A stretch of 64,000 nucleotides of DNA from a virus. Lineage: Duplodnaviria > Heunggongvirae > Uroviricota > Caudoviricetes. The notes beneath the pieces are model-generated. The model did no database searches. It worked only from the letters and a program-made list of their open reading frames with translations, and had not been told where the DNA came from. The stretch is from IMG/VR virus record IMGVR_UViG_3300034091_000309. The stretch is one strand, 5' to 3'. The translations under genes and the position numbers were made by a program. The first letter of the stretch is position 1; every line of letters begins with the position of its first letter. Below are positions 1-64,000 of the stretch, in pieces.

Positions 1-1
1 G

Positions 2-217
2 CAGCCGCCGGCACACACGATCATTTTGAGGCAGGGGCAACCGCTAGGGCTGATCTTTGTTGCGACCGACGAAACCGCGCACGGGTCATGGTCTATGACC
101 AGCTTTGAAGGGGCTGGGCTGACAGAGCGCGACTTGCAGTGGGCGGCGGCTTACGCCATGGAGGCTCTCAAAAGAAAGCGCGCAATGTCCTTGACAGCCG
201 ACGCCGGTCTGCGCTAA
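2..217 (+). CDS. partial CDS (3-prime end) of an upstream hypothetical protein
   Basis: The reading frame is open from the window edge to a stop at 215-217 and looks protein-like; no start codon is required in the window. Confidence 0.3.
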   Translation, partial: QPPAHTIILRQGQPLGLIFVATDETAHGSWSMTSFEGAGLTERDLQWAAAYAMEALKRKRAMSLTADAGLR

Positions 218-325
218 AGTGCAACCATGATGACCCGAGCCCATTTCGCGACCAACCCAACAGCGCAACCGACGTTTGCGCAGGGTACCGCCGTGTGAAG
301 GCTAGGGCAGCATCATTTACACCCC

Positions 326-352
326 ACCCCTGGCCGCGGCCGGGGGTTTTTA
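326..352 (+). terminator. rho-independent terminator-like GC hairpin plus T-tract
   Basis: The sequence cccctggccgcggccggggg is followed by ttttt. Confidence 0.45.
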
Positions 353-374
353 CTGGGGCAAAGGAACGGCGCGG

Positions 375-545
375 ATGGAACTCTGGCAGATCAGCCTCGG
401 CACCGCATGTGCCGGTATCGAGGTGGACGGCCAAGGCGTCGTCGTGAATGCGGCGCCCATCTTCAGGTGGATGGTGGGAAAACGGTTCCTAGAGATCCGG
501 TGTTGGGTTGATGGCAAGAACGGAACCCTACGCAGAGTTGTTTGA
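375..545 (+). CDS. small hypothetical protein (56 aa)
   Basis: An ATG lies after the RBS aaaggaacggcgcgg; the open frame ends at TGA 543-545. Confidence 0.3.
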   Translation: MELWQISLGTACAGIEVDGQGVVVNAAPIFRWMVGKRFLEIRCWVDGKNGTLRRVV

Positions 546-561
546 CAATCGAAAGGCTTGT

Positions 562-634
562 TCCGGGGTAGCTCAGCGGTAGTAGCATCTGGCTGTTAAC
601 CAGACCGTCGCAGGTTCGATCCCTGCCCCCGGAG
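562..634 (+). tRNA. tRNA-Asn(GTT)
   Basis: The acceptor strands tccgggg/ccccgga pair over 7 bp, the anticodon loop is ctGTTaa, the T-loop is ggttcgatcc, and an encoded CCA follows. Confidence 0.7.
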
Positions 635-638
635 CCAA

Positions 639-676
639 CCACCCCAGCGACGAAGACCTGTCGCCGGGGACCCCGG
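639..676 (+). repeat. RPE-like GC-rich palindromic element copy (caccccagcgacgaagacctgtcgccggggaccccgg)
   Basis: One copy of the dispersed ~38-bp hairpin repeat; this is the consensus form. Confidence 0.8.
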
Positions 677-682
677 ATGTAC

Positions 683-753
683 TCCCCGTTCGTTCAACGG
701 CAGGACCGAAGCCTCTGGAGCTTCTGATGGGAGTTCGAATCTCTCGCGGGGAG
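683..753 (+). tRNA. tRNA-Gln(CTG) (atypical D-arm)
   Basis: Acceptor strands tccccgt/gcgggga pair, the anticodon loop is ctCTGga, the T-loop is ttcgaat, and CCA is encoded. Confidence 0.5.
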
Positions 754-844
754 CCAAAAAGTTCTCGTTCTTTGAGGTAGTGACTCAGAGGGGCTACAAC
801 GCCGGGATGGAAGGCCCCGGCGCGGGGGATGTATTCGGCCGTCG

Positions 845-915
845 TTCAATGGCAGGACAATGCCCTTTGGAGGCATGGATCTAGGTTCAAGTCCTGGCGG
901 CCGAGCCAAGGAGGG
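845..915 (+). tRNA. tRNA-Gln(TTG)
   Basis: Acceptor strands tcggccg/cggccga pair and the anticodon loop is ctTTGga; it is a paralog of the preceding tRNA with the same D-arm. Confidence 0.55.
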
Positions 916-1068
916 AAATGCGATGGTCCAAGTTGACGATGATAAGTGGATTTGGAAGACGATCCACAATCCATGGACGCGGGAAACATTTTTTATTGAC
1001 CGTTGGCATGGCAAGTGGCGGATCGTCGCCAAATGGGATGTGTACAGGTTGGCTATTGTGTGTGTTCA

Positions 1069-1140
1069 GCGGTGATCGTACAGCGGCCAGTACGCTTGTC
1101 TGCCAGGCAGGACACACGGGTTCGAGTCCCGTTCACCGCT
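1069..1140 (+). tRNA. tRNA-Gly(GCC)
   Basis: Acceptor strands gcggtga/tcaccgc pair perfectly, the D-stem is gtac/gtac, the anticodon stem cttgt/gcagg carries 2 GU pairs, the loop is ctGCCag, and the T-stem is acggg/cccgt. Confidence 0.55.
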
Positions 1141-1151
1141 CCAGAGTTTGG

Positions 1152-1226
1152 GCACCGGTAGCTCAGTGTGGCAGCAGCAGCGGTTTCGTAAACCGCAGGT
1201 CGGGGGTTCGAAGCCCTCCCGGTGCT
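1152..1226 (+). tRNA. tRNA-Thr(CGT) with expanded D-loop
   Basis: Acceptor strands gcaccgg/ccggtgc pair, the anticodon stem gcggt/accgc pairs perfectly, the loop is ttCGTaa, and the T-loop is ttcgaag. Confidence 0.55.
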
Positions 1227-1335
1227 CCAAATCACCCCAGCGACGCGCCTAGAGGGTACCCGGTGTCGCAGCAGGGCCAGAAACCCATTTCGAATGATTT
1301 TTGTGGCGGAGCCATACACGCCTGGACGGCAAGTC

Positions 1336-1348
1336 CTATAATTGCGGG
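1336..1348 (+). promoter_or_regulatory. leaderless-type promoter -10 (TATAAT tgcgggc ATG)
   Basis: The -10 hexamer lies 7 nt upstream of the ATG; the motif TATAAT-N-GCGGNC-ATG recurs 6 times in the window. Confidence 0.45.
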
Positions 1349-1568
1349 CATGAAGATTTTTTTGAGGGTTGAACTGCCCGATAAGTTAGCGCGGGAGTTT
1401 TGGCAGCAGCTTCGCGACTTCGACGTGAAGCACGACCCGCGCCACGAAGACAAGATCATGATTCGCGCATTGAGCGAATCTGACCATTCGGCGGAAGAAA
1501 TGGAGACCATCTTGCGGACGCTGAGCCCTCCGCCTAAGCACATGCGAACGATTCGATTCGATTCATGA
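1349..1568 (+). CDS. small hypothetical protein (73 aa), probably leaderless
   Basis: The protein-like frame starts MKIFLRVELPDKLAREFWQQLRDF and the ATG sits immediately after the TATAAT element. Confidence 0.45.
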
Positions 1569-1578
1569 GAGGTCAGAT

Positions 1579-1651
1579 GGCGGGATTGGCCGAGGGGTCA
1601 GGCACGGGCCTGTGGCACCCGATACAGGAGTTCGAGACTCCTATCCCGCCC
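1579..1651 (+). tRNA. tRNA-His(GTG)-like (mismatch in anticodon stem, no G-1)
   Basis: Acceptor strands ggcggga/tcccgcc pair, the anticodon loop is ctGTGgc, the T-arm is aggag-ttcgaga-ctcct, and the discriminator is C. Confidence 0.45.
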
Positions 1652-1665
1652 CAAGAAAGGCGTAG

Positions 1666-2094
1666 ATGCACGACATTAAGGAGATCCGCAGAAATCCGGA
1701 AGAGTACAAACGCCGCTTAGCCAGACGAATGGGCGCGGAGGAAGCGGCCGAGATGATGGACGAGATTCTTCGGCTGGATGCGAAGGTTCGCAAACGGGAT
1801 GCGGAGACGCAGGAAGTGCGCACCGAGCAGAATCGCGTCAGCAAAGAAATCGGAGATCTGAAACGCAAGGGCGGCGATACTAGGGAACTGGAAAGGTACG
1901 CTGCGGCTTTGAAAAAGCTATACGTTTTGGCGGAGTACGGGAGACTCGAAGAGTTTCTCTCCGAATGCAAAGCGGAAATCGGCGGAACGGCCAGCATTGC
2001 AAAAAGATGGAAGAGATGGATGTGCCGCTTGGTGGCAAGATGCAAGCGGCTAAAGATCGGGCGCGGATGGGCAGCGCGTGGCTCACCAGCGTGA
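1666..2094 (+). CDS. seryl-tRNA synthetase N-terminal coiled-coil (tRNA-binding arm) fragment; truncated serS-like protein or remnant
   Basis: Residues 1-95 (MHDIKEIRRNPEEYKRRLARRMG...NRVSKEIGDLKRKGGDTRELE...) align to the SerRS N-terminal arm; no class-II catalytic core follows. Confidence 0.5.
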   Translation: MHDIKEIRRNPEEYKRRLARRMGAEEAAEMMDEILRLDAKVRKRDAETQEVRTEQNRVSKEIGDLKRKGGDTRELERYAAALKKLYVLAEYGRLEEFLSECKAEIGGTASIAKRWKRWMCRLVARCKRLKIGRGWAARGSPA

Positions 2095-2412
2095 GGTAAA
2101 CTTGCGCAGAGCGGACAAGGCTTTGGCCGCGCCCGATAGTATGGAGACGAAGATGGACCGAGGAGAACGGCGGTACAGGACGGGAAAGGTGACTGGCAGA
2201 CGGTGGCAACGGGCATTGAAATATGCTGCGTTGCTTCAGTCATTCGGGAGAAGGGGCCCGGCAAGTGTGCAGAAGATGATGCGGCCAGGGCTTTATCGCA
2301 AATGGAATATGACTTGGGACTGCCGTCGTGCTCGGCAATGGTGGGCCCGGCATGAGGGCAGGGAGCAGCAAAGAATTATGGATGCCCGGCATAATGGGTT
2401 GCCGGAAGATGT

Positions 2413-2486
2413 GGGGGCGTAGCTCAGTTTGGGAGAGCGTCTGCTTTGCAAGCAGAGGGTCGCGGGTTCGATGCCTGCCGCCTCCA
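2413..2486 (+). tRNA. tRNA-Ala(TGC)
   Basis: Canonical cloverleaf: acceptor gggggcg/cgcctcc with G3:U70, D-arm gctcagtttgggagagc, anticodon loop ttTGCaa, CCA encoded. Confidence 0.8.
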
Positions 2487-2546
2487 CCACGATAGTGAAC
2501 AGTTATCAGCGGACAGCTTACAATTGAAAGGCTCGATCAACAATTT

Positions 2547-2619
2547 GCCGACTGAGCTAGTGCGGTCATAGCATTGGTCTGAAAAGCCAACCAATCCGGT
2601 CCGACTCCGGAAGTCGGCA
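2547..2619 (+). tRNA. tRNA-Phe(GAA)-like with atypical T-loop
   Basis: Acceptor strands gccgact/agtcggc pair, the D-stem is gcta/tagc, the anticodon loop is ctGAAaa, and the T-stem tccgg/ccgga closes loop tccgact. Confidence 0.4.
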
Positions 2620-2638
2620 CCATCCCCGAGGAGACCGC

Positions 2639-2917
2639 ATGACGCGCTGCAGACAGCCCGTAAAGGATGACGATGTGGAGGTCTTCGTTGTCAACTGCAT
2701 GACGCCGGGCGGCGACGCCACGGTGGGGATTCTCTGCGAGAAGTGCGGCAAGCGGTTTTTCACCCATCCGGAAAACCGCGCTCTGGCCATGGAACGGGAG
2801 ATGAAGGTTCTTTGCCTCTCCTGCGCATTGGAGTTGGCGGCGCGAGAAAAAGAGAAGTTCAGGATCGGGGGCATCGTCCGCAAGGGGAAGATCGTTGATC
2901 GACCACAGCAAGAGTGA
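2639..2917 (+). CDS. small zinc-ribbon protein (CxxC x2), hypothetical
   Basis: RBS gaggag precedes the ATG; the protein carries CEKCG and CLSC motifs. Confidence 0.5.
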   Translation: MTRCRQPVKDDDVEVFVVNCMTPGGDATVGILCEKCGKRFFTHPENRALAMEREMKVLCLSCALELAAREKEKFRIGGIVRKGKIVDRPQQE

Positions 2918-3077
2918 ACGATAGTCGGCAAAGCATCGGAGAGTGGCCACCATATCGGAGAAGCAATGAAGGTCGAGAGACTCAGCAGTACCACCACTAA
3001 GATCATCGAGGAAACAGAGGTTCTGGTTGACGGAAGAAAAGGAAAGTACGTCACAGAATACACAGTGGAGTTCAAAT

Positions 3078-3151
3078 CGGAGAGTGGCCAAGTGGGGAAG
3101 GCCCCGGTTTCGGGAACCGGAAATGCGTGAGTTCGAGCCTCACCTCTCCGA
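3078..3151 (+). tRNA. tRNA-Pro(CGG)
   Basis: Acceptor strands cggagag/ctctccg pair, the D-arm is ggccaagtggggaaggcc, the anticodon loop is ttCGGga, the T-arm is gtgag-ttcgagc-ctcac, and CCA is encoded. Confidence 0.7.
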
Positions 3152-3202
3152 CCAGATTTTTAGTAAGGAGGATGCCATGTCACAGCGGGAAGCGCACAAG
3201 AG

Positions 3203-4096
3203 GTGATCGACGAGATCACCTCTATCATCGAAGACTTCGGCTTAAAGCCAGAGTTCAGAACTAATGTGATTCCACCCGAGGATGATGTCTCGACGTTGTT
3301 CGTCATTGCCGGGATGCAACCGCTGAAACATCGGTTTGCGTCGTCGGATGGTTGCCAGTACGCGAGTTTTCAATCCTGCATACGAACCAATGATCTAAAT
3401 CAAGTCGGCGATGGAATGCACCTGACCAGCTTTACGATGGTCGGTACCTTCGGTTTTGGGAGCCGGAATTATGAAGAGCATTGCGCTCTTTGGGATCGGG
3501 TCGTCAGGCGGTTGGGAATAAGAGTTGATGTTCTCAGATTTCATCCCGACTCAAGCCACCAAGAGATCTGGAATCATCTCGGATACAAAACCGAAGCGGA
3601 CACGAATTGTGTCTGGAGGGCCAGCGAATCGGATGAGGACAGCTACTGCTCGGAGATGTTTGTCGGCGACGTGGAGATCGGGAACCTAGTGAATCCAGGG
3701 CACCATTCGGTCGATGTCGGTTTTGGTTTGGAACGGCTGGTGGCGCTGGTCGAGGGTGTTTCGACGGTGGATGCATCCACGTTGTTCGACCAGCGGTTAC
3801 CGCCAGTAGCGCGGGACCACAAGCGGACGCTGGAGTTGTTGTACGCCAATGGAATACGGCCGGGGAACAAGGGCCGGCAGTACGTCTGTCGCCGATTGCT
3901 GCGCAGACTGATTCGGGAGGCTGGGAATTTTCGGGATTTCAACTTTGCGGAGATGCTGGAGGAGGAGATACGATTTTTCAACCAGCGGCTTTCCATTGCC
4001 CGGCGTGCCTGGAGGAGACAGCAGCACCAGGACGCATCCTTCTGGTGGGAGACTCACGGGATACTGCCGGAGGAGATGGATTTGGTAAAAAACTGA
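3203..4096 (+). CDS. alanyl-tRNA synthetase catalytic-domain homolog (minimal AlaRS-like, 297 aa; no tRNA-recognition, editing or C-Ala domains)
   Basis: Class-II AlaRS motifs are present: TLFVIAGMQPLK, SCIRTNDLNQVGDGMHLTSFTMVGTFGFG, GFGLERLVALVEG, RRLLRRLIREAG. The GTG start overlaps the stop of a 9-codon uORF that has a strong RBS. Confidence 0.6.
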   Translation: MIDEITSIIEDFGLKPEFRTNVIPPEDDVSTLFVIAGMQPLKHRFASSDGCQYASFQSCIRTNDLNQVGDGMHLTSFTMVGTFGFGSRNYEEHCALWDRVVRRLGIRVDVLRFHPDSSHQEIWNHLGYKTEADTNCVWRASESDEDSYCSEMFVGDVEIGNLVNPGHHSVDVGFGLERLVALVEGVSTVDASTLFDQRLPPVARDHKRTLELLYANGIRPGNKGRQYVCRRLLRRLIREAGNFRDFNFAEMLEEEIRFFNQRLSIARRAWRRQQHQDASFWWETHGILPEEMDLVKN

Positions 4097-4118
4097 TCCC
4101 TGACCACTGCTTTTATGA

Positions 4119-4130
4119 TATATTGCGGCC
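4119..4130 (+). promoter_or_regulatory. leaderless-type promoter -10 (TATATT gcggcc ATG)
   Basis: A recurrent motif sits directly upstream of ATG 4131. Confidence 0.45.
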
Positions 4131-4667
4131 ATGATTCGTTTGATTTGTTGGCTGGTCGCCTACGACGAGTGGTTTGCCGGAAGGGTGGAGACATTGCTCA
4201 AGTGGCTGGAGGAGTGGCTCTCTATCAGCCAAAAATACGCAGAGCGAGGGATGATCGCGCTCTATTTGGCATTGATGGAGCTGCAGCCGTCAGTAAAAGG
4301 CACGATCTGGTTGAGAGCCGGGGGTGCGATCTTGATGTCTTATGTCTTGTGGTGGATGCACCGGAGGCCGCTCACCAACCGTGGAACAACAAAGCGTTAT
4401 CCTTTTGCCGCAGTCTCTAGGGTGTTGATCCAGGCATTTCTTTTATTGGTTGCCGCCGACTTTTTTGCTTTCTATTTTTTTGCTTTACCCCATCGCCCTT
4501 CCGTCATCGGCACTGGCACCGCGCAGATCGTCTATCTGGTCTTCATTTACATGACCGACATCGCCTCCAATGGAGATCGCGGGAGACGGCGGAAGCTGGC
4601 CTGGGCGGAGCTGAAGAAACTCTTTGGAACCGAGTGGATACCCAAGCCGCTGCCGGTGCCGCAGTGA
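4131..4667 (+). CDS. integral membrane protein, hypothetical
   Basis: 178 aa containing several hydrophobic segments. Confidence 0.5.
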   Translation: MIRLICWLVAYDEWFAGRVETLLKWLEEWLSISQKYAERGMIALYLALMELQPSVKGTIWLRAGGAILMSYVLWWMHRRPLTNRGTTKRYPFAAVSRVLIQAFLLLVAADFFAFYFFALPHRPSVIGTGTAQIVYLVFIYMTDIASNGDRGRRRKLAWAELKKLFGTEWIPKPLPVPQ

Positions 4668-4708
4668 ACGGTGCGAAAGACAGTGGTCAGTGTGAGTGAA
4701 TTGCGGGC

Positions 4709-4972
4709 ATGAGCAGACAAAAATTTGACGACCAATGCCCAGGATGTCGGCCAGCGATGGTCGACCTTCAAACAGGGAAAGTGCTGCCGGAGCACTCGCC
4801 GCAGATGCAATGTGCACTCGGCGTCTGGGCAGGGACCACACGGGAAGAGCGCGAGGCGTTTCATCGCTTTACCTGTCTAAATTCGAGAACGAAAAGCGAC
4901 ATGCAGACGACGGCGGATTTATCTACCCGCATCCAAAAGGCTCTGGAATTGATGTCGCCGGAGATGTTATGA
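4709..4972 (+). CDS. small zinc-binding hypothetical protein (CPGC motif)
   Basis: Open frame preceded by the leaderless-type motif tgaattgcgggcATG. Confidence 0.45.
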   Translation: MSRQKFDDQCPGCRPAMVDLQTGKVLPEHSPQMQCALGVWAGTTREEREAFHRFTCLNSRTKSDMQTTADLSTRIQKALELMSPEML

Positions 4973-5187
4973 ATGAGCAGACCATGTGCGCTTGCGGAAG
5001 GTCGCTGCACTACAGCGACCCCTTGTTGCAGGAATTTGTGCAGCGGATGGTGGATGAACTGGGGGAGAATATCCGCGTTACCACCAGAGACCGGACGTGG
5101 CTGGTGCCGCGGCACTATCTGGCCCTGCACGGGCTCAAGGCGTGGGAGCTGGAGAAGCTGGGGTTCCCGGAGGCGAAAAATGAATGA
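4969..5187 (+). CDS. small hypothetical protein (73 aa)
   Basis: Its start overlaps the upstream stop in an ATGA arrangement; the sequence MNEQTMCACGRSLHYSDPLLQEF... looks protein-like. Confidence 0.45.
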   Translation: MNEQTMCACGRSLHYSDPLLQEFVQRMVDELGENIRVTTRDRTWLVPRHYLALHGLKAWELEKLGFPEAKNE

Positions 5188-5461
5188 CAAAGAGCGCTAC
5201 CTTGATGCCGCGCACGGGATGCAGAGCGGTGTGGCCTATGTCATGGAGACTGAGCCAGAGCCCAAAGAGACCAGCCTCAAGCATCTGCGCGTCGGCGTCA
5301 ACTCCGCGATGTGCAACCAAGCCGCCCTGGTACGTCTGCTGATCGCCAAAGGACTGTTTACGCCGGAAGAGTACGAGAAAGAGATTGCCGACGAGATGGA
5401 GCGGGAAAGAGACCGATACGCACTGCGAATCGACCCCAGTGGCCGGGTGAGTTTGCACTGA
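5180..5461 (+). CDS. small hypothetical protein (93 aa)
   Basis: An ATGAATGA overlap suggests translational coupling; MNDKERYLDAAHGMQSGVAYVME... is protein-like. Confidence 0.45.
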   Translation: MNDKERYLDAAHGMQSGVAYVMETEPEPKETSLKHLRVGVNSAMCNQAALVRLLIAKGLFTPEEYEKEIADEMERERDRYALRIDPSGRVSLH

Positions 5462-5793
5462 TGGATACCGATTGTTACGTTTCTGAAAACGCTTTTGGTC
5501 GTTGGGTCATCGTGAACGCTGCGAACCGGGACTTGGCGTGGAGCGGCTCCCGTTGGGTGGCGCACAGGAATGGACTTCCGGCCGGCGGAGTGCAGGTTTC
5601 GAACTTTGAGAGAGCCGTAGAGGCATACGAAAACGCTGTTCAGGCCGGCCTAAAGCCTCTTACCTACAGCATTGCGGCCAAAGGCGAGAACATTACCTGC
5701 TTCAAGTGCGGCATGACAAGCTGGAACGAGAACGATGTGCGGGAGAGATACTGCGGGAACTGCCACGAGTTTCACCATCTTGGCCGGAACTGA
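5461..5793 (+). CDS. small hypothetical protein with C-terminal zinc ribbon (CFKCG...CGNCHEF)
   Basis: A TGATG overlap joins it to the upstream gene. Confidence 0.45.
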   Translation: MDTDCYVSENAFGRWVIVNAANRDLAWSGSRWVAHRNGLPAGGVQVSNFERAVEAYENAVQAGLKPLTYSIAAKGENITCFKCGMTSWNENDVRERYCGNCHEFHHLGRN

Positions 5794-5814
5794 TCGGCGC
5801 GCCAAAGGTGGTTT

Positions 5815-6012
5815 ATGGTTGAATTCAGGATCACCGAGCACCGCGTCCTCCCTGCGCAGATCGTTGAGATTTGGGTGGACGGGGTTTTTCGCGGCGCTAT
5901 GTACCCGCAAGAACCGGACGGTATACGTTTGATGAGCAGGTATATTGCTGCTGGACCGGAAAAAGAGCAAAGCGCACCAGACTCCTGGCGCTTTACGTTC
6001 AAAAAACCATGA
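5815..6012 (+). CDS. small hypothetical protein (65 aa)
   Basis: RBS aaaggtgg precedes the ATG. Confidence 0.4.
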   Translation: MVEFRITEHRVLPAQIVEIWVDGVFRGAMYPQEPDGIRLMSRYIAAGPEKEQSAPDSWRFTFKKP

Positions 6013-6017
6013 ATCAC

Positions 6018-6091
6018 GGGGGTATAGCTCAGTTGGAAAGAGCGGCTGACTACGAATCAGCGGGCCGGGAGTTCGAGTCTCTCTACCCCCA
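6018..6091 (+). tRNA. tRNA-Arg(ACG)
   Basis: Acceptor strands gggggta/taccccc pair, the D-arm is gctcagttggaaagagc, the anticodon stem gctga/tcagc closes loop ctACGaa, and CCA is encoded. Confidence 0.75.
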
Positions 6092-6115
6092 CCAGATCAG
6101 TGAAAGGCAACCGGT

Positions 6116-6424
6116 GTGGAGACAACTTCCGATGGTGAGCTGAAGTTTGAAAAGATCAAAGTGCTGGGCATGGAGCTGGAGCAGTGCAGGTACCGCTCCT
6201 GTACCGCAGAGTTTGGCGTCGGGGAGGATTGGGCAACCTTGGCTTTGATCGAATCGACGGAGCCGGGCAAAGGGCACGCCACGGCCCTACTGAAAGCGGC
6301 CAAGGAGCACTATGAGGCCCAAGGCAAACGCTTTGGCGGCTCGGTGGCCTTGAATGAGCGGATGCGGGCGATTTACCGGCGCCTCGGCATCCGGGAATAC
6401 TCCACGGACGAGGATGGTCTCTAA
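6116..6424 (+). CDS. small GNAT-like acetyltransferase-fold protein (putative)
   Basis: GTG start after RBS gaaagg; the C-terminal region is ATLALIESTEPGKGHATALLKAAKEHYEAQGKRFG. Confidence 0.4.
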   Translation: METTSDGELKFEKIKVLGMELEQCRYRSCTAEFGVGEDWATLALIESTEPGKGHATALLKAAKEHYEAQGKRFGGSVALNERMRAIYRRLGIREYSTDEDGL

Positions 6425-6429
6425 ATTAT

Positions 6430-6460
6430 TTGTGCGCCCGTTTCAAAAAGGGTGTATATT
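6430..6460 (+). promoter_or_regulatory. sigma70-like promoter (TTGTGC-N19-TATATT) carrying the conserved box CCGTTTCAAAAAGGGTGTATATTGC; drives the Y-RNA-like array
   Basis: The same box recurs at 12782-12808 and 52547-52569. The predicted TSS coincides with the 5-prime stem of unit A. Confidence 0.55.
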
Positions 6461-6466
6461 GCTTTT

Positions 6467-6547
6467 TGTCGCTGGTGAAAGAACGCGGGTACTTCGCCTT
6501 GAACACGAATCCCGAAAGGGAACCCGAGTTCGCCTGTTCCGCGACAA
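6467..6547 (+). ncRNA. Y-RNA-like ncRNA unit A (long terminal stem with bulge, candidate Ro60-binding helix)
   Basis: The 5-prime sequence tgtcgctggtgaaagaacgcgg pairs with the 3-prime sequence cgcctgttccgcgaca, leaving a conserved bulge tggtgaaa; the unit lies directly upstream of the Ro60 gene. Confidence 0.5.
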
Positions 6548-6600
6548 AATGCCAGGGCTTCCGCAAAGGGGTTCACGTTTGTGGGATGGTAAAGGAATCT

Positions 6601-6680
6601 TCCCGGTAGTGAAGAGAACGGTTACTTCTTCCTTCAAAGAAGCCCGCAAGGGCACAACCGTTTTCGCTTGTTCTCCGGGA
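6601..6680 (+). ncRNA. Y-RNA-like ncRNA unit B
   Basis: The 5-prime sequence tcccggtagtgaagagaacgg pairs with the 3-prime sequence cgcttgttctccggga, with conserved bulge TAGTGAA and internal ttacttc. Confidence 0.5.
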
Positions 6681-6687
6681 TAAAGGT

Positions 6688-6774
6688 TCTCCGGTAGTGA
6701 AAGACAGCGGTTACTTCTTACTGCAAATGAGAGCGCCCCGCAAGGGGCTAACCGAGGTCGCCTGTTCTCCGGGG
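6688..6774 (+). ncRNA. Y-RNA-like ncRNA unit C
   Basis: The 5-prime sequence ctccggtagtgaaagacagcgg pairs with the 3-prime sequence cgcctgttctccgggg. Confidence 0.5.
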
Positions 6775-6827
6775 ATAATTCGGGGCTCCGGCGGCGGGTC
6801 TATGCCGCTGGGGTGAAGGATAAAATC

Positions 6828-6894
6828 TGAGCCGTAGTGAAGGCGGCGCTTACTTCTTTGGAAAGTAAAAGCGCGGCCAAATTGTTCTCGGCTC
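6828..6894 (+). ncRNA. Y-RNA-like ncRNA unit D
   Basis: The 5-prime sequence gagccgtagtgaaggcggcgc pairs with the 3-prime sequence gcgcggcc...ttgttctcggctc. Confidence 0.45.
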
Positions 6895-6902
6895 TCTAAG
6901 TT

Positions 6903-7034
6903 CGGGCTGGTGTAGTTCCGGTTACTTCGCCTCGTAAGCGGGAGGCCGCGGGTTCGAGTCCCGCCATCGTAGCAATACGATGTAGCTCAGTTGGTTAGAG
7001 CGCCTACGTTACCGAAACGCCTGTTCCGCCCGAT
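6903..7034 (+). ncRNA. YrlA-like Y RNA with tRNA-like module (T-arm, loop-closed acceptor-like hairpin, D-arm)
   Basis: The T-arm gccgcgggttcgagtcccgcc is followed by hairpin atcgta-gcaa-tacgat and then D-arm gtagctcagttggttagagc; the terminal stem is cgggctgg.../cgcctgttccgcccg. Confidence 0.55.
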
Positions 7035-7041
7035 CAAACGA

Positions 7042-7068
7042 GAGCCCGGCCGAGGCCGGGCTCTTTTA
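7042..7068 (+). terminator. rho-independent terminator after the Y-RNA array
   Basis: The hairpin gcccggccgaggccgggc is followed by tctttt. Confidence 0.6.
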
Positions 7069-7080
7069 TTGGAGGTAAGT

Positions 7081-8526
7081 ATGCGGACCAATGTAGCAGT
7101 GAAGACGCCGGCGCCCCGGACGCATGAGGGCGCTGTGGCAGCGAGAATCAACCCGGTCGAGCAGTTGCGCCGTTCGGTGATGGCCAACATGCTTTGGGAG
7201 GACGAGTTCTACGAGGAGGGCCAGTCGATCGCCAAGCGCATCCAGGAGACGGTGGCCGAGATTCTCAAGCAGAAGAACGGTCCCCAGACCGTCGCCGACA
7301 TCGCCTACGAGGCGCGCACCCAGATGAAGCTGCGTCATGTGCCGCTGCTGCTGGTGGCGGCGCTGATCCATGCCAATACCAAGGAAATCCGCGCCCTGGT
7401 GGCCGGCACCATCGCCCGCGTCATCCAGCGGCCGGACGAGATGGGTGAGCTGATCTCGCTTTATTGGAATGCAAACAAGCAGAACGACGGTTCTTCAGTA
7501 ATCCAGTCGCGCAAGATGCTGCCCAGTCAGGTGAAGAAGGGCTTGGGAGAGGCCTTCCGCAAGTTCGATGCCTATGCGCTGGGCAAGTACAACTCCGACG
7601 CTGCGGCGGTGAAGCTGCGCGATGTGCTGTTTCTGGCTCATGTGAAGCCCTTGACCGAGGAGCAGGTTGTGCTGTGGAAGAAGCTGACGGAGAAGACTCT
7701 GGAGTCCCCGGACACCTGGGAGGTGGCGCTGAGCGGCGGCGCGGACAAGAAGGAGACCTTCACGCGCCTGTTGAACGAGGAGAAGCTGGGGGCGCTGGCC
7801 CTGCTGCGCAACCTGCGCAACATGCAGCAGGCAGGCGTGGACGAGAGCCTGATCCGCGAGGGGCTGGGCAAGATGAAGACGGAGCGGGTGCTGCCCTTCC
7901 GCTTTATCTCGGCGGCCAAGTATGCTCCACAGTTGGAACCCCAACTTGAAGAGACTATGTTTCGGTGCCTTGCGGCTCAGGAGAAGTTGAGCGGTAAGTC
8001 GATTCTCATTGTTGACTGCTCTGGTTCGATGCACGGACCGATCTCTGGGAAGTCGGAATTGGATCGTCTCAGCGCGGCAGCAGCTTTGGCAATGCTCTTG
8101 CGTGAAGTATGCGAAGAGGTAGCCGTGTACGCTACTGCCGGGGACGACTTGCGCCGAACTCATGCCACGATTCTGATTCCCCCACGGCGCGGATTCGGTC
8201 TGCGGGATTTGCTCTCTTATGAACGCACATCCGGCAAGATCGGCGGTGGCGGAATCTTTTTGAAGGAGGTGATCGAGTATGTTCGCAAGGAAGAGAAGGG
8301 CAAGGCCGACAGGATCATTGTCATTACTGATGAGCAGGACTGTGATTTGGTGAACAAGCCTGCCAGCGCAAAGCCGTTCGGAAAGAACAACTATCTCATC
8401 AACGTCGCCAGCTTCAAAAACGGCATCGGCTATGGGGACTGGGTTCACATCGACGGATGGTCTGAGGCAATCGTGGACTACATCGAGCGCTTCGAGCAGC
8501 TTGACACGGCTGGGGAAGCGGCGTAA
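7081..8526 (+). CDS. rsr: Ro60/Rsr-like ribonucleoprotein (TROVE domain plus C-terminal vWA domain with MIDAS DxSxS)
   Basis: RBS ggagg lies 5 nt upstream; the MIDAS motif reads IVDCSGSMHG; the domain order TROVE+vWA matches Ro60; a Y-RNA-like array lies immediately upstream. Confidence 0.55.
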   Translation: MRTNVAVKTPAPRTHEGAVAARINPVEQLRRSVMANMLWEDEFYEEGQSIAKRIQETVAEILKQKNGPQTVADIAYEARTQMKLRHVPLLLVAALIHANTKEIRALVAGTIARVIQRPDEMGELISLYWNANKQNDGSSVIQSRKMLPSQVKKGLGEAFRKFDAYALGKYNSDAAAVKLRDVLFLAHVKPLTEEQVVLWKKLTEKTLESPDTWEVALSGGADKKETFTRLLNEEKLGALALLRNLRNMQQAGVDESLIREGLGKMKTERVLPFRFISAAKYAPQLEPQLEETMFRCLAAQEKLSGKSILIVDCSGSMHGPISGKSELDRLSAAAALAMLLREVCEEVAVYATAGDDLRRTHATILIPPRRGFGLRDLLSYERTSGKIGGGGIFLKEVIEYVRKEEKGKADRIIVITDEQDCDLVNKPASAKPFGKNNYLINVASFKNGIGYGDWVHIDGWSEAIVDYIERFEQLDTAGEAA

Positions 8527-8646
8527 GGTGGTATTGAGTGGAGAATTCCATGCAGTCCAGATCCCTGAAACACGGCATAATCATTCGCGTCAAGCGGATG
8601 TGGGGGGTCGTGTTTTAGGGGTCTGGAGTTGCAGGTGTACGCCCAG

Positions 8647-8676
8647 ACCCCCGGCTCAGGCCGGGGTTTTTCATGC
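8647..8676 (+). terminator. rho-independent terminator after the Ro60 gene
   Basis: The hairpin ccccggctcaggccgggg is followed by ttttt. Confidence 0.6.
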
Positions 8677-8697
8677 TCTTTGACAATGCGGGCGTAA

Positions 8698-8770
8698 GCT
8701 AACTGCGCAAACTGTCGGTCTCCAAAGCCGAACTTGGGGGTTCGAATCCCTCCGCCCGTGCCAAAAATAT
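8698..8770 (+). tRNA. tRNA-Trp(CCA)-like (irregular D-arm)
   Basis: Acceptor strands gcgggcg/cgcccgt pair, the anticodon stem tcggt/gccga closes loop ctCCAaa, the T-arm is ggggg-ttcgaat-ccctc, and CCA is encoded. Confidence 0.4.
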
Positions 8771-8812
8771 CGCCGGGTTATCGTCAGGTATCGTCAGATT
8801 TTGTTCCGCAGT

Positions 8813-8888
8813 GGCGCCGTAGCTCAGCCCGGTTCAGAGCGGTCGGCTCATAATCGACGGGTCGGAGGTTCAAATCCTTCCGGCGCCA
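8813..8888 (+). tRNA. tRNA-Met(CAT) (elongator Met or Ile-lysidine type)
   Basis: Acceptor strands ggcgccg/cggcgcc pair, the anticodon loop is ctCATaa, the T-arm is ggagg-ttcaaat-ccttc, and CCA is encoded. Confidence 0.7.
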
Positions 8889-8892
8889 CCAT

Positions 8893-8931
8893 GCCACCCC
8901 ACGGACTTGGACTTGTTCGCAGGGAACCCGG
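8893..8931 (+). repeat. RPE-like palindromic element copy (degenerate)
   Basis: The sequence reads gccaccccacggacttggacttgttcgcagggaacccgg. Confidence 0.6.
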
Positions 8932-8941
8932 AAGAGATTGT

Positions 8942-9014
8942 GCGCGCGTAGCTCAACTGGCAGAGCATTCGGCTCTTAACCGACAGGTTGGGGGTTCAAT
9001 TCCCTCCGCGCGCA
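8942..9014 (+). tRNA. tRNA-Lys(CTT)
   Basis: Acceptor strands gcgcgcg/cgcgcgc pair, the D-arm is gctcaactggcagagc, the anticodon loop is ctCTTaa, and there is a 27:43 mismatch. Confidence 0.65.
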
Positions 9015-9052
9015 CCAAACGTCAAGCAGCGATCAGAGGCCAGCAAAACATC

Positions 9053-9123
9053 GGACTCGTAGCTCAAGGGCAGAGCATCTGGCTTTTAACCAGTCGGCGA
9101 GGGTTCGATCCCCTCCGGGTCCA
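9053..9123 (+). tRNA. tRNA-Lys(TTT)
   Basis: Acceptor strands ggactcg/cgggtcc pair with one GU, the anticodon loop is ctTTTaa, the T-arm is gaggg-ttcgatc-ccctc, and CCA is encoded. Confidence 0.65.
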
Positions 9124-9128
9124 CCAGT

Positions 9129-9166
9129 CCACCCCAGCGACGAAGACCTGTCGCCGGGAACCCCGG
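9129..9166 (+). repeat. RPE-like palindromic element copy
   Basis: The sequence reads ccaccccagcgacgaagacctgtcgccgggaaccccgg. Confidence 0.8.
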
Positions 9167-9169
9167 TAC

Positions 9170-9243
9170 GCTGCCGTAGCTCAGGCGGAGAGAGCGGGCG
9201 TTTTCTAAACGCAAGGTCGCGGGTTCGAGTCCTGCCGGCAGCG
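9170..9243 (+). tRNA. tRNA-Arg(TCT)
   Basis: Acceptor strands gctgccg/cggcagc pair, the anticodon loop is ttTCTaa, the T-arm is gcggg-ttcgagt-cctgc, and CCA is encoded. Confidence 0.65.
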
Positions 9244-9270
9244 CCAGATTTCTGCTAGTATCGGGTGCGG

Positions 9271-9343
9271 GGCCCCGTGGCCAAGTGGAGAAGGCACCGG
9301 TTTCCTAAACCGAAGACCGTGAGTTCGAATCTCACCGGGGCTA
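9271..9343 (+). tRNA. tRNA-Arg(CCT)
   Basis: Acceptor strands ggccccg/cggggct pair, the anticodon loop is ttCCTaa, the T-arm is gtgag-ttcgaat-ctcac, and CCA is encoded. Confidence 0.6.
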
Positions 9344-9351
9344 CCATCTTC

Positions 9352-9425
9352 GCGCGTGTAGCTCAGGTGGACAGAGCGCAAACCTCCGGAGTTTGAGGCC
9401 GGCAGTTCGAATCTGCCCACGCGCA
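9352..9425 (+). tRNA. tRNA-Arg(CCG)
   Basis: Acceptor strands gcgcgtg/cacgcgc pair, the anticodon stem caaac/gtttg closes loop ctCCGga, the T-arm is ggcag-ttcgaat-ctgcc, and CCA is encoded. Confidence 0.7.
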
Positions 9426-9464
9426 CCATCTCCCAATGGTCAGTGAACAGTGGTCAGTCACGCG

Positions 9465-9538
9465 GGGTTAGCTCAGTTGGCCAGAGCGCTTCCCTTACAA
9501 GAAAGAGGCCGGGGGTTCGATTCCCTCACCCCGCACCA
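9465..9538 (+). tRNA. tRNA-Val(TAC) (one mismatch in anticodon stem)
   Basis: Acceptor strands gcggggt/accccgc pair, the D-arm is gctcagttggccagagc, the anticodon loop is ctTACaa, and CCA is encoded. Confidence 0.5.
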
Positions 9539-9559
9539 GATTTTTGTTACAGTGCAGCC

Positions 9560-10129
9560 ATGAACGCAGAAGATTTGATACAGATCCCGGCGTTGCCCAG
9601 GGTGTGGAGCGATGAGGCGACCCCGCCGCGGCGCGAAGCGCTGTGGATCAAAGAGGGCAAGAAATGCCACTGGTGCGGTCGGCCGACGCGGCTCACGGTG
9701 GAATCGGCGCCCGATCAGGCAACCACCGAGCACATCATTCCCCGCTACAAGGGAGGTAGCAACGAGCCGGAGAATCTGGTCTCGGCCTGCCGGGAGTGCA
9801 ACGGCCGGCGCAACAGCGAAGACATGAAGGGGCTTCCCGAAGGCGCCCTGAAGCCAGGCGGCAAAGGAAAATCCAAGGTCAAGCGCATTGCCCTGAGTGG
9901 GGATGAGAAGCGGACCATTCTGGCCAGGATTGCCGCCGCGCCGGCGCACTACGAGCCGATCGACGTGGTGCGGGAGCAGCGGGAGCAGGCGCTGAAAACG
10001 GTGATGGAGTTGCGCACGGAGTTGAAGCAGTGGAAGGCGACTGTGGCGGAGCAGGAACGGAAGCTGAAGACCATGACGGTGTGGCAGGTAATCCGGCGGG
10101 ATTTGGTGGAGTTGTTGAAAGAGCAATAA
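9560..10129 (+). CDS. HNH endonuclease (embedded in tRNA cluster)
   Basis: The HNH motif reads CHWCGRPT...TTEHIIPRYKGGSNEPENLVSACRECNGRRN. Confidence 0.7.
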   Translation: MNAEDLIQIPALPRVWSDEATPPRREALWIKEGKKCHWCGRPTRLTVESAPDQATTEHIIPRYKGGSNEPENLVSACRECNGRRNSEDMKGLPEGALKPGGKGKSKVKRIALSGDEKRTILARIAAAPAHYEPIDVVREQREQALKTVMELRTELKQWKATVAEQERKLKTMTVWQVIRRDLVELLKEQ

Positions 10130-10130
10130 C

Positions 10131-10204
10131 GGGCGCGTAGCTCAATTGGCAAGAGCGTTCGCTTGATAAGCGAAAGGTTGGAAGTTCAATCCTTCCCACG
10201 CCCA
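10131..10204 (+). tRNA. tRNA-Ile(GAT)
   Basis: Acceptor strands gggcgcg/cacgccc pair with one C-A mismatch, the anticodon stem ttcgc/gcgaa closes loop ttGATaa, the T-arm is ggaag-ttcaatc-cttcc, and CCA is encoded. Confidence 0.65.
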
Positions 10205-10234
10205 CCAGATGTAAAATGGCCTCAAGGTGAAGCC

Positions 10235-10495
10235 GTGAGCATCTTCTACTTTGAGATCGACAATGATCTATGGCGTCACGCATTTCTTGCGGAAGCCGAG
10301 AATTTCGTTGGAGCCACGATGCAGGCGACGGACTTCATGCGGAAGCTGGACGAGGCGGCTTACGAGGAAATTGGCGAATTAGATTCCAAGATTACGGTGT
10401 TGAGCGACACAGATGCGATGTGGGCGAATGATGCGGCATTAAAGGAATGCCTGGAGATGCTCAAGGAACAGCATCGTTGTGAAGAAGAAGATTGA
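10235..10495 (+). CDS. small hypothetical protein
   Basis: GTG start after RBS aaggtgaag; the 5-prime limit is uncertain because the longer ORF overlaps tRNA-Ile. Confidence 0.3.
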   Translation: MSIFYFEIDNDLWRHAFLAEAENFVGATMQATDFMRKLDEAAYEEIGELDSKITVLSDTDAMWANDAALKECLEMLKEQHRCEEED

Positions 10496-10517
10496 GCGGG
10501 CGTGGCAAGGATTTGTG

Positions 10518-10530
10518 TATAATTGCGGTC
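10518..10530 (+). promoter_or_regulatory. leaderless-type promoter -10 (tgtgTATAAT tgcggtc ATG)
   Basis: Recurrent motif immediately upstream of ATG 10531. Confidence 0.45.
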
Positions 10531-10806
10531 ATGAACACGCATCAGGAGATGTTGGATTCAATTCCAGAACCCTACCGGTCGGCGCACCAGGAGTGCAAGC
10601 GGAATCGGGAGAAGGTGCTGGCGGGCAAGCGCGCCGGGTGTTTTTATTGCTTGGCGATCTTCGATCCTCAGACCATCAGGGAATGGCTTGACGGTGAGCA
10701 GACGGCTCGGTGTCCTATTTGCGGAGTTGATTCTGTTTTGCCGGATTCGCCGACTCTCACGGACGAGTTCCTCAAGCAGATGCACGAAGAGTGGTTTGAA
10801 AAATGA
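10531..10806 (+). CDS. small zinc-finger protein (CFYC...CPIC), hypothetical
   Basis: The ATG lies 7 nt after TATAAT; the protein begins MNTHQEMLDSIPEPY. Confidence 0.5.
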   Translation: MNTHQEMLDSIPEPYRSAHQECKRNREKVLAGKRAGCFYCLAIFDPQTIREWLDGEQTARCPICGVDSVLPDSPTLTDEFLKQMHEEWFEK

Positions 10807-10877
10807 GCGGGCGTGGTACAGCGGCAGTGCCCTGGCCCTCCAAGCCATAGACGCGGGTTCAACCCCCGCCGCCCGCT
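10807..10877 (+). tRNA. tRNA-Gly(TCC)
   Basis: Acceptor strands gcgggcg/cgcccgc pair, the D-stem gtac/gtgc matches that of tRNA-Gly(GCC), the anticodon loop is ccTCCaa, the T-arm is gcggg-ttcaacc-cccgc, and CCA is encoded. Confidence 0.55.
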
Positions 10878-11004
10878 CCAACTACTTTTCCCAGAGAAAA
10901 TCCATCTCCCGTTCGAACCACCGGCCGTCTTCAAGTAGAAGGCGGCGAAGGTATGTGCGCAAAACGGCGCTGTGAACATTTTCAATGAAGATTCCGTCGT
11001 AAGG

Positions 11005-11217
11005 CTACAGGTGTTGGCAGAGGTCCAAAAAACGCTTGAATATCCCCTGCCGTTGGAAGTTCGGCTTGACTTCGATGCTGGCAATGTCAAAGTAGGAACG
11101 AAGTTCACCATTCATACCAAGATGATGACCTTTGCGCACATATACAGACATCTCTCGCGATTCCAGCCAAGCATTGCTGCGTTCCGATTTGAGAAAATCC
11201 TTCAGTTTCTTTTCCAT
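11005..11217 (-). CDS. small hypothetical protein (70 aa)
   Basis: ATG with RBS aggacgg on the minus strand; MEKKLKDFLKSERSNAWLESREMSVYVRKGHHLG is protein-like. Confidence 0.35.
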   Translation of the reverse strand: MEKKLKDFLKSERSNAWLESREMSVYVRKGHHLGMNGELRSYFDIASIEVKPNFQRQGIFKRFLDLCQHL

Positions 11218-11488
11218 CCCGGCCGTCCTCTGCTATAGTAATCCCGCAGGGCGCGCCCCGGTCGTGCCGGGGTGACAAATCGGGAGGGGAAGCACTTGGG
11301 GAGAGCCGCTCTTATCCTTTCTGGCGGTATTCCCCGAAGCAGAGCGGTAACCTCGCAAAACCTTAGTCCGTGGACAGATCCATCCTGGTATAACGGTGAG
11401 CGTACATGATACTTGTGCGGACAGGATGGTCAGGGCCTGTCAACCCCAGCCGGTAGCCAATCCGGCCCCCTGCAACCGAGGAAACGGC

Positions 11489-11653
11489 GATGAATAAAGG
11501 ACGAAAGGCAAAGTATTTCAGACTGTGTGCCAAGAGGCTGCAGGAGGACCGTGAGCGCACCGCCGAGAACCGGCGCAAGCTGCTGGCTACGCTGAAGCCG
11601 GAAGTCAGAGCGCTGGCCATCAGCGAGTTCGCCAAGCTGGGGCTGACGCAGTG
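11489..11653 (+). CDS. small basic hypothetical protein (54 aa)
   Basis: RBS gaggaaacggcg precedes the ATG, and the end overlaps the next gene start in a GTGA arrangement. Confidence 0.3.
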
Positions 11654-12139
11654 AAAAAAGCCGGCGCCATTCCGGCGGTTGTCTCGAAGCGGAACGAGTT
11701 CAGTCCGGCGGACGAGCTGGTCGAGAACCATCTGCCGTACCTGCCCGAGCAGTTCAAGCATCCGGATTTCCGCAAATGGTTGACCCGCTACACGGAGGCG
11801 GTCATCAAGCGGGTAGCGCATCATTTCGCTGTGGCGGCGGAACGAGGGATCGAACAGGCTGCCAACCTGCTCTGCGATCCGGAGTTCTACGAGACGCGGC
11901 GGCAGAGGCGGGCCGAATGGCGTAGAAAGATGCGGGAGAACGAAGCGCAAGCGGAATGGGAGCGGCTGGAGCGGCTGAATTGTCCTACGGCGGAACAGAT
12001 CGCGGAGCAGATCAAATGGTCGGAGCGGCAAGTTGAATATCACCGGGTTGAACTGACTAAGCACGAGGAGAATCTAAAACGGCTGCGCGCGATGACGCCC
12101 AAAAACATTCGGCTGGTGCCCCCGAAAAGCGTCCAGTAA
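11651..12139 (+). CDS. hypothetical protein (162 aa)
   Basis: Protein-like open frame on the plus strand; the longer opposing-strand ORF looks like an artefact. Confidence 0.5.
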   Translation: MKKAGAIPAVVSKRNEFSPADELVENHLPYLPEQFKHPDFRKWLTRYTEAVIKRVAHHFAVAAERGIEQAANLLCDPEFYETRRQRRAEWRRKMRENEAQAEWERLERLNCPTAEQIAEQIKWSERQVEYHRVELTKHEENLKRLRAMTPKNIRLVPPKSVQ

Positions 12140-12206
12140 ATGAAGACTGTCCAGAATCTGGATTGTTGCGCCAAAGGCGCGTATGCTTGGGCGGCAAGCC
12201 CTGTGG

Positions 12207-12218
12207 TATATTGCGGGC
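12207..12218 (+). promoter_or_regulatory. leaderless-type promoter -10 (TATATT gcgggc ATG)
   Basis: Recurrent motif immediately upstream of ATG 12219. Confidence 0.45.
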
Positions 12219-12773
12219 ATGGATTGGAACGAGGAATGCCGCAGGGTGCACCGGGAAGGGCTGGAGGCGCGGGCCAAGATGCCCTACGAAAACGCTGGCC
12301 TCCCCTTCCGGCTGCGGCCGTATGATGAAACGGGAGAACATCCGGATAAGGACTTGGTTTTTCAACAGGGCGTCGACGATGCGCGCCGGGCGCTGTTGCG
12401 GATATTGGTTGTGCCGGTTTTTCGCAAGGTGGGGACGCCGGCGGTGCTGGTCCAGGCCGATGCCCGGATAGGGAAGATGCCAGAGATCGCTGGGCACTTC
12501 GGATGGCCGGCCGATTTGGGGTTTGAGGAGTACGAAAAGCGGTATAGCCGGATTCTGAAAGAGCAGTACGATGGCACCATCGCCAACATGCCGCCGCATC
12601 TGTGGGTGGATGCGATCTTTACCACCATCAAGGGTCCGAAGATCATTCCGTTCATCATCAGCACACCCTACCACGCCGGTGAGCATGGCGAGGTGGTTTA
12701 CGAAGAGGCGATGGAGACCTCCGGGGTTGTATCGCCCCTCCTGCCCGACTGGTGGGAGAGTCCGGTGAACTAA
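12219..12773 (+). CDS. hypothetical protein (184 aa)
   Basis: The frame starts MDWNEECRRVHREGLEARAK and the ATG lies 6 nt after TATATT. Confidence 0.5.
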   Translation: MDWNEECRRVHREGLEARAKMPYENAGLPFRLRPYDETGEHPDKDLVFQQGVDDARRALLRILVVPVFRKVGTPAVLVQADARIGKMPEIAGHFGWPADLGFEEYEKRYSRILKEQYDGTIANMPPHLWVDAIFTTIKGPKIIPFIISTPYHAGEHGEVVYEEAMETSGVVSPLLPDWWESPVN

Positions 12774-12781
12774 ATTTGCGT

Positions 12782-12808
12782 CCGTTACGAAAAGGGTGTA
12801 GAGTGGTT
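12782..12808 (+). promoter_or_regulatory. conserved promoter box (ccgttacgaaaagggtgtagagtgg)
   Basis: Variant of the CCGTTTCAAAAAGGGTGTATATTGC box, upstream of the 12826 gene. Confidence 0.4.
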
Positions 12809-12825
12809 CTTCTGGGAGGAAGACG

Positions 12826-13590
12826 ATGACAAAGTTGCACGAGTTGTTGGCCGCCTACGACAGCACGACCGGCCAAACCACGAAGGTGCGCGGAGAGTTG
12901 GCGACAACCTTCGAGAAGAAGCCTCACCTATTTGAAGGCCGCAAGAAGACCTTCCGGCCTCTGGCGGAGGACGGCGAGGTGGTGGTTGAGGATCAGCAGG
13001 AGATACAATCCACGATCGCCGCTGAAATTAAGTGGATCTCAAAGTACCTTGCCCAAGCCGTCGACGCGGCCTACCAGATTGATTTGGCCAACACCACCGC
13101 CAAAGCGGATGTGGTGGATGAGAATGGGAAGAATCTGCTTACTGACATCCCTACGACCACACTGCTGCAACTGGCCAAGCGCGTTGCCGAATGGAAGGAT
13201 CTGATCGCGGTTATCCCTACGCTTGACCCGGCTAAGGGCTTTACCGAAGATCCCACACACGGCGAGGGCCATTGGAAAGCGCGCGAAGTGGTGAAGCCGC
13301 GCAAGGTCAAGACCAAGAAGGTGTACGTGAAATACGAGGCGACCAAGGAGCATCCGGCGCAGACGGAGCTGGTGGATGAGGATGTGCCGACGGGCACGAT
13401 TCTGGAGCAGGAGTGGAGCGGTCGGATTACGCCGGCGTTGAAGGCCGAGCTGCTGGATCGCGTGGAGAAGTTGTACCGGGCGGTGGTCAAGGCTCGTTCC
13501 AAGGCCAACGACTACGCAATCGAGAAGGAAGACAAAAAGATTGGCGCAACGCTGCTGGAGTATGTTTTCCAGCCGCTGCTGGGCGCGTAA
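12826..13590 (+). CDS. hypothetical protein (254 aa)
   Basis: RBS gggaggaag precedes the ATG. Confidence 0.55.
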   Translation: MTKLHELLAAYDSTTGQTTKVRGELATTFEKKPHLFEGRKKTFRPLAEDGEVVVEDQQEIQSTIAAEIKWISKYLAQAVDAAYQIDLANTTAKADVVDENGKNLLTDIPTTTLLQLAKRVAEWKDLIAVIPTLDPAKGFTEDPTHGEGHWKAREVVKPRKVKTKKVYVKYEATKEHPAQTELVDEDVPTGTILEQEWSGRITPALKAELLDRVEKLYRAVVKARSKANDYAIEKEDKKIGATLLEYVFQPLLGA

Positions 13591-13734
13591 CGGTTTCGCC
13601 CCGGTGCGCTGGGTTCATGCGCCGGGGCATCAAGTTGGGTGGGGCCGCAAGGCCCGATCCAGGCTCAGACTCAGACTTAGGCTGATTTTCAGACTCAGGC
13701 TTTCACCCAAAGGCTTATCGCGGTGATACGATAG

Positions 13735-13792
13735 CGAGGCGGGCGGAATCACTCAAACGGAGGCCGCGGGTTCAAATCCCGCAGGGCGCCCC
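13735..13792 (+). other. tRNA 3-prime fragment (T-arm gcggg-ttcaaat-cccgc, acceptor 3-prime strand agggcgc, discriminator C, CCA)
   Basis: The fragment is incomplete on its 5-prime side, and its acceptor strand is complementary to the fragment that follows. Confidence 0.4.
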
Positions 13793-13805
13793 ATAAAAAT
13801 ATGCG

Positions 13806-13835
13806 CCCTTAGCTCAGCGGTAGAGCATCCGGATC
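13806..13835 (+). other. tRNA 5-prime fragment (acceptor gcgccct plus D-arm tagctcagcggtagagc)
   Basis: The fragment is truncated after the D-arm; its acceptor strand pairs with the preceding 3-prime fragment, giving a permuted or rearranged tRNA. Confidence 0.4.
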
Positions 13836-13880
13836 AGGCTCAGGGTTCCGGGCCGGCAAGCAAGGCGTGGCCGCACAACC

Positions 13881-13952
13881 CATTGACTAGCTCAGTGGCA
13901 GAGCGTCTGATTCATAATCAGAATGTCGTCGGTTCAATCCCGGCGTCGATGA
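13881..13952 (+). tRNA. tRNA-Met(CAT) second copy
   Basis: Acceptor strands cattgac/gtcgatg pair, the D-arm is gctcagtggcagagc, the anticodon stem tctga/tcaga closes loop ttCATaa, and the T-arm is gtcgg-ttcaatc-ccggc; no CCA is encoded. Confidence 0.65.
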
Positions 13953-13988
13953 TACTTGGGGCCGTCCGCGCGGTAGCGGGCGGCCCTT

Positions 13989-14025
13989 CTACTTTCCACC
14001 CCACAGACCAAGACCTGTCTGTGGG
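13989..14025 (+). repeat. RPE-like palindromic element copy with compensatory stem variant (acagac/gtctgt)
   Basis: The sequence reads caccccacagaccaagacctgtctgtggggaccccgg. Confidence 0.75.
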
Positions 14026-14040
14026 GACCCCGGTTAATTT

Positions 14041-14075
14041 GCGCGCATGGGCCGGGAATGTCTATAATCCCCAGC
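14041..14075 (+). promoter_or_regulatory. sigma70-like promoter TTGCGC-N18-TATAAT with ATG 7 nt downstream (leaderless)
   Basis: The sequence reads ttgcgcgcatgggccgggaatgtcTATAATccccagcATG. Confidence 0.5.
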
Positions 14076-14390
14076 ATGGCAACCGAGAACCTGCTTTACC
14101 TAATTGATGTGGAGATTGTGCGGCTGATGGAGGCCCGCAAGATCCTAGAGGCCGTGGCAACGGCTCCCACCAAGAAGCCTGGACCTAGACCAAGCTCCCA
14201 TCACAAAAAGCCGGGGTCCCCAACGACAGGTCCACGTCGTTGGGGTGGTAAGCCGGAAGCCGCAGAGATCCGGAAGCACATCATAACACCTGCGGGGCGG
14301 GCCCGCATCGGAAGAGCCACGCGCCAGCGCTGGGCGGCATTGAGGAGTATCCGGCCAGAGGCTTCCAGGCTGGCCAAACTGCCTTTATGA
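14076..14390 (+). CDS. hypothetical protein with in-frame RPE-derived segment (SPTTGPRRWGG)
   Basis: Leaderless ATG; the RPE copy at 14221-14258 is read through in frame. Confidence 0.5.
   Translation: MATENLLYLIDVEIVRLMEARKILEAVATAPTKKPGPRPSSHHKKPGSPTTGPRRWGGKPEAAEIRKHIITPAGRARIGRATRQRWAALRSIRPEASRLAKLPL
14221..14258 (-). repeat. RPE-like palindromic element copy, inverted orientation, inside a CDS
   Basis: The sequence reads ccggggtccccaacgacaggtccacgtcgttggggtgg. Confidence 0.75.
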
Positions 14391-14620
14391 CCAACGGGCA
14401 ACAAATCTCTGTGGGTTTCGAGGACCAGACTGTGCGCGGCAGGGTGGCACTCGTCTCCGGCAACGAGAAGAGCCTTATGGTGGAACTTGAATCCGGCCTT
14501 CGCGTTGGTGCAGGGTTCTATCTCGACTTCCTTCCTCTGCTCAGGAACGACGCCGGCGAGTATGAGGATCTATTGCAGGGCAGGACGGTGCGTGTGTCAA
14601 CCGAGGAACTAGAGGGCTGA
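14387..14620 (+). CDS. small hypothetical protein (77 aa)
   Basis: ATGA overlap with the upstream gene. Confidence 0.45.
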   Translation: MTNGQQISVGFEDQTVRGRVALVSGNEKSLMVELESGLRVGAGFYLDFLPLLRNDAGEYEDLLQGRTVRVSTEELEG

Positions 14621-14621
14621 T

Positions 14622-15008
14622 ATGCATCAGCAAGAAGCAGATGCCGAGGCCAAGCGGCGGTGGGGGGCGAAGGCTGGCGTTCGCGTTACTGGCACAGGCG
14701 CTTATCTGGTCGCGGCCAAGATCGATCCATTTAAGATGTTCGGACCGTATGGCCAGTCCACCAAGTCCTGGGAAGCCGCTTTTCGGGATGCCGAGGAGCA
14801 CGAAGGGAAGAGGCTGAACGCCCTTGATCTGGCCCTGCCGCATCTGCGCGCGGTGTGCGACCGGATCACCGCCAACTATCCGAACGAACCCTACGGTGTG
14901 TACGATCCCGAGTCACCGAGTCCGTCGAATGTCTACCGGATCGTCCTGGATGCTCTCACGCAGCTTGAATACCTGCAATTGAAGGAGCGGGAAAGATGTC
15001 CGGAATAA
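14622..15008 (+). CDS. hypothetical protein (128 aa)
   Basis: Protein-like frame packed tightly against the neighbouring genes. Confidence 0.45.
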   Translation: MHQQEADAEAKRRWGAKAGVRVTGTGAYLVAAKIDPFKMFGPYGQSTKSWEAAFRDAEEHEGKRLNALDLALPHLRAVCDRITANYPNEPYGVYDPESPSPSNVYRIVLDALTQLEYLQLKERERCPE

Positions 15009-15091
15009 AGAACGGCTCGGGGCTGTTTTTTTTGCTGCTACTGCTGGCGATAGCGGTCCTGGGCGGCCCACGCCGGCGGTGAGGAGGAGGA

Positions 15092-15517
15092 GTGGCGGTC
15101 AACTTCGGTGAAGAGAAACTCGTGTGCCTGATGGTCCTTGACGACTCCTTCGCGCATAAACTGAGTTGCACGGCGGGGCCGGCCTTCTGGCGCGGCTTCA
15201 TCTTGGAGAACCGGACGACGCACCGAATCAGGGCCTTGATGCGCTTCAAATACGAGAACGAGGAAAGAAGCTGGTTCGAGACCAATCCTAGCGAAGAGAG
15301 AGAGCGGGAAGCGGAGATCGCGCGCCTGCGTTGTGGCATCGAAGATGTTTTGAAGATCGGCTTGGCCGTTTGGGGTTTTGAGACGGCGGAGATCGAAACG
15401 GCCATCCACTGCTTCTATCCGCCCGACGACCAGGGAGATCCTCTGAAGACGTTCATCTGGCTGGAGCAACAGGGGCTGATCGAGTTCACGGTTGAAAGAG
15501 ACGGGATCGGATCATGA
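15092..15517 (+). CDS. hypothetical protein (141 aa)
   Basis: GTG start after RBS gaggaggaggag. Confidence 0.45.
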   Translation: MAVNFGEEKLVCLMVLDDSFAHKLSCTAGPAFWRGFILENRTTHRIRALMRFKYENEERSWFETNPSEEREREAEIARLRCGIEDVLKIGLAVWGFETAEIETAIHCFYPPDDQGDPLKTFIWLEQQGLIEFTVERDGIGS

Positions 15518-15900
15518 CGAACGCCGGCAAACCGAAGAGGAGGATCGCGCGGAAGGCGGCATGGAAGGAACCTAGATTGCCGCAGGAGCAGATCGCCGAG
15601 CTGGCGCTGGGTATCTTCACCGGGCAAGTCTTCAGCAGCCGTCAAGTTCCTGAGCACGATCTGCACCTGCTGCCGATGATCTTCATGCCGTTGGCATTGT
15701 TCTCTAGCGAACAAGCGAAAGAGTTGCGCAAACACCCGCCGGCGATGATCTGCGGCCGGATGAAGGACGCAGCGCTGCGCAGCATCAACGGCTACCCGAT
15801 CTTTTTCACGATGCAGATGGTTTATGCACAGGATGCCCGGTTGATCCGGGAGCGGTATGAAAAGCTGCAAGCGGCGGCGAAGGAGATCCTGGCGCCATGA
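15514..15900 (+). CDS. hypothetical protein (128 aa)
   Basis: ATGA overlap with the upstream gene. Confidence 0.45.
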   Translation: MTNAGKPKRRIARKAAWKEPRLPQEQIAELALGIFTGQVFSSRQVPEHDLHLLPMIFMPLALFSSEQAKELRKHPPAMICGRMKDAALRSINGYPIFFTMQMVYAQDARLIRERYEKLQAAAKEILAP

Positions 15901-15924
15901 GTGATGCGGCTCCCGACGAAGACC

Positions 15925-16107
15925 TTACGCCGCCTTCTTGGGCCGGCCGCCGTGGTATTCGGCGCGGGGATGGCTCTTCGCGGCCAGTTTGGAAAAGTAG
16001 TCCGTCCCGCGCTTCTTGAGCAGCTTACGGCCGGCGAGGGCGGCGATCTTAGAGTAAAATTCCGGGTCGGCTTTGGTCAGTTTTTCTGGTTTAGCGGTCT
16101 TCTTCAT
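15925..16107 (-). CDS. small KGG/stress-protein-like basic protein (60 aa)
   Basis: MKKTAKPEKLTKADPEFYSKIAALAGRKLLKKRGTDYFSKLAAKS is protein-like. Confidence 0.35.
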   Translation of the reverse strand: MKKTAKPEKLTKADPEFYSKIAALAGRKLLKKRGTDYFSKLAAKSHPRAEYHGGRPKKAA

Positions 16108-16152
16108 GGGCGCAGCATAAGACAAAGCCAACTGTGCGTCTACACCAATTTG

Positions 16153-16236
16153 CCACCCCACGGACTTGAACCTGTCCCTTCACCCCGCAGCACAGAGATC
16201 GCGTTGCGGGGACCCCGAATCCGTGGGGACCTCGGA
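16153..16236 (+). repeat. composite of two nested or adjacent RPE-like elements
   Basis: The sequence reads ccaccccacggacttgaacctgtccc...gcgttgcggggaccccgaatccgtggggacctcgg. Confidence 0.6.
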
Positions 16237-16307
16237 AAAATCACCCTTGACCCCAAAGGGAAATCGGCTTATTGGTAGGTCACCGAGGAGCGCAGAGGAG
16301 GCGCCCG

Positions 16308-17372
16308 GTGACCGATAAAAACTCACCCGTTCCGTCCATCGATAAAATTACGCCCAAGGCCAAGCAGCGGAAGCAGATCCACGTCTCCGGGATCAACATG
16401 GCCAACGATTGCGGGCAGCGGTTTCTCTTCCGGTATATCTTGGGCATCAAATCCCCGCCCAGCGCCTTCCTGCTGGTGGGCAAATCCACGGATGAATCGG
16501 TTACGCGGGATCTCGACCACAAGATCGAGACCGGGGAGCTGCTCAAGCGCGAGGACGTGCTGGAAATCTCCGCGGCCAAATTCGACGCAGAGCAGAAGGC
16601 CGAACCGATCGAGCTGGACCAGGAAGAAAAAAAAGAAGGCAAGAGCCTGGACCAGGTGCTCGGAGAGGCAAAGGATAAGGCGGTATGCCTCTCCGGGCTG
16701 CATCACGACGAGGCGGCGCCGAAGATTCAGGCGGTGCGGACGCGGCGCAAGTTCTCCGTGGACATGGACGCCTTTCTGCGCGCACGGGCGAGGGAACTGC
16801 ACTTGGCCGGAGAGCAGGCGCCGGACAAGTACGCAGCCAAGCTGCTGCACGGCCAAGCGCAATCGCTCAACGCCGCCGCTCGGGACGGCATCGACTTCGT
16901 GGGGGAGCAGGACATTCAGGAGGTCATTGGCGACCAGCTCATCATCCGCGATACCAAGACCTCGGCCAAGTCGCCCACGCCCTCGTTCCTGGACGGTAGC
17001 GACAAGGCCGGCACGGCCGACGATTCGGAGCAGCTCACGGCCTACGCCGTGGCCTCGCATGTAATCGACGGGAAGCTCCCTGATCGCATGGTACTCGACT
17101 ACCTGGTGCGGACCAACGCGGCCAAGCCGACGGTCAAGTATGTGCCCACAGCGACGACGCGCTCGATGGATGATGTGCAGGTCTTTTTGAATCGCTTCAC
17201 CAACCTGATCCACGCCATGAAGACGGGAGTCTTTGTGCCAGCAAACCAGAGCTGGTGGGGCTGCAGCGAAAAGTGGTGCGGGTACAGTTCGATCTGTCCG
17301 TACTTCAAACGGCCCAAACTGGTGCAGATCAATGTGGAAGTTCAGACGGACAGAAAGCAGGATGCAAATTGA
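16308..17372 (+). CDS. PD-(D/E)xK nuclease, Cas4/RecB-like exonuclease with C-terminal Cys cluster
   Basis: GTG after RBS gaggagg; N-terminal motif IHVSGINMANDCGQRFLFRYILGI; catalytic motif GEQDIQEVIGDQLIIRDTKTS; C-terminal CSEKWCGYSSIC. Confidence 0.6.
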   Translation: MTDKNSPVPSIDKITPKAKQRKQIHVSGINMANDCGQRFLFRYILGIKSPPSAFLLVGKSTDESVTRDLDHKIETGELLKREDVLEISAAKFDAEQKAEPIELDQEEKKEGKSLDQVLGEAKDKAVCLSGLHHDEAAPKIQAVRTRRKFSVDMDAFLRARARELHLAGEQAPDKYAAKLLHGQAQSLNAAARDGIDFVGEQDIQEVIGDQLIIRDTKTSAKSPTPSFLDGSDKAGTADDSEQLTAYAVASHVIDGKLPDRMVLDYLVRTNAAKPTVKYVPTATTRSMDDVQVFLNRFTNLIHAMKTGVFVPANQSWWGCSEKWCGYSSICPYFKRPKLVQINVEVQTDRKQDAN

Positions 17373-17386
17373 AGACGACGATTGTT

Positions 17387-17566
17387 ATGACCGTGGAAAC
17401 AGATCACGGTTGGGATTCTACGCCCAACGCCGTAGGGATTTTGATCGACATGAAAGAGGCGGTCAAGGAATACCGCCTAGCTTTGGCGCGGAGTGGTGTA
17501 CTCAACCAGACGATAGTTGACCAGCAAACCGGAACTTTCATCAGGGTGGAGGTGTCGAATGCCTGA
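17387..17566 (+). CDS. small hypothetical protein (59 aa) between exonuclease and RecT
   Basis: Protein-like frame; its stop overlaps the RecT start. Confidence 0.4.
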   Translation: MTVETDHGWDSTPNAVGILIDMKEAVKEYRLALARSGVLNQTIVDQQTGTFIRVEVSNA

Positions 17567-18683
17567 AACCGCACTTGCAGTCAATGTGCCGCAACCGGCT
17601 CAGCTTCAGGTGAGCCGGGAGTGGGAGAATCACCTGGAGCTGATCCAGCGCACGGTGGCGCCGGGACTGACCCCGGAAGAGTTTCAGTTGTTTTGCCATG
17701 TGGCCCGTGTCCGCCACCTGGACCCGTTGCAGCGGCAGATCCACGCCGTCAAGCGCACGACTTGGGACCCGGAGAAGAGCGGCTACGTGGAGAAGATGAC
17801 GATTCAGACCGGCATTGACGGCTACCGGTCGATCGCCAACCGGACCAATATCTACATGCCCTCTGACAAGCTGCCACAGGTCGACGACGGCGGCAAACCG
17901 GATCTGCGGGTTACGGTGTGGGTGAAGAAGTTTTCGCCGAATGATGGAGCATGGCACGAGTTCGGCGCCACGGCCTACTACCGCGAGTTCGTTCAGACAA
18001 GAAAAAACAAGCAGAGCGGAAAGGTGGAGCCGAACTCCATGTGGGAGAAGATGCCCATCAACCAACTGACCAAGTGCGCGGAGGCACTGGCGCTGCGCCG
18101 CGGCTGGCCGGAGGAGTTGGGCGGCATCTATGTGGACGAAGAGATGCCCAGCCAGGAGCCAACCTACCTGCCGCCGGAGAACACGAAGCTGGACAAGACC
18201 AGGCGTGAGCTGGGCACACTCAAAACCTCGGCAGAGCCCAACCGGGGCCACGGGAACGAAGGCACACAGCGGCCACCGGAGCAAGAGATTTGCGCCGAGT
18301 GCCGAACGGTCAACGGTCACACGGAGGAGTGCAAGCTGAATTCCAAAAACGCGAAGCAGGCCAACCGGGGTCCCCAGCGACAGGTCCAAGTTGCTGGGGT
18401 GGAGAAGAAAAGCAAGCGGGAGGCCTGGGACAGCTATCCGGGCCACGATCCCAAGACTCATATCTCTTTCGCTGATGGGATTCAGCTCTTCGAGCTGCAG
18501 CGGAAACTGAGCATTGCCGAGGAGCAGGTCAAGGAATTGCTGGACCGGGAGTTCGAGATTCAGCATCGTCCGCTTATCCGGCAAGACCAGTTCCAACTGG
18601 TGCTGGATACCATCCAGAAGCAATTCGGGGAAAAGCCGGAAAAGGGCAACCTGGAGTCTCTGGAAGGTATGTTCTCGGAGTGA
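17559..18683 (+). CDS. recT: RecT-family single-strand annealing protein
   Basis: RBS ggaggtg precedes the ATG; typical RecT core FQLFCHVARVRHLDPLQRQIHAV...IQTGIDGYRSIANRT. Confidence 0.65.
   Translation: MPETALAVNVPQPAQLQVSREWENHLELIQRTVAPGLTPEEFQLFCHVARVRHLDPLQRQIHAVKRTTWDPEKSGYVEKMTIQTGIDGYRSIANRTNIYMPSDKLPQVDDGGKPDLRVTVWVKKFSPNDGAWHEFGATAYYREFVQTRKNKQSGKVEPNSMWEKMPINQLTKCAEALALRRGWPEELGGIYVDEEMPSQEPTYLPPENTKLDKTRRELGTLKTSAEPNRGHGNEGTQRPPEQEICAECRTVNGHTEECKLNSKNAKQANRGPQRQVQVAGVEKKSKREAWDSYPGHDPKTHISFADGIQLFELQRKLSIAEEQVKELLDREFEIQHRPLIRQDQFQLVLDTIQKQFGEKPEKGNLESLEGMFSE
18366..18402 (-). repeat. RPE-like palindromic element copy inside the recT coding region
   Basis: The sequence reads ggggtccccagcgacaggtccaagttgctggggtgg. 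Confidence 0.65.
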
Positions 18684-18768
18684 TTCACGTGATCTCAAAT
18701 AGGCAACGCAGATGACCCCCAAAAAGAAGAAGCCAGAGAAGAAACCCGAGCCAGTCCGCGATTCTGAG

Positions 18769-18888
18769 ATGGAGCCGGACTGGTCCGGCAAGTGCGAAGT
18801 GTGCGGAGAGTCGCCCATCGTCCCTGCGACGGGGCTGTGCGGACCTTGCAGTTTTGGAGAAGCGGAGACGGCTGGCGGAAACTGGTAA
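18769..18888 (+). CDS. possible small zinc-ribbon peptide (39 aa)
   Basis: Contains CEVCGES...CGPC; start and RBS are uncertain. Confidence 0.2.
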   Translation: MEPDWSGKCEVCGESPIVPATGLCGPCSFGEAETAGGNW

Positions 18889-18960
18889 GGATAAATCTAC
18901 GCTCGTGGGGTGTTGATATATGATGTTTTGTGTGCTGAATAGCACCGAGGAGACAGACCC

Positions 18961-19308
18961 ATGGCAGAACTCAAGTTGCAGATGGAGGATTACACCGAAG
19001 CGTTCCCGAGGCGGGTGAATATCGAGCCGTACATGCACATCATCGATGCGGCAAAAGACGCTCCGATGGGTAAAGACAAAATGCCGCGCGTTGTGGTCCA
19101 GATTTATGACACTGTGAAGGAGCTTAACCGGGCGGCGAACACGATCCGCCACTACAGCAACCTGAACAATCTGAATCTGCGCGTGTCGTCGGATGAGCAA
19201 AAGCTGAAGATGAAAGTGTACCGCGGCAAGCCGATGCAGAGGAGGACGAAGAAGGATGTACCCGCCCCGCCGGTAGCCAAAACAACCAGCAACGAAGGAG
19301 CCAGCTAG
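18961..19308 (+). CDS. hypothetical protein (115 aa)
   Basis: RBS gaggag precedes the ATG. Confidence 0.5.
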   Translation: MAELKLQMEDYTEAFPRRVNIEPYMHIIDAAKDAPMGKDKMPRVVVQIYDTVKELNRAANTIRHYSNLNNLNLRVSSDEQKLKMKVYRGKPMQRRTKKDVPAPPVAKTTSNEGAS

Positions 19309-19384
19309 GGTTGCGATCCCCGGCGGCTCGAAACAGCCGCCGGGCGCATCCGCCCATCGTTCCATCTTAAAAACCGAGGCCATC

Positions 19385-19696
19385 ATGTCCGAGCAAGGAA
19401 AGTTTGAAGCCGAGGCCATCGCGGCCAGCCTGGAATTTCATGAAGCGTTGCGGGCATTTTTTGACAAATACAATGTTCACGCCGCAGTCGTGTGTTGGGC
19501 GACAGGTGCCGGTGGGCACGTCGTGTCAATCACCTTGGGCTGTCCACATTGCGGGGGGGTGGCTCTGGCGCACACCGTCTACAATCTTGATTCCACGTGG
19601 AGAGAGTCCTTCGCGGAAGCGTTCAGAGATCAGCTTCAGGGGCGGAGCAATACGAAGGTGATCCACATGCAGATGGGCTCTGAGACGGTGCATTGA
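19385..19696 (+). CDS. hypothetical protein (103 aa)
   Basis: RBS gagg precedes the ATG. Confidence 0.5.
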   Translation: MSEQGKFEAEAIAASLEFHEALRAFFDKYNVHAAVVCWATGAGGHVVSITLGCPHCGGVALAHTVYNLDSTWRESFAEAFRDQLQGRSNTKVIHMQMGSETVH

Positions 19697-20082
19697 CCGG
19701 GAGGCGCCGGGCGCTCTTTCCAGCGGCCGGTGTCCAGATCCTGGACGGCTCAAAAACCAGCGATTCTAAAACGGTCTTGACATGAAACCGGAAGCCACGT
19801 CCAATGCAAATGGCGCGTGTGTCCGCATGTGCGCCGGCCCGGCCGCAGACTTTGGCCTTCAAGCGCTCATTGCTGCGGTTGGACGCTACGACGGGCCGGT
19901 CTCTCCTCGGTGGCCGGCCTGTTGCGTTTGTTGATGACCTCCTCCTTGGTTCGCCCAAATTTTTTCCACAGCCTGTGCAAAACTCAGAATTTAATGATTG
20001 CATCGTGTCTCAAAAAGGGTTAGGCTAACGCAGTTTGGTAATAGTGACCGATTCTTCACCGAAGGTTACTAGGGAGTCGAAG

Positions 20083-20337
20083 ATGAAAGATCTGTATGCC
20101 GAACTGCTGGTTGAGCCGACGATTGGACCCGAGGAGGTGGCGAAAATCCTGGGTATTTCGCGCCTGACGGCGCATCGTTGGGCCCAGCAAGGCCGGTTAC
20201 CTTCGTTTGCGCTCCCCTTTGGCTCACGAGGGAAGTGCCAGTACCGGTTCCGGGTATCCGAACTGGAGAAGTACCTGCAACAGCACGCGCACTCGGCGAA
20301 CGAGTTCGCTGCGGGTAGCCCAGTTGAAGGCGGTTGA
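20083..20337 (+). CDS. xis: excisionase-like HTH DNA-binding protein (Xis/MerR-type)
   Basis: RBS agggag precedes the ATG; HTH EVAKILGISRLTAHRWAQQGRLP; located immediately upstream of the integrase. Confidence 0.55.
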   Translation: MKDLYAELLVEPTIGPEEVAKILGISRLTAHRWAQQGRLPSFALPFGSRGKCQYRFRVSELEKYLQQHAHSANEFAAGSPVEGG

Positions 20338-20590
20338 TGGTTCCCGTTTGGGCATGGTGGCATTTTTGGTGGCATATTGACCAAAAGACCCGCAAACACC
20401 ATATATTTCAATAACATATAAATCCCTGGGGGGCAGCCAAGGACTACTACTTTTCTCGACCTGTTACCACCCATCTCGACTCAATGACCCCCTTTGAAAC
20501 CCAATAACCATGGGCTTTCCCGCATCTCAATCTTGTTCAGGACGTGCGGGGAGACACGAGGCGATTTTTCCGCAAACAGCTATTTACTGG

Positions 20591-20675
20591 TGCTATTTTT
20601 TGGCGTACTATCGAAAAATAGCACCACGGCTGGTGGTGCTATTTCAAGGGGAAGAGAAAAATAGCACCACCGAGG
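20591..20675 (+). repeat. three copies of AAAATAGCACCAC (one inverted) upstream of the integrase; candidate arm-type or operator sites
   Basis: The repeats read tggtgctatttt / aaaatagcaccacggctggtggtgctattt / aaaatagcaccac. Confidence 0.5.
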
Positions 20676-20683
20676 AGAAGACG

Positions 20684-21934
20684 ATGGCAGCCAACCGAGA
20701 ACTGACCAACCTGCATTGCGCCAAGGCCGCGCCCGGCGCCAAACCCTACCGCCTCGCCGACAAGGGAGGCCTCTACCTGCTGGTCACCCCGGCCGGGGGA
20801 ACACTGTGGCGCTGGAAGTACCGCTTCGAGGGTAAGCAAAAACAGATGGCCCTGGGCAAGTACCCCGATGTGTCGCTGGCGCAGGCGCGGCTGCTGCACG
20901 CCGAGGCGCGGGTTAAACTGGCCAGCGGCATCGACCCCATGAGCCAGCGCAAAGAAGAGAAGCTGGCCATCCGGGTCAGCCGCGCCGGGAAAGAAAAGCG
21001 GAGGGCGCTCACCTTTGAAAAATTGGTGCGCATGTGGTATGCCGAGAAATGGCGCAGGGGCAAGAACCCGCGCTATGCCGCCAATGTGCAAAGACGGCTG
21101 GAAACCGATGTCATCGCCCGGCTGGGCCGCAAAGACGCCGCCGCGATCACATCGGCGGATGTGGTGGAACTCACCAAAGCCGTGGATGGCCGGGGGGCCC
21201 GCGACATCGCCAAGCGCAACCTGCAGTTCATCCGCAAGATCTACAGATGGGGAAAGACCAACAACTATTTGGCCAGGGATGTAGTGAACCCGGCGGCGGA
21301 GATCGATATGCAGGATATTCTCTCCAACCACACCCCGGTCAAGTTCGCCCATCTGACCATCGCCGAGGTGCCGGAGCTGCTGCGCCGGATGCAGGACTAC
21401 AGCGGCAATGTGCTGACGCGGATAGCCATGGAGCTGATCGCCTTGACCTTCGTGCGCACCGGAGAGCTGATCGCCGCGGAGTGGAAGGAGATCGACTGGA
21501 AGAACCGCCAGTGGCATCTTCCCGCCCAACACATGAAGATGAAGCTGCCACACATCGTCCCGCTCTCCCGCCAGGCGATCACGCTGCTTCAACGGCTCCG
21601 CGCCATCAGCGAAAGGACGGGAAGACTCTTCCCCGATTACAACGGCGGGGCGGGCACGATGAGCAACAACACCATCCTCAAGGGGATGGAGCGGATGGGC
21701 TACAAGGGGCGCATGACCGGACACGGCTGGAGACACATCGCCAGCACCTACCTGCGCGGCCGGGGCTACGACAAATACTGGGTGGAGATGCAACTGGCCC
21801 ACAGGGAAGGCGGAGTTGCGGGGATCTACAACGAGGCGGAGTATCTGAAGCAGCGCACAGGAATGATGCAAGCCTGGGCCGACGCCCTGGACGAGATGCG
21901 CGTCGCCGGCGCCGGCAGTCTGCGCGCGGCGTGA
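20684..21934 (+). CDS. int: P4-like tyrosine integrase
   Basis: N-terminal arm-binding domain KPYRLADKGGLYLLVTPAGGTLWRWKYRFEGKQKQMALGKYPDVSLAQAR plus a C-terminal catalytic domain. Confidence 0.8.
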   Translation: MAANRELTNLHCAKAAPGAKPYRLADKGGLYLLVTPAGGTLWRWKYRFEGKQKQMALGKYPDVSLAQARLLHAEARVKLASGIDPMSQRKEEKLAIRVSRAGKEKRRALTFEKLVRMWYAEKWRRGKNPRYAANVQRRLETDVIARLGRKDAAAITSADVVELTKAVDGRGARDIAKRNLQFIRKIYRWGKTNNYLARDVVNPAAEIDMQDILSNHTPVKFAHLTIAEVPELLRRMQDYSGNVLTRIAMELIALTFVRTGELIAAEWKEIDWKNRQWHLPAQHMKMKLPHIVPLSRQAITLLQRLRAISERTGRLFPDYNGGAGTMSNNTILKGMERMGYKGRMTGHGWRHIASTYLRGRGYDKYWVEMQLAHREGGVAGIYNEAEYLKQRTGMMQAWADALDEMRVAGAGSLRAA

Positions 21935-21971
21935 GACATCCAGGAGCCTGAAAGAGAATCGAGGGCAGATG

Positions 21972-22002
21972 AACGGGGAACCGGAATCCGGTTCCCCGTT
22001 TC
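21972..22002 (+). terminator. rho-independent terminator after the integrase
   Basis: The hairpin aacggggaaccggaatccggttccccgtt is followed by t. Confidence 0.55.
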
Positions 22003-22141
22003 AGTAGATGGGATAATTGCTAGTTCATTCATAAACGGTTTCGACGTAACTGAACCCCTTACTTTTATCTTCAACTTAGTGATACACCGCACCGCTTGCA
22101 AAGGGATTTATAGCGTGGATAATCGCCATGGAGTTTCTTGG

Positions 22142-22179
22142 CACCCCACGGGCGATAGACCTACCCGTGGGGACCCCGG
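22142..22179 (+). repeat. RPE-like palindromic element copy
   Basis: The sequence reads caccccacgggcgatagacctacccgtggggaccccgg. Confidence 0.7.
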
Positions 22180-22194
22180 AAGAGCAAAGATTTC

Positions 22195-22419
22195 GTGGCC
22201 AGCAAAAACGCAAAGCCCATCCAGAGTTACCGGCCGCCGCTGGTGCTGCGCAAGAAGCAGGTGCTCGAAGCCATTGGCCTGAGCGCCAGCACCATCTTCG
22301 CGCTGCAGAAGGCGGGCAAGTTTCCCGCGCCCATCAGGCTGAGCCAGAGGGCGACGGGGTGGCTGAGCGCCGATATCGAACGATGGATTGAAGCCAGGGC
22401 CGCGGAGAGAGCGGCATGA
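22195..22419 (+). CDS. alpA: AlpA-family phage transcriptional regulator (HTH)
   Basis: GTG start; VLEAIGLSASTIFALQKAGKFPAPIRLSQRATGWLSADIERWIEAR. Confidence 0.55.
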   Translation: MASKNAKPIQSYRPPLVLRKKQVLEAIGLSASTIFALQKAGKFPAPIRLSQRATGWLSADIERWIEARAAERAA

Positions 22420-22464
22420 GACAGCTTCTAGCTCTTAGCTGACAGCGAACAGTTAGAAGCTAAC

Positions 22465-22482
22465 AGCCAGCGGCTGTTTTTC
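22465..22482 (+). terminator. rho-independent terminator
   Basis: The hairpin cagccagcggctg is followed by ttttt. Confidence 0.5.
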
Positions 22483-22588
22483 ATTCCCTTGACAGCGAAG
22501 CCGGAGGAGCAGGCTCCCCGGAGGGCTGGGTGCCCCCTGGGCAAGGGAGCGTTTGCTTTTTTAGAAGGATGGGCGGGGAGAACCGCAA

Positions 22589-23995
22589 GTGATTTCTGCT
22601 CGCGCTTTTTATAACGAGATCGACCCGCTCAAGGCCGAGATCCTGCGGGAGGTCATCAAGGCGGGCGCCATCGCGCCGGGGGATGTGGATGAACGATCAA
22701 TTGCAGATGTTCAACCCGGAGACCTCGCTGGATACACTCAAGCGCACTGGTTCGCTGGAGGAGGATTTTGGAGTCTTGCCCTCCGCCAAGCCGGCTGGCC
22801 CGACGAGCGCGAGGTCTGGACGGGAAGCTGCCCCTGCCCCAGCTTTAGCGCGGCGGGCAAAAGAGCGGGGTTTGACGATCCTCGCCACCTCTGGCCTGCT
22901 TGGGCGCGACTCATCCGCGAGTGCAGACCTCCAACAATCTTTGGAGAGCAGGTTGCTGCCGCGATTGGACATGGCTGGCTCGACCTTGTTTGCACAGACC
23001 TGGAGGCGGAAGGCTACGCCGTTGCGGCGGCGGTACTGGGAGCACACAGCGTCGGCGCTCCGCACATCCGGCAGCGGCTGTACTTCGTGGCCGGAGTCGG
23101 ATGCTTGCAGACGAGGCGGCGAATATGCGGACCCGGAGAAGGCTGCACTGCGGCGGGAACAGGGCCATCAGGTGAACCTCTCGGAGTCGGCGCAGATGGC
23201 GGTTTGGACGACGCCCCAGGCGCACGATGCGACGGGACGCTCGAAGGGTCAGAAGGCGATTCACGGGACGAAACACGGCTGCGCGGACCTGGTAGCGGAT
23301 GCGGCTCTGGCGGCTTGGGCGACGCCAGCCGAGCGGGACTGGAAGGACACGCCGGGGATGGCCGAGACGGGAACCAATCCAGACGGCTCAGAGAGAACGC
23401 GGCTGGATATGTTGCCGAGACAGGCGCATCTGGCATGCTGGCCGACGCCGCAGACAGCAGACGACAACCTGAGCCGGATGAAAGATCCGCAAGCCTACGC
23501 AGAGTGGAACCAGGGGCGACCGAACGCAGGGTCCAATCTGGCGACCTATGCGCAGAACCTGGCGAGCTGGCCCAGCCCCTGCACGCCGAGCGGCGGCCGT
23601 TCCGTCTCGACGGAGAAGATGGACGCGACGGGGCGGACGGAGGACGGCCGGAAACACGCGGCGACGCTGGAACATGCGATGAAGTTCGCGGGGTGGACGA
23701 CTCCGAGCCATACGGATTCCGAGCGAGGCGGGACGATGACCCCGGCCATGTCAGGATCATCACTCGTTCAGTTAGCGTCGGAAGTCCGCCCGTGCGGCCA
23801 GCGCCGCTTAACGGCTGGTGGGCGGATGCTGACTGGATCGGATGCCGGGATGGAAAGTTCCGGCCAGTTGAACCCGGAACATTCCCTTTGGCTACAGGGT
23901 ATCCCTGCCGTGTGGGTCTCCTTCGCCTTGCGGGCGATGCAATCTGTGTCCCGGCGGCGCAAGCGTTCATCGAAGCGTACTTAGAGACAGTGTGA
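22589..23995 (+). CDS. dcm: DNA (cytosine-5)-methyltransferase with apparent double frameshift (N- and C-terminal motifs in one frame, W-x-T-P repeat target-recognition region in +1 frame)
   Basis: Motif I is FAGGGF, the PC motif is CPCPSFSAAGKR, motif VIII is HIRQRLYFV, and motif X is GDAICVPAAQAFIEAY, all in frame A. The middle region WTTPQAHD/WATPAERD/WPTPQTADD/WTTPSHTD lies in frame +1 (ORF 22683..23984). Confidence 0.55.
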   Translation: MISARAFYNEIDPLKAEILREVIKAGAIAPGDVDERSIADVQPGDLAGYTQAHWFAGGGFWSLALRQAGWPDEREVWTGSCPCPSFSAAGKRAGFDDPRHLWPAWARLIRECRPPTIFGEQVAAAIGHGWLDLVCTDLEAEGYAVAAAVLGAHSVGAPHIRQRLYFVAGVGCLQTRRRICGPGEGCTAAGTGPSGEPLGVGADGGLDDAPGARCDGTLEGSEGDSRDETRLRGPGSGCGSGGLGDASRAGLEGHAGDGRDGNQSRRLRENAAGYVAETGASGMLADAADSRRQPEPDERSASLRRVEPGATERRVQSGDLCAEPGELAQPLHAERRPFRLDGEDGRDGADGGRPETRGDAGTCDEVRGVDDSEPYGFRARRDDDPGHVRIITRSVSVGSPPVRPAPLNGWWADADWIGCRDGKFRPVEPGTFPLATGYPCRVGLLRLAGDAICVPAAQAFIEAYLETV

Positions 23996-24057
23996 GTGCC
24001 AGTGAACAAGTGAAGCAGTGAATCAGCAAAACGGGTGACGGATGAAGGGCACATGGA

Positions 24058-24936
24058 ATGGGGAAGCTGCCGGCGTTTCAGTTCTACCCCGGAGACTGGC
24101 GGAAGGATGTCGGGGTGCAGTCGCTCAACTACTTTGACCGAGGAGTGTGGCACGAGATGCTTTGCCTGATGCACGAGTCCGAGCGCCGCGGGGTGCTGAC
24201 GCTGAACGGTCAGGCCATGAGCGACGACTCTCTCGGCCGGCTGCTTGGTTTGGATAAGCAAACTCTAACCACCACCTTAAACACCCTGCTAACCTCCGGG
24301 GTGGCCAGCCGCGAGGCCCAGACCGGCGCCATTTTCTGCCGGCGGATGGTGCGCGATGAAAAACTGCGCGAAGTGCGCGCTGCGGCGGGAAAACTCGGCG
24401 GAAATCCTCTTTTGCTTAATCAAAACCGAACCACCCCAGATAACCATGCCACCAAACAAACTCGAACCCCTTCATCTTCATCTTCAGTTTCATCTTCAAA
24501 AACAGAAATACCGGAATCGGCAAAGAACGCCGATTGCTCACCTGATGCTCAGGATCATGAACTCTTCACAGAGAAAAGCGGAGCCCCAACGGCAAGCCGG
24601 TTCCAGGATGCGGCATTGCGCGAGGTCTTTGCCTACTACCTGACCGTGATGCGGCGCAACCGGGCCACCTACACCTTCAGCGCCCTGCGGCGCAAGAAGG
24701 GACTGGCGCGCCTGGAAGAGGCGGTGCGCATGGCGCATGGCAGCTTGGTCGGCGCGGTGGAGCTGATGAAGGCCGTCGTCGACGAGGTGGCGCAGTCGGA
24801 GTTCCACATGGGCCGGGACCCCAAGACCGGGGGCAAGAGCTATTGCGAGTGGGAGGATCACCTCTTCCGCTCGACGGAACAATTTGAGAAGTGGGTGCAA
24901 CGGTACCAAGAGGCTGTAGCGAGAGAACAGAGGTGA
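24058..24936 (+). CDS. phage replication initiation or organizer-like protein (DUF1376-like N-terminus YFQFYPGDWRKD)
   Basis: N-terminal MGKLPAFQFYPGDWRKDVGVQSL; positioned upstream of the helicase. Confidence 0.45.
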   Translation: MGKLPAFQFYPGDWRKDVGVQSLNYFDRGVWHEMLCLMHESERRGVLTLNGQAMSDDSLGRLLGLDKQTLTTTLNTLLTSGVASREAQTGAIFCRRMVRDEKLREVRAAAGKLGGNPLLLNQNRTTPDNHATKQTRTPSSSSSVSSSKTEIPESAKNADCSPDAQDHELFTEKSGAPTASRFQDAALREVFAYYLTVMRRNRATYTFSALRRKKGLARLEEAVRMAHGSLVGAVELMKAVVDEVAQSEFHMGRDPKTGGKSYCEWEDHLFRSTEQFEKWVQRYQEAVAREQR

Positions 24937-25004
24937 GTGGTCAGTGCGAGTCACCAGTGCGCCGCACACTCCACTCTCACACCGAGAACCGAGGAGGACA
25001 TGGA

Positions 25005-25211
25005 ATGGCCAACGTGGCAGTAACCGTGACCATGAACCCGCTGGAGTTGAAACTCTTCCGCCGGGCCGTCGCCAAGGCCGCCGATGAGGGGCAACTGGAG
25101 CGCACGGCGGCACTGAAGCGGATCTGCGAATTGGACACGCTGCGCTGGAAGGAAGAAGAACGAATCAGCAAACCAGCGAGACAGCGGAGTGGAAGACGAA
25201 GAGCGGCATGA
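25005..25211 (+). CDS. small ribbon-helix-helix-like protein (68 aa)
   Basis: RBS gaggagga precedes the ATG; paralog of the N-terminus of the 44440..44895 regulator (LELKLFRRAVAKAADEGQLERTAALKRI). Confidence 0.45.
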   Translation: MANVAVTVTMNPLELKLFRRAVAKAADEGQLERTAALKRICELDTLRWKEEERISKPARQRSGRRRAA

Positions 25212-25513
25212 AAGAGAGGATCACGCGAGGCAAGTGGATCGTCATGCCGCGCAGCGGTGCGGCCGGGGCCTCGGTGCACTCGACGGACGGATACTTGGTG
25301 GCTACGGTGGTGAGCCGAGCCTCGATCACGGAGACCAACGCCAACGCGCGGCTGATCGGCAAGGCGCCGGAGATGAAACAGATGCTCAAGCGGTGCGCTC
25401 GGGCGCTTTGCCCCTGCGACCCGAAGATGGTGGCCAAGAGCGGGCATGGAGACGGCTGCGCGGCCGTCGAGATCGAGGAGCTAATCGCGGAGATTGACGG
25501 AGAGATGGAATGA
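25208..25513 (+). CDS. hypothetical protein (101 aa)
   Basis: ATGA overlap with the upstream gene. Confidence 0.45.
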   Translation: MKERITRGKWIVMPRSGAAGASVHSTDGYLVATVVSRASITETNANARLIGKAPEMKQMLKRCARALCPCDPKMVAKSGHGDGCAAVEIEELIAEIDGEME

Positions 25514-26985
25514 GCGAGATCGACAACTACCGGCTTCCCGACAAAGCGCCTGAGCCCCCCGAGGATGATCTCACCTTGGACGAAGGTCTTTCACCCCTTC
25601 GATATGGACCCATCGCCGGGGACCCCGAGTTGCCGGCCAATGTGGACGCCGAGAAGACCATCCTGGGCGCGATCCTGCTGGACAATGCGGCCTTCCGCGA
25701 AGCTGCGGAATGTCTGGAGTCGGACGACTTCAGCCTGGACTCACACCGCCGCATCTTTCTGCGCATGGCCGAGCTGGTCGACACCGATCACGCAGTCGAT
25801 ATCGTCACCCTGGTGGCGAAACTGAGCCAATACAAGGAAGTCGCAGCCGTGGGCGGCGTAGCTTACCTGGCCGACCTGACGATGGGGCTACCGCGGCGGC
25901 CGGTGATCGAGGAGTACATCCGCATCGTCAAGGACAAGAGTCTGCTGCGCAAGGTCATGGGCATCTGTTCGACGGCCATTGCCCGCGCGGCCGACCAATC
26001 GGAAACCGCCCTGGAAGTCTTGGGAGCGGCGGAGTTGGCTCTTGCCGACCTGTTGCCAAAGTACATCCGCTATCGGCCGGAGGAGATTCTGGTCAGCGCC
26101 ACGGATTTCGCGGCCGACGCGCCCAGGGGTGTGGACTGGGCGGTGTGGGGAGTGATGCAGAGGGGGGGCAACGGGGTCATTGCGGCGGACGGCAAGACGG
26201 GCAAGAGTTTGCTGGCCATCCACCTGGCGCTCCATCTCGCCACGGGAACGGACTGGCTGGGTTTGCCGGTGACGCGGCCGGTGCAGGTGGCGCTCATCAG
26301 CCGGGAGGACGATCCGGGAGAGACGGCGCGGCGCATCGGCTCTATGGTGGCGGGCTCGGCTGCGGAGTTGAGGTATCTGGCCACGCTGGATGAGCGGTTC
26401 TGGCTCTCGACGCGGGCGCAGATGCCGACCTTCCTGCTGGAGAACAAAAAAGAGGTGCGGGAGATCACGGAGGCGCTGAAACACCGCAAAGTCGAGATCG
26501 CCTTCTTCGATGTCTTCCGCAGCCTGTGGACGGGGGATGAGAACGACGCCCAGGAGGAGAGCAAGGTGCTGGAGGTGTTGCGGGGGATTCAACGGGAGGC
26601 GGGCTGCTCGGTGGTCCTGCTGCACCACTTGAACAAGGGCGACAGCGTGAACCCTTTTCAGAAGCTGCGCGGTTCGACGGCGCTGAGCGGCTGGTGGGAG
26701 TGGGGTATGGGCATCTCCATCGTGAACCAGGAGGAGGACGAGACGGCCTGGGTGCGGGAGATCCGCTTCCAGACCAAGGCGGCGCGGGCGCACAGCCGCA
26801 TTCACTACCGGATCGCGGGGCCGGAGGAGGCCATGCGCATGGAGCGGACGGAGGCGCCTGAGCGGGCAGAGGCACGGCCGCGGCGCAAGGTGGCGGAGAT
26901 CGTCTCAGGGGGCAGAGATCAAGGGGCAGTGGTCAGAGAGATGCCACCGCCGGTCAAGAACTACTACGAAAAGGAAGAAGCATAA
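25510..26985 (+). CDS. replicative helicase: DnaB N-terminal domain fused to RecA-like/AAA_25 (RepA-type) ATPase
   Basis: DnaB-N sequence AEKTILGAILLDNAAFREA...; Walker A DGKTGKS; an RPE copy is read in frame at 25592-25629. Confidence 0.65.
   Translation: MSEIDNYRLPDKAPEPPEDDLTLDEGLSPLRYGPIAGDPELPANVDAEKTILGAILLDNAAFREAAECLESDDFSLDSHRRIFLRMAELVDTDHAVDIVTLVAKLSQYKEVAAVGGVAYLADLTMGLPRRPVIEEYIRIVKDKSLLRKVMGICSTAIARAADQSETALEVLGAAELALADLLPKYIRYRPEEILVSATDFAADAPRGVDWAVWGVMQRGGNGVIAADGKTGKSLLAIHLALHLATGTDWLGLPVTRPVQVALISREDDPGETARRIGSMVAGSAAELRYLATLDERFWLSTRAQMPTFLLENKKEVREITEALKHRKVEIAFFDVFRSLWTGDENDAQEESKVLEVLRGIQREAGCSVVLLHHLNKGDSVNPFQKLRGSTALSGWWEWGMGISIVNQEEDETAWVREIRFQTKAARAHSRIHYRIAGPEEAMRMERTEAPERAEARPRRKVAEIVSGGRDQGAVVREMPPPVKNYYEKEEA
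25592..25629 (+). repeat. RPE-like palindromic element copy read in-frame within the helicase N-terminus
   Basis: The sequence reads caccccttcgatatggacccatcgccggggaccccgag. Confidence 0.65.
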
Positions 26986-27016
26986 CGAAGGACATAGGAA
27001 CCAAGCTGGAGTTGAA

Positions 27017-28807
27017 GTGAGTTACCGGGTCTTGGAGGGAGACGTGATGGAGGTACTGAAGACACTGCCGGATGAGTCGGTGCAGTGCTGCATCACTTCG
27101 CCCCCCTATTTTGGACTCCGCGATTATCAGATTCCGCCCAGCGTGTGGCCGAAACCCAGTAGTCAGTTGTCAAAGATCAGTTGTCAGCATGAGTGGATCA
27201 CCGAAGAGGTGGAGCGGGAGATGCGGCGCGGGCTGGGACTGAAAGACTCGCCGGCCAGCACACGTGGCGGGGCGATCAAATGCGCCGAGGTGGAGACGCA
27301 GCGCTTCGAGCGGGGCTTCTGCCGGCATTGCGGAGCCTGGAAAGGCTGTCTGGGGTTAGAACCCACGCCGGAGCTGTACGTGGCGCACATGGTGGAGGTC
27401 TTCCGCGAAGCACGGCGGGTGCTGCGGTCGGACGGCACATTGTGGCTGAACTTGGGGGATTGCTACGCGAACGATGGCAAATGGGGCGGCGAGACCGGCG
27501 GGAAGCAAGCCTATCTCGACGACGACAATCGCAAGCGTGTCGGCCGTGAAAAGCGGCTGACCGGGCTCAAGCCCAAGGACTTGGTGGGCATTCCCTGGAT
27601 GCTGGCCTTCGCGCTGCGCGCCGATGGCTGGTGGCTGCGCTCCGAGATCATTTGGTTTAAGCCGAATCCATTCCCCGAGAGCGTGACGGACCGGCCGACA
27701 AAAGCGCATGAGCAACTTTTCCTGCTGACCAAGAGCGCACGGTATTTTTACGACGCCGAGGCGATCAAGGAGCCGGGGGTGATGAAGCCGCAGGCCCGGC
27801 TTACGCCGCGGGATTTTGTGAACGGCAAAGACGCAGGGCGGCGGGCTGACCGGAGGCCGAATTATCGTCTGCGCGAAGCGGCCGAGCAAGAGAACGCGAT
27901 GCGCAACAAGCGCGATGTGTGGACGATTGCCGACGAGTCACCCCAACGATATGGACCTATCGTTGGGGACCCCGACGATACTCCACCAGCTCAAGGGAAG
28001 TGGTCCGGTGAAAACCCGCAAGCAGCAAGCCGGCGGATGACGGACAATGTGCGGGCTGCGAGAGCTGCGGGCGGAGCGCACGACAATCCCTTTTCACCCC
28101 ACGGACGTGGACCTGTCGTTGGGGACCCCGATTTCAGCACTGGCAGCAAGCATGGCCGCGGTATGACGCCACGGCACACACCGTATACGACGAGTTGCGA
28201 CCAATCGGGTCTGGATTCTGTTGAGCGCGGCGCCGGCCGCAACAAGAGAAGCGTGTGGGAGATTGCCACGCAGCCTTGGCCGCAGGCGCACTTCGCCACC
28301 TTCCCCGAAAAACTTGTTGAGCCCTGCATTCTGGCCGGCACCAGCGAGAGAGGCTGCTGTCCGCAGTGCGGCGCACCGTGGAGGCGGCCAACTTTCCGAG
28401 CCTGTAAAGAGTGTGGAGAGCCAATCCCGACGCAGGCCGACGAATGCGGCAACTGTGGTCACGTCAACGACTGGAAGAAAGGCCGCGTTGTCTCGGCGGA
28501 GATGCTGGCCACAGACTTTCATACGCCTGGACGCAGTGTGCCCCGCTACCCCGGCGGATTCGAGAACAAGACGCAGAGCGGTGATTGGCAGCCGACCTGC
28601 TCTTGCGGCGCGGAAGTTCCGGTGCCCTGCACGGTGCTGGACTGCTTCTGCGGTTCGGGGAGTTGCGGCGTGGTGGCGCTGCGCTATGGCCGGGATTTCA
28701 TTGGCATCGAATTGAATCCCCAGTATGCGGAGATGGCGAGAAGGCGCATTGAAGGCGATGCGCCGTTGTTTAATACGCCATCCGGAGGGGAGAGCGATGC
28801 TGCTTAA
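27017..28807 (+). CDS. DNA methyltransferase (N6-adenine or N4-cytosine; SPPY and FCGSGS motifs) with zinc ribbons and two in-frame RPE insertions
   Basis: Motif IV reads SPPYF and motif I reads LDCFCGSGS; in-frame RPE copies lie at 27939-27975 and 28095-28131. Confidence 0.65.
   Translation: MSYRVLEGDVMEVLKTLPDESVQCCITSPPYFGLRDYQIPPSVWPKPSSQLSKISCQHEWITEEVEREMRRGLGLKDSPASTRGGAIKCAEVETQRFERGFCRHCGAWKGCLGLEPTPELYVAHMVEVFREARRVLRSDGTLWLNLGDCYANDGKWGGETGGKQAYLDDDNRKRVGREKRLTGLKPKDLVGIPWMLAFALRADGWWLRSEIIWFKPNPFPESVTDRPTKAHEQLFLLTKSARYFYDAEAIKEPGVMKPQARLTPRDFVNGKDAGRRADRRPNYRLREAAEQENAMRNKRDVWTIADESPQRYGPIVGDPDDTPPAQGKWSGENPQAASRRMTDNVRAARAAGGAHDNPFSPHGRGPVVGDPDFSTGSKHGRGMTPRHTPYTTSCDQSGLDSVERGAGRNKRSVWEIATQPWPQAHFATFPEKLVEPCILAGTSERGCCPQCGAPWRRPTFRACKECGEPIPTQADECGNCGHVNDWKKGRVVSAEMLATDFHTPGRSVPRYPGGFENKTQSGDWQPTCSCGAEVPVPCTVLDCFCGSGSCGVVALRYGRDFIGIELNPQYAEMARRRIEGDAPLFNTPSGGESDAA
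27939..27975 (+). repeat. RPE-like palindromic element copy in-frame in the MTase (encodes SPQRYGPIVGDP)
   Basis: The sequence reads caccccaacgatatggacctatcgttggggaccccga. Confidence 0.75.
28095..28131 (+). repeat. RPE-like palindromic element copy in-frame in the MTase (encodes SPHGRGPVVGDP)
   Basis: The sequence reads caccccacggacgtggacctgtcgttggggaccccga. Confidence 0.75.
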
Positions 28808-29231
28808 CTACACCACCAAAGTGGCCTCGGCCAAGACGGTCGCACAGATCCAGGAGATTCTGGGCGGCAAGGGCGCATCGCACGTCTCCGTGGACTATGC
28901 CAACGGCAAGGCTACCGCAGTGATCTTCGGGTTGAAGATCGGGGCTAACGCCATCCATTTCCGGTTGCCCTGCAATGTGGCCGGAGTGAGCGCGGCGCTG
29001 AAGAAGTCCAGCCAGCGCAGCGCCATCTGGCGGGATCAGCAGCAGTGCGAACGCATTGCTTGGCGCATCGTGAAGGACTGGGTGGAAGCGCAGATGGCTC
29101 TGGTGGAGGCCAACCAAGCGGAGATGGGCGAGGTGTTTCTGCCCTATGCGATTCACTCCGACGGGGAGACCTTCTTCCAGCACTTCAAGAACAAGCAGTT
29201 GGCGCTGGGGGCTGGAGAAACTGACAACTGA
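28797..29231 (+). CDS. hypothetical protein (144 aa)
   Basis: RBS ggaggggagagcg precedes the ATG, and the start overlaps the MTase stop. Confidence 0.5.
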   Translation: MLLNYTTKVASAKTVAQIQEILGGKGASHVSVDYANGKATAVIFGLKIGANAIHFRLPCNVAGVSAALKKSSQRSAIWRDQQQCERIAWRIVKDWVEAQMALVEANQAEMGEVFLPYAIHSDGETFFQHFKNKQLALGAGETDN

Positions 29232-29269
29232 CGGCTGACAACTGTATTCAAACAATCGAGGAGGGCAAG

Positions 29270-30196
29270 ATGGCGAGCGCGGCGATAGATCAGGTTGCAG
29301 AGATCAGAGATCAGAGATCAGTAGGCGGCGCCCTGCGGGATGCAGAGCTGGCGCCGGTGATAACCATGCCCAGCCGTGTGCTGGGAGATGAGTTGCGGGA
29401 ACAGGTGCTCACCACCCCCGCGACGGTGGACTTGTCGCCGGGGACCCCGGAAGGAACGGGCACCCTGCGGGATGCCGAACTGCGAGAAGCAGTTCTGGAG
29501 AGCGACCGCTGCATCCGGCGGACCTGGATCAACGTAAGAAAGCAGTCGATGGAGATCGGCTGGGAGGCGGCCTTCCTGGAGCGGCATAACGCTTGGCAGT
29601 TTCTGGGCTTCAAGCACCAGCACGCCTACCGCATCGCGGTGGGCATCGGGCGCTCCAACTGGTACCGCCTGATGGCCATCGCGCAGAAGTTTCCCGAACT
29701 GTCGAAAGAGCAGTTCCTGGCCATGTCGATCGAGAACGCGGAGCGGCTGGGCCTGGAACCCAAGGAGGTGCGCTACGACCCGGAGCTGTTGTTGAAGGCG
29801 GCCACCCGCCAAGCGCGGGATTTCAAAGACGAGCTGACCACTCTGGGAGCGCACCGCGAGGGCAGACCCTTGCACGAGCACTGGGTAACGATGGAATGGC
29901 GGCTGCGCGAGGAGCAGCGCGCGGCTATCGAGAGGGGCTTGGGAGAGTGGCAGCAGGAGCATGGCATCGACGATGAGGGCTACGCGCTGGAGCTGCTGAT
30001 CGCCGAGTACCGGGAGCGGCCGACGCTGGTGGGCTTCATCAACGAATCCATCTACCGGCTCAAGCGCGAGGTTGAGGAGGCCGAGGACCTGGGCCGGCTG
30101 CGCGGGAGCTGTCTGCTGCTGGCCAGGGACATGGGCGAGATTTTGAAGGTTTGCTGCGGGGAACAAGACAGGGAACTGTGTGAGGGAAGAGTGTGA
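29270..30196 (+). CDS. hypothetical protein (308 aa)
   Basis: RBS gaggag precedes the ATG; an RPE copy is read in frame at 29412-29450. Confidence 0.5.
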   Translation: MASAAIDQVAEIRDQRSVGGALRDAELAPVITMPSRVLGDELREQVLTTPATVDLSPGTPEGTGTLRDAELREAVLESDRCIRRTWINVRKQSMEIGWEAAFLERHNAWQFLGFKHQHAYRIAVGIGRSNWYRLMAIAQKFPELSKEQFLAMSIENAERLGLEPKEVRYDPELLLKAATRQARDFKDELTTLGAHREGRPLHEHWVTMEWRLREEQRAAIERGLGEWQQEHGIDDEGYALELLIAEYRERPTLVGFINESIYRLKREVEEAEDLGRLRGSCLLLARDMGEILKVCCGEQDRELCEGRV

Positions 30197-30420
30197 GTGC
30201 GGAGTGTGGAGAGTGAGGCGCACTCTGACCACTGTTGCCGGAGGCAACCCATGGGTTTTGACTTGGTCCTTCTTGCAGCGATTTTAGTCGTGTTGGCGAC
30301 TTGGCTGGTGCCACCGCGCGAAAAGTGAACCAGGGAAGAGTGTGAGTGCGGAGTGTGAGTGTGCGGCGCACTGAGGGCTCACACTGACCACTGTTCACTG
30401 ACAACGACAACTGTGACGAA
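30181..30420. repeat. intergenic GT/TGA-rich hairpin spacer motifs (GAGTGTGAGTGCGGAGTGTG...CGCACTC...CACTGACCACTGTTCACTGA), two copies
   Basis: Members of a family of more than 15 intergenic spacers that share GTGAGTG and CACTGTTCACTGACCACTG words and are dense in TGA codons in all frames. Confidence 0.5.
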
Positions 30421-30435
30421 CGAAGAGAGGAACTT

Positions 30436-31242
30436 ATGAGCCGAGAGAAAGTGATCGCGCCCGGCCGCAGACTGGGACGCAAGGCAATCAAGACCGATAC
30501 CCGCACATTGCGGCTGGCAAAATACCTCATGCCGGCCCTGCCGGCGCCGCCGGCGCAGCGGGACTGGACCCAGGGAGTGACGGATTGGGGCATGATGCTG
30601 AACGACACGCTGGGCGACTGCACCATCGCCGGCTGCGGCCACGCGGTGCAGGTGTGGACGCTGAACACAGCGAACGAAATGACGGTCGGGGATGACTCGA
30701 TCCTGGCGGCCTATGAGCAGTGGGACGGCTACGACCCCTCGGACCCGAGTACGGACCAGGGCGGGGTGGAACTGGATGTGCTGACCGACTGGACAAACTC
30801 CAACTTTCCACCCCAGTCGCAAGGACCCGCGTCCGGGGACCCCGGTTTCGCCAAGCATGTGCTGACCGGCTTTGCCGCGGCGAATGTCTTGAACCTGACC
30901 GAGATCCAACAAGCCATCGATTTATTTGGAGGCGTCTACATCGGCGTGGAGTTGCCGCTGACGGCGCAGGAGCAGAGCGAGTGGGATGTGGTCCCGGAGG
31001 ACGGTTCGGGCGCGAGCGCGGCGGGAAGCTGGGGCGGCCACTGCGTTTATGTGCCGGCCTACGACCAGACAATCTTTACCTGCATCAGTTGGGGCGCGCC
31101 GCTGACGATGACGATGGCCTTTTGGCGGGCTTACGTGGACGAGGCCTACGCGCTGTTTTCGCCGGACTGGATGGGCACGGGAACGGCGCCCTCGGGCTTC
31201 GACCAGGCGCAGTTGGCGGCGGACTTGGCGGCGATCTGCTGA
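30436..31242 (+). CDS. hypothetical protein (268 aa)
   Basis: RBS agagagg precedes the ATG; an RPE copy is read in frame at 30808-30845; the identity call is uncertain. Confidence 0.45.
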   Translation: MSREKVIAPGRRLGRKAIKTDTRTLRLAKYLMPALPAPPAQRDWTQGVTDWGMMLNDTLGDCTIAGCGHAVQVWTLNTANEMTVGDDSILAAYEQWDGYDPSDPSTDQGGVELDVLTDWTNSNFPPQSQGPASGDPGFAKHVLTGFAAANVLNLTEIQQAIDLFGGVYIGVELPLTAQEQSEWDVVPEDGSGASAAGSWGGHCVYVPAYDQTIFTCISWGAPLTMTMAFWRAYVDEAYALFSPDWMGTGTAPSGFDQAQLAADLAAIC

Positions 31243-31360
31243 CAGTGTGAGTGGTCAGTGTGGGTGTGCGGTGGTCAGACCCGGTTTTTCACACTGTGCA
31301 CTGACCACTGTTTTTAAGTTTTACCGTTCTGCATCTCCCGCTGCCGGCGGGAACGATCTG

Positions 31361-31399
31361 TTACCCCAACGGCGATAGACCTACCGTTGGGGACCCCGG
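31361..31399 (+). repeat. RPE-like palindromic element copy (intergenic)
   Basis: The sequence reads ttaccccaacggcgatagacctaccgttggggaccccgg. Confidence 0.7.
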
Positions 31400-31518
31400 A
31401 AACCGCTGCTGCCCGTGGTTGTTTCTGGATTGGCGGATCGCAGGAACGGATTGAAAGACAGTTTTTAGCCACTAGCTTCTAGCTTTGAGCTGAAGGCTAG
31501 GAGCTGGAGGCTGTCCTT

Positions 31519-31560
31519 AGCGGGGGTTCAGTTCATAAGTGGTCTGAACCTCCGCTTTTT
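31519..31560 (+). terminator. rho-independent terminator
   Basis: The hairpin gcgggggttcag...ctgaacctccgc is followed by ttttt. Confidence 0.6.
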
Positions 31561-31604
31561 AACTGGCAGCGGAGAAGATTGAAGGCTGCACCGGGAGGAG
31601 ACAG

Positions 31605-32441
31605 ATGAGAAAGACAATGATGGCGCTGTGTGCGGCGATTGCGCTGTGCGGATTAGCGGGTTGCTCCATCGCATCGCCAGATGCGGGCCACGAAGCGGTA
31701 TGGGTGGAGAAGCCTCTCTTCTTCGGCCACGGGGGAGTGGATCAAAGGCCCGTCATGCCGGGAAGAGAATTTGGGGCGATCACAAGCGATGCGATTGATG
31801 TCAATATGCTTCCGCAGCGCGTAGATGTGGAGTTTGATGACATGATGACCAAAAGCGGCGTCCCTGTGAGTTTTCATGTCGTAGCCACCTTTACTATTAC
31901 TGACGCCGTAAAACTTGTCAGTAAATTCGGCGCCGATTCCGACGTTAAAGGCGGGTGGGGTTTTTGGAATCGCAACATCGATCAACCACTGCGTACCGCC
32001 GTTCGTGATTCTGTGAAGCAGCGCGACATGCAGGAGATGGCGATTTCACAGACAGCGGCAGACGCCGTCGGCAGCGAAGTTTCCACTGCGGCGCTAAAAA
32101 TCGTTCAGCAGACGGGAGTGCCCATTCTCTTCTCAGCTATCAACGTGGGGCGCGTGAATCCGCCCGACGCCATCAAGAACCAGAGAATCGAAACCGCCGC
32201 GCAGGAACAGCGGGCCATCACCGAGCAGCAGAGAAAGCTGGCCGAGGATCAACGCAAGGCAGCGGAGCAAAGCCGGGCGGCGGCCGACAACGCCTACCGC
32301 GAGGCCATGCAGCTATCTCCCGACCAATTCCTTCAACTGGAGCGGATCAAGATGCAGCGGGATGTTTGCGCTCAGGAAGGGAAATGCACATTCTTTATCG
32401 GCAGCGGGCCAAGTCCGGTCATTGACGTGGGCAAACGATGA
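31605..32441 (+). CDS. lipoprotein (lipobox LAGC) with SPFH/band-7-like and coiled-coil region
   Basis: Signal peptide MRKTMMALCAAIALCGLAGCS followed by a Q/E-rich coiled-coil segment. Confidence 0.5.
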   Translation: MRKTMMALCAAIALCGLAGCSIASPDAGHEAVWVEKPLFFGHGGVDQRPVMPGREFGAITSDAIDVNMLPQRVDVEFDDMMTKSGVPVSFHVVATFTITDAVKLVSKFGADSDVKGGWGFWNRNIDQPLRTAVRDSVKQRDMQEMAISQTAADAVGSEVSTAALKIVQQTGVPILFSAINVGRVNPPDAIKNQRIETAAQEQRAITEQQRKLAEDQRKAAEQSRAAADNAYREAMQLSPDQFLQLERIKMQRDVCAQEGKCTFFIGSGPSPVIDVGKR

Positions 32442-32481
32442 ACACACTGACCACTGATTTCTATTGAAAGGATTTTTCGAT

Positions 32482-32709
32482 ATGCCGTTGCCGGCTAATG
32501 CCGAGGCCTTGCGGAAGGCGGGCTATGTCTTCCTCGATCACGGAGAGTGCGAGGTCTGCGGACGGTCGATCACATGGTGGCTCAACCCCTGGAAGCGCCG
32601 TGTGGCGATTGAGTTTGCGCTGGAAGAGGGCGATAACAGCTTGGCGCTGGCGCACTGGATGATGTGCGGTGCGACAAAGCAGAAAGAAAGTGAAAAGGTG
32701 AAAGGGTGA
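32482..32709 (+). CDS. small hypothetical protein (75 aa)
   Basis: RBS gaaagga precedes the ATG. Confidence 0.4.
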   Translation: MPLPANAEALRKAGYVFLDHGECEVCGRSITWWLNPWKRRVAIEFALEEGDNSLALAHWMMCGATKQKESEKVKG

Positions 32710-32757
32710 ATCCACTTCACTCGCTCACTGGTTCACTCGTTCTGTGAGGAGTCACGC

Positions 32758-34101
32758 TTGAACGAACTGACACAATTCGCTAAGACCCTGCCGCCTTGGG
32801 CAATTCTCTTCGCCGGCGTGGCGGCGGGTTGGCTGCGCAACTTCTGGATGTGGCTCTACAACCACACGCTAGGGATGGCCGCGCGGCGGATCATGGTCAG
32901 CGTTGAGGTGGAGGAGTGCGACCATGCCGATGCTTACCTGTGGCTGCAGGCGTGGGTGGAGCGCCGGCTGAGTGAGCGCAGAATCTCCGCACTGCAACTG
33001 CGCAGAAAAGCCGGAGTCTACTACAACTATGAAAAACCGATGGGCGCGGGCGACGAAGACGGGGAGGACCGCGATGCCTATGAACTCGTTCCTACCTATG
33101 GGGTCTATCCCTTCCGCTGGCGGAGACGCTACCTCATTATCTTCGCATCGCAGAAAGCCGATCAGACAGCGCCCAGTGGCGGCGATTTCCGCTCCTTCGG
33201 GTTGCCGCGGCGCAACGTCACTCTTTCCATCTGGGGCACACGGGAGCGCCGGTTGCTGCTGGAACTCATTGCCGAGGCCCGTGAGCAATGGCTCCTGAGC
33301 CATCCAACTGCCCTCGAATACTTCTTCCATCGCTACAGCTACTGGAAGTCCCGGCCCATGGCGCAGCGCCCACGCCATACCGTTTACCTGCCCTATGGTC
33401 TGCTCGACGAGATTCTCTCCGATGCGCGGGGCTTTCTGGAGCAGAAGGCCATTTTCCAGTCCCTTGGCATTCCCTGGCGCCGCGGCTATCTACTCTACGG
33501 GCCGCCGGGAGGCGGCAAGACGACTTTGGTCCAATGCATCGCCACGGAGCTGCACCTGCCGCTCTATTACCTGAGCCTGGCCTCTCTCCGCAGCCGCGAA
33601 GATCTGGCTGAGTTGCTGGACTCGGTGGCGCCAAACTCCATTTTGCTGATTGAAGACATTGACTGCATTACGGCGGCGGTTAGCCGCATGAACGCGGAAA
33701 ACGCGGGGCAGAAGGGCGCCGAGCATCCGCAGCCGACCTTGACCGCCGATGGAGCATCTCTTTCTGAACAGAAGATCACGCCCTCCGATCTGCTCAACTT
33801 TATCGACGGCATCATTGCCTCGCAGGGGCGTTTGCTGGTGATGACCACCAATCATCCTGAGAACCTTGACCCGGCGCTGGTGCGCGCCGGCCGCGTAGAC
33901 AGGAGATGGGAGATCACCTACGCAGCGCGGGAAGAACTCCGGGCCTTCCACGCCGCCGTTTGCGATGCGGGAGTTCGAGCGTTGCCCTTCGCCGAGTTTT
34001 TAACCGAGCTGCCGCACCCATGCACGATCGCCGATGCGCAGGCGAAGGTCTTCCGAGCGCGGGCAGCAGAAGAGTGTGAGTATGAACCCTGCAGCCGTTG
34101 A
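32758..34101 (+). CDS. BCS1-like AAA+ ATPase
   Basis: TTG start after RBS gaggag; BCS1-type N-terminal domain followed by an AAA module (GYLLYGPPGGGKTTL...SQGRLLVMTTNHPENLDPALVRAGRVD). Confidence 0.6.
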   Translation: MNELTQFAKTLPPWAILFAGVAAGWLRNFWMWLYNHTLGMAARRIMVSVEVEECDHADAYLWLQAWVERRLSERRISALQLRRKAGVYYNYEKPMGAGDEDGEDRDAYELVPTYGVYPFRWRRRYLIIFASQKADQTAPSGGDFRSFGLPRRNVTLSIWGTRERRLLLELIAEAREQWLLSHPTALEYFFHRYSYWKSRPMAQRPRHTVYLPYGLLDEILSDARGFLEQKAIFQSLGIPWRRGYLLYGPPGGGKTTLVQCIATELHLPLYYLSLASLRSREDLAELLDSVAPNSILLIEDIDCITAAVSRMNAENAGQKGAEHPQPTLTADGASLSEQKITPSDLLNFIDGIIASQGRLLVMTTNHPENLDPALVRAGRVDRRWEITYAAREELRAFHAAVCDAGVRALPFAEFLTELPHPCTIADAQAKVFRARAAEECEYEPCSR

Positions 34102-34432
34102 GCCGAAGCGGGAGCCGATAAGGGTGTTGCGGGACGGGCGCGAGATCTTGAACCTGCTTACCAAGGCGGGGCGCGACGAATACATGCGCCGCATTCGCGC
34201 GATGTGGGAACGGCAGGGACGGCGCTGCTGCCTGGAGGGCTGGATCGAGGGCTGCCCCGGAAAACTAAGGCTGGCCGACGCGGTCTTCGAGCACCAGGAG
34301 GGCCGGGGCATGAACGGAGGCCACCGCGACGACCGCATCGAGAGAAACGGGAGACCCTTGAACGGCGCGGCGCACGCTTGGTGCAACAGCATGAAAGGGT
34401 CGAGGAAGATCAATTATCACGAAGTGCCGTAA
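34082..34432 (+). CDS. HNH-like endonuclease (putative)
   Basis: Contains CCLEGWIEGCPGK...GGHRDDRIERNGRPLNGAAHAWCN. Confidence 0.4.
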   Translation: MNPAAVEPKREPIRVLRDGREILNLLTKAGRDEYMRRIRAMWERQGRRCCLEGWIEGCPGKLRLADAVFEHQEGRGMNGGHRDDRIERNGRPLNGAAHAWCNSMKGSRKINYHEVP

Positions 34433-34467
34433 CAGCGAACGGTTAGGAGCTAGGAGTTAGGCGACCA

Positions 34468-34749
34468 ATGACCATCAAACGAGTTCCGGTATGCACGATC
34501 TGCGGGCAGGAGTGTTCGGGCGCCAACCGCTTTTGCGCTTGGCAGTATCCGAATACGCTGGTCATCCGGCGCTGGCAGCACACGGTGGACACCGACAGGT
34601 TGAACGACGAGGACACCATTCACCTGTGCGGGCAGGGATGCGCGCACAAATTGATGGATAGATTCCTGGGCGGGACGGGCAAAACAGAGGCAGGCTCCGC
34701 GATAGGAGAGAAGGAGGACGAGGATGGCGGCGAAGGGAAAGCTATTTGA
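34468..34749 (+). CDS. zinc-binding hypothetical protein
   Basis: Contains CTICGQECSG...CGQGCAHK. Confidence 0.4.
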   Translation: MTIKRVPVCTICGQECSGANRFCAWQYPNTLVIRRWQHTVDTDRLNDEDTIHLCGQGCAHKLMDRFLGGTGKTEAGSAIGEKEDEDGGEGKAI

Positions 34750-34948
34750 GTACGCGGTGATTCATCACCCCAAGGCCAAGAAGGATCTGGCCGGCAACGA
34801 GGAAACGGTCAAGAGCGCGATCTTGACCGACGTGACGCGGATTCTGGCGGTGACGCTGGAGGAAGTGTCGATTTTGGCGGCGCGGACGATTCCCGAGGAG
34901 TACCTGGACAAGCTGGAGCAGGTGGAGATCGTGGTGCGCCCTTTTTAA
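34724..34948 (+). CDS. small hypothetical protein (74 aa)
   Basis: RBS ggaggacgagg precedes the ATG. Confidence 0.4.
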   Translation: MAAKGKLFEYAVIHHPKAKKDLAGNEETVKSAILTDVTRILAVTLEEVSILAARTIPEEYLDKLEQVEIVVRPF

Positions 34949-34949
34949 C

Positions 34950-35028
34950 GCCCCAAGCACGAAGGCCTGTGCTTGGGGACCCCGCATTAGTACCCCAGGG
35001 ATGTGGACCTATCCGTGGGGGCCCCGCG
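34950..35028 (+). repeat. two adjacent RPE-like elements (intergenic)
   Basis: Copies cgccccaagcacgaaggcctgtgcttggggaccccgc and taccccagggatgtggacctatccgtgggggccccgcg. Confidence 0.65.
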
Positions 35029-35258
35029 AAATCGGACAAGGGCGAAGGGGAAAGAGAGGAACGGCACAAACAATCCATGGAACGTGGAATGATGGCCCAA
35101 TCAGCGGGAGACGCAGCACTTCGGACGGATGCTCTGGCACCATGGGCTTATCCGCTAAGCAGCTTGAACACCGGCAGTTTGAGCGGCGCCAACAATGTGA
35201 GCTACACGGTCTCGGCCACATCGCCATCGACTGCCTACAACGCAGCGCAACTGATCCA

Positions 35259-35296
35259 CAACCCCACGAACTGAGACCTGTCCGTGGGGACCCCAA
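35259..35296 (+). repeat. RPE-like palindromic element copy
   Basis: The sequence reads caaccccacgaactgagacctgtccgtggggaccccaa. Confidence 0.65.
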
Positions 35297-35309
35297 TTGG
35301 AGTGAATGT

Positions 35310-35834
35310 ATGAACAGACGCGAAGTATTGAAATGGGGCGGAGCCGGAGTGACTCTTACCTGCCTCTCGCCCACCATCCTTCTGGAGGGCTGCGGGGTAT
35401 CGACGATTCAAGCCTACATCATCGCCGTGGATACGGCGGTCACCGGCGTTCTCGATCTGCTGGGCGACAGCGCCCTGGCTGAAAAGATTCAAAACGCCGT
35501 GAATGCGGTCAACAAGGCCCTCAGCAACTGGACCTCGGGCACCATCCCGCAGATGGTGGTGGAGGCACTGAACGCTCTGCAGGCGGTGCTGGATACCGTG
35601 CCCATGTCGAATCTGCTGACCACAGCGATCAACATTGCGATCACGGCCATTGATGCGATCCTGGCTGTCTCCGGAGGGGACAAGATTATGTCTCTGGCGA
35701 CGGCGCGGCTCCATAAGCATCCGAAGCCGAACGAAGAACTCAAGACCCACCGGCAGTTCGCCAAGGCGTGGAACAGCGCCATCGATAACGCAGGTCTGCC
35801 GGCCAAGGCCAAGGTGCCGGTGCCGTTCTTTTAA
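35310..35834 (+). CDS. secreted hypothetical protein (Tat-like signal MNRREVLKWGGAG)
   Basis: RBS ggagtgaatgt precedes the ATG. Confidence 0.5.
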   Translation: MNRREVLKWGGAGVTLTCLSPTILLEGCGVSTIQAYIIAVDTAVTGVLDLLGDSALAEKIQNAVNAVNKALSNWTSGTIPQMVVEALNALQAVLDTVPMSNLLTTAINIAITAIDAILAVSGGDKIMSLATARLHKHPKPNEELKTHRQFAKAWNSAIDNAGLPAKAKVPVPFF

Positions 35835-35917
35835 GCAAAGCAGTGAAGAGTGTGCGTGTGGAGTGTGAGTGCGCCGCGCACTGTTCACTCACACACGCAA
35901 TCAAAAGGAGGAGAACC

Positions 35918-36670
35918 ATGCCCAATCTTGTGAATTTTGTTCCCAGCCCGTATGAAGCCCAATCGAATTTCTGGACCAGTTACTGGGACAGTGCGCGTTT
36001 GGGAGCCTACAGCTTCGGACTGGATGGCGGCGGTCAAATCCAGTCGGTGACGGTCACGAATCCGCGCACGGGTTGGTTTGAAAACGTCTACGCAACCGTG
36101 ATGCAAGACGCCGGCCGCAGCAGTGGGCCAAGCACCGCTGCGGGGACGGTCGTGGAAGCACCCGAGCGGACGATGCTCAAGCGGGTTCCGGTGGAGGTCC
36201 AGGATCTGGACTTGAGCCATCCCCGCCAAGCTCTGGCCGCAGCCGCCGAGGATCTGCTGGGCTACACACCCTTGCGCCAGGAGCTGCGCGCGCCGGGAAG
36301 CCTGAAGCGGGCGCTGGCCAAACTGGAGATCGAGATTCTGGATCAGGCCAGCGTGGACCAGTACAAGGTACAGATGGCGGAACATTATTGGACGACGGGC
36401 AAGATGAAGGACCCTACTTGGCGGTTGACCAAGCTCGGCAACTACACCCAACCGGTGCCGGAGTTCGTCCTGCAGAAGGCCGTCGAGATCAAGCGCGAAG
36501 TTCCCGCAGCCGCGTTCTACGTGGACCAGTTGGCGGTGGACCCCTTCCTGATCGTCAGTTTGGGGCCGCTCAAGGACTGGGTCGTCAATGCGCCATCGCG
36601 GGCGCTGGACCCGGAGACGGCGGCGTATGTGGAGGTGTGGTCGGAGCCGAAGTTCGAGTCCAGCTTGTAA
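35918..36670 (+). CDS. hypothetical protein (250 aa)
   Basis: RBS aaaaggaggagaacc precedes the ATG. Confidence 0.5.
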   Translation: MPNLVNFVPSPYEAQSNFWTSYWDSARLGAYSFGLDGGGQIQSVTVTNPRTGWFENVYATVMQDAGRSSGPSTAAGTVVEAPERTMLKRVPVEVQDLDLSHPRQALAAAAEDLLGYTPLRQELRAPGSLKRALAKLEIEILDQASVDQYKVQMAEHYWTTGKMKDPTWRLTKLGNYTQPVPEFVLQKAVEIKREVPAAAFYVDQLAVDPFLIVSLGPLKDWVVNAPSRALDPETAAYVEVWSEPKFESSL

Positions 36671-36692
36671 GCTGGACTCGAACGGTGGTCAG

Positions 36693-36730
36693 CCACCCCA
36701 GCGACGTGGACCTGTCGCTGGGGACCCCGG
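36693..36730 (+). repeat. RPE-like palindromic element copy
   Basis: The sequence reads ccaccccagcgacgtggacctgtcgctggggaccccgg. Confidence 0.75.
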
Positions 36731-36960
36731 ACAGTGGTCAGCGGCCAGGGAACGGGCGGGGACCGGAACTTGTCGACCGGGGCTTGCCTCTCGGAGAGGA
36801 GAAGGCAAACCCCGATCTACCCCAACGGCGCGCCGCGCCCGACCAAGGGGCATTCGGCGCTCCCCTACTGCGACCCCCAAGAATCGAAGATCAATTCTTA
36901 GGGGCCGCGGCCGTCAGGGACTTCGATCCCCACAATCGACTCTTTCTTGCCCGGCAGGGA

Positions 36961-37197
36961 TTAGAGGTCGGCGACCAGCGTGCTGCTGATGATGCTGAAC
37001 GCAGAGTTGAGGCCCTTGGCCAGTTGTGTCATGCCGACGACTGCGCCAAAGGCGATGAGAGCGACGACCAAAGCATACTCGACCAGGTCCTGGCCTTCCT
37101 CAGCGCCCCACGGACTTAGACCTGTCCGTGGGGGCCCCGGAACGCGGTTCTTCAGCTCCTGGAACGTCACATACAGCTTGAGAAGCAGGTTGTTCAT
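36961..37197 (-). CDS. flp: Flp/Fap-family type IVb pilin with an RPE-derived insertion in the leader peptide
   Basis: RBS gaggag precedes the ATG; mature-like segment QDLVEYALVVALIAFGAVVGMTQLAKGLNSAFSIISSTL; the leader contains VPGPPRTGLSPWGAEE encoded by the RPE copy at 37104-37140. Confidence 0.55.
   Translation of the reverse strand: MNNLLLKLYVTFQELKNRVPGPPRTGLSPWGAEEGQDLVEYALVVALIAFGAVVGMTQLAKGLNSAFSIISSTLVADL
37104..37140 (+). repeat. RPE-like palindromic element copy (inside the Flp pilin leader on the opposite strand)
   Basis: The sequence reads cgccccacggacttagacctgtccgtgggggccccgg. Confidence 0.7.
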
Positions 37198-37572
37198 GAA
37201 TGTTCTCCTCGGTTCGATCTTCCCAGCCCATCAGGTTCTCCTGCGGGCAAATGCGCGTCCGTGGCGTAATCGACAGATTGGGTTATCTTCTGTATACACC
37301 CTTTGGCCCACGGGCGCAAATTACCGGGGTCACCGGTGCGCGAGTTTTGTGCGCTGGAGCGAAAGTGATGCTGGATGGAGCATCTAAGCATTCAGGCGCG
37401 CAGATTTTTGTGGACAAAAAACGGCTGCTGTGTTTAGAGTAGGCGGGTAGGCACCCATTTTGAACCGGGGTCCTTGGACAGTGGTCAGTGCGAGTGGTGA
37501 GTGCGAGTCAGCAGTGCGCCGCATACTCCACACTCTTCTCTGTTCACTGATCTCTACTAAAAGGAGCTTGCG

Positions 37573-38718
37573 ATGCGCAATACGACGATGCGGGAAAAGT
37601 TGGATGGGATTCTGACGCCCATGGGGTTGGAGTCTGCGGATGCGCTGGTCGCCAGAAGCAATGACGAGATATTAGCTACGGTGGGAGCGATGCGACGAAA
37701 GCAGAGTAAGGTCATCAGAAAACCAGGGTTCCCGGAAGCGGATTTTGGCAGAAAAGGTAAAAAACATGGGCTCGAAGCAGGTTTACCTCCCCGTTATGTG
37801 CCTCCGCCCAGACTCGCGAATCCATTCTCAGTTCATGCTCACTCCATCGCAGTAGTTCCACCCCCGCCGGAAGCTGCCAAGCCGGGGTCCCCGACGACAG
37901 GTCCTAGTCGTTGGGGTGAAAAGCCGGTCCTGGTTCCTGCGCCGGCCGCTTTGGAAGACAAATCTAAAACAGTCCTTCCTATCAAACCAGAGGTCGTTCC
38001 TTCCGATGTGCAGCAGCCCGCCAAGGATGAAGCGTTGCCAACTCTTCTTGGCGATAAACCTGCCGCGGCTGAGACCGCGCCCGCGCAAAGCGCTGATCGA
38101 CTAACCCTCATCCATCCTCTTTTCGAGCCCCAGTTACCCTCCCCATCTTCTGAACCGCTGGCAACTCCGTCTGCGCCGCCCAACCTGAATTGGCCGCAGA
38201 AGCCTTCGCCCTTCGACGCCGACCTGAAACCCATCGAGAGCAAACTCAGGGATGCGCGAACAAGGGTCGCTTTTACTCTGGAACAGTTGCGGGAGCAGGA
38301 GAAAAACCTGGACACGCAACTCTGCGGTGTGCGGTCGCAGCTCGAAAAGTACAGGGAGCGTGTGCGGCAGATCAACGAAGCCATCGCCGCCTGCGTCTTG
38401 CTGGCCGAGCAGTCCGCCGGCCTGGAGCCGGGGCTGCTCGCGGCCGGGGGGACGCATCATAAGACGCCGGGCTTCGCAACGGGGACACCGCACATTACCA
38501 TGCCGGACAAGAACGATCCCACCATCCTGCGCATGGAGGATATGCGCCAGTTCTTCAAGGAACACCCAGGCAAGGAATGGTCGGCAGGAACGATTCTACC
38601 CCGATTGCCGGTTGAGAAACAGGCTCACGCCAAATCGTACCTTCCCTCCGCACTTACCAATCTGAGGAAGATGGATGAAATACGGTGCGTCAGCAGGGGA
38701 AGATATCAGGCGAAATAA
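37573..38718 (+). CDS. proline-rich hypothetical protein (381 aa)
   Basis: RBS aaaaggagc precedes the ATG; an RPE copy (minus orientation) is read in frame at 37882-37918. Confidence 0.5.
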   Translation: MRNTTMREKLDGILTPMGLESADALVARSNDEILATVGAMRRKQSKVIRKPGFPEADFGRKGKKHGLEAGLPPRYVPPPRLANPFSVHAHSIAVVPPPPEAAKPGSPTTGPSRWGEKPVLVPAPAALEDKSKTVLPIKPEVVPSDVQQPAKDEALPTLLGDKPAAAETAPAQSADRLTLIHPLFEPQLPSPSSEPLATPSAPPNLNWPQKPSPFDADLKPIESKLRDARTRVAFTLEQLREQEKNLDTQLCGVRSQLEKYRERVRQINEAIAACVLLAEQSAGLEPGLLAAGGTHHKTPGFATGTPHITMPDKNDPTILRMEDMRQFFKEHPGKEWSAGTILPRLPVEKQAHAKSYLPSALTNLRKMDEIRCVSRGRYQAK

Positions 38719-38736
38719 CGAGATCAGAGATCAGGG

Positions 38737-39393
38737 ATGGTGAAAAAACGCTGGTCGCCAACCGAGGACGAAGTTTTCCGCCGGCTCTATCCGCAGAGCA
38801 AGACCGAGCACCTGGCGCTCTACTTTGGCTGTAGTGTGTGCTGCCTGTATAACCGGGCCGCGCTGTTGGGGATCAGGAAAAGCGCGGAATGGAAGGGTAG
38901 CGACGAGGGTTGCTTTCTGCGCCGGCATCCGGAGGCAGGGGCGCCAATGCGCTTCAAGCCGGGCCATGTGCCGCCCAACAAAGGCTTGCGGCGACCGGGA
39001 TGGGCGCCGGGGCGGATGGCCGAGACGCAGTTCAAGAAGGGGCAGATGCCGTGGACTTGGGTGCCGCTGTGGTCGGAAAGGATGAGCAAGGAGGGCTATC
39101 TGGAGATCAAGTTCCGGGAGCGCAAGGGCCGGCACGGCAATTGGGCTAGTGCGCATGTTCTGCTCTGGGAGGACAGGCATGGCCCGGTCCCCAAAGGCCA
39201 CAAATTAGCCTTCAAGGACGGGGACAGGGCGCACATCGCTCTCAACAACCTGGAGCTGGTCTCGAACGCAGAGATGATGCGGCGCAACTCGGTGCACAAC
39301 CTGCCCAAGGAGTTGCAACTGGTGATTCAATTGAATGGGGCGCTGAAGAGAAAGTTAAGAGAGTTGTCAGAGGACAGTGTGAAAAAGCGGTGA
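38737..39393 (+). CDS. HNH homing endonuclease (HNH_3 family)
   Basis: Contains NWASAHVLLWEDRHGPVPKGHKLAFKDGDRAHIALNNLELVS. Confidence 0.55.
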   Translation: MVKKRWSPTEDEVFRRLYPQSKTEHLALYFGCSVCCLYNRAALLGIRKSAEWKGSDEGCFLRRHPEAGAPMRFKPGHVPPNKGLRRPGWAPGRMAETQFKKGQMPWTWVPLWSERMSKEGYLEIKFRERKGRHGNWASAHVLLWEDRHGPVPKGHKLAFKDGDRAHIALNNLELVSNAEMMRRNSVHNLPKELQLVIQLNGALKRKLRELSEDSVKKR

Positions 39394-39480
39394 ATCGTGT
39401 GAGTGTGAGTGTGGAGTGTGTGGTGCGCTGATGACTCGCACTCACTTGACCCCTGCCTTCTCAGGCACGAAAGGAAGCAA

Positions 39481-39744
39481 ATGCCAAGAGACTTAGCGAC
39501 GCTGTATGACCATCTATTTCGCTCTCTGGATCTGCTTAGGGAGAGCAAAAACGTGGAGTTGGAGGCCAACATCAAGCGGGCGGCGGCGGTGCGGCAGACG
39601 GCGCAGGCGGTGATCGAGGCCGCCAAGCTGGAGGTAGCAGTACACAGGCTGAAGAAGTCGTCTTCTCTGGACGGCTTGTTTCCGGACCTCAAGCAACTAG
39701 GCGTGAGTGGAAAGCAGTTGGGCGCCGGCGATGGAAAAAAATGA
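39481..39744 (+). CDS. small hypothetical protein (87 aa)
   Basis: RBS gaaaggaagcaa precedes the ATG. Confidence 0.45.
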   Translation: MPRDLATLYDHLFRSLDLLRESKNVELEANIKRAAAVRQTAQAVIEAAKLEVAVHRLKKSSSLDGLFPDLKQLGVSGKQLGAGDGKK

Positions 39745-40159
39745 GATGGAGACCTGGACGGAGGAGCTGCCCTGGATCGGGCAGTATGTGCTGGACGAGC
39801 GCGGTGAGCCGATACCGGCGACCAGTCTGCTGCAATGGGGCAGATGGATGGAGATTGCCGCCCGTCATGTGGCGCTGACGGTGTTTCCTGGGGGGCGGGT
39901 GTCGACGATCTTCCTGGGGTTGGACGTTAATTTCTGGCGGCGGCCGGAGGATGTTCCACTGGATTACCAGCCCCTCTTATGGGAGACGATTGTCTTTCGC
40001 GGAGGAGAGATCGAGGAGCAGCGGCGCTATACCTCGCGCGCAGATGCCTTGGAAGGCCATCGCGCCCTGGTCAAAGAGCTGAGCGGATATGAGCGGGCGG
40101 CGGCGACCTGCATAGACTTCTGGCGGGTCACTATGCGCTGCTGGAAAGGGCTGAGATGA
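39731..40159 (+). CDS. hypothetical protein (142 aa)
   Basis: Its start overlaps the upstream stop. Confidence 0.45.
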   Translation: MEKNEMETWTEELPWIGQYVLDERGEPIPATSLLQWGRWMEIAARHVALTVFPGGRVSTIFLGLDVNFWRRPEDVPLDYQPLLWETIVFRGGEIEEQRRYTSRADALEGHRALVKELSGYERAAATCIDFWRVTMRCWKGLR

Positions 40160-40389
40160 GCAAGGATGCGGAGCGGTGTCTGGAGTGCGGCAGCACGAAG
40201 ATTACCGAATCGATCAAAACGCAGGAGTTCCGGTACGGCTCTTCGGACGAGCGGGTGACGTTGACTGCGACCATGCCGGTGTTTACTTGCGCGGAGTGCG
40301 GATATGAGAACTTCGACGAGAGAGGAGAGGCGGCGCGGAGCGCGGCCGTCTTCGCTTATCTCGACCGGCGCAAGCGGGAGAAAGCGTGA
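40156..40389 (+). CDS. YgiT-type zinc-ribbon protein
   Basis: Contains CLECGSTK...CAECGYENFDERGEA; ATGA overlap with the upstream gene. Confidence 0.45.
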   Translation: MSKDAERCLECGSTKITESIKTQEFRYGSSDERVTLTATMPVFTCAECGYENFDERGEAARSAAVFAYLDRRKREKA

Positions 40390-40390
40390 G

Positions 40391-40470
40391 ACCGCTTCCA
40401 ACCTTTAGCTGAAAGCTAAAAGCTGCCCTTCTAATCCCTGACCACTGTTCACTGACCACTGAAAACTGTC
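40391..40470. repeat. stop-codon-dense spacer (ttagctgaaagctaaaagctg) plus a CACTGTTCACTGACCACTG word
   Basis: TAG, TGA and TAA are spread across all three frames immediately after a gene stop. Confidence 0.45.
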
Positions 40471-40483
40471 CCCTGTTTTTGCC

Positions 40484-41692
40484 TTATTGCTCCTGGACGA
40501 ACAAGCAGCCGCCGCCTTCGCAGAGATGCGCGACCACGGTGGAGTAGGCGGAGTCCTGATTGGCTCCCAGGCCGTCGCCGAAGCCGATGGCGCGGGGCAA
40601 CGTGTCGCCCTGGACACGGATGCCGATGAGTACATAGCCGTCGGTATCGTTGCCGCCGAAGGCGCTGATGGCGTAGCCCGCGCCAGCCAGGGTGGATGCC
40701 GCGGATTCCACGCCAGCCCACATCGATGAACTGCTGCCCGCCGGGACGATGAGGGTTTGGGTTTCATAGACGGTGGTGGTGTCGCCCGTCCAGCCGTAGG
40801 AGATCAGGTTGGCGTTGCCCGAGGCGTCGAAGGAGGCGGCGGTAATGATGCGGCTCAAGGCGCCGTCCGCGGCGACCGTGGCCTGAATCTCGGCCGGCGG
40901 AACGATTTCCAGGCGCTGATCGAAGCCTCCGGTCTGCGCCGTCTCCACCCACGACACACCCATGACGCCATTAGCAGACTCCATGTCCATGGAAGTGAGC
41001 ACGAGATTAGGGGCGGCGATCGAGGCCAGATAGGAGGTAAACGGCATCTCTGTCGCCGTAAAGTCTTCTTGGTAATACATGGCGAGACCGGGGGCAGGAC
41101 CGAAGGTCTCCCAGGGCCATGCGCAGTCGTTCACAGCGGGGCAATCGTAAGCCGATCCCAACCCCAGGGGAGCGCCCACAGAGTTGCTGATCCAATAGTT
41201 GGCGGTCCAGAGGAAACCTAGCCCATTTGCGTTAAAGCCCGGAAGATCCACTTGCTGGAAGAGCAGATAACGCAGGTCCCCCGGTTTGGGTGAGCGCGCC
41301 CCCGCCTTCAGCGTAACGGTGTTGCTGGCGACGGAGTTGACGGCGTTGCTGACGGTCACCTGAAAGGAGCCGATGAGGGTCGAGTCATTGTCGCCGAGAG
41401 CGATGGCGGGAGTGGTGTAGGAGGCATCGACGGCGCCGGGAATCTCCTGGCCGTTCTCGCTCCACTGGTAGTTGAGCGGCGCGGTACCGGTGGCGGTCAC
41501 GGCAAAGGTCGCCGTTTCGCTGATGGGGACGGTCTGGCTCAGCGGCTGGACGGTGATGACGACCCCCTGGGGCGGCGGCGGCGGCGGACTGGATTTGCCT
41601 CCGCAGCCGGCGAGCGGAAGCGCGGCGCAAGCGAAGAGAATTACCAGCGCAGGACGAAGCATAGAGATGAGCCTACAGGACGACAAAGGCAT
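40484..41692 (-). CDS. lipoprotein with Ig-like/beta-rich domains (lipobox LAGC)
   Basis: RBS gaggag precedes the ATG; signal peptide MPLSSCRLISMLRPALVILFACAALPLAGCGG. Confidence 0.55.
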   Translation of the reverse strand: MPLSSCRLISMLRPALVILFACAALPLAGCGGKSSPPPPPPQGVVITVQPLSQTVPISETATFAVTATGTAPLNYQWSENGQEIPGAVDASYTTPAIALGDNDSTLIGSFQVTVSNAVNSVASNTVTLKAGARSPKPGDLRYLLFQQVDLPGFNANGLGFLWTANYWISNSVGAPLGLGSAYDCPAVNDCAWPWETFGPAPGLAMYYQEDFTATEMPFTSYLASIAAPNLVLTSMDMESANGVMGVSWVETAQTGGFDQRLEIVPPAEIQATVAADGALSRIITAASFDASGNANLISYGWTGDTTTVYETQTLIVPAGSSSSMWAGVESAASTLAGAGYAISAFGGNDTDGYVLIGIRVQGDTLPRAIGFGDGLGANQDSAYSTVVAHLCEGGGCLFVQEQ

Positions 41693-41709
41693 GGCGATTC
41701 TCCTCAAGG

Positions 41710-42219
41710 TTACTTCTTCGGTGTCGAAATGCTCAGCGGGAAGGTGGCAATCTCATAGACGGCTTGATCGCTGTCAACCGGATCAAAAAACAAGTTCAGC
41801 CCGGACTGTCTTTCAACAATTCGCGCATTGAAGTAATAAACCTTTCCCGCCTCCGCCGTGAAATGCAAGAGCCCCACGAGACCCCCATAACCGGATTGCA
41901 TGTACGCGCAGAGATGATGTTCCCCCGGCTCCACGGAGACGGAGAAATAGGAATTGTTCCAGTTCGCGCCCACCCAGGCTCCATCCAATCCGATATTGGC
42001 TACCGGGAAGATAAACACATTGGGGCCATCTATGCCTTTGTCCTGGACGAAGTAAACCCGCGCCCTCCCCGCTTCGGGCTGGGCCACCGTGTGCTGGGTT
42101 TCATCCAGCTTCACTTTGAAGATGACATTCTTTGGGCCGCAGGCCGCAGGAAGACCCGGAGGTGGGCTCTGGGCCCAGGCGGCGGCGGCAAAGAACAATA
42201 CGATGAAAGCGGCTTTCAT
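41710..42219 (-). CDS. secreted hypothetical protein (169 aa)
   Basis: RBS aaaggag precedes the ATG; signal peptide MKAAFIVLFFAAAAWAQS. Confidence 0.55.
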   Translation of the reverse strand: MKAAFIVLFFAAAAWAQSPPPGLPAACGPKNVIFKVKLDETQHTVAQPEAGRARVYFVQDKGIDGPNVFIFPVANIGLDGAWVGANWNNSYFSVSVEPGEHHLCAYMQSGYGGLVGLLHFTAEAGKVYYFNARIVERQSGLNLFFDPVDSDQAVYEIATFPLSISTPKK

Positions 42220-42304
42220 AGATCTCCTTTCGTGAGATGCTGCGCTGTTGCGCCGCGCGGATCGCTTGCGGGGCGATCCGCCCGGCTGTTATCCGAGAGC
42301 AGGA

Positions 42305-44020
42305 CTATGGACAGTCAGCGACGCCTGTCGGCACCTGAAAGGCAAAGGTATGGTAGAGGGTGTCCTCGTAGATGTTGACGTATTCGTCGCACGCGGGAGT
42401 CGTTGTGCTGAGATTGACGGACATGGTGTTCCCCTGGCCGGTGGAATGCCCCGTACTCTCGCTGTCCGTCCAGGTCCATGTCTGTGAAGACGACGCACCA
42501 AAAAGTTTGAACCAGTTGCTGCTCATCGTGATGCCCGTGCTGTAGGACTGGGATGCGGTGGTGGTCAGCGCCGAGGTTGTCGAGTCCGACTGCGTAAAAG
42601 AGTTGTTTGCCGACCCGTTGAGCGGCACGGGCTGGGGCGTGACGCTTCCCATTTGGACGGGAACGGCCACATAGCGGCAATCGGAGCCGGCGGGGATGGG
42701 ATTCTGCCCACAAATTGTAAGCCCGGATGCGTCCAGATCTATCGGGTCCACAGTGCCAGCGAGGGGATTTGCCTGATAAGTGGCGGGGTTGTATTGCAGA
42801 AAGGGGTCCATGGCCAGAATGGCCGAAAAATCGCTGGGGACGCATCCGCATTGATTTTGCTGGTTGCAGATTTGGGGTGGGTTATTCGGGTTCGCCAGAT
42901 CGGCGGCGAGCTGCTGCGCGTAAAGCGAACTGCTTCCCTGCGTCAGGGTGGCCGCGCAGATGGCGCCCAAGCCGGGCATGTAAGCATTCACGTCGCTCTC
43001 GGTTCCATAGGGCTGCGGCTCCAGCGTCGAAGAAAGGACGGTGGTGACGTAGTGGTAGCCGGTGATGGGGACATACTCAGCCGAGTACCCCGTCCAGTCT
43101 CTCACTACATGACCCTCCATGTCGGCTGCCGGGACCGGGGGGAGGATGTCGGCCATGGGGGTTAAGATGCCGGCCGTGGCTGCGGAATGCACGGTGTAGG
43201 TGATGGGCGTGGTGCCGGCCGACAGAATCGAAACATAGGGATTGAGCCAGAGGACGAATCCGTCGAGGTTGTGATTGATGGCGTTGGTGCCGGTGGGGTT
43301 GTACAGAGTGTTGTAGTTGTCGTTGGTCGAGAGGCCGACGGCGTCAGAAAAGGAGGTGGTGAAGGCGCTGCTGTTTCCCAATGAGGTTGAGTACCCGGTA
43401 CTTGAACCAGAGCCCCAAGTCATGTTCTCGTACTCTGCTCCAACAGAGTAGCCCATATTGGTCGCAAAAGTGAAATTGTTTCCGATGCTGGTCGTGGAGG
43501 CCTCTGTGGTGGTGTCGGCGTAGCCCTGGCTACTATGGTTGCCGGGCGGCGAGTAAAGGATGGACTCGATCTTGTATGCCGGGTAGACCTGGCTGGTGGT
43601 GAGGGTGGGGCAGGAGAGATAGCCGCTTCCGCTGGAGAAGGTGTAGGTGCAGTTGCCGGCGGGGATGGTGGTGCCGTTGGTGTTGGGAAGGGTGAAGGTA
43701 AGAGAAGAGGGTTCGGTGAAGTTCGGGCAGCTCGTATTGTTGGTGCCTTGATCGATCTGTTGCGAGCCGTTGAGCAGATAGACGGTGCCCCCGATCTTGA
43801 ATCCGAATGCGGTGTAGTAGTTCTCCGAGTAGGTCGCGCCGGGGCCGCAGGAGTTACCGGTGGAGATGTAGTCGGTCCACGACAGTGTTCCGCCCGCGAC
43901 GTTGACAGAACCGCCAGTGGGTGTGCCTGATTGCGCCCGCGCCGCGGTGAGGCCGGAAGTGAGCAGGAGGAGTGTGAGCAGAGTTGAAAGTCTGCGTAGA
44001 GTGCTTGCAATGGGAATCAT
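42305..44020 (-). CDS. secreted Ser/Thr/Gly/Asn-rich protein (571 aa), hypothetical
   Basis: RBS aaggag precedes the ATG; signal peptide MIPIASTLRRLSTLLTLLLLTSGLTAARAQ. Confidence 0.55.
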   Translation of the reverse strand: MIPIASTLRRLSTLLTLLLLTSGLTAARAQSGTPTGGSVNVAGGTLSWTDYISTGNSCGPGATYSENYYTAFGFKIGGTVYLLNGSQQIDQGTNNTSCPNFTEPSSLTFTLPNTNGTTIPAGNCTYTFSSGSGYLSCPTLTTSQVYPAYKIESILYSPPGNHSSQGYADTTTEASTTSIGNNFTFATNMGYSVGAEYENMTWGSGSSTGYSTSLGNSSAFTTSFSDAVGLSTNDNYNTLYNPTGTNAINHNLDGFVLWLNPYVSILSAGTTPITYTVHSAATAGILTPMADILPPVPAADMEGHVVRDWTGYSAEYVPITGYHYVTTVLSSTLEPQPYGTESDVNAYMPGLGAICAATLTQGSSSLYAQQLAADLANPNNPPQICNQQNQCGCVPSDFSAILAMDPFLQYNPATYQANPLAGTVDPIDLDASGLTICGQNPIPAGSDCRYVAVPVQMGSVTPQPVPLNGSANNSFTQSDSTTSALTTTASQSYSTGITMSSNWFKLFGASSSQTWTWTDSESTGHSTGQGNTMSVNLSTTTPACDEYVNIYEDTLYHTFAFQVPTGVADCP

Positions 44021-44439
44021 CGAAATCTCCTTATGTGTGTTTGCTGGGGGAGGAAGGTCCATCCCCGACAGAATTGTATGACAAAAATTGCGCCCGTGGG
44101 GGAAAACGGAATCATTTTGTGTTACCAAAGTTCAAGACCGGAAGAGGGACTTTCGTAACCTTGTGTTAGGGTCTGCTAACACTACCTGGACGGCGGCGAC
44201 GGGAGCCAGTTTTTCTCAGTTCGAGGAATGAGGAGCGACGGATGCCGGGTGTATCCTAGCGACGATTGACGAAGAAATGGGGGAAATTGGCCCCGTCCCT
44301 TCGGGTTGCGGCGAAAATCCGGCCATACTTCATTCTCGCCCTCGACGGTGGACCCGCCACAGCCTTCGGGCTCGGCTTCGTCTGGCCGGATTTTCTCACG
44401 CAACGCCATCCGCTCAGGTAGTGTTAACAGGCCCTGGGT

Positions 44440-44895
44440 TCATGGCGCAGTTTGCGGGGGCTTTTTTTTGCCGAAGAAGCGGGCGATGGTGGGCTTGGAG
44501 ACACCGCAAGCCTCCGCGATCTGGGCATAGGAGGCCGGCCTCGGCCTCGCGCGCATCGCCCTGGCCTTCTTCCTGTCAAACTTCACCGGGGGCCGGCCGG
44601 GACCCAAGTGTCCGGCCGGGCCTGGCTTTTTCGTCAGCCGCTGCCGTTCCAGGCCCGCACGGGTGGCCTCCGAGATCTTTGCCCGTTGCCGCCGGGAGAG
44701 TTCTTCGGCCTCTTCCGCTTGCCAGCCGAGTACCTCCAGCTCACCGATGCGGCGCATGGCCACTGCGCGTTTGAGCAGCCCCTCTTGGGCGGCGCGGGCC
44801 AGGGCGCGCTGAAAGAGTTTCTGCTCCTGCAGGCTGAGCGTGATGGTAATTTTAGGATAGGGTGTCATTCCAGGGTTCAGGGGGAGTGTATCCAT
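44440..44895 (-). CDS. transcriptional regulator (N-terminal RHH-like plus C-terminal HTH)
   Basis: Contains LQEQKLFQRALARAAQEGLLKRAVAMRRI and the C-terminal HTH SYAQIAEACGVSKPTIARFF. Confidence 0.5.
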   Translation of the reverse strand: MDTLPLNPGMTPYPKITITLSLQEQKLFQRALARAAQEGLLKRAVAMRRIGELEVLGWQAEEAEELSRRQRAKISEATRAGLERQRLTKKPGPAGHLGPGRPPVKFDRKKARAMRARPRPASYAQIAEACGVSKPTIARFFGKKKPPQTAP

Positions 44896-45007
44896 CCAAC
44901 GCTCAAGACCGTTGAATAATTCCACGGTGGAAATGTGGAGCACTTTACCGGCGTAACCTATGCTGGCGCGGGAGGGTAACCCAGCATCCGGTACTCGCAG
45001 TCCTTTC

Positions 45008-45043
45008 ACCCCAACGGCATGGACCCGTCGTTGGGGACCCCGA
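45008..45043 (+). repeat. RPE-like palindromic element copy
   Basis: The sequence reads caccccaacggcatggacccgtcgttggggaccccg. Confidence 0.75.
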
Positions 45044-45102
45044 TCAAGGCTCACGCTTTCCGCTATGAGAGCGTTCCCTGCCACTTCACTGCCCTCCTTT
45101 AC

Positions 45103-45140
45103 CACCCCCGCGAACAAAGATCGTTCGCCGGGGACCCCGG
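45103..45140 (+). repeat. RPE-like palindromic element copy
   Basis: The sequence reads ccacccccgcgaacaaagatcgttcgccggggaccccgg. Confidence 0.7.
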
Positions 45141-45654
45141 CTCCTTTCTGGAACAGTGTACCATATTATTTGGCGCGATGTGTCAAATAATATGGCGCGA
45201 TGTGTCAAATGATTTGGCAAGCTGGGAGTCAGTGGTTTAGATTGTCTTTGTGATCGTTGACGGGGAAAATGGAAAAATCTGCATCTGCGACGTGTGCGGC
45301 CAGAATGACCCGCACGGCCGGTGGATTTACCAGCCGGGCGACGAAGAGCGGAAACGGTGCAGAAACCGGAAGTGCCGGCGCGTCGGCTGGAACTCGGGCG
45401 GCCAGGACCGGCGCACTTGGCCGCGGGTGGACCCGGCCTCACTCACGAAAAACGGCAAACAGTGAAGAGTGGGAGTGAATCGTGTGAGCGCGAGTGGCCA
45501 GTGCGCCACCCTCACACTCACGCTGCCCTCTGTTCACTGTCCTCCTGGAAAAATTGCACATCTTGCAACCCATGTGCCGGGGCGGGCGCAATTTTTCCCC
45601 CACATCGGTTCTAAATGGGTTAATGTGTTATGAGCGCAATTTTGGAGGCTTGGG

Positions 45655-46059
45655 GTGGAAAAGAAGCAACGCCGGTCGCGGAAGGGCGCCCAGAGGCGGA
45701 GCCGGATGCTGGCGCTGCGCTGTACCCCCGAGCAGTTCGAGATGCTGAGACGTGCGGCAAGATCGCAGGGGCGGTCGATGTCGGCGTGGGTGCGGGAGGC
45801 GATTGCCGCAATGTGTCATCTCATGGACCTTCATCCCAACGGCATGAACCCGCCGTTGCCACCCCGAGAAGCAAAGACCGCTTCTCAGGGGGGGGATAAG
45901 TCTTCGTCCGTGGGGTGGAATGAAGCAGGTGAAATCGTGCGCTGTGAGTTCTGCTACTTGGTTCAGTACAGAACCATCAACTCCCTTTGCAGAAGATGCG
46001 GTAAGCCTCTGTCTGTGGAGAAGGGTGGAAAGAAAACCGGTAAGGAGAGAAGGGGATGA
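45655..46059 (+). CDS. ribbon-helix-helix (CopG-like) protein with C-terminal zinc ribbon and an in-frame RPE segment
   Basis: GTG start after RBS ggaggcttgggg; RMLALRCTPEQFEMLRRAARSQGRSMSAWVREAI; the in-frame RPE copy lies at 45832-45868. Confidence 0.45.
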   Translation: MEKKQRRSRKGAQRRSRMLALRCTPEQFEMLRRAARSQGRSMSAWVREAIAAMCHLMDLHPNGMNPPLPPREAKTASQGGDKSSSVGWNEAGEIVRCEFCYLVQYRTINSLCRRCGKPLSVEKGGKKTGKERRG

Positions 46060-46352
46060 AGGATCAGGTGCAACTGCTGCTGGACCTGCGCGGGATGAGG
46101 AGAGAGGCCGGGATGCCGCTGGCGGAGGTGGTGAAACTGTCGGGCGTCTGCAAGTCGAATTACGAGCGGCTGCAGAACGGCGCCACGCCCAGCCTGGACA
46201 ATGCGCTGAAGTTGGCCCGCTTTCTGCGGATGCCGGTGGAGGAGATCTGGAAGTTGAAGGAGAGAGAACAACCATCCCACGGACGCGGAGCTGCGGGACA
46301 CACACGAAGTGGGTCGGGGGCTCCCGCTCAGAGATCAGGCGGAAAGAGGTAA
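46056..46352 (+). CDS. XRE-family HTH transcriptional regulator
   Basis: Contains LAEVVKLSGVCKSNYERLQNGATPSLDNALKLARFLRMPVEEIW. Confidence 0.55.
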   Translation: MKDQVQLLLDLRGMRREAGMPLAEVVKLSGVCKSNYERLQNGATPSLDNALKLARFLRMPVEEIWKLKEREQPSHGRGAAGHTRSGSGAPAQRSGGKR

Positions 46353-46354
46353 GA

Positions 46355-46711
46355 ATGGAAGCTCAAGTGAAGCTGCTGCTGGATCTGCGCGGACTGAGAA
46401 AAGAGGCCGGGGTCAAGCTGGAAAAAGTCTTGCAACAGTGCGGGCTGGAACGCTCGGTTTACGCGCGGTGTGAAAAGGGCGCCGAGCCCAAGTTGGGGAC
46501 GGCGCTCAAGGTGGCGCGCTTGCTGCAGATGCCGGTGGAAGAGATCTGGAGCCTCGCGGATGAACCACCCCAACGACGTGGACCTATCGTTCCCACCCCA
46601 AGAATCGAAGACCAATTCTTGGGGGCCCCGGTTGTTGGGGACCCCGGCGATGAAGGAACGGAAACGGGAGCGGAGAGCGAAAAGGAAAATGACCAATCCG
46701 CATCATTGTGA
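46355..46711 (+). CDS. XRE-family HTH regulator (tandem paralog) with an RPE-derived C-terminal tail
   Basis: Contains LEKVLQQCGLERSVYARCEKGAEPKLGTALKVARLLQMPVEEIW; the tail PPQRRGPIVPTPRIEDQFLGAPVVGDPG is encoded by the composite RPE at 46565-46647. Confidence 0.5.
   Translation: MEAQVKLLLDLRGLRKEAGVKLEKVLQQCGLERSVYARCEKGAEPKLGTALKVARLLQMPVEEIWSLADEPPQRRGPIVPTPRIEDQFLGAPVVGDPGDEGTETGAESEKENDQSASL
46565..46647 (+). repeat. composite RPE-like element including the variant hairpin CCCCAAGAATCGAAGACCAATTCTTGGGGG
   Basis: The same variant hairpin also occurs at 36876-36915. Confidence 0.65.
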
Positions 46712-46886
46712 GGAATGTGGGAGTGACGGGTCGCTGTACCTGCACTCGCGCTGCCACACCACCGTGCCGACCTGGGCGGTGCTGAGCGGCGACATACTGA
46801 CCATCGAGTGCGCACTGTGCAAGAAGGTGATTGTGCGCTTCCGGGTGGTAGCCGAAGAAAAGGATGAGGAAGCCGCGCATGTCTGA
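46650..46886 (+). CDS. small zinc-finger protein (78 aa)
   Basis: Contains HHCEECGSDGSLYLHSRCH...CALCKK. Confidence 0.4.
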   Translation: MKERKRERRAKRKMTNPHHCEECGSDGSLYLHSRCHTTVPTWAVLSGDILTIECALCKKVIVRFRVVAEEKDEEAAHV

Positions 46887-47673
46887 GAACGTATTTACTC
46901 CCTATGAGGTGCTCTCGCTGAATGAGTACCAGAACTCCAGCGTGATGCACCCGTTTACCTGCGGTGGCGGCCACCGGACCGAGCATCCCGACGGGGAGGG
47001 CCTTCTGGTGGCGACGACGCAGGGATGGATCTGTCCTTATTGCGAATATCGCCAGGACTGGGCGCACGATTGGATGAAGAACGGCGATTGGCGGAAGCTC
47101 AGCATCCAGAGGCGCGTGAACGCTCAACAGGGAACCGTTACACGGTTGAAGACGGAACTCAAAGAGGAGGAAGATCTGCGTGAGCGGATGAGGAAGATCC
47201 TTGATGAGACGGCCAATGCGCTGCACGGCGGTCCCATGAAGAACGGCCTGTGGTCCTGGCACGATCTGCCGGCGCTGGCGGAAGAAGCGATGGCCCACCT
47301 GCGCAAGTACCGCGAGAGCCCCATGAACCACAGTTGCTGCACAACGTATGACCCGACCTTGGGCAGAGAGATCGACAGCCGCTGCGGCACCTGCAAAGCG
47401 GTTGACTTCATCCTCAACCGGCCTCGGGTGCAAGCGCGCAAGGTGAGCCAGGAGGAGTACGATTGGCGACTGATTACTCCGGATGACCTGCCCGGCTTCG
47501 ATGATCTGCTCCTGCAGGATATGTTGCCGCCGGAGGGCGCCTGGTCGGTTACCAACAAGCACTACAATCGTCCGGTCTCTTACGAGGAGTGGATGAAATC
47601 AGGCTTCCTCTGGTTCGCCAAGATGCGGCGGCCCAAAGTCTTTCCCGAGGGATATGGCCAGGAGCAGTCATGA
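46879..47673 (+). CDS. hypothetical protein (264 aa)
   Basis: Its start overlaps the upstream stop. Confidence 0.5.
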   Translation: MSENVFTPYEVLSLNEYQNSSVMHPFTCGGGHRTEHPDGEGLLVATTQGWICPYCEYRQDWAHDWMKNGDWRKLSIQRRVNAQQGTVTRLKTELKEEEDLRERMRKILDETANALHGGPMKNGLWSWHDLPALAEEAMAHLRKYRESPMNHSCCTTYDPTLGREIDSRCGTCKAVDFILNRPRVQARKVSQEEYDWRLITPDDLPGFDDLLLQDMLPPEGAWSVTNKHYNRPVSYEEWMKSGFLWFAKMRRPKVFPEGYGQEQS

Positions 47674-48029
47674 AAGTGATCTTGGGCGGTAGCCGGAGTA
47701 TTAACGACATCGAAGCGCTCTACGCGGCCATCCGCGAGTCGGGCTTCGAGATCACCGAAGTCGTCTGTGGCGAGGCTCGCGGCGTGGATTTGATGGGCCG
47801 CTGGTGGGCGCAGCAGAACAACATTCATATCGCCAGCTTTGCGGCCGACTGGGCGGCCGATTCCCGGATGGCGGGCTACATCCGCAACCAGAAGATGGCC
47901 GACTATGCCGAGGCGCTGATCGCCGTCTGGGACGGCAAGAGCGTGGGCACTGCGCACATGATCGGCGTGGCCTTTGCTGCGGGGTTGAAGATTCATGTTC
48001 ACCGGACAGACAAGAAAGACAGCCTCTAG
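47670..48029 (+). CDS. DUF2493/SLOG-like (DprA-like Rossmann) protein
   Basis: Contains ILGGSRSI...VVCGEARGVDLMGRWWAQQ...ALIAVWDGKSVGTAHMIGVAFAAGLKIHV. Confidence 0.5.
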   Translation: MKVILGGSRSINDIEALYAAIRESGFEITEVVCGEARGVDLMGRWWAQQNNIHIASFAADWAADSRMAGYIRNQKMADYAEALIAVWDGKSVGTAHMIGVAFAAGLKIHVHRTDKKDSL

Positions 48030-48030
48030 T

Positions 48031-48080
48031 TTCTAGCTGATAGCTAAAGGCGAAAAGCTGACCACTGTTTACTGATCACT
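48031..48080. repeat. stop-codon-dense spacer (tagtttctagctgatagctaaaggcgaaaagctgaccactgtttactgatcactgactg)
   Basis: Same word family as the spacers at 22421, 31465, 34431, 40391, 60911 and 61301. Confidence 0.45.
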
Positions 48081-48103
48081 GACTGCTGGCGCCGGAAGAT
48101 GCG

Positions 48104-48931
48104 ATGAGCGAAGAATTGTTTCCAACAGAACCGGAAGCGCGGCAGCGGATTGTGAGTTGCCGGCCAATCAGCTTTACCTCGGAGAGCATCCACGGGATTG
48201 AGAAGGGGCTGAAGAGCCAGACGCGGCGGGTGATCTATCCCCAGCCCGAAGGAGCGATTGAGCCGCATCCCGAAAAAGTTGGCCGATGGCGGAGGGTCCA
48301 GGAAGCCGATCACCCCGCCGACGAAGACCTGTCGCCGGGGACCCCGCCCGACGGCCCTTTGTGGAAATGCCCTTACGGTGTGCCGGGCGACCGGCTGTGG
48401 ACGCGGGAGATCTGGGCGCGCGTGGAGCCCTATTCCACCCCCCGGACGAAGACCTGTCCGCAGGGACCCCGGCAAAATCCGGATGTGCTGGAAAAGTACG
48501 ATCTGCCGATTGCTTGGCGGGTGGAGAAGGACCCGGCGCTGCTGGAGTTCTGGCGAAAGCGGGTGATCTACTTGGCTGACTTTCCCGGCAAAGAACCCCA
48601 GGAATGCGGGCGAGGGGCGAGCGATAACAAGTGGCGCAGCCCGGTGACGATGCCCCGGTGGGCCTCGCGGCATCTGCTGGAGGTGGTCCAAGTGCGCGCC
48701 GAACGGGTGCAGGAGATTACGGAGGAAGATGCGCGGGCGGAAGGTGTGGAGTTTAGGAAGATAAGCGGGCGGAGGATTCACTTCCGGAACTATACTCCCC
48801 GGCTCATTGAGTTCGACTGCTACACCGCCGTTGATAGTTACAGAACTTTATGGGATGCGATCAACGGCCGCAAAAATCCCTGGGCGGCGAATCCCTGGGC
48901 TTGGCCCATCACCTTCAGAAGGCTCCCATGA
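48104..48931 (+). CDS. ASCH-like domain protein with two in-frame RPE insertions
   Basis: Contains ISFTSESIHGIEKGLKSQTRRV...PYGVPGDRLWTREIWA; RPE copies lie at 48311-48346 and 48435-48472. Confidence 0.45.
   Translation: MSEELFPTEPEARQRIVSCRPISFTSESIHGIEKGLKSQTRRVIYPQPEGAIEPHPEKVGRWRRVQEADHPADEDLSPGTPPDGPLWKCPYGVPGDRLWTREIWARVEPYSTPRTKTCPQGPRQNPDVLEKYDLPIAWRVEKDPALLEFWRKRVIYLADFPGKEPQECGRGASDNKWRSPVTMPRWASRHLLEVVQVRAERVQEITEEDARAEGVEFRKISGRRIHFRNYTPRLIEFDCYTAVDSYRTLWDAINGRKNPWAANPWAWPITFRRLP
48311..48346 (+). repeat. RPE-like element copy in-frame (encodes HPADEDLSPGTP)
   Basis: The sequence reads caccccgccgacgaagacctgtcgccggggaccccg. Confidence 0.75.
48435..48472 (+). repeat. RPE-like element copy in-frame
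   Basis: The sequence reads ccaccccccggacgaagacctgtccgcagggaccccgg. Confidence 0.7.
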
Positions 48932-49116
48932 GCGAACGAAAACTACCGGAAGGTAAAACCAATTTCACAATTCTCTTGGATAGGGAGACCCTTGAGTGGC
49001 TTCACAAGAAAGCCGAGGAAGATGATCGCTCGACTGGAAGATACGTTGGGCGTCTGCTGAGAGAGATGCGTCGGAAAGATGAGAGCGAGTGGAAGGGTGA
49101 GCGGCATGACGGATGA
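48928..49116 (+). CDS. small ribbon-helix-helix-like protein (62 aa)
   Basis: Contains TNFTILLDRETLEWLHKKAEEDDRSTGRYVGRLL. Confidence 0.4.
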   Translation: MSERKLPEGKTNFTILLDRETLEWLHKKAEEDDRSTGRYVGRLLREMRRKDESEWKGERHDG

Positions 49117-49336
49117 CGCTCCCATGAGCGAGAATGTTACCATCACTCCCGTGAACGGAAATTGGTTGTGTGATGGCATCCAATTGCGCCCGCGCAAGTT
49201 CGTGCCGCGCTGGTTTGGAGATTTGCTTCTCTGGATATTCTTTCATCGCCTGGATACCAGCACACAGGTTATCTTGAGCGGATTCACGGAGGTTCGCGCA
49301 GCGTTGGCGGAGGCGAAGAAGTTGGGGGTGGAGTGA
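49106..49336 (+). CDS. small hypothetical protein (76 aa)
   Basis: Its start overlaps the upstream stop. Confidence 0.4.
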   Translation: MTDDAPMSENVTITPVNGNWLCDGIQLRPRKFVPRWFGDLLLWIFFHRLDTSTQVILSGFTEVRAALAEAKKLGVE

Positions 49337-49599
49337 TGGCCCTGATAGGTTCTGACTTCGTTTCTGTTGTGCAGAAGCGCAAAACTCGCTGCTCTGAGTG
49401 TCACGCGGATATTCCTGTGGGCGCCATTGCTCTCGAATCCATCAAAGACGGCAAGTGTAAAAAGCGCGTGTGTTCTGAGAAGTGCCGCCTAGACTTTGAT
49501 GATGCGTTCTGGCAGGGCGTGGCGTTCAAGGATAAGAGGCAGTGTTGCGTAAGTGCAAACGAGCAGTTAGGAGCTGTTCCGGAGAGGAAGCCGCGATGA
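49333..49599 (+). CDS. small zinc-finger protein (88 aa)
   Basis: ATGA overlap with the upstream gene; contains CSECHAD...CKKRVCSEKC. Confidence 0.4.
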   Translation: MMALIGSDFVSVVQKRKTRCSECHADIPVGAIALESIKDGKCKKRVCSEKCRLDFDDAFWQGVAFKDKRQCCVSANEQLGAVPERKPR

Positions 49600-49934
49600 G
49601 GACGCTCAGGTCGTACTCCACCGAGGAGGTCATGGGCCTGCCGGCGCAACTATGGGTGGATGCCGCCGAGCACCAGATGCAGGTGCGGGAGCTGGAGCGC
49701 GAGATGACCCTGATGTTTCCCGAGGGCGAGATGCTGAGGGCGGTGGAGGCCCGCAACACGGCGGAGAAGACGGTCTCGCTCTACGAGAAGGCCCTTCAGT
49801 TGATCGCCGGCGCCGCCGGGCGGCAGTTCAACGGCAATGGAGAGCCGGCCCAACTGGAGGCCCTGGCCCGGCAGGTGGCCGCAGAACTTGGTCTATTACG
49901 TGAACTCAAAGAGAAAAGGAAAAAGAAGCGATGA
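49596..49934 (+). CDS. hypothetical protein (112 aa)
   Basis: ATGA overlap with the upstream gene. Confidence 0.4.
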   Translation: MRTLRSYSTEEVMGLPAQLWVDAAEHQMQVRELEREMTLMFPEGEMLRAVEARNTAEKTVSLYEKALQLIAGAAGRQFNGNGEPAQLEALARQVAAELGLLRELKEKRKKKR

Positions 49935-49992
49935 TCGAACAAGATTGAAGAAACAACCGGCCACGGAGTTGTGGCAGACGGAGGAAGGGAGC

Positions 49993-50646
49993 ATGGACGG
50001 ATTTTTGCACAAACTGCGGACGGTGACCCTGGGCGCGGCCCACGATCTGCTGGACAAGGCGATCGACATGAATTCGCCATCAATGTTGCGGCAATACGTC
50101 CGCGATCTCGAAGACGCTATCGGCAAGATGAACACCGAAGCGGCCATCCAGAGCGGCCAAGTGCGCACCTTGAAGCGGGAACAAGGGGATCTGGAAGCGA
50201 AGATCGCCGCAGATACCGAGGCGGTGAAGAAGATACTCGACTCCAACCCGCAATTGGCGCGCAGCAAGGGCGCCCTGATCGTCCAGAACCGGCAGCACTT
50301 GGCGCAGATGGCGACTGACATCGCTAACCAGCAGAAGGTGGCCGATGATCTGACCCTGGCGGTCTCCAATCTACAGGCCAGACACGATCTGATGGTCTCG
50401 CGGGTGCGGGAGCTGGAACGGATCGACCGGGACAGCAAGGCCAAGGAATCGGCGACCGAGGCGCTGAACGCAGCCGGGTCTCTGACCGGCAGCGTGGACG
50501 CGCAGTCCGTTGACGACCTGGAAGAGCGGATGCGGCGGCGCAACGATGTGGCCAGCGCCAAATTTGAGCAGTCGATGGCGGCGGTACCCGAGGATAACAC
50601 AAACAGCGAGGCGGTGGATGCGCTGCTGGCCTCTTTGAAAGGATGA
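49993..50646 (+). CDS. pspA: PspA/IM30 (phage shock protein A / Vipp1) family protein
   Basis: RBS ggaggaaggg precedes the ATG; the coiled-coil architecture and the N-terminal MDGFLHKLRTVTLGAAHDLLDKAIDMNSPSMLRQYVRDLEDAIGKM are typical of PspA. Confidence 0.6.
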   Translation: MDGFLHKLRTVTLGAAHDLLDKAIDMNSPSMLRQYVRDLEDAIGKMNTEAAIQSGQVRTLKREQGDLEAKIAADTEAVKKILDSNPQLARSKGALIVQNRQHLAQMATDIANQQKVADDLTLAVSNLQARHDLMVSRVRELERIDRDSKAKESATEALNAAGSLTGSVDAQSVDDLEERMRRRNDVASAKFEQSMAAVPEDNTNSEAVDALLASLKG

Positions 50647-51866
50647 CGATGAGAAAGATTTTTCTGAGATTACTGCCTGCTGTTCTTGCGCTGGCCTTGC
50701 TGACGGCCATCTGCGCACACGCCCAAGCGTTCAGCCGCTCCTGCGATTCCGCCTTGTTCGCCAACCCGAGTGCAGCCTTGACCAGCGAACAGGGAGCGCG
50801 AGTGTTGGGCGCCGAAAACCAACTCAGCGCCAAAGGCGCCGATCCCCGCGTGATCCTGGACGACACGGCTTGGCTGACGCCGGAGCAATACGTTGCCGTC
50901 CTAGAGAAGGCTTGTCCGTCGTGGCAGTCGGCCGATGGCGGCGTGAAAAACAACCTGATCGTTTTCCTGGTCTTTCCCAAGCGCCGCAAGGTGGGGCTCT
51001 TCGTGGGCAACGAGTTCGGCAAGGCCATTAACGCCTCCGTGGTGCGCAGCCAGTTCATGGCACCGGCCTTCCGCGACGGGGATTACGCGCGCGGATTCAT
51101 CGCAGGGATCAATGAGGTGGGAGTGGAGATCGAAGCCTTTCAGACGGCCGCGCTTCATCCCACGACAACAGTGGTAAACCGGCAGGCAACCGACTTCTCC
51201 GGCTTGTGGAAGTGGTTGGATGGGCTGCTGATTCTTGCCTTTCTGATTGGGGCTTGGGGTTTGGCCGTTTACTACCGCAACCGGCGCAGGGAGGCTAGGG
51301 ACGCGCAACAGCGGGCGGTTCAGGCACGCAACGAGGCAGCAGAGAGGATCAATGTCCATCCCGACGGGCCAGGGGCGGAAGAGTTTGCGCACTTTTCTGC
51401 GAGCGAAACATATAATCCCGATACCAACGGGCTTTCTGTGGCGCAGTACAATGCGATCGCGGAAAAGTACAATGATCTTGCTAGGAGTAGCCCGGCGGGA
51501 AACGAGCCAGCCGCAAAGAAAGGGCATAGATCGCCAGCCATGGCTTCGATGCGGGAAACGGCTGCATCTTCTCCTGCGCCGTCCCGGACCGGCGTAGCCC
51601 CTTCGTCGCCAATCTCGACAACGGTCATTGAGCATCATACCACGGTGATCGACCGGGACTATGTTCCCGTGCCCGTGATTCTTGATGAACCCTATCGCGC
51701 GTCCGCGAGGGAGCCGGAACCAAGTGATAGTGAGCCATCAAGCGGATGGAGCGACAGCTCATCTTCGAGCGACTTTGGCGGTGGAGGAGGTTTCAGCGAC
51801 AGCTCGTCTTCAAGCGACTTTGGCGGTGGTGGCGGAGATTTTGGCGGTGGCAGCAGCGATTTCTAA
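50643..51866 (+). CDS. TPM-domain (YgcG-like) membrane protein with a Gly/Ser-rich C-terminal tail
   Basis: Signal peptide, TPM-like domain, transmembrane helix LLILAFLIGAWGLAVYY, then tail SSSSDFGGGGG; ATGA overlap with pspA. Confidence 0.55.
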   Translation: MTMRKIFLRLLPAVLALALLTAICAHAQAFSRSCDSALFANPSAALTSEQGARVLGAENQLSAKGADPRVILDDTAWLTPEQYVAVLEKACPSWQSADGGVKNNLIVFLVFPKRRKVGLFVGNEFGKAINASVVRSQFMAPAFRDGDYARGFIAGINEVGVEIEAFQTAALHPTTTVVNRQATDFSGLWKWLDGLLILAFLIGAWGLAVYYRNRRREARDAQQRAVQARNEAAERINVHPDGPGAEEFAHFSASETYNPDTNGLSVAQYNAIAEKYNDLARSSPAGNEPAAKKGHRSPAMASMRETAASSPAPSRTGVAPSSPISTTVIEHHTTVIDRDYVPVPVILDEPYRASAREPEPSDSEPSSGWSDSSSSSDFGGGGGFSDSSSSSDFGGGGGDFGGGSSDF

Positions 51867-51873
51867 ACAGGCC

Positions 51874-52533
51874 ATGAAGATCGCAGCCATTGCCGACACG
51901 CACGGGATTCCCTTCGAGATTCCAGAGGCTGAGGTCTTCATCCACGGCGGGGATATGACTGGGTGGGGCAATTGGGCGGAGACGGCGGCTCTGGGCAAGC
52001 ACTTGGGCGAGGAAGTGAGCGGCCATGTGCTGCTCATTCCGGGCAATCACGACAATGCCTTTGAGGAGTTCCCCAGGGCTGAGATGTATCCCTTTCAGCC
52101 CTGCGTCCATCTGCTCATCGATCAGGTCTGGGAGTACAAGGGGCTGGTCTTCTACGGTTCGCCCTGGACGAATCTCTTTGAGAATGTCAACCCGCGCTGC
52201 AGGGCCTTCATGCGCACGGAAGATGATCTGCGGCGTTGCTTCCTGAAGATGCCGGCGGAGATCGATGTGCTGGTGACCCACTCGCCGCCACGGGGAATTC
52301 TGGACGACGGCAAGGGGTCCATAGCCCTGCGGGAGGCCATCAAGAGGCGCAAGATCCGTAGACACCTCTTCGGGCACATCCACGAGTGCGGCGGGCGCTC
52401 TCACATCGAAACTCAAAGTGAGGGCGCAGGGCGAGAGTTTTACAACATTTCTGCGATTGCCATGAAACCGAGAGAGGGCTTCCGGAACCGCATCCGCACT
52501 TATTGCGGGCCGCCGCTCCAGTTAGAGTTTTGA
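51874..52533 (+). CDS. calcineurin-like metallophosphoesterase
   Basis: Carries the GDMTGWG, GNHDN, HSPPRG and GHIHE motifs. Confidence 0.6.
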   Translation: MKIAAIADTHGIPFEIPEAEVFIHGGDMTGWGNWAETAALGKHLGEEVSGHVLLIPGNHDNAFEEFPRAEMYPFQPCVHLLIDQVWEYKGLVFYGSPWTNLFENVNPRCRAFMRTEDDLRRCFLKMPAEIDVLVTHSPPRGILDDGKGSIALREAIKRRKIRRHLFGHIHECGGRSHIETQSEGAGREFYNISAIAMKPREGFRNRIRTYCGPPLQLEF

Positions 52534-52540
52534 TAACGCG

Positions 52541-52569
52541 CGTAATTTTGTTGACTCGCCGTTTCAAAA
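52541..52569 (+). promoter_or_regulatory. sigma70-like promoter TTGACT-N17-TATATG with the conserved CCGTTTCAAAAAGGGTATATGC box
   Basis: The sequence reads ttgactcgccgtttcaaaaagggtatatgc. Confidence 0.55.
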
Positions 52570-52618
52570 AGGGTATATGCTGCACAACAGTGGACAGTGA
52601 ACAGTTAAGGAGACAAGC

Positions 52619-53116
52619 ATGAGCGAAGAGAATGCATTCAGCGCGGCAGCGCACCAGGAGCCCGGCGCACAACCACAACTCTTCACCTGCCCGGAGTGCG
52701 CAAGAGCCGGCATCCACACCGTTTTCGCCGACGCCCGCGGACGGGGGACGCACCGGCGCATCAAGCATGGGGTAATGGGCACATCTTCAGCGGCGGTGGC
52801 TTACAGAGAAAAACGGGCCCAAATAGCCAAGGCAACCAGACGAACGGCCAGGCCGGGAGCCAAGCCGGGAGCCAGACCGGTAGGCCGGCCCAGGGGGAGC
52901 GTCACCAAGAACCCAGCGCCGGGGCGGGGCCATGCGGCGGGATCAATTGTGCCTGTTGCTGCGGGTTCCGCGGCGCAGATGTCGCAGGCGCTGCTGGGCT
53001 ACGCCGTCGGCCGGCTGGTAGGCATGGCGGAGCGCATAGCGCGCGAAAACGATCTGCCGGAGACGGAGTTTACCCGGCGGGCCGCCGCCCTGTTCGCCGA
53101 GCTGAGCGCGCGCTGA
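52619..53116 (+). CDS. hypothetical protein (165 aa)
   Basis: RBS ggagacaagc precedes the ATG. Confidence 0.45.
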   Translation: MSEENAFSAAAHQEPGAQPQLFTCPECARAGIHTVFADARGRGTHRRIKHGVMGTSSAAVAYREKRAQIAKATRRTARPGAKPGARPVGRPRGSVTKNPAPGRGHAAGSIVPVAAGSAAQMSQALLGYAVGRLVGMAERIARENDLPETEFTRRAAALFAELSAR

Positions 53117-53138
53117 GAACAGAGGTCGCGAAGCGACG

Positions 53139-53447
53139 ATGGAGAACGACTCGACCGTCCCGCCCCATATTCTGATGTCGCAATGGGTGGTCTATGCGCA
53201 TCCGCGCGACTACGCGGACAAGTATGTGCTGCGGCGATGGGATCTGCGGAGAATCTCTGGCGAACCACCCCACGGACGTGGACCTGTCCGCGGGGACCCC
53301 GATAGCGAGGAACCAGTGATGGTTCCGACCGACGAGATGGCGTTGGCGACGACGCTGGAGGAGATCCGCAAGCAGGTTCCGCCGGGATTGTTCCGGCTGA
53401 GACGCTTCGCCGACGACGATCCGTGTATTGTGGAAGTGTGGGTATGA
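53139..53447 (+). CDS. hypothetical protein with in-frame RPE segment
   Basis: An RPE copy is read in frame at 53265-53301. Confidence 0.4.
   Translation: MENDSTVPPHILMSQWVVYAHPRDYADKYVLRRWDLRRISGEPPHGRGPVRGDPDSEEPVMVPTDEMALATTLEEIRKQVPPGLFRLRRFADDDPCIVEVWV
53265..53301 (+). repeat. RPE-like element copy
   Basis: The sequence reads ccaccccacggacgtggacctgtccgcggggaccccg. Confidence 0.75.
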
Positions 53448-53448
53448 G

Positions 53449-53525
53449 CACCCCAACGGCATGGACCCGCCGTTGGGGGCCCCGCACACACGCCGCGCCG
53501 ACGTGGACCTGTCGGCGCGGGAAAA
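53449..53525 (+). repeat. two adjacent RPE-like element copies
   Basis: First copy gcaccccaacggcatggacccgccgttgggggccccgc, then a degenerate cgccgacgtggacctgtcggcgcggg. Confidence 0.6.
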
Positions 53526-53569
53526 GCAAAAACGCCATCACAGAGACTTGCCTACCAGAGAGATTGTCA

Positions 53570-54220
53570 ATGAGTGAATTGGAATTGAGACGCTGGAAGC
53601 AGTTTTCGCTGCGCATGGCTCATCGAGGTTTCAATCTTCGGCTGCGCAAGAGCAGACGCCGTCTGGCATGGTTTGTGAAGGACTTTTTCCGCGCTCTGGA
53701 CTGCGAATACTTCGCCGTTAACGAAACGCTTCCCGTGAGGCTCGATCCCAAGTGGGGCTTTGATTTCAACGACCACACCCAGGAATTTCTGCGTGATCGC
53801 ATCGTGGATTGGGATCATACAGAAGATCATCCCACATGGCGCGACCAGTACGGTCATTCAACCTGCGGGCCTTTCATCTGTGATATCGTGACGATGCGAA
53901 TGGAGTATTGGAACCCGTTTTACTGGGGAGATGATCGCCGCTATCGGCAATGGGATGAGCTGTGGGGCACCCGGATTCGTTGCTGCCTTCGCGCCGGTAT
54001 GGACATGGCTGTATCTCCATCGATGGGCGTCATGGGCTTCACTGCCGGTGATCTGCGGCGCATGTACCGTGGCTCCGTCCCCGATTGGGTGATGGGCACC
54101 GAAGCTCTGGAAATCCAGCATTGGGCTGGAGTGGTTCCGGGTGTAGGCTTGGTACCAGGACCACGCGAGATCAACGGAGTCTTTGCCTCGGTGCCGGATG
54201 AGGCTCAGCTCTGGCTTTGA
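53570..54220 (+). CDS. hypothetical protein (216 aa)
   Basis: Protein-like frame. Confidence 0.45.
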   Translation: MSELELRRWKQFSLRMAHRGFNLRLRKSRRRLAWFVKDFFRALDCEYFAVNETLPVRLDPKWGFDFNDHTQEFLRDRIVDWDHTEDHPTWRDQYGHSTCGPFICDIVTMRMEYWNPFYWGDDRRYRQWDELWGTRIRCCLRAGMDMAVSPSMGVMGFTAGDLRRMYRGSVPDWVMGTEALEIQHWAGVVPGVGLVPGPREINGVFASVPDEAQLWL

Positions 54221-54255
54221 CAAAAACCGAAGAAAAATCCGGGGAGGTTCAATCG

Positions 54256-54764
54256 TGAAGGCGGCGATGGTTGGCAAGCGGTTAGGCGATGTGTGCGCGC
54301 GGGGATGGAAATGTCTACGGCCGAGGATCAAATCCATCCTTGATGCTGGGGTTGAAGTGATGGGTGTGGTGTGCCTCTGCCTGTGCGGAGCCATTGTGGC
54401 CCTCGATTGTCTTCAACATCGCTGGGAGGGATGGGTCGTCGGCGTTGTGATGCTTGCCTTGTGCGTGGTGACGGTGCTGCGCAATACCGCTCAGAAAAAT
54501 CTTGTGCAGGTCCAGAAGCAGTACGTCGGGTTTCTGCAGACCGAAAACCGCCAGCTCCGGGAGATCGCCCTGTCGGCCGTGGCCTTGAAGATCGCCATCG
54601 AACATGGCTTCAAGCCGAACCTGGAGGCGCTGAACCGGGATCTGGATGCGGTGTTTACGATCCAGAAGGTGGATATTCACACCGTCCCGCCAGACCCCCA
54701 CCCAGATGAATTAGCACCCCAACGACGAGGAGCTGTCGTTGGAGACGCCGAGGCCCCGGTTTGA
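54256..54764 (+). CDS. membrane protein, hypothetical
   Basis: GTG start after RBS gggaggt; hydrophobic segments are present; an RPE-derived tail lies at 54714-54750. Confidence 0.4.
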
Positions 54765-54870
54765 GAATAGAATAGAGACGGCAAAGGCCAGATCGGAAGT
54801 CTGGCCTCTCCCTTGAAACTTTGCTGCTGGCGCAGCTCTGTGAACATTCTATCGCGGAGCGCGCTAACCT

Positions 54871-55575
54871 GTGCAAATTTCTTCCCTTTCCGACCGCCCC
54901 AAGGATCAAAGACCGATCCTCGGGAATCCCAGCGAAACTCCTTCCCTGATCTTGCGTGAGCGCCGGGCGCGGGCGGCCGGGATCTCTCTGCCCCAGCGCG
55001 AAGAACAGTCTGCTCTCTCTTCTCCACCGCCGGCGCCCTGCCTTCCCCTGCGCAGCCCAGGCCCGCTCATCATCGACCTCTACCGCCGCGATTTGGCGGG
55101 GAAGAAGTGTCGCCGTGTGACCAAGGCGGACGGCGACGAGGCGCGGCGGCTGATCCAGGAGATGATCGCCTTCTGCCGGGCTCATGACGCCGCCGGATTG
55201 GCGGCGCCGCAGGTGGGGGTCTATGTGCAGTTGGCCATCGCCATCATGGCGCCCAAGTCTGTCGAAATCCTTGTGAACCCGGAGATCGTGAACCTGGGGG
55301 GCCGGGAGCTGCTGGAGTACGAGGGCTGCCTGAGTCTGCCGCCCCCCGACCAGAACCAAGCGCGGGTCTGGCGCAGCGAGATCGCGCAGGTGCGCGGCGG
55401 GACGCTGGAAGATCCGGAGGCCGGCCGGGTGAAGGTCTACAAGGGCTGGCCGGCGCGCCTGGTGCAGCACGAGATCGACCACCTGCAGGGGCGCTTCTTT
55501 ATCGACCGGTTGAAGCCGGTGGCGCGGGGGCTGGTGCTCAGGCGGTATGAGAAGTTCTTGAAAGAGCAGTTGTGA
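54871..55575 (+). CDS. def: peptide deformylase (5-prime start uncertain; probably a non-ATG start further downstream)
   Basis: Def motifs GLAAPQVG, EGCLS and QHEIDHLQG are present. Confidence 0.6.
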   Translation: MQISSLSDRPKDQRPILGNPSETPSLILRERRARAAGISLPQREEQSALSSPPPAPCLPLRSPGPLIIDLYRRDLAGKKCRRVTKADGDEARRLIQEMIAFCRAHDAAGLAAPQVGVYVQLAIAIMAPKSVEILVNPEIVNLGGRELLEYEGCLSLPPPDQNQARVWRSEIAQVRGGTLEDPEAGRVKVYKGWPARLVQHEIDHLQGRFFIDRLKPVARGLVLRRYEKFLKEQL

Positions 55576-55588
55576 GCGGAGCGAAGCG

Positions 55589-57172
55589 ATGGTGCGGATT
55601 TTGGAGGGCGACGCGCGGGAGGTGCTACGGAGGCTGGCGGAATCTTCTGTGGATGCGATCGTGACCGATCCCCCCTATGAGTTAGGCTTCATGGGCAAGG
55701 TATGGGACAAAAGCGGAATCGCTTACTCTGTCCCGATATGGGCCGAAGCTCTGCGGGTACTCAAGCCGGGTGGGCATCTGCTGGCCTTTGGCGGGAGCCG
55801 CACCTATCACCGGCTGGTCTGCGCCATCGAGGATGCGGGCTTTGAAATCCGCGACCAGATTATGTGGATTTATGGGAGCGGGTTTCCGAAGAGTCTGGAC
55901 GTGAGCAAGGCAATCGACAAGGCGGCGCGAGGCGTTCCGCAGGGCGGGGCTGATCCGACCAGCGCGAACCACGGAAAGTTCAAAGGCGGTTGTTCCGAAA
56001 AGAATCCATCGGGGCGAGGCTTCGGTGCCGGGCCGGGGCAGTTCATGCGCGAGAAAGTTAAACGGGTTCGCTTTGACGGAAAACCCACGCGTAGTAGTGG
56101 TGGAACTTTTATGAGCGGCTGTGATGTTTCTATACAAAGCGGACCGCCAATCACCGAAGCGGCGAAGCAGTGGTCTGGCTGGGGGACGGCGCTCAAACCC
56201 GCGCATGAGCCGATTGTGGTGGCGCGCAAGCCGCTGGTGGGGACCGTGGCGGCGAATGTGCTGCAGCACGGGACCGGAGCACTGAATATCGACGGGTGCC
56301 GGGTTTCTGGAGAATTGCCGCACCACAATTACGGGCGAACCAGCGGCGAGAGGTCGTTTGTCGGAGAGAGCAGTAGACCGTACAACACCCCGGAACTGGG
56401 CCGCTGGCCGGCCAACGTCATCCACGATGGCTCGGAGGAGGTGGTGAGCTGCTTCCCGAACGCGCCGGGCCAATGCGGGGCGGTACGGCCAGATAGCGGT
56501 AGCGGTCAGAAGACAGATGGTATTTATGGAAGGTTTGCGACGAATAGCGACCATGACCCGCGCGGCGATTCCGGCTCGGCGGCGCGCTTCTTCTATAAGG
56601 TAGAACCTGATAGCGGAGATAGCGGGGTTAGCCAGTTAGCAAATCAGCGGGTGGGTGAACCGAGCGCGGAGCGGACTTACGAGGAGCGGGGCGGCACCAG
56701 TTTCACCCTGAAGCCGGGGGCGCGGCGCTTCGACATGGGATCGCCGGCGCGGTTCTTTTACTGCGCCAAGGCCGACCGGGAGGAGCGCAACCGGGGATGC
56801 GAGGAGCTGGGCAAGAAACCTCTGCTCTGGTCCGCCGGCACACAGTCGCCGGGAACCTTTCAGCGTGAGGGAGTCGACCGCAGCGCACAGAACAACCATC
56901 CCACGGTCAAGCCGGTGGCCCTGATGGCGTATTTATGCCGGCTGGTCACGCCGCCCGGCGGCACAGTGCTGGATTGCTTCATGGGCTCGGGGTCGACGGG
57001 GATCGCGGCGCTGCGGGAGGGCTTTCACTTCATCGGCATCGAGGTGAATCCCGCCTATGCGGAGATCGCGCGGCGGCGCATTGCGGGGGATGCGCCGCTT
57101 CTGAACCAAGCAACAGAGAAGGGAGAGACAAGCGATGAAGATGGCGCGCAAGCATATTCTGGCGGCGATTGA
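55589..57172 (+). CDS. DNA methyltransferase (N6-adenine or N4-cytosine; DPPY and FMGSGS motifs)
   Basis: Motif IV reads TDPPYE and motif I reads LDCFMGSGSTG. Confidence 0.65.
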   Translation: MVRILEGDAREVLRRLAESSVDAIVTDPPYELGFMGKVWDKSGIAYSVPIWAEALRVLKPGGHLLAFGGSRTYHRLVCAIEDAGFEIRDQIMWIYGSGFPKSLDVSKAIDKAARGVPQGGADPTSANHGKFKGGCSEKNPSGRGFGAGPGQFMREKVKRVRFDGKPTRSSGGTFMSGCDVSIQSGPPITEAAKQWSGWGTALKPAHEPIVVARKPLVGTVAANVLQHGTGALNIDGCRVSGELPHHNYGRTSGERSFVGESSRPYNTPELGRWPANVIHDGSEEVVSCFPNAPGQCGAVRPDSGSGQKTDGIYGRFATNSDHDPRGDSGSAARFFYKVEPDSGDSGVSQLANQRVGEPSAERTYEERGGTSFTLKPGARRFDMGSPARFFYCAKADREERNRGCEELGKKPLLWSAGTQSPGTFQREGVDRSAQNNHPTVKPVALMAYLCRLVTPPGGTVLDCFMGSGSTGIAALREGFHFIGIEVNPAYAEIARRRIAGDAPLLNQATEKGETSDEDGAQAYSGGD

Positions 57173-57287
57173 GGCCGGCCGGCTGCTGTTCTATCCGAAG
57201 TATGCGATCAAGGCGGTGTACTACACGGGCAAGGACAAGAGAATCGGCGAGTTCGGGTGGCACATTGCTGTGCTGCCCCGGCGCTAA
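57135..57287 (+). CDS. small hypothetical protein (50 aa) overlapping the MTase 3-prime end
   Basis: Begins MKMARKHILAAIEAGRLLFYPKYAIKAVYYTGKDKRIGEFGWHIAV. Confidence 0.3.
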   Translation: MKMARKHILAAIEAGRLLFYPKYAIKAVYYTGKDKRIGEFGWHIAVLPRR

Positions 57288-57344
57288 AGGCGTTCAAACT
57301 GATCTCTGATCTCTGAAACCTGATCCCTGTTTTGCGGAGGCGGA

Positions 57345-57449
57345 ATGAAATCGATGTTTCGGATTGCGCTGCTCTTTGCTGTTGGCCTCCTGATTGCCTT
57401 ACTTTGGCCGGTGATCGTGGCTGTGGTCAATGCCTTGCTGGCGAAGTGA
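57345..57449 (+). CDS. small hydrophobic peptide (34 aa), possible lysis-associated membrane peptide
   Basis: RBS gcggaggcgga precedes the ATG; MKSMFRIALLFAVGLLIALLWPVIVAVVNALLAK. Confidence 0.35.
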   Translation: MKSMFRIALLFAVGLLIALLWPVIVAVVNALLAK

Positions 57450-57559
57450 CGGCGGGCCGGGTTGGAGGAACGGTGTGAGTGTGGAGTGTGGCGCGCTGAC
57501 GACTCGCACTCGCACTGGCCACTGTTTCACTGTCTCTTTCACTGTTCTGGAGGAACTCA

Positions 57560-58113
57560 TGGCTGACTTCGATGTGGCGGTGGAGGTGGTGCTGGAGCAC
57601 GAGGGAGGCAAGGGTACTCTGCCCGGCGATCCCGGCGGGCCGACGGCCTTTGGGTGGTCGCAGGCCGCTTGCGAGGCCTGGGGGATCGCGCAGCCCGCGA
57701 CGGCGGCTGAGGCCGCAGCGCTCTACCAGAAGTATTTCTGGAATCCGCTCTACAACCAGATCGCCAGCCAGGAGGTAGGCACCAAGATTCTGGACGATTG
57801 CGTGAACCAGGGGACGCCGGAGGGCAGCAAGCACCTGCAGGAGGCGCTGGTCCGCTGCGGGCGGATGGTGGCGGTGGACGGGATCTTCGGGCCGGCGACG
57901 CTCACGGCCGTGAACCAAGCGCCGGAGGAACTTCTGCTGGGTTATTTCCGCTTGATCCAGTATCAGAGCTACGCAGCCTGGATCGCCGAAAACCCGGCGC
58001 GGGAGGCACTGCGCGTGGGGCTGGCCCGGCGGGCGGCTTGGCCGGATGACGCAGAGGGCACGATCGCGGCGGCGCTGCTGGCTGGAACGTATCAGCCGAC
58101 AGTGAACGAGTGA
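57560..58113 (+). CDS. endolysin, GH108 N-acetylmuramidase with PG_binding_3 domain
   Basis: RBS ggagga precedes the ATG; GH108 signature LEHEGGKGTLPGDPGGPTAFGW. Confidence 0.65.
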
Positions 58114-58228
58114 ACGGCTCCGGATTCACTTCTTCACCGCTTTTTTGGTGTTGACTTTGTGCGGGCGAAGCCGCAGGATAGGCGGCAGGACAAGAGCAGG
58201 AAAGAGCGCTGGCCCACGAGAAACGAAG

Positions 58229-58250
58229 AGGCCCGTGGGCCGTTTTTTGC
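58229..58250 (+). terminator. rho-independent terminator
   Basis: The hairpin ggcccgtgggcc is followed by gtttttt. Confidence 0.5.
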
Positions 58251-58287
58251 ACCCCAACGACATGGACCCGTCGTTGGGGACCCCGGT
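58250..58287 (+). repeat. RPE-like element copy
   Basis: The sequence reads gcaccccaacgacatggacccgtcgttggggaccccgg. Confidence 0.75.
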
Positions 58288-58307
58288 TTTTGCCTGACCA
58301 CTGTATT

Positions 58308-58499
58308 TCAGTGCCAGAGGCCCAGCCAGATTCCCCAGCCATGAATGACGGCGACGGGGAAAAAGATCGCTCCCGCGATCAAAAACCCGTAGAGGCGTTC
58401 GTTGAAGCAGGTGTAGAGATGCTGGCACCAGCCAGCGAACGAGAGCAGGAAGATGCCGCCGAAGAACAGGCATCCACAACCCGAACTGCTGTTGCTCAT
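58308..58499 (-). CDS. small membrane protein (63 aa), holin-like candidate
   Basis: RBS aaaggaa precedes the ATG; two hydrophobic segments. Confidence 0.4.
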   Translation of the reverse strand: MSNSSSGCGCLFFGGIFLLSFAGWCQHLYTCFNERLYGFLIAGAIFFPVAVIHGWGIWLGLWH

Positions 58500-58543
58500 C
58501 GCAGATTCCTTTCTCACACTGTCCACTGTTCACTGACCACTAC

Positions 58544-58816
58544 CTACTGTCCCCTGGAAGAGCCGGCCGGCCAGATTTTCGAAAGCAGGGCTTGAATCCG
58601 CTCGGCAAAGGTGAGCGCCACCGGGCACTCGCAGTATACCTGGCGATTGAGCGCCTTGAGCAACTGCATGGCCTGCACCCGGCCGTCGAGTGCCGAGAGC
58701 TGGTCGCCTTCTTGGACAAATTCGTCGGCCAGGTACTCGATGGCGTGGCTTAGGATCACCAGCGCGCGTCCCGCCTGGGGAGTGATGCGCCGGCGGCGAT
58801 TGAAGCTATTCTCCAT
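58544..58816 (-). CDS. hypothetical protein (90 aa)
   Basis: RBS gaggagg precedes the ATG. Confidence 0.5.
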   Translation of the reverse strand: MENSFNRRRRITPQAGRALVILSHAIEYLADEFVQEGDQLSALDGRVQAMQLLKALNRQVYCECPVALTFAERIQALLSKIWPAGSSRGQ

Positions 58817-58932
58817 TGTTCCTCCTCATAAAAAGCGAGATCCCAAACGGGTGGGTCTATCGCCCGTGGAATGGTAAATGCGCATCTCAAGCGAATGTGA
58901 GGCGCAGGTCATGTGTTTTTCCGGCCGGGCGA

Positions 58933-59625
58933 TCATTCGATGCTCCTGACCTTATCCGGCCTGGGCAGTTTGATGGCGCCTTTCGCCATCTGGCAGACGG
59001 TGCATTTGCAGCCCAGGGCGTGTCCAGTGCCGGCGGGTCTGGCGATGGTCACGCGCCCGCCCGTTGTGGCGATGGCGTCCGTCTGCTGCCCCGGCGACTT
59101 GGCGCCGGCCTGACCATTGTCGACTGTTCCCTGTCCACTGTTTTGTTCCGCTATCAATGCGCTGGGATCGGGAGCCGGCAAAGAGGGCTGGCGCCAGTCC
59201 TTGCGGCGGCGATCAACTATCAGTGCGCTGGGATCAGGAGCTGGCAGGGAGGGTTGACGCCATTCCTTGCGGCGGCGATCGACGCCATTCCACGAAGTGC
59301 GGTGGCACCATTTGCAGTGGCTACCATGTTTGGGCTCAACCCGCGTGTCCCAGGGCTTGCCTTTGCCGGGGCAGCCGGGGAGTTCGCAGGTGCAGCGATA
59401 GAAGGTCAGCAGAATCTTTTCCGGTTTCTGGGCGGCGACTGCGTTTTTGTTACGGCGGTCGACGCCGTCCCAGCGGTGGCTGTGGCAGGTGGGGCAGACT
59501 TGGGGGCGCTTTTCCTTGCGCGCCGTCCAGCGCCGGCCCTGGCGCGGGCAGCCGGGGGCCTGGCAGCGCCAGCGGTATACGGTTTTGGTGGTGACTTTTA
59601 CGCTCACGGCTGTTCTGCCCCCCAT
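58933..59625 (-). CDS. zinc-finger repeat protein with internal tandem duplication
   Basis: Repeated CPTCHSHRWDGVDRRNK / CKWCHRTSWNGVDRRRKEWRQPSLPAPDPSALI, with the latter unit duplicated. Confidence 0.5.
   Translation of the reverse strand: MGGRTAVSVKVTTKTVYRWRCQAPGCPRQGRRWTARKEKRPQVCPTCHSHRWDGVDRRNKNAVAAQKPEKILLTFYRCTCELPGCPGKGKPWDTRVEPKHGSHCKWCHRTSWNGVDRRRKEWRQPSLPAPDPSALIVDRRRKDWRQPSLPAPDPSALIAEQNSGQGTVDNGQAGAKSPGQQTDAIATTGGRVTIARPAGTGHALGCKCTVCQMAKGAIKLPRPDKVRSIE
59161..59290 (+). repeat. about 60-bp direct tandem duplication inside the CDS
   Basis: The unit ctatcagtgcgctgggatc.ggagc.ggcaa/gggaggg.tg.cgcca.tccttgcggcggcgatc.ac occurs twice. Confidence 0.5.
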
Positions 59626-59858
59626 AGGGATTCGAGAAGGTTCTTGAGACTCTGCGTCAGCTCGTCCATCCTCAAGTCGCCGATGACCGCTCCGCGGAAT
59701 GATCGCTGCAGGAAGGCCAGAAGCAGGGCGCAGTTGCGCAGATCCCGCGGGGTCGGCCGGGACGGCCACTTCTCCGCCGCGAAGAACTGGAAGAGGAATA
59801 CACCGGCAGCACCCAAAAGCGCGCCTCCAACCGCTACGAGAAAGATGGTCCAATTCAT
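59604..59858 (-). CDS. small membrane protein (84 aa)
   Basis: RBS ggaggg precedes the ATG; MNWTIFLVAVGGALLGAAGVFLFQFF. Confidence 0.45.
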   Translation of the reverse strand: MNWTIFLVAVGGALLGAAGVFLFQFFAAEKWPSRPTPRDLRNCALLLAFLQRSFRGAVIGDLRMDELTQSLKNLLESLWGAEQP

Positions 59859-59968
59859 TGTGCTGGCCCTCCAGAAACCGGGTTTTTACACGGTACGACG
59901 AGTGAACAGTGTGAAAACACGGCGCTGCACACTCGCACTCAACACTGGTCACTTCTTCATTGTCTTCC

Positions 59969-60319
59969 TCACACTTCAATCCTCGACTCCACGGCGCGGT
60001 TGGGCTGCACGAAGGCCACCGTCTTGCGCTCCGGCTGGTAGAGTTTGTGCTCGTCGAGATCCACCACGTCGATCTGCACGGGCTGGGGGTGCATCAGGTC
60101 GATGACTTCGGCGACGATCTTGAGATCGGCGTAGAGGCCGGCGAAGGTGACGGCTAATTTCGAGTCGCGTACCAGCATCAGCCAACGGGGCGGCTCATCA
60201 GGGATTTGCCAACCTTCCCGCGCGGGCGCATTGGCCGGGATGCACTCGTCGATAGTTGCGCGGCGGGCGGCGAAGTCGGGCTGGTTGGGGGCGATGCTAC
60301 GCTTTACTTGATCGCTCAT
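59969..60319 (-). CDS. hypothetical protein (116 aa)
   Basis: Protein-like frame. Confidence 0.45.
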   Translation of the reverse strand: MSDQVKRSIAPNQPDFAARRATIDECIPANAPAREGWQIPDEPPRWLMLVRDSKLAVTFAGLYADLKIVAEVIDLMHPQPVQIDVVDLDEHKLYQPERKTVAFVQPNRAVESRIEV

Positions 60320-60322
60320 GGT

Positions 60323-60505
60323 TCACCGCTTTCCTGCAAAGCATGGCGGACATAGGCCGCCTTGCAACTTATGGGGCCGCGTCGGGGTTCCGCAAAGGTT
60401 GCATTTGACCTTGTTGTCTGGCGCCCGCCGCGCCGCTTTCTTAGCGAACGCCTCCGGTCCACGCTTTTTGCGGGCTGCGTAATTGTCGCGATGTCCCTTT
60501 CCCAT
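60323..60505 (-). CDS. small basic zinc-ribbon protein (60 aa)
   Basis: RBS gaggaagg precedes the ATG; CNLCGTPTRPHKLQGGLCPPC. Confidence 0.4.
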   Translation of the reverse strand: MGKGHRDNYAARKKRGPEAFAKKAARRAPDNKVKCNLCGTPTRPHKLQGGLCPPCFAGKR

Positions 60506-60519
60506 GATCTGTTCCTTCC

Positions 60520-60804
60520 TCAGTTCTGCCCGGATCGCCGGGCGGCGTCGTCGGCCAGTTCGCCCGCCGTCTTCGAGTCGGGCCAGCAGGTGTAGACTTC
60601 TTCCCTGCTCAGCAGACGTTCCCGGAACTCCGGCGGCGGAAGAGGAACATTGAGCTTGGAAAGCGGAGCGGCCAGCACCTCGCCGCCGGGGTTGATCTTG
60701 AGCGCATGGGCTTCCCGCACCGCGTCGGCCGGGGAGGTGGCGCGCACCAAACAGGCGCCGCGAAAGCCGCCGCCGGCAAACGACAGGTACCACCATTCGG
60801 TCAC
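60520..60804 (-). CDS. hypothetical protein (94 aa)
   Basis: Protein-like frame. Confidence 0.45.
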   Translation of the reverse strand: MTEWWYLSFAGGGFRGACLVRATSPADAVREAHALKINPGGEVLAAPLSKLNVPLPPPEFRERLLSREEVYTCWPDSKTAGELADDAARRSGQN

Positions 60805-60828
60805 TTCGTATCCCTCGGATTTCTGAGC

Positions 60829-60864
60829 ATCCCAGCGACGAAGACCTATCGCCGGGAGCCCTGC
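60829..60864 (+). repeat. RPE-like element copy
   Basis: The sequence reads catcccagcgacgaagacctatcgccgggagccctg. Confidence 0.65.
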
Positions 60865-60880
60865 TTTGCCCTGCCGGGCT

Positions 60881-60911
60881 GGGTTGGTTTTGGTTCGCTA
60901 TCAAAAGGCAG
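60881..60911 (-). promoter_or_regulatory. conserved upstream box for leftward genes (plus strand ...GGTTCGCTATCAAA; minus strand TTTGATAGCGAACC...)
   Basis: One member of a family of 6 copies, each 25-60 nt upstream of a minus-strand start codon. Confidence 0.5.
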
Positions 60912-60939
60912 CTCCTAGCTCTCAGCTAAAAGCTCAAGG

Positions 60940-61239
60940 CTAACGACTCTGCTTCACGGGCACGGGCAGCGCATCGCACATCACGATCAGCGGCTCACCG
61001 GAAAATTTGGGAAGGTCCACATGCAGATTCCCGGCCGGCGCCTCACAGGGCGGGGTCTGGACCCAGATCGTCCATTGGCCGCCGGCGAGCTGGGGGCTGG
61101 TGCGCCAGCCGACGCGGGGAGCTGGTCTGGACAACAAAGCGACCGCCAAGATGAGAAGGGCAGTTGCCGCCAAGATGAGAAGGGCAGTTGCGGCAAGAAA
61201 ACCACTGACGACCATGACGATCAAAGGTTTGTTCATCAT
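60940..61239 (-). CDS. small membrane protein with internal tandem repeat (ATALLILA x2)
   Basis: A 24-bp direct DNA repeat gatgagaagggcagttgc.gc.aag occurs twice at 61141-61190. Confidence 0.45.
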   Translation of the reverse strand: MMNKPLIVMVVSGFLAATALLILAATALLILAVALLSRPAPRVGWRTSPQLAGGQWTIWVQTPPCEAPAGNLHVDLPKFSGEPLIVMCDALPVPVKQSR

Positions 61240-61265
61240 CTTTGCTTCTTTCTGGCGCTGCGCAC

Positions 61266-61305
61266 CCGTTATGTTGCGTTGATTTGGCCCGCTATCAAAG
61301 AGCAG
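61266..61305 (-). promoter_or_regulatory. conserved upstream box (minus strand TTTGATAGCGGGCCAAATCAACGCAACATAAC), a TTGATA-N17-ACATAA-like promoter
   Basis: Family member, upstream of the gene 60940..61239. Confidence 0.5.
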
Positions 61306-61333
61306 CTCTTCGCTGTTAGCTTCTAGCCAGAGG

Positions 61334-61633
61334 CTAATGGTTGATGGTGATGGTTTCGGCGCCGATCGACTGCAGGGTGCGCTCGACTTCAAGAAGGAAG
61401 CGGTGGTAGTTGCAGACGTAGAGACTCCCCTGCCGCGAGGCCCAGACGGCATCCTCTCCGCACATGCCCACGCGGTCGCACTCGATCGGGGCCGGTCGCG
61501 CGTCTGGACTCGGGGTCCCCAACGATGGGTCCATATCGTTGGGGTGATGATCGATGGCCCGCCAGACGGCGTCTTCGGCCATCGGCGGAAGGCCGGCTAA
61601 AACCTTGGCTCGGTATTCCTTGCCTAAATCCAT
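61334..61633 (-). CDS. hypothetical protein (99 aa) with an in-frame RPE segment (HPNDMDPSLGTPSPD)
   Basis: RBS gaggcaac precedes the ATG; an RPE copy at 61511-61549 is read in frame. Confidence 0.45.
   Translation of the reverse strand: MDLGKEYRAKVLAGLPPMAEDAVWRAIDHHPNDMDPSLGTPSPDARPAPIECDRVGMCGEDAVWASRQGSLYVCNYHRFLLEVERTLQSIGAETITINH
61511..61549 (-). repeat. RPE-like element copy, inverted orientation, inside a CDS
   Basis: The sequence reads cggggtccccaacgatgggtccatatcgttggggtgatg. Confidence 0.7.
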
Positions 61634-61654
61634 AGTTGCCTCAGTTTTCTTGGC

Positions 61655-61686
61655 GCTGTGCGCCGGTTGGTGGTGCGTTTAGTCGC
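61655..61686 (-). promoter_or_regulatory. conserved upstream box for leftward gene
   Basis: The plus strand reads gttggtggtgcgtttagtcgcctatcaaacc. Confidence 0.45.
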
Positions 61687-61694
61687 CTATCAAA

Positions 61695-61732
61695 CCACCC
61701 CAGCGACGTGGACCTATCGCCGGGGACCCCGC
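61695..61732 (+). repeat. RPE-like element copy
   Basis: The sequence reads ccaccccagcgacgtggacctatcgccggggaccccgc. Confidence 0.75.
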
Positions 61733-61831
61733 TATCAAATACGGTGCGCTTCTCGGAGTAGAATGTCAACTACATTCGTACTTGAGCATGGATTATTGCC
61801 GGTCGTCCAGAATTCGGACGGGCTGATTTGG

Positions 61832-61858
61832 TCCGCTATCAAAAACGCCGCGCGGGAT
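61832..61858 (-). promoter_or_regulatory. conserved upstream box for leftward gene
   Basis: The plus strand reads gctgatttggtccgctatcaaaaacgc. Confidence 0.45.
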
Positions 61859-61867
61859 CTCGGCCGG

Positions 61868-62935
61868 TTACTCGTTGACGATGTGGGGTGACTGGGGCTG
61901 GTAGTCGAGCTGCACCCGTCGTCCGCACTCGCAGCAGGTGCCCTCTTGCCAAGGAAGCGCTGTGCCATCGGCTTGGTACTGGGTCTCGATGGGGTCCCAC
62001 TCCACGGTTTCATGGGCGCAATCATCCAGAGCCTTCCATGTGTCATTCGCCGCATTGTAGAAAAGTTCGGCGCCGCATCTCTCGCACACGGTCTGCATCA
62101 CGCCCTGGTTACGGGGGATGTGCTCACAGGGCCGGGCGGGCGCCGGCGGGGCTGTAGGCGCGCCGTGCCGGTAGGCGGTTTCCAGAGCCGCTTTCACTTG
62201 CCAGACCGCTACTTCGTGAAAGTCGAGACGGTCAGAGTTGCGGGTCTCCAAGGTTTCAATCCCGAGCTGCGTCTTGGCAATTCCGGCGATCAGATCGGCC
62301 GGCGCCGGGTTTGGGGTAGCCGCGAACTGGCGAACGTGTAAGCTGTGTTCTGCTTCTACGTGTTCCCTCGTCACCTTTCCCGTAGAAGTGAAACTCCACC
62401 CGCCGCATGAGCAAGAGGCTTGGCCGTCTTGCAGGGAAAAGACAAGCAATTGATGGTCTGTGGTGTTGGCCGGGGCGGCGTCTGCCACTTCGTCAGCTTC
62501 GCTATACTGCGCTGCCGCGTCCAGCATGGCCGGCGTGATTCCGGCCGCCTCAAAGTTGGCCTGCTGCTCCGCAAGGATGCCGTGGTCGGCGGGCGTGGTT
62601 GCCGAGGCGGCGTCTGCAACGTTGATGGTTTCCAGTACGCCTTGGGTCAGGCAGAAGAAACCCGTGGTCTGGGTGATGGGCGCATACTGTCTGCCGGTGT
62701 CCAGATCCCAGACGGTTACAGCGGTGCGCTGGGTGTCGCTGGCGTCAATCTCAACGGCCATTACCTTCAGGGTTTCAGAGTTCATGGCCCACAGAGGTTC
62801 ATCGGCTGTTTCTATGGCCAAGTAACGGGCGGGGTGCTCGGGTATCTCCCAACCGTTTTCGACCGGGTGGGAATCATAGCCGATCTTGCTCAAAAGCAAG
62901 GTGAGCCGGGCGGCGTAATTGATTGCTGAGTTCAT
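61868..62935 (-). CDS. hypothetical protein (355 aa)
   Basis: RBS gagga precedes the ATG. Confidence 0.5.
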   Translation of the reverse strand: MNSAINYAARLTLLLSKIGYDSHPVENGWEIPEHPARYLAIETADEPLWAMNSETLKVMAVEIDASDTQRTAVTVWDLDTGRQYAPITQTTGFFCLTQGVLETINVADAASATTPADHGILAEQQANFEAAGITPAMLDAAAQYSEADEVADAAPANTTDHQLLVFSLQDGQASCSCGGWSFTSTGKVTREHVEAEHSLHVRQFAATPNPAPADLIAGIAKTQLGIETLETRNSDRLDFHEVAVWQVKAALETAYRHGAPTAPPAPARPCEHIPRNQGVMQTVCERCGAELFYNAANDTWKALDDCAHETVEWDPIETQYQADGTALPWQEGTCCECGRRVQLDYQPQSPHIVNE

Positions 62936-62958
62936 TTCGATCCTCGTTTTTCTCCCGG

Positions 62959-62988
62959 CCGGGCCGGGGGTGTGTTTGGTTGGCTATC
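62959..62988 (-). promoter_or_regulatory. conserved upstream box for leftward gene
   Basis: The plus strand reads ggtgtgtttggttggctatcaaatgacagc. Confidence 0.45.
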
Positions 62989-63015
62989 AAATGACAGCGT
63001 ACAGCGGCCGGCGGC

Positions 63016-63906
63016 TCAGGCCGCAGCCGATTCCAGGCTCTTGAGGGTTTCGTTGGGGTTGATGCGGGTGGGCGGAAAGACCCAGGTTACGCCGGGGTAG
63101 GGCTCTTCCTGGCCGTTGCCGGTGAAGCGGGCCACGGGAAAGTACGCCTTGATCTTTCCGCAGTGGAGCAACTCATACCAGGCGCGGGGATCGGGCTTTC
63201 GGATCTCCGCCCGAAGGGAGCGCATGGAATAGACATAGGCCCCGTTGACGCCGCTCCCGGCCGGCGTGTAGCGCTTGCCGCCGATGAGATAGGCGCAGAC
63301 AGAATGGCGGTCTTCCAATGGCGCCAGCCCTAGATACTCTTGTGTGTTCAGCCGGTTCTGGCGGGGGTCTTTTTCGATCTCGGGAAAGTGTTTCCATGCC
63401 ATGTGACCGCAGCGCTCCAGGTTGGGACCGCATTCCAGGGCGGGAAAATCCGGTGCGCTATCAAAGGTCATGTCGCCGATATGCCGGGTAGGGTGGGGGC
63501 CGCGGCGCAGGTCCAGGACGTGTACTGCGTTGGCGGCGGGGTTGAGGATGTAGACCCATTCCAGATCCGTGTCGGCCAAGTCGGCCTGGGTGAAGTAGTA
63601 GGTTTCATCCAGGGGCGTATGCTGGTGATGCTTGCAATGGGGATCGGGAACCTTGCCCGGTTTGGCCTTGCTCATCAAACCCAGCGCAATATCGTGGGGC
63701 TGGCTGGCGACCTGCCCGCAGTATTCGCAGACGCCGCCCTTGAGATAGTTGCGCCAGTCATCGAATTTCAGGATGGACTCGCCGATCTCGGCGAGAGTCT
63801 GTTGGCCTTGGGTCATCTGCCGGATCAGATGCTCATAGAGTTCCCGGCCCAGCTCCGTGGGGTAACTGTCGAAATGGTTGTAGACGCCGCGCCATTCCGC
63901 GCTCAA
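63016..63906 (-). CDS. hypothetical protein (296 aa)
   Basis: TTG start after RBS ggtaggag. Confidence 0.45.
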   Translation of the reverse strand: MSAEWRGVYNHFDSYPTELGRELYEHLIRQMTQGQQTLAEIGESILKFDDWRNYLKGGVCEYCGQVASQPHDIALGLMSKAKPGKVPDPHCKHHQHTPLDETYYFTQADLADTDLEWVYILNPAANAVHVLDLRRGPHPTRHIGDMTFDSAPDFPALECGPNLERCGHMAWKHFPEIEKDPRQNRLNTQEYLGLAPLEDRHSVCAYLIGGKRYTPAGSGVNGAYVYSMRSLRAEIRKPDPRAWYELLHCGKIKAYFPVARFTGNGQEEPYPGVTWVFPPTRINPNETLKSLESAAA

Positions 63907-63953
63907 CTCCTACCGCTCCCCGTGTACTCATGGGGTGTACTCACTTTCTGGGG

Positions 63954-63990
63954 CTGTGCCCCGGTTATGTTGCGTTTGGTTTGGCCGGCT
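63954..63990 (-). promoter_or_regulatory. conserved upstream box (plus strand gttatgttgcgtttggtttggccggctatcaaaatga)
   Basis: Near-identical to the copy at 61266-61305. Confidence 0.5.
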
Positions 63991-64000
63991 ATCAAAATGA

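What the first reader, a model, noticed from the sequence alone, without database searches (positions are those of the whole stretch)
3175..4096. Minimal alanyl-tRNA-synthetase catalytic-domain homolog next to tRNA-Ala, with a 9-codon uORF whose stop overlaps the GTG start
The 297-aa ORF carries the class-II AlaRS aminoacylation-domain signature blocks TLFVIAGMQPLK, SCIRTNDLNQVGDGMH-LTSFTMVGTFGFG, GFGLERLVALVEG and RRLLRRLIREAG. It stops before the tRNA-recognition, editing and C-Ala domains. A perfect RBS (taaggagga) drives a 9-codon ORF, MSQREAHKR, whose TGA overlaps the GTG start (gGTGAtc). That arrangement is typical of translational coupling or a regulatory leader peptide. A free-standing AlaRS catalytic core in a phage tRNA island is unusual. 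It could aminoacylate a non-canonical substrate, for example a tRNA-like RNA such as the YrlA-like unit 3 kb downstream, or act as a decoy.
Basis: partly seen in the sequence, partly recalled or inferred. Interest (0 to 1): 0.7.

Follow-up and report, generated by a model that had tools for sequence, protein, structure and literature searches.

The report
Frameshift-gated miniature phage alanyl-tRNA synthetase
A phage-like element encodes a roughly 300-residue alanyl-tRNA synthetase, far smaller than any studied, and its family appears to be made only when ribosomes slip back one base at an alanine codon in a tiny leader, which probably lets the gene sense shortage of its own product.

Summary
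The ORF (3203-4096, +) and the 9-codon leader (3177-3206) are both real. The protein is an AlaRS homolog (Pfam PF01411, E 1.2e-25) with the alanine/ATP pocket intact. It is not a bare catalytic core. A confident AF2 model superposes on the whole AlaRS aminoacylation fragment, so it also has a shrunken tRNA-recognition domain.

The main finding concerns the leader. In 73 of 85 non-redundant family loci, an SD+ATG lies in the +1 register of the AlaRS frame and opens a 4-11-codon ORF. That ORF contains X XYZ GCN: the base before the P-site codon equals its first base, and an Ala codon follows. A hairpin starts 4-6 nt downstream. Forty-nine loci have no usable in-frame start codon. X and X1 co-substitute about a dozen times.

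Best reading: a programmed -1 frameshift at G GAA GCG (3188-3194) yields a 306-aa product, MSQRE|SAQEV... The vacant Ala A-site probably acts as a sensor of Ala-tRNA(Ala), with logic like RF2. No published precedent was found. Everything here is comparative; nothing has been tested experimentally.

The parts
2413..2489 (+). tRNA-Ala(UGC), the likely cognate substrate. Its anticodon can read the GCG sensor codon.
   Evidence: ARAGORN and Rfam. The sequence shows G3:U70 and A73.
3078..3154 (+). tRNA-Pro(CGG), immediately upstream. The gene is probably co-transcribed with the tRNA array.
   Evidence: No + strand promoter-like or terminator-like site lies between it and the gene. The gap to the ATG is 22 nt.
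3164..3172 (+). Shine-Dalgarno sequence TAAGGAGGA for the leader ATG.
   Evidence: Read from the sequence. GGAGG-type SDs are conserved 5-8 nt before the ATG across the family.
3177..3206 (+). Leader ORF (0 frame), MSQREAHKR*. Its first 5 codons would become the N-terminus of the trans-frame protein.
   Evidence: Homologous leaders M-x-x-x-x-A occur in 73 of 85 loci.
3185..3186 (+). Conserved G(-7) C(-6) relative to the Ala codon. Its function is unexplained. It forms a GCN triplet in the -1 frame.
   Evidence: G is 83% and C 95% conserved in 65 loci. C is invariant in the 61 loci with the ATG at -15.
3188..3194 (+). Proposed -1 shift site G GAA GCG. P-site tRNA-Glu slips from GAA to GGA while the Ala codon GCG waits in the A site.
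   Evidence: The X XYZ GCN pattern holds in 62 of 65 loci by the unbiased count and in 73 of 85 by the broader one. Other registers give 3 and 0; shuffles give a mean of 5.6. X and X1 co-substitute about 13 times on the tree.
3195..3198 (+). Spacer (CACA) between the A-site codon and the stimulatory hairpin.
   Evidence: The spacer is 4-7 nt in other loci with strong hairpins.
3199..3223 (+). Hairpin AGAGGTGATC-GACGA-GATCACCTCT, the putative frameshift stimulator.
   Evidence: Present in both the MFE and centroid folds. It is the most stable 45-nt stretch of the gene. The family-wide MFE minimum falls at +3 after the Ala codon. The P0002 loci show a compensatory G-C to A-U change.
3191..4096 (+). 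-1 frame coding sequence of the mini-AlaRS, from the first post-shift codon AGC to the stop TGA. The predicted product with the 5 leader residues is 306 aa: MSQRE|SAQEVIDEITS...
   Evidence: Coding periodicity in this frame starts right after the Ala codon. Product computed.
3203..3772 (+). Class II catalytic (aminoacylation) domain, residues 1-190 in GTG-start numbering. It holds motif 1 (TLFVIAGMQ), motif 2 (QSCIRTNDLNQVGDGMHLTSF) and motif 3 (SVDVGFGLER).
   Evidence: Pfam, PDB phmmer, hhalign at probability 100 and E 1.6e-42, residue mapping and family invariants.
3794..4093 (+). Compact helical domain, residues about 198-297, equivalent to the AlaRS tRNA-recognition domain. It carries PGNKGRQYVCRRLLRR and the C-terminal WWETHGILPEE.
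   Evidence: AF2 helices 201-296. Foldseek alignment spans nearly the whole N441 fragment. Sequence alignment reaches residue 240 only.

Best explanation
The locus encodes a miniaturised alanyl-tRNA synthetase of about 300 residues. It has the class II catalytic domain plus a shrunken tRNA-recognition domain, and no editing or C-Ala domains. It belongs to a family found in large phages.

Proposed expression mechanism:
1. Ribosomes start at ATG 3177, behind a strong SD, and translate five codons (MSQRE).
2. They arrive with tRNA-Glu on GAA (3189-3191) in the P site and the Ala codon GCG (3192-3194) in the A site. A 10-bp hairpin (3199-3223) sits at the mRNA entrance.
3. If Ala-tRNA(Ala) arrives promptly, the ribosome stays in frame and terminates after a 9-residue peptide.
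4. If the A site stays empty, the P-site tRNA slips back one base (GAA to GGA, allowed by the preceding G). Reading then continues in the -1 frame (AGC GCA CAA GAG GTG ...) to give a 306-aa enzyme.
5. Synthesis of the enzyme would therefore rise when its own product is scarce. This is the logic of RF2/prfB applied to a sense codon and an aaRS.

Shown by comparison: the conserved leader, its register, the X XYZ GCN site, the hairpin, the lack of in-frame starts, and the intact active-site residues.

Inferred: that slippage actually happens, that it responds to Ala-tRNA(Ala) levels, and that the enzyme charges tRNA-Ala.
For: Enzyme:
- PF01411 at E 1.2e-25. hhalign against a canonical AlaRS profile gives probability 100 and E 1.6e-42 over residues 4-240.
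- R61, W138, E151, E158, N161, V163, D171, G173 and R178 align to E. coli R69, W170, E183, E209, N212, V214, D235, G237 and R242. All are invariant or nearly so in 25 homologs.
- The AF2 model has pLDDT 89. Its best PDB matches are AlaRS aminoacylation fragments, spanning both domains.
- The family has several hundred members of about 260-340 aa at 45-55% identity, so it is under purifying selection.
- The window's tRNA-Ala has G3:U70 and A73.

Frameshift:
- 73 of 85 non-redundant loci have ATG(+1 register)...X XYZ GCN, against 3 and 0 in the other registers and a shuffle mean of 5.6 (max 11).
- 62 of 65 loci chosen only by SD+ATG satisfy X=X1, across 16 tetramers using all four bases.
- There are about 13 joint X/X1 substitutions on the protein tree.
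- 49 loci lack any usable in-frame ATG/GTG/TTG.
- Some loci have a main-frame stop 3 codons before the site. In others the leader stop lies downstream of conserved AlaRS-frame residues.
- Coding periodicity switches to the -1 frame right after the Ala codon.
- A hairpin lies 4-6 nt downstream: the MFE minimum is at +3, and 31.5% of loci fall in the top 5% of their own gene. 7 of 9 pairs covary, with 93.9% of cells paired against 80.4% in shuffles (0 of 500).
- L001 has a 1-nt insertion that puts its start in frame.
- In the closest relative the GTG is GTA, with a compensating stem change.
- GenBank huge phage LR745206.1, at 30% identity, has M K R L D A F*, the site G GAC GCA, and no in-frame start.

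Sensor:
- The A-site codon is always Ala (GCC 37, GCA 19, GCT 13, GCG 4). The -1 frame codon it overlaps encodes R, S, G or C.
- In-frame members have no conserved Ala at codon 6.
Against: - There is no experimental evidence of any kind.
- The site is not a classical X XXY YYZ heptamer. After slippage, only the first codon position is always re-paired. For example, GAC to GGA for tRNA-Asp leaves a mismatch at position 3.
- The window itself has a GTG in frame, 4 codons after the site and overlapping the leader's stop, so reinitiation cannot be excluded for this particular sequence. 24 of 73 loci have some in-frame start available.
- The conserved G-7/C-6 is not explained by the slip model.
- A strong downstream hairpin is present in only about a third to a half of loci.
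- The in-frame control group is AT-rich, so the hairpin comparison is confounded by composition.
- For the enzyme: the C-terminal 57 residues cannot be aligned by sequence, so the equivalent of the second G3:U70-reading residue (E. coli D400) is unproven.
- E. coli AlaRS fragments of this size are poor tRNA binders (PMC10036535).
- Whether the frameshift is regulated by charging or simply constitutive cannot be told from sequence.
Confidence: 0.7

Rival explanations
1. The 9-codon leader is translated, terminates at TGA 3204-3206, and the same ribosome restarts at the overlapping GTG 3203 to give a 297-aa protein. The leader only delivers ribosomes.
For: The GTGA overlap exists in the window, and a similar one in P0003. 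ATGA or TAATG overlaps with a true in-frame ATG occur in L023, L008, L034 and L062. 24 of 73 loci have some in-frame start available.
Against: 49 of 73 loci have no in-frame start. The 82%-identical relative has GTA at this codon. The GTG is the Val of a conserved (D/E)-V-(I/V) motif and lies inside a 10-bp stem. This model predicts neither X=X1, nor the invariant Ala codon, nor the covarying hairpin. In MTLRLALLK*-type leaders the stop lies downstream of conserved AlaRS-frame residues.
Confidence: 0.12
2. The -1 frameshift is real but constitutive. It acts as a fixed attenuator that keeps enzyme levels low. The Ala codon is conserved for a reason unrelated to sensing Ala-tRNA(Ala), for example the decoding kinetics of GCN, or a requirement for NGC as the first -1 frame codon.
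For: All the structural evidence for frameshifting applies equally. Nothing in the sequence data measures regulation. The GC dinucleotide is shared by the 0-frame Ala codon and the -1 frame NGC codon.
Against: The -1 frame codon encodes four unrelated amino acids (R, S, G, C) read by different tRNAs. The 0-frame reading is always Ala, with a free third base. The coincidence with the gene's own amino acid would be unexplained. Since tRNA-Ala cannot re-pair on NGC, the slip must occur with an empty A site, which makes it inherently sensitive to Ala-tRNA supply.
Confidence: 0.2
3. The mechanism is a backward hop rather than a slip. Peptidyl-tRNA-Ala on the 0-frame GCN detaches, often with a stop codon next in line, and re-pairs 7 nt upstream on the -1 frame GCN formed by G-7/C-6. 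It then resumes in the AlaRS frame.
For: It would explain the otherwise unexplained G-7/C-6, conserved at 83% and 95%. It fits the stop codon directly after Ala in 36 of 73 loci, and the hairpin just downstream.
Against: It does not explain X=X1, which holds in 72-73 of 74 loci. The MRRLA group and L023 and L029 lack a GCN landing triplet at -7 but keep X XYZ GCN. Half of the loci have no stop directly after Ala. To my knowledge, a 7-nt backward hop has no natural precedent. It would also give positive rather than homeostatic dependence on Ala-tRNA.
Confidence: 0.05
4. The protein is not a tRNA-charging enzyme. It would be an alanine-adenylating enzyme for another acceptor, or a tRNA-binding decoy.
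For: It lacks editing and C-Ala domains and is smaller than any AlaRS fragment known to aminoacylate: the Tupanvirus enzyme is 461 aa (PMC10036535), and from general knowledge of Schimmel's deletion work, the E. coli fragment needed is about 461 residues. The D400 equivalent is unproven.
Against: The helical tRNA-recognition domain is retained, with the invariant basic motif PGNKGRxYVCRRLLRR and the N303-equivalent Asn. The genes sit in tRNA islands, sometimes directly after tRNA-Ala genes, as in L010 and L072. The leader monitors an Ala codon on the ribosome, which only makes sense if the product feeds the Ala-tRNA(Ala) pool.
Confidence: 0.15
5. The apparent frameshift is an artefact: sequencing or assembly indels, or decaying pseudogenes.
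For: None beyond the bare fact of a frame discontinuity.
Against: The same register, site and leader recur in 73 independent assemblies from many studies and at 30-100% protein identity. The downstream ORF is intact and under purifying selection. The window's sequence is identical in a second record.
Confidence: 0.01

Closest known systems
Tupanvirus mini-AlaRS (TuAlaRS, 461 aa; Antika et al. 2023, PMC10036535)
   Same: Virus-encoded AlaRS reduced to the aminoacylation part, with no editing domain and no C-Ala. It is shown to charge tRNA-Ala through the acceptor stem.
   Different: TuAlaRS is a eukaryote-type enzyme of a giant virus and keeps full-size catalytic and tRNA-recognition domains. 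It lacks the N/D G3:U70-reading residues. The phage protein is bacterial-type and about 35% shorter (about 300 aa), with loops deleted and the helical domain halved. It keeps the N303-equivalent Asn. It is uncharacterised, and its gene is frameshift-gated.
prfB (release factor 2) autoregulatory +1 programmed frameshift
   Same: A short 5' reading frame ends unless the ribosome shifts frame. [quoted passage not shown]
   Different: RF2 uses a +1 shift on CUU UGA, with an internal SD 3 nt upstream and a stop codon read directly by the product. Here the shift is -1, the sensor is a sense (Ala) codon read by the product's product (Ala-tRNA), the stimulator is a downstream hairpin, and the shift occurs at codon 5-6.
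Classical bacterial -1 PRF cassettes (dnaX, IS911/IS3 transposases, phage tail chaperone G/GT)
   Same: A -1 shift, a 4-7 nt spacer and then a stem-loop. The arrangement is conserved across homologs.
   Different: Those use tandem-slippery X XXY YYZ sites and make two functional proteins sharing a long N-terminus. Here only the P-site tRNA can re-pair (X XYZ), the A-site codon is non-slippery, and the 0-frame product is a 4-11-residue peptide.
'Hungry codon' frameshifting (Gallant and colleagues) and Ty1 +1 PRF at a rare Arg codon
   Same: The P-site tRNA slips while the A site waits for a limiting aminoacyl-tRNA.
   Different: Hungry-codon -1 shifts are known as starvation-induced errors in E. 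coli. The 2016 review by Atkins et al. states that no natural example yielding a functional trans-frame protein was known (PMC5009743). Ty1 is +1 and senses tRNA abundance, not charging by the encoded enzyme.
Other aaRS feedback devices: pheST leader-peptide attenuation, thrS operator mimicry, T-box riboswitches, alaS transcriptional autorepression
   Same: Expression of a synthetase is coupled to the charging state or level of its cognate tRNA or amino acid. In attenuation, cognate codons in a short leader ORF act as the sensor.
   Different: There is no terminator or antiterminator, no T-box or other Rfam element, and only a single cognate codon. The read-out is a change of reading frame into the structural gene itself.

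Membership tests
Alanyl-tRNA synthetase (class IIc, Pfam PF01411 tRNA-synt_2c) | Significant sequence match to the AlaRS aminoacylation domain. | tested here: met
   PF01411 at E 1.2e-25, 90.5 bits against a cut-off of 30.3. hhalign against a canonical AlaRS profile gives probability 100 and E 1.6e-42. PDB AlaRS fragments match at E 1e-17.
Alanyl-tRNA synthetase (class IIc, Pfam PF01411 tRNA-synt_2c) | Class II motifs 1-3 and the alanine/ATP pocket residues (E. coli R69, W170, N212, V214, D235, G237, and the motif-3 Arg). | tested here: met
   R61, W138, N161, V163, D171, G173 and R178 align and are invariant or nearly so in 25 homologs. The missing GGKH loop is also absent from many full-length bacterial AlaRS.
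Alanyl-tRNA synthetase (class IIc, Pfam PF01411 tRNA-synt_2c) | A tRNA-recognition (helical) domain with the two G3:U70-reading residues (E. coli N303 and D400). | tested here: inconclusive
   The fold spans this domain, and N222 aligns with N303. The D400 region cannot be aligned by sequence. The resemblance of WWE-T-(F/H)-G to YD-T-Y-G is only a motif-level lead.
Alanyl-tRNA synthetase (class IIc, Pfam PF01411 tRNA-synt_2c) | Full-length equivalog architecture, with an editing domain and C-Ala. | tested here: not met
   TIGR00344 scores 87.7 bits against a cut-off of 457. The protein ends at residue 297. No AlaX-like editing domain is found anywhere in the window.
Alanyl-tRNA synthetase (class IIc, Pfam PF01411 tRNA-synt_2c) | Catalytic activity: Ala-AMP formation and charging of tRNA-Ala. 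| not testable with these tools
   This needs biochemistry.
Programmed -1 ribosomal frameshift cassette | The downstream ORF is in the -1 frame of an upstream initiated ORF, and it has no initiation signal of its own. | tested here: met
   The register is fixed in 73-74 of 85 loci. 49 loci have no usable in-frame start. The window itself does have a GTG, so this feature is met for the family and ambiguous for the window.
Programmed -1 ribosomal frameshift cassette | A shift site that allows tRNA re-pairing in the -1 frame, conserved across homologs. | tested here: met
   X XYZ with X=X1 holds in 62 of 65 loci and in 73 of 74, with about 13 co-substitutions. It is a single-tRNA (P-site) site, not the classical X XXY YYZ.
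Programmed -1 ribosomal frameshift cassette | A classical tandem slippery heptamer X XXY YYZ. | tested here: not met
   The A-site codon is GCN preceded by Z, and tRNA-Ala cannot re-pair on ZGC.
Programmed -1 ribosomal frameshift cassette | A stimulatory RNA structure 5-9 nt downstream, supported by covariation. | tested here: met
   The window hairpin is at 3199-3223, 4 nt after the A-site codon. The family MFE minimum is at +3. 7 of 9 pairs covary, and the controls are passed. A compensatory change is seen in the nearest relative. The structure is strong in only about a third to a half of loci.
Programmed -1 ribosomal frameshift cassette | A trans-frame protein is demonstrated. | not testable with these tools
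   This needs mass spectrometry or reporter assays.
RF2-type autoregulatory frameshift (A-site sensor of the gene's own activity) | The A-site codon at the shift site is one whose decoding depends on the encoded protein's activity. | tested here: met
   The A-site codon is Ala in every PRF-type locus of an AlaRS-like gene. It is absent at that position in in-frame members.
RF2-type autoregulatory frameshift (A-site sensor of the gene's own activity) | Frameshift efficiency varies inversely with product level. | not testable with these tools
   This needs titration of Ala-tRNA(Ala) in vitro or in vivo.
Translational coupling by termination-reinitiation | A start codon of the downstream gene overlaps or adjoins the upstream stop, conserved in homologs. 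| tested here: not met
   It is present in the window (GTGA) and a few loci, but absent in 49 of 73. The nearest relative has GTA.
Leader-peptide transcription attenuation | Several cognate codons in the leader, plus alternative terminator and antiterminator hairpins. | tested here: not met
   There is one Ala codon only, no terminator-like site, and no U-tract after the hairpin.

The most novel reading that the evidence does not exclude
The leader is a ribosome-borne sensor of tRNA-Ala charging, and would be the first natural case of 'hungry-codon' -1 frameshifting used to make a functional protein. It would give homeostatic control of the smallest natural alanyl-tRNA synthetase yet seen (about 300 aa), carried by large phages to secure Ala-tRNA(Ala) during infection.

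A more speculative extension concerns the unexplained G-7/C-6. After the slip, the E-site triplet would be a second Ala codon (GCN in the -1 frame). Deacylated tRNA-Ala bound there could stabilise the shifted frame, so the device would read both charged and uncharged tRNA-Ala.
Probability: 0.5. Interest if true: 0.92.

Novelty: new variant of a known kind. Interest (0 to 1): 0.85.

Why it matters
There are three reasons.

1. **A new kind of recoding.** It would add a sense-codon, aminoacyl-tRNA-sensing frameshift to the short list of autoregulatory recoding devices (RF2, antizyme). The field's main review notes that no natural use of hungry-codon frameshifting is known. The cassette is about 60 nt long, so it can be tested directly in reporters or a PURE system.

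2. **A new lower size limit for AlaRS.** A conserved, apparently functional AlaRS of about 300 residues is well below the 461-aa Tupanvirus enzyme and the roughly 461-residue E. coli fragment. That bears on how little protein is needed to read the G3:U70 operational code.

3. **Annotation errors.** Gene callers mis-annotate this family. They start at internal Met38, at chance GTGs, or read through upstream tRNA genes. Phage aaRS inventories and N-termini for this family are therefore wrong.

Tried and rejected
- **D400 region by sequence.** I ran hhalign of the family against the E. coli C-terminal fragment and against a canonical profile. Neither aligns past residue 240, so that membership item stays inconclusive.
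- **Known RNA elements.** An Rfam E-value scan of the leader region and a whole-window gathering scan found only tRNAs. There is no T-box, no known frameshift element and no YrlA.
- **Attenuation or a dedicated promoter.** The terminator/promoter scan found no terminator and no + strand promoter.
- **Free-standing editing domain.** tblastn of the E. coli AlaRS editing domain against the window gave only chance hits with E>1.
- **+1 frameshift from the ATG inside GGAGGATGC.** Rejected, because that ATG is not conserved: L006 and L007 read ATA there.
- **Translation of the AlaRS-frame 'GGCHVTAGR' upstream of the site.** Rejected. Several loci have a stop there. The resemblance to L001's N-terminus is explained by a 1-nt insertion in L001.
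- **Transcriptional slippage.** Rejected, because runs at the site are only 2-5 nt long.
- **+2 shift, A-site out-of-frame binding, or tandem slippage.** Rejected, because none of them predicts X=X1.
- **In-frame family members as a negative control for the hairpin.** The difference goes the expected way, but it is confounded by their low G+C.
- **Literature.** Searches for AlaRS plus frameshifting, hungry codon plus aaRS, and huge phages plus AlaRS found no description of this family or leader. The Mom/tRNA-dependent DNA modification paper was checked and is not relevant.
- **Script artefact.** In the broad script, three loci (L017, L026, L033) were assigned a spurious upstream site. Their true sites, also fit the pattern.
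Full report
**1. What is in the window**

The + strand carries a 297-codon ORF from GTG 3203 to TGA 4094-4096. Upstream lie TAAGGAGGA (3164-3172) and ATG 3177. The ATG opens MSQREAHKR*, whose TGA (3204-3206) overlaps the GTG. These parts of the observation are correct.

Two details are not:
- The adjacent gene is tRNA-Pro(CGG) at 3078-3154, 22 nt upstream of the ATG. tRNA-Ala(UGC) is at 2413-2489.
- The protein is not a bare catalytic core (section 2).

The window is part of a 134-kb JGI metagenome contig. It has 22 tRNA genes, a Ro60/TROVE-vWA gene, an HNH endonuclease, an ORF that is only a SerRS N-terminal domain, an integrase, DnaB-like helicase/primase matches and several DNA methyltransferases. 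It is therefore a large phage or phage-like element.

**2. The protein**

It matches Pfam tRNA-synt_2c at E 1.2e-25, but scores far below the full-length alaS equivalog cut-off, 87.7 against 457 bits.

A family profile aligns to canonical bacterial AlaRS with probability 100% and E 1.6e-42, covering residues 4-240 against E. coli 11-321. The alanine/ATP pocket is intact. R61, W138, E151, E158, N161, V163, D171, G173 and R178 correspond to E. coli R69, W170, E183, E209, N212, V214, D235, G237 and R242. All are invariant or nearly so in 25 homologs. The missing 'GGKH' in the motif-2 loop is also missing from many full-length AlaRS, so it is not a defect.

An AF2 model (pLDDT 89.2, pTM 0.85) finds AlaRS aminoacylation fragments as its best PDB matches. 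TMq is 0.75-0.78 over 390-409 columns of 420-441-residue targets. The protein is therefore a compacted version of both the catalytic and the helical tRNA-recognition domains. PGNKGRQYVCRRLLRR aligns with E. coli PSNENRGYVLRRIIRR, so N222 corresponds to N303. The last 57 residues cannot be placed by sequence, so the D400 equivalent is unproven.

There is no editing or C-Ala domain, and no AlaX-like ORF in the window.

**3. The family**

About 426 clusters at 90% identity, almost all 260-340 aa, are annotated if at all as 'alanyl-tRNA synthetase'. At 50% clustering, 25 clusters score E<=1e-30.

Members lie on viral contigs of 25-533 kb, on metagenome contigs up to 859 kb, and on contigs binned into MAGs, 11 of 13 of them Planctomycetota. 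Many sit in tRNA islands, and L010 and L072 lie directly after tRNA-Ala genes.

The smallest characterised natural AlaRS, from Tupanvirus, has 461 residues. Its authors call it the only natural aaRS consisting of the aminoacylation domain alone (PMC10036535).

**4.

Aligning homologs showed that some gene calls carry an in-frame N-terminal 'GG(C/S)(H/Y)VTAGR'. The window reads the same way upstream of its GTG. At the DNA level this is a conserved SD+ATG lying one base out of register with the AlaRS frame.

Across 85 non-redundant loci with enough upstream sequence:
- 73 have an ATG in the +1 register, so the AlaRS frame is the -1 frame of that ATG.
- This ATG opens a short ORF, usually 6-9 codons, with consensus M-x-x-x-x-A.
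- The ORF contains X XYZ GCN, with the AlaRS frame open from there onward.
- The same pattern occurs 3 and 0 times in the other two registers. In shuffled upstream regions the mean is 5.6 and the maximum 11.

Forty-nine of the 73 have no ATG/GTG/TTG at any usable position in the AlaRS frame. This explains why gene callers start some members at Met38, as in P0008, P0077, P0087 and P0101.

Several loci have an AlaRS-frame stop three codons before the site (L016, L042, L069, L083). In MTLRLALLK*-type leaders, the leader's stop lies downstream of conserved AlaRS-frame residues. The frame must therefore be entered inside the leader, not after it.

**5. The shift site**

In 65 loci chosen only for SD+ATG in the +1 register:
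- G+15 and C+16, the first two bases of leader codon 6 (Ala), are 89% and 95% conserved.
- The base before the preceding codon equals that codon's first base in 62 of 65. Two of the three exceptions fit if an earlier Ala codon in the leader is used.

X takes all four values across 16 tetramers, including GGAC, TTTA, AAAC, CCAA, CCTA, TTCG, CCTT, GGAA and AAAA. On a protein tree, X and X1 each change about 13 times, always together. The PRF set was defined with X=X1, but only L020 was excluded by that rule.

This is the signature of a single-tRNA -1 slip in the P site, from XYZ to XXY. tRNA-Ala cannot re-pair on ZGC, so the A site must be empty when the slip occurs.

The overlapping -1 frame codon is CGC, AGC, GGC or TGC, which encode four different amino acids. 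The 0-frame codon is always Ala, with a free third base. The conserved element is therefore the Ala codon.

Column entropy shows the normal coding periodicity in the AlaRS frame starting right after the Ala codon, and none before it.

**6. The stimulator**

A hairpin begins 4-7 nt after the Ala codon in many loci, with different stem sequences in different subgroups.
- Over 73 loci, the mean 45-nt folding energy has its minimum (-11.7 kcal/mol) at offset +3. The gene-wide mean is -8.7, and the flanks are -5 to -6.
- 31.5% of loci have this window among the most stable 5% of their own gene.
- In a 20-sequence subgroup, 7 of 9 stem pairs show double changes. 93.9% of cells pair, against 80.4% in shuffles (0 of 500 reach it) and 37-49% when the partner is slid.

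In the window the stem is AGAGGTGATC (3199-3208) / GATCACCTCT (3214-3223), 4 nt after GCG. It is present in both the MFE and centroid folds and is the most stable stretch of the gene.

**7. Tests at short and long evolutionary distance**

- A second record of the same contig is identical at the site.
- In the 82%-identical relative (L174-L177), the leader is MSQREARKR* and the site is G GAA GCA. The window's 'GTG start' is GTA there. The stem keeps pairing through G-C to A-U (AGAGGTAATC/GATTACCTCT).
- In the 68% relative, the site is G GAC GCT and the stem is retained. The long N-terminus of P0003 comes from reading through an upstream tRNA gene.
- L001 carries one extra base right after its start codon, which places the start in frame, so it needs no frameshift. 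Other in-frame members have no Ala at codon 6.
- The GenBank huge phage LR745206.1 (635 kb, 30% protein identity, AT-rich) has M K R L D A F*, the site G GAC GCA (record positions 367941-367947), G-7/C-6, and no in-frame start.

**8. Mechanism proposed for the window**

1. Initiation at ATG 3177, then MSQRE.
2. tRNA-Glu on GAA 3189-3191 sits in the P site and GCG 3192-3194 in the A site, with the hairpin at the mRNA entrance.
3. With ample Ala-tRNA(Ala), the ribosome decodes Ala and terminates at 3204-3206.
4. With a vacant A site, the tRNA slips from GAA to GGA (G-C, G.U, A-U pairing). It then reads AGC GCA CAA GAG GTG ATC..., giving a 306-aa product, MSQRE|SAQEVIDEITS....

The GTG is then simply the Val of the conserved (D/E)-V-(I/V) motif.

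Because the only way out of the leader is to slip while waiting for Ala-tRNA(Ala), enzyme output should rise when charging is low. This is RF2-like feedback. That part is inference. So is the activity of the enzyme, although the sensor logic is itself indirect evidence that the product is Ala-tRNA(Ala). The window's own tRNA-Ala has G3:U70 and A73 and can read GCG.

**9. What remains unexplained or weak**

- G-7/C-6 is nearly invariant, and the slip model does not predict it. It forms a -1 frame GCN triplet. A backward Ala-to-Ala hop would explain it, but would not explain X=X1, and it fails in loci that lack this triplet.
- Re-pairing after the slip is guaranteed only at the first codon position.
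- Strong hairpins are not universal.
- The window and 23 other loci do have an in-frame start available, so some reinitiation cannot be excluded there.
- The fixed 15-nt distance from the ATG to the Ala codon (61 of 73 loci) suggests that early-elongation or SD effects play a role, which I could not test.

**10. Comparison with what is known**

No Rfam family covers the leader, and there is no terminator.

Literature searches found no description of this family or of any aaRS gene gated by frameshifting. The 2016 review by Atkins et al. states that no natural example of hungry-codon frameshifting producing a functional trans-frame protein is known.

The device works like prfB autoregulation, but differs in direction (-1), in its sensor (a sense codon) and in its stimulator (a hairpin). 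It resembles dnaX- or IS-type cassettes in geometry, but not in the slippery site or the purpose. The enzyme is a member of the AlaRS catalytic family by sequence, fold and active site, but fails the full-length equivalog test.

**11. Verdict**

The finding is better described as a frameshift-gated miniature AlaRS.

My confidence in each step:
- About 0.85 that the family uses a programmed -1 frameshift.
- About 0.6 that the frameshift senses Ala-tRNA(Ala).
- About 0.7 that the enzyme charges tRNA-Ala.

It is a new variant of known kinds, with high interest because it can be tested directly.

Noticed in passing
window 1666-2094 (+): A 142-aa ORF consisting only of a seryl-tRNA synthetase N-terminal (tRNA-binding coiled-coil) domain (PF02403, E 3.5e-17). 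It lies between tRNA-His and tRNA-Ala, and is a second free-standing aaRS fragment in the same tRNA island.
   Followed up: partly
window 6991-8526 (+), with tRNA-Ser 6919-7015: A Ro60-like protein (TROVE plus vWA domains). Its mechanically called TTG start overlaps tRNA-Ser(CGA), so the true start is probably further downstream. No YrlA or Y-RNA family reaches the Rfam gathering score anywhere in the window.
   Followed up: partly
window 3185-3186, and position -7/-6 in 61-65 related loci: A near-invariant GC dinucleotide lies 7 nt upstream of the sensor Ala codon. It forms a GCN triplet in the -1 frame that would occupy the E site after the slip. The P-site slip model does not explain it.
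   Followed up: partly
L003 3988-4061; L003 4164-4450; L043 3330-3507: ARAGORN reports a tRNA with a two-base anticodon ('ca', so a shortened anticodon loop), and pairs of amber-suppressor tRNAs (anticodon CUA, labelled Pyl). They are about 2 kb upstream of the mini-AlaRS gene in large phage contigs. This hints at stop-codon recoding or unusual decoding in these phages.
   Followed up: no
L006 8994-9342: A phage-encoded tmRNA (tag peptide DKSYAFLG*) lies about 2 kb downstream of the mini-AlaRS gene. tmRNA is itself charged by AlaRS through a G3:U70 pair.
   Followed up: no
L010 4885-5718; L072 3784-3855: Three tRNA-Ala genes (UGC, GGC, CGC) lie directly upstream of the mini-AlaRS gene in L010, and one lies about 150 nt upstream in L072.
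   Followed up: partly
L004 / L043 (about 5990-6070 in L004): A 5'-truncated copy of the gene. The leader and first helix are replaced by unrelated sequence containing a GC-rich palindrome (GGGGTCGGCGGCCGCCGACCCC). A new in-frame ATG gives MTGLPFE...
   Followed up: no
P0003, P0008, P0077, P0087, P0101, P0044; L178-L180: Public gene calls for this family have wrong N-termini. Some start at internal Met38, some at chance GTGs, and some have long extensions that read through an upstream tRNA gene.
   Followed up: yes
window 20510-21934, 22589-23995, 27017-28807, 55589-57172: A tyrosine-integrase-like gene and at least three large DNA methyltransferase genes. The integrase suggests a temperate or integrative lifestyle for this tRNA-rich element.
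   Followed up: no
L001, L009, L012, L032, L072, L073, L077, L085: All family members with ordinary in-frame starts come from AT-rich contigs (20-37% G+C in the 5' region), while frameshift-type members average 50% G+C. However, the AT-rich LR745206.1 keeps the frameshift leader.
   Followed up: partly

What the first reader, a model, noticed from the sequence alone, without database searches (positions are those of the whole stretch)
6430..8676. Ro60/Rsr (TROVE+vWA) gene preceded by a promoter-driven tandem array of five Y-RNA-like ncRNAs, the last with a YrlA-type tRNA-like module
A conserved promoter (TTGTGC-N19-TATATT) places transcription start at the first of five consecutive 70-130 nt units, all upstream of a 482-aa TROVE-plus-vWA protein with a MIDAS DCSGSM motif. 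Each unit can fold into a long terminal helix: the 5-prime half ccgg-TAGTGAA-agaNcgg pairs with the 3-prime half cgCCtgTTCtccgg, a conserved bulge TAGTGAA interrupts the stem, and an internal ttacttc word is conserved. This is the architecture of Ro60-binding Y RNAs. The last unit adds a T-arm (gccgcgggttcgagtcccgcc), an acceptor-like hairpin closed by a loop (atcgta-gcaa-tacgat) and a D-arm (gtagctcagttggttagagc), which is the tRNA-like domain described for bacterial YrlA. The array ends in a clean terminator and sits inside a 14-kb tRNA island. Multiple tandem Y-RNA paralogs next to rsr in a phage-like element would be an unusual, compact Ro RNP module.
Basis: partly seen in the sequence, partly recalled or inferred. 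Interest (0 to 1): 0.85.

Follow-up and report, generated by a model that had tools for sequence, protein, structure and literature searches.

The report
Phage Ro60 gene with five Y RNAs
A roughly 134-kb integrase-encoding (probably temperate) phage carries a Ro60 (Rsr) RNA-binding protein gene preceded by five tandem Y-RNA-like genes, four short and one tRNA-like; this is a larger, previously unannotated version of a known system, and related phages have similar arrays.

Summary
Window 6467-7033 (+) contains five consecutive units of 66-132 nt with one shared core: a 6-bp terminal stem, a bulged U, an RG:CY pair step, a conserved internal loop (GGUGAA/AGUGAA/GGUGUA facing YUGUU), a 7-8 bp inner stem, and the word UACUUC. 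Units 1-4 then carry one or two small hairpins. Unit 5 carries a permuted tRNA-like module (V arm, 5-bp T arm, 7-bp closed acceptor stem, 4-bp D arm).

A covariance model built only from other loci finds exactly these units in the 64-kb window: four at 48-68 bits, and the fifth at 23 bits once speed filters are off. Unit 5 matches Rfam YrlA at 41 bits, below the gathering score of 69.

The 481-aa ORF is a full-length Ro60. It passes the Pfam TROVE cut-off, has a DxSxS MIDAS motif, and its predicted structure matches only Ro60 structures among the top 13 PDB hits.

The helix covaries strongly in units picked by sequence words alone from 86 related loci. However, arrays are normal for this clade (median 3 per locus; at least 8 in Caulobacter phage CcrColossus). 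Ro60 with upstream Y RNAs is already known in bacteria and phages. The "conserved promoter" is not verified.

Verdict: a real feature with the interpretation supported, and a new variant of a known kind.

The parts
6430..6460 (+). Promoter-like words TTGTGC-N19-TATATT. A start site 6-8 nt after the -10 word would fall at the first base of unit 1.
   Evidence: Read directly from the sequence. Not called by the sigma-70 scan and not repeated in the window. Better -35/-10 pairs sit in the same position before the first unit in L002 and L003. Inferred, weak.
6467..6546 (+). Y-RNA-like unit 1 (short class, 80 nt). Terminal stem UGUCGC/GCGACA, GGUGAA loop, inner stem, UACUUC, and two small hairpins, the second with a GAAA loop.
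   Evidence: R1 model 50.8 bits, E 3.6e-13. The MFE fold gives the consensus architecture.
6547..6600 (+). Spacer between units 1 and 2, with a modest hairpin.
   Evidence: MFE -17 kcal/mol, z -2.0. Function unknown.
6601..6680 (+). Y-RNA-like unit 2 (short class, 80 nt). UCCCGG/CCGGGA stem, AGUGAA loop, and two hairpins, the second with a GCAA loop.
   Evidence: R1 68.3 bits, E 1.4e-18. MFE z -3.5.
6689..6774 (+). Y-RNA-like unit 3 (short class, 86 nt). It is 78% identical to unit 2, and its inner stem has a 2x2 mismatch.
   Evidence: R1 48.5 bits, E 1.8e-12. Fold, identities.
6775..6828 (+). Spacer between units 3 and 4, with a strong GC-rich hairpin.
   Evidence: MFE -26.1 kcal/mol, z -4.8. 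Absent from the closest relative L002, where units are 7-9 nt apart.
6829..6894 (+). Y-RNA-like unit 4 (short class, 66 nt, one internal hairpin). It belongs to an orthologous series conserved in related phages.
   Evidence: R1 50.6 bits, E 4e-13. It is 83% identical to L001 unit 2 but at most 61% identical to the other window units.
6902..7033 (+). Unit 5, a YrlA-type Y RNA (132 nt). It has the same core as units 1-4 (GGUGUA loop) plus a V hairpin at 6929-6946, a T arm at 6948-6964, a closed 7-bp acceptor-like stem at 6965-6982 and a D arm at 6985-7001.
   Evidence: Rfam YrlA RF02553 41.2 bits, E 1.2e-7, below the gathering score of 69. R1 core 23.1 bits with a 74-nt insertion. Alignment with 33 relatives: 95.3% of cells paired, and all 7 acceptor-stem pairs covary. 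ARAGORN miscalls 6919-7015 as tRNA-Ser.
7041..7069 (+). Intrinsic-terminator-like hairpin (11-bp perfect stem, 2-nt loop) and T-run. It lies between the array and the rsr ribosome-binding site (GGAGG at 7071-7075).
   Evidence: Inverted repeat I1/I2. A hairpin plus U-run is kept, with different stem sequences, in L001-L004, L093, L094 and L097. Partial read-through is inferred.
7081..8526 (+). Ro60/Rsr orthologue, 481 aa: a TROVE HEAT-repeat ring plus a vWA domain with a MIDAS DxSxS motif.
   Evidence: Pfam TROVE 47.9 bits against a cut-off of 23. PDB phiLo Ro60 E 6.8e-29 over residues 12-472. AF2 pLDDT 80.4. The top 13 Foldseek PDB hits are all Ro60, with TM up to 0.70.
8551..8633 (+). Long near-perfect hairpin in the rsr 3' region.
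   Evidence: Fold of 8527-8687: -78.5 kcal/mol, z -6.6. No Rfam family matches. Role unknown.
8649..8676 (+). Intrinsic terminator that ends the rsr transcription unit, just before tRNA-Trp at 8688.
   Evidence: Terminator scan: 7 GC pairs plus TTTTT.

Best explanation
This is a phage-encoded Ro60-Y RNA ribonucleoprotein module, arranged as a single transcription unit.

Transcription probably starts at or just before 6467 and runs through five Y RNA genes. Most transcripts stop at the hairpin at 7041-7067. The fraction that reads through carries the rsr mRNA, so the RNAs are made in excess over the protein.

The precursor is cut into five small RNAs. Each presents the same closing helix with a conserved internal loop (RGYGWA(G) on the 5' strand, YUGUUCY on the 3' strand). 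This is the counterpart of the GNCGAAN0-1G / GGUCCGA site through which Ro60 binds Y RNAs.

The variable interiors act as different effector or gating modules: small tetraloop hairpins with A-rich single strands in units 1-4, and a full tRNA elbow-and-acceptor mimic in unit 5. One Ro60 ring could therefore be loaded with alternative adaptors, for example to recruit host PNPase or other tRNA-recognising enzymes. The module sits in the phage tRNA island, which suggests a role in RNA or tRNA surveillance or counter-defence during infection.

Shown here: the protein family and fold, the RNA architecture and its covariation, the strict same-strand linkage to TROVE genes, and the conservation of individual paralogues.

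Inferred: Ro60 binding, processing, terminator read-through, the identity of effectors, and the biological role.
For: Protein:
- TROVE is above the Pfam cut-off and the MIDAS residues are invariant.
- Full-length sequence match to the solved Thermus phage Ro60.
- The predicted structure matches only Ro60 structures among the top 13 PDB hits.

RNA:
- Model R1, built from 64 units of other loci, hits only 6467-6894 (four units) in the whole window. With filters off it also hits unit 5, with the tRNA-like part as an insertion.
- The single-sequence fold of each unit reproduces the architecture.
- A non-circular test used 165 units picked by sequence words alone from 86 loci. The terminal stem pairs at 5.26 of 6 positions, against 3.05 +/- 0.08 for permuted partners. 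GG:CC occurs 140 times and AG:CU 19 times, against 6 discordant. The inner stem scores 5.41 against 4.44 +/- 0.05.
- For the YrlA-like class, 95.3% of cells pair against 65.6% in shuffles and 37-48% in slid controls. The 7-bp acceptor-like stem covaries at all seven pairs.
- Unit 5 aligns over the full length of Rfam YrlA.

Linkage:
- All 233 R1 hits in 86 viral loci are on the strand of the TROVE gene.
- Units 4 and 5 are closer to their counterparts in other phages than to paralogues in the same array, so the paralogues are kept separately.

Junction: the terminator hairpin is conserved with different stem sequences in 8 related loci.

Precedent:
- M. smegmatis YrlA and YrlB lie upstream of rsr and are processed from one precursor (PMC4201824).
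- Thermus phage phiLo Ro60 binds two upstream Yrl RNAs and forms a complex with host PNPase (PMC12135203).
Against: - There is no expression, processing or binding data for this phage.
- No unit carries the exact GNCGAAN0-1G motif. They have GGUGAAAG, AGUGAAG, AGUGAAAG, AGUGAAG and GGUGUAG.
- Unit 5 scores 41 bits against the Rfam YrlA gathering score of 69.
- The promoter match is weak.
- The hairpin at 7041-7064 may terminate efficiently, which would leave rsr without an obvious promoter.
- Training sets A2 and A3 were picked by a script that required terminal and inner stem pairing. Covariation figures for those two helices are therefore partly circular. and the T and acceptor helices are not affected.
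Confidence: 0.8

Rival explanations
1. The units are not separate small RNAs. They form a structured 5' leader of the rsr mRNA that binds Rsr in cis and autoregulates its synthesis, for example by controlling the hairpin at 7041-7064.
For: The array, hairpin, ribosome-binding site and rsr are contiguous on one strand. There is no room for a separate rsr promoter.
Against: In several related loci the units lie downstream of the TROVE gene (L104, L107, L110, L130, L152), where they cannot be a leader. Upstream Y RNAs in M. smegmatis are processed into stable RNAs (PMC4201824). This rival is not exclusive of the main explanation.
Confidence: 0.1
2. The units act independently of Ro60, as tRNA-mimic decoys or sponges for host tRNA-targeting nucleases or other defence proteins. 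That would explain their position in the tRNA island.
For: The array sits inside a 21-tRNA island. At least 10 of 20 related viral loci have co-oriented tRNAs within 2.5 kb. A phage Ro60-like protein counters the Ppl defence system in Bas63 (PMC11482910).
Against: Only one of the five units has a tRNA-like part. The most conserved part is the Ro60-site-like helix, not the tRNA-like module. Units co-occur with a TROVE gene in all but one case examined.
Confidence: 0.07
3. The units are decayed tRNA genes or repeat debris in a tRNA island, with no function of their own.
For: ARAGORN calls part of unit 5 a tRNA. Homologous stretches are annotated as tRNA in some phage records.
Against: Units 1-4 have no tRNA parts. 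The core is conserved with compensatory changes across loci whose proteins are only 47-80% identical. Hits are strand-specific. Individual paralogues are conserved between phages.
Confidence: 0.02

Closest known systems
YrlA (Rfam RF02553; Chen et al. 2014, PMC4201824)
   Same: Unit 5 is encoded beside rsr on the same strand. Its ends form a helix carrying the putative Rsr site. It has YUAY (UUAC) at the start of the V region, then a T arm, a closed acceptor-like stem-loop and a D arm with tRNA invariant bases. It aligns over the full length of the Rfam model.
   Different: It scores 41.2 bits against a gathering score of 69. The 5' motif is GGUGUAG rather than GNCGAAN0-1G. The acceptor-like stem is 7 bp, as in M. 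smegmatis YrlA but unlike Salmonella YrlA. None of the homologous phage units tested reaches the gathering score.
YrlB / Yrn2-type short Y RNAs (S. Typhimurium, M. smegmatis, D. radiodurans; PMC4201824)
   Same: Units 1-4 are second Y RNAs without a full tRNA-like domain. They share the putative Rsr site and lie beside rsr. As with M. smegmatis YrlB, they sit upstream of rsr in a common precursor arrangement.
   Different: YrlB could not be traced beyond Salmonella by sequence (PMC4201824). The short units here form a family recognisable by one covariance model in 84 of 86 viral loci, and script-detected units also occur beside many Acidobacteriota genome copies of the gene. They have a fixed UACUUC word and occur in up to 4 copies per array here.
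Thermus phage phiLo Ro60 with Yrl1 and Yrl2 (PMC12135203; PDB 9KOP, 9L5Y)
   Same: It is the closest solved protein (E 6.8e-29, TM about 0.7). It is a phage Ro60 with Y-like RNAs directly upstream, and it was shown to bind them and to assemble with host PNPase.
   Different: It has two RNAs, found through a CGAA motif, with no tRNA-like module reported. Here there are five RNAs with a U-for-C variant motif, one of them tRNA-like, inside a tRNA island.
Caulobacter phage CcrColossus gp139 TROVE locus (JX100810)
   Same: The protein is from the same family. At least 8 co-oriented units with the same core lie upstream of the gene. The phage is listed among those with Y-like RNAs (PMC12135203, citing Chen 2014).
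   Different: Its motif is GGCGUAG, and most of its units carry T arms or full tRNA-like modules. One unit is annotated as tRNA-Gln in the record.

Membership tests
Ro60 / Rsr protein | TROVE (HEAT-repeat ring) domain | tested here: met
   Pfam PF05731 47.9 bits against a cut-off of 23. Full-length phmmer match to phiLo Ro60, E 6.8e-29.
Ro60 / Rsr protein | C-terminal vWA domain with a MIDAS motif (DxSxS...T...D) | tested here: met
   DCSGSM at residues 312-317. D312, S314, S316 and D417 are invariant, and T416 nearly invariant, in 16 homologues. The Pfam vWA models score below their cut-offs (23.5 against 27, and 16.3 against 27.7), but the fold match covers the whole chain.
Ro60 / Rsr protein | Overall ring fold matching solved Ro60 structures | tested here: met
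   AF2 model pLDDT 80.4, pTM 0.75. The top 13 Foldseek PDB hits are all Ro60 (9KOP, 9L5Y, 1YVP, 2I91, 9NEN, 2NVO), with TM 0.59-0.70.
Y RNA (general) | 5' and 3' ends pair into a helix interrupted by a conserved loop or bulge that forms the Ro60 site | tested here: met
   All five units show it. Covariation in a word-selected set: 5.26 of 6 against 3.05 for permuted partners, and RG:CY concordant in 159 of 165 units.
Y RNA (general) | Physically bound and stabilised by Ro60 | not testable with these tools
   This needs RNA immunoprecipitation, gel-shift assays, or an rsr deletion.
YrlA | Encoded within 4 kb of rsr on the same strand | tested here: met
   Unit 5 ends 48 nt before the rsr start codon, on the same strand.
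YrlA | GNCGAAN0-1G motif near the 5' end | tested here: not met
   Unit 5 has GGUGUAG. Units 1-4 have GGUGAAAG or AGUGAA(A)G. The exact GGCGAAG form occurs in relatives: CGAA in 25 of 165 units, CGUA in 40, UGAA in 61 and UGUA in 25. The site is a variant (G-G-Y-G-W-A), not absent.
YrlA | Permuted tRNA-like domain (YUAY/V region, T arm, closed acceptor-like stem-loop, D arm with tRNA invariant bases) | tested here: met
   cmscan alignment, MFE fold, and consensus with covariation in the T, acceptor and D helices.
YrlA | Rfam RF02553 gathering score (69 bits) | tested here: not met
   41.2 bits, E 1.2e-7 in a 721-nt search. There is no hit at gathering threshold.
YrlA | tRNA-type modifications (TruB, DusA), and RNase P cleavage or CCA addition | not testable with these tools
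   The 7-bp acceptor-like stem, the determinant named for M. smegmatis YrlA (PMC4201824), is present.

The most novel reading that the evidence does not exclude
The short units may define a widespread Y RNA subfamily that no family in Rfam release 15 matches here. It has a fixed RGYGWA / UACUUC / YUGUUCY core and is detectable by one covariance model in phages and in Acidobacteriota genomes. Phage arrays of 2-8 separately conserved paralogues would then form a modular adaptor library. Each paralogue would load the same Ro60 ring with a different effector- or substrate-recruiting module. The array is embedded in and co-expressed with the phage tRNA island, serving tRNA or RNA surveillance or counter-defence.
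Probability: 0.3. Interest if true: 0.65.

Novelty: new variant of a known kind. Interest (0 to 1): 0.5.

Why it matters
Ro60-Y RNA particles are conserved from bacteria to humans. What the variable Y RNA modules do is still largely open, and so is why phages carry the system.

This locus and its relatives give a natural series of paralogues. They share one presumed Ro60-binding core and differ only in the module: no extra domain, a T arm only, or a full tRNA mimic. That makes module function directly testable by pulldowns and swaps.

There are practical points too:
- The curated Rfam model misses all of these RNAs at its threshold.
- tRNA finders and some GenBank records label the tRNA-like units as tRNAs, so phage tRNA counts are inflated.
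- The covariance model built here gives a way to annotate them.

Tried and rejected
- Rfam at gathering threshold found only tRNAs, with no Y RNA or YrlA. The sub-threshold YrlA hit came only from an E-value search.
- The promoter word was searched across the window with up to 2 mismatches. The three other matches are unconvincing, and the sigma-70 scan found nothing in 6000-9000. The 'conserved promoter' claim was therefore dropped.
- A first sequence-only unit picker mis-registered both anchors and gave weak numbers. It was replaced by stricter word anchors.
- My pairing-based unit finder has a background of about 40-90 false calls per 241 kb, against 402 calls upstream of the gene. It was used only to collect training sequences. 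Detection claims rest on the covariance model.
- A whole-IMG/VR scan for TGGTGAAG-N6-9-TTACTTC returned mostly chance matches, as expected for 15 fixed bases. Only 12 of 120 stretches carry a TROVE gene and real units. One stretch, L294, has an R1 hit without a detectable TROVE gene, and I left it unexplained.
- The supplementary tables of Chen et al. 2014 and the 2020 Annual Review are not held. I could not check how many units per phage were already listed.
- tRNA debris and repeat-element readings were considered and rejected (see rival explanations).
Full report
**What is there**

Window 6430-8676 lies inside a run of 21 co-oriented tRNA genes (562-13952, + strand). The element carries RecT, an exonuclease, an integrase, DNA methyltransferases and a DnaB-like helicase. 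The same sequence was assembled twice as contigs of 134,250 and 134,264 bp. It is therefore most likely a temperate phage of about 134 kb. The nearest cellular homologues of the protein are in Acidobacteriota MAGs.

**The protein**

ORF 7081-8526 (481 aa, with GGAGG 6 nt upstream) passes the Pfam TROVE cut-off at 47.9 against 23 bits. It has weaker vWA matches. It carries DCSGSM, and D312, S314 and S316 are invariant in 16 homologues.

It aligns over residues 12-472 with the solved Ro60 of Thermus phage phiLo, at E 6.8e-29. An AlphaFold2 model (pLDDT 80.4, pTM 0.75) matches only Ro60 structures among its 13 best PDB hits. These are phiLo, X. laevis, human and D. radiodurans Ro60, with TM 0.59-0.70. 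The protein is a Ro60/Rsr orthologue. More than 8000 relatives exist in the protein collection.

**The RNAs**

Five units lie at 6467-6546, 6601-6680, 6689-6774, 6829-6894 and 6902-7033. Each has, in order:
- a 6-bp terminal stem;
- one bulged U;
- two pairs, RG with CY;
- an asymmetric internal loop, with YGWA(G) on the 5' side and (C)GYYUGUU on the 3' side;
- a 7-8 bp inner stem;
- the word (K)UACUUC;
- a variable interior.

Single-sequence folding of every unit returns this architecture. Units 1-3 add two hairpins. The first is formed by CUUC with a downstream GAAG-like word. The second is GC-rich with a GAAA or GCAA loop. Unit 4 has one hairpin.

Unit 5 adds:
- a V hairpin;
- the variable-loop-like AGGCC;
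- a 5-bp T stem with a UUCGAGU loop (6948-6964);
- a 7-bp stem closed by GCAA (6965-6982);
- UA followed by a 4-bp D stem with an AGUUGGUUA loop (6985-7001).

This is a circularly permuted tRNA elbow and acceptor, with tRNA-like spacing.

**Is it more than chance?**

I collected related loci: 9 plus 80 viral contigs, 80 genome contigs and two GenBank phages. I built a covariance model, R1, from 64 short units taken only from those loci.

In the full 64-kb window, on both strands, R1 gives exactly four hits. They are units 1-4, at 48.5-68.3 bits and E 1e-12 to 1e-18. With speed filters off, unit 5 is also found at 23.1 bits (E 5e-6), with its 74-nt tRNA-like part treated as an insertion in the loop.

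Rfam's YrlA model aligns to unit 5 over its full length, at 41.2 bits and E 1.2e-7. That is below the gathering score of 69. Nothing in the array reaches any Rfam gathering score.

**Covariation**

My training sets were picked by a script that required stem pairing. I therefore made a separate test with units chosen by sequence words alone, which gave 165 non-redundant units from 86 loci.
- The six terminal pairs are formed at 5.26 of 6 positions, against 3.05 +/- 0.08 when 5' and 3' halves are permuted between units. There are 119 different 5' hexamers.
- The RG and CY steps are concordant (GG:CC 140, AG:CU 19) in all but 6 units.
- The inner stem scores 5.41 against 4.44 +/- 0.05.

RNAalifold on the short class finds 16 pairs, 15 of them with compensatory changes.

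For the tRNA-like class (unit 5 plus 33 relatives), 31 pairs were predicted and 27 have compensatory changes. Of the paired cells, 95.3% form standard pairs, against 65.6% in shuffles and 37-48% when partners are slid. The covariation score is 0.777 against 0.192. The T stem and the 7-bp acceptor-like stem were not used in selection, and they covary at 4 of 5 and 7 of 7 pairs.

**Linkage to the gene**

R1 finds 233 hits at E <= 1e-3 in 86 viral loci, all on the strand of the TROVE gene. 84 of 86 loci have at least one hit. The median is 3, and 18 loci have four or more. In some loci the array follows the gene instead of preceding it.

CcrColossus has at least 8 units upstream of gp139, and Xanthomonas phage Tenjo has about 5.

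A collection-wide scan for a 15-base word pair was dominated by chance matches. Among the 120 stretches, the 12 with real units all carry a TROVE gene, at a median distance of 162 nt. One R1 hit (L294) lacks a detectable TROVE gene.

**Paralogues are old**

Unit 4 is 83% identical to a unit in L001 but at most 61% identical to the other window units. Unit 5 is 79% identical to a unit in L004 but at most 50% identical to the other window units. Units 1-3 form a subfamily (67-78% identity), and unit 3 looks like a local duplicate of unit 2. Separate conservation of positions in the array argues for distinct functions.

**Transcription unit**

The words TTGTGC-N19-TATATT at 6430-6460 would place a start site at the first base of unit 1. 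Clearer -35/-10 pairs sit in the same place in L002 and L003. The window's match is weak, however. The scan does not call it and it is not repeated elsewhere.

A perfect 11-bp hairpin with a U-run lies at 7041-7067, directly before the rsr ribosome-binding site. The same arrangement, with different stem sequences, is present in eight loci whose proteins are 59-80% identical, and is absent in more distant ones. There is no room for another promoter, so rsr is probably translated from read-through transcripts. That would give excess RNA over protein. This step is inferred.

**Comparison with what is known**

Chen et al. 2014 (PMC4201824) reported the following:
- YrlA-like RNAs beside rsr in 254 bacteria and 22 phages, sometimes several per locus;
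- the GNCGAAN0-1G motif as the likely Rsr site;
- YUAY at the start of the V region;
- T, acceptor-like and D stem-loops;
- second, shorter Y RNAs (YrlB, Yrn2);
- in M. smegmatis, two Y RNAs upstream of rsr processed from one precursor, with RNase P cleavage linked to a 7-bp acceptor-like stem.

Thermus phage phiLo Ro60 binds two upstream Yrl RNAs and assembles with host PNPase (PMC12135203). A Ro60-like protein of phage Bas63, next to tRNA genes, counters the Ppl defence system (PMC11482910). TROVE proteins of jumbo phages were discussed as RNA-repair platforms (PMC7824862).

The present locus fits this kind. It differs in four ways:
- The Rsr-site motif has U for C, and in unit 5 also U for A. 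The canonical GGCGAAG occurs in relatives.
- All tRNA-like units of this clade fall below the Rfam gathering score.
- The short units form a recognisable, widely distributed family that no Rfam family matches here.
- Arrays reach 5-8 units.

I found no description of such arrays in the papers I could read, but the supplementary tables of the 2014 paper were not available.

**Context**

In at least 10 of 20 related viral loci, co-oriented tRNA genes lie within 2.5 kb. One locus also has a tmRNA. L002, the closest relative, is flanked by tRNAs on both sides. Placement of the rsr-Y array inside phage tRNA clusters is therefore common.

**Verdict**

The exceptions are the promoter and the claim that such arrays are unusual. 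It is a new variant of a known system. It is useful mainly as a natural series of Y RNA modules and as an annotation gap.

Noticed in passing
window 8551-8633 (+): A long, near-perfect hairpin (about 26 bp, with a 7-bp hairpin inside its loop) lies just after the rsr stop codon and before the terminator at 8649-8666. The fold of 8527-8687 is -78.5 kcal/mol, z -6.6, and no Rfam family matches.
   Followed up: partly
window 6775-6828 and 6547-6600 (+): Two 54-nt spacers inside the array each form a hairpin. The first is strong (-26.1 kcal/mol, z -4.8). The closest relative, L002, has only 7-9 nt between units. They may be processing sites or remnants of lost units.
   Followed up: partly
window 3203-4096 (+): A 297-aa ORF inside the tRNA island matches only the N-terminal catalytic part of class II alanyl-tRNA synthetase (Pfam tRNA-synt_2c, 90.5 bits, best stretch residues 20-156).
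   Followed up: no
window 6919-7015; L011 2129-2196; H10: tRNA finders and GenBank records label tRNA-like Y RNA units as tRNAs. ARAGORN calls tRNA-Ser(cga) here. CcrColossus has an annotated 'tRNA-Gln' over a Y unit. Xanthomonas phage 10KY502B has a 'tRNA-Thr' under the homologous stretch. Phage tRNA counts are inflated by this.
   Followed up: partly
L294 10736-10819 (-): A single unit matches model R1 (44.8 bits) in a 30% GC viral contig. No TROVE homologue is detectable in the 14.6 kb held, and the neighbouring ORFs have no TROVE hit. It may be an orphan Y-like RNA or may have a very divergent partner.
   Followed up: partly
L111 1199-1592 (+): A phage-encoded tmRNA (113 bits) lies in the same co-oriented cluster as tRNAs, Y-like units and the TROVE gene.
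   Followed up: no
window 9443-10129 (+): An HNH endonuclease ORF sits between tRNA genes in the island. The longest ORF overlaps tRNA-Val (9462-9538), so the real start is probably near 9560, as in the public gene call.
   Followed up: no
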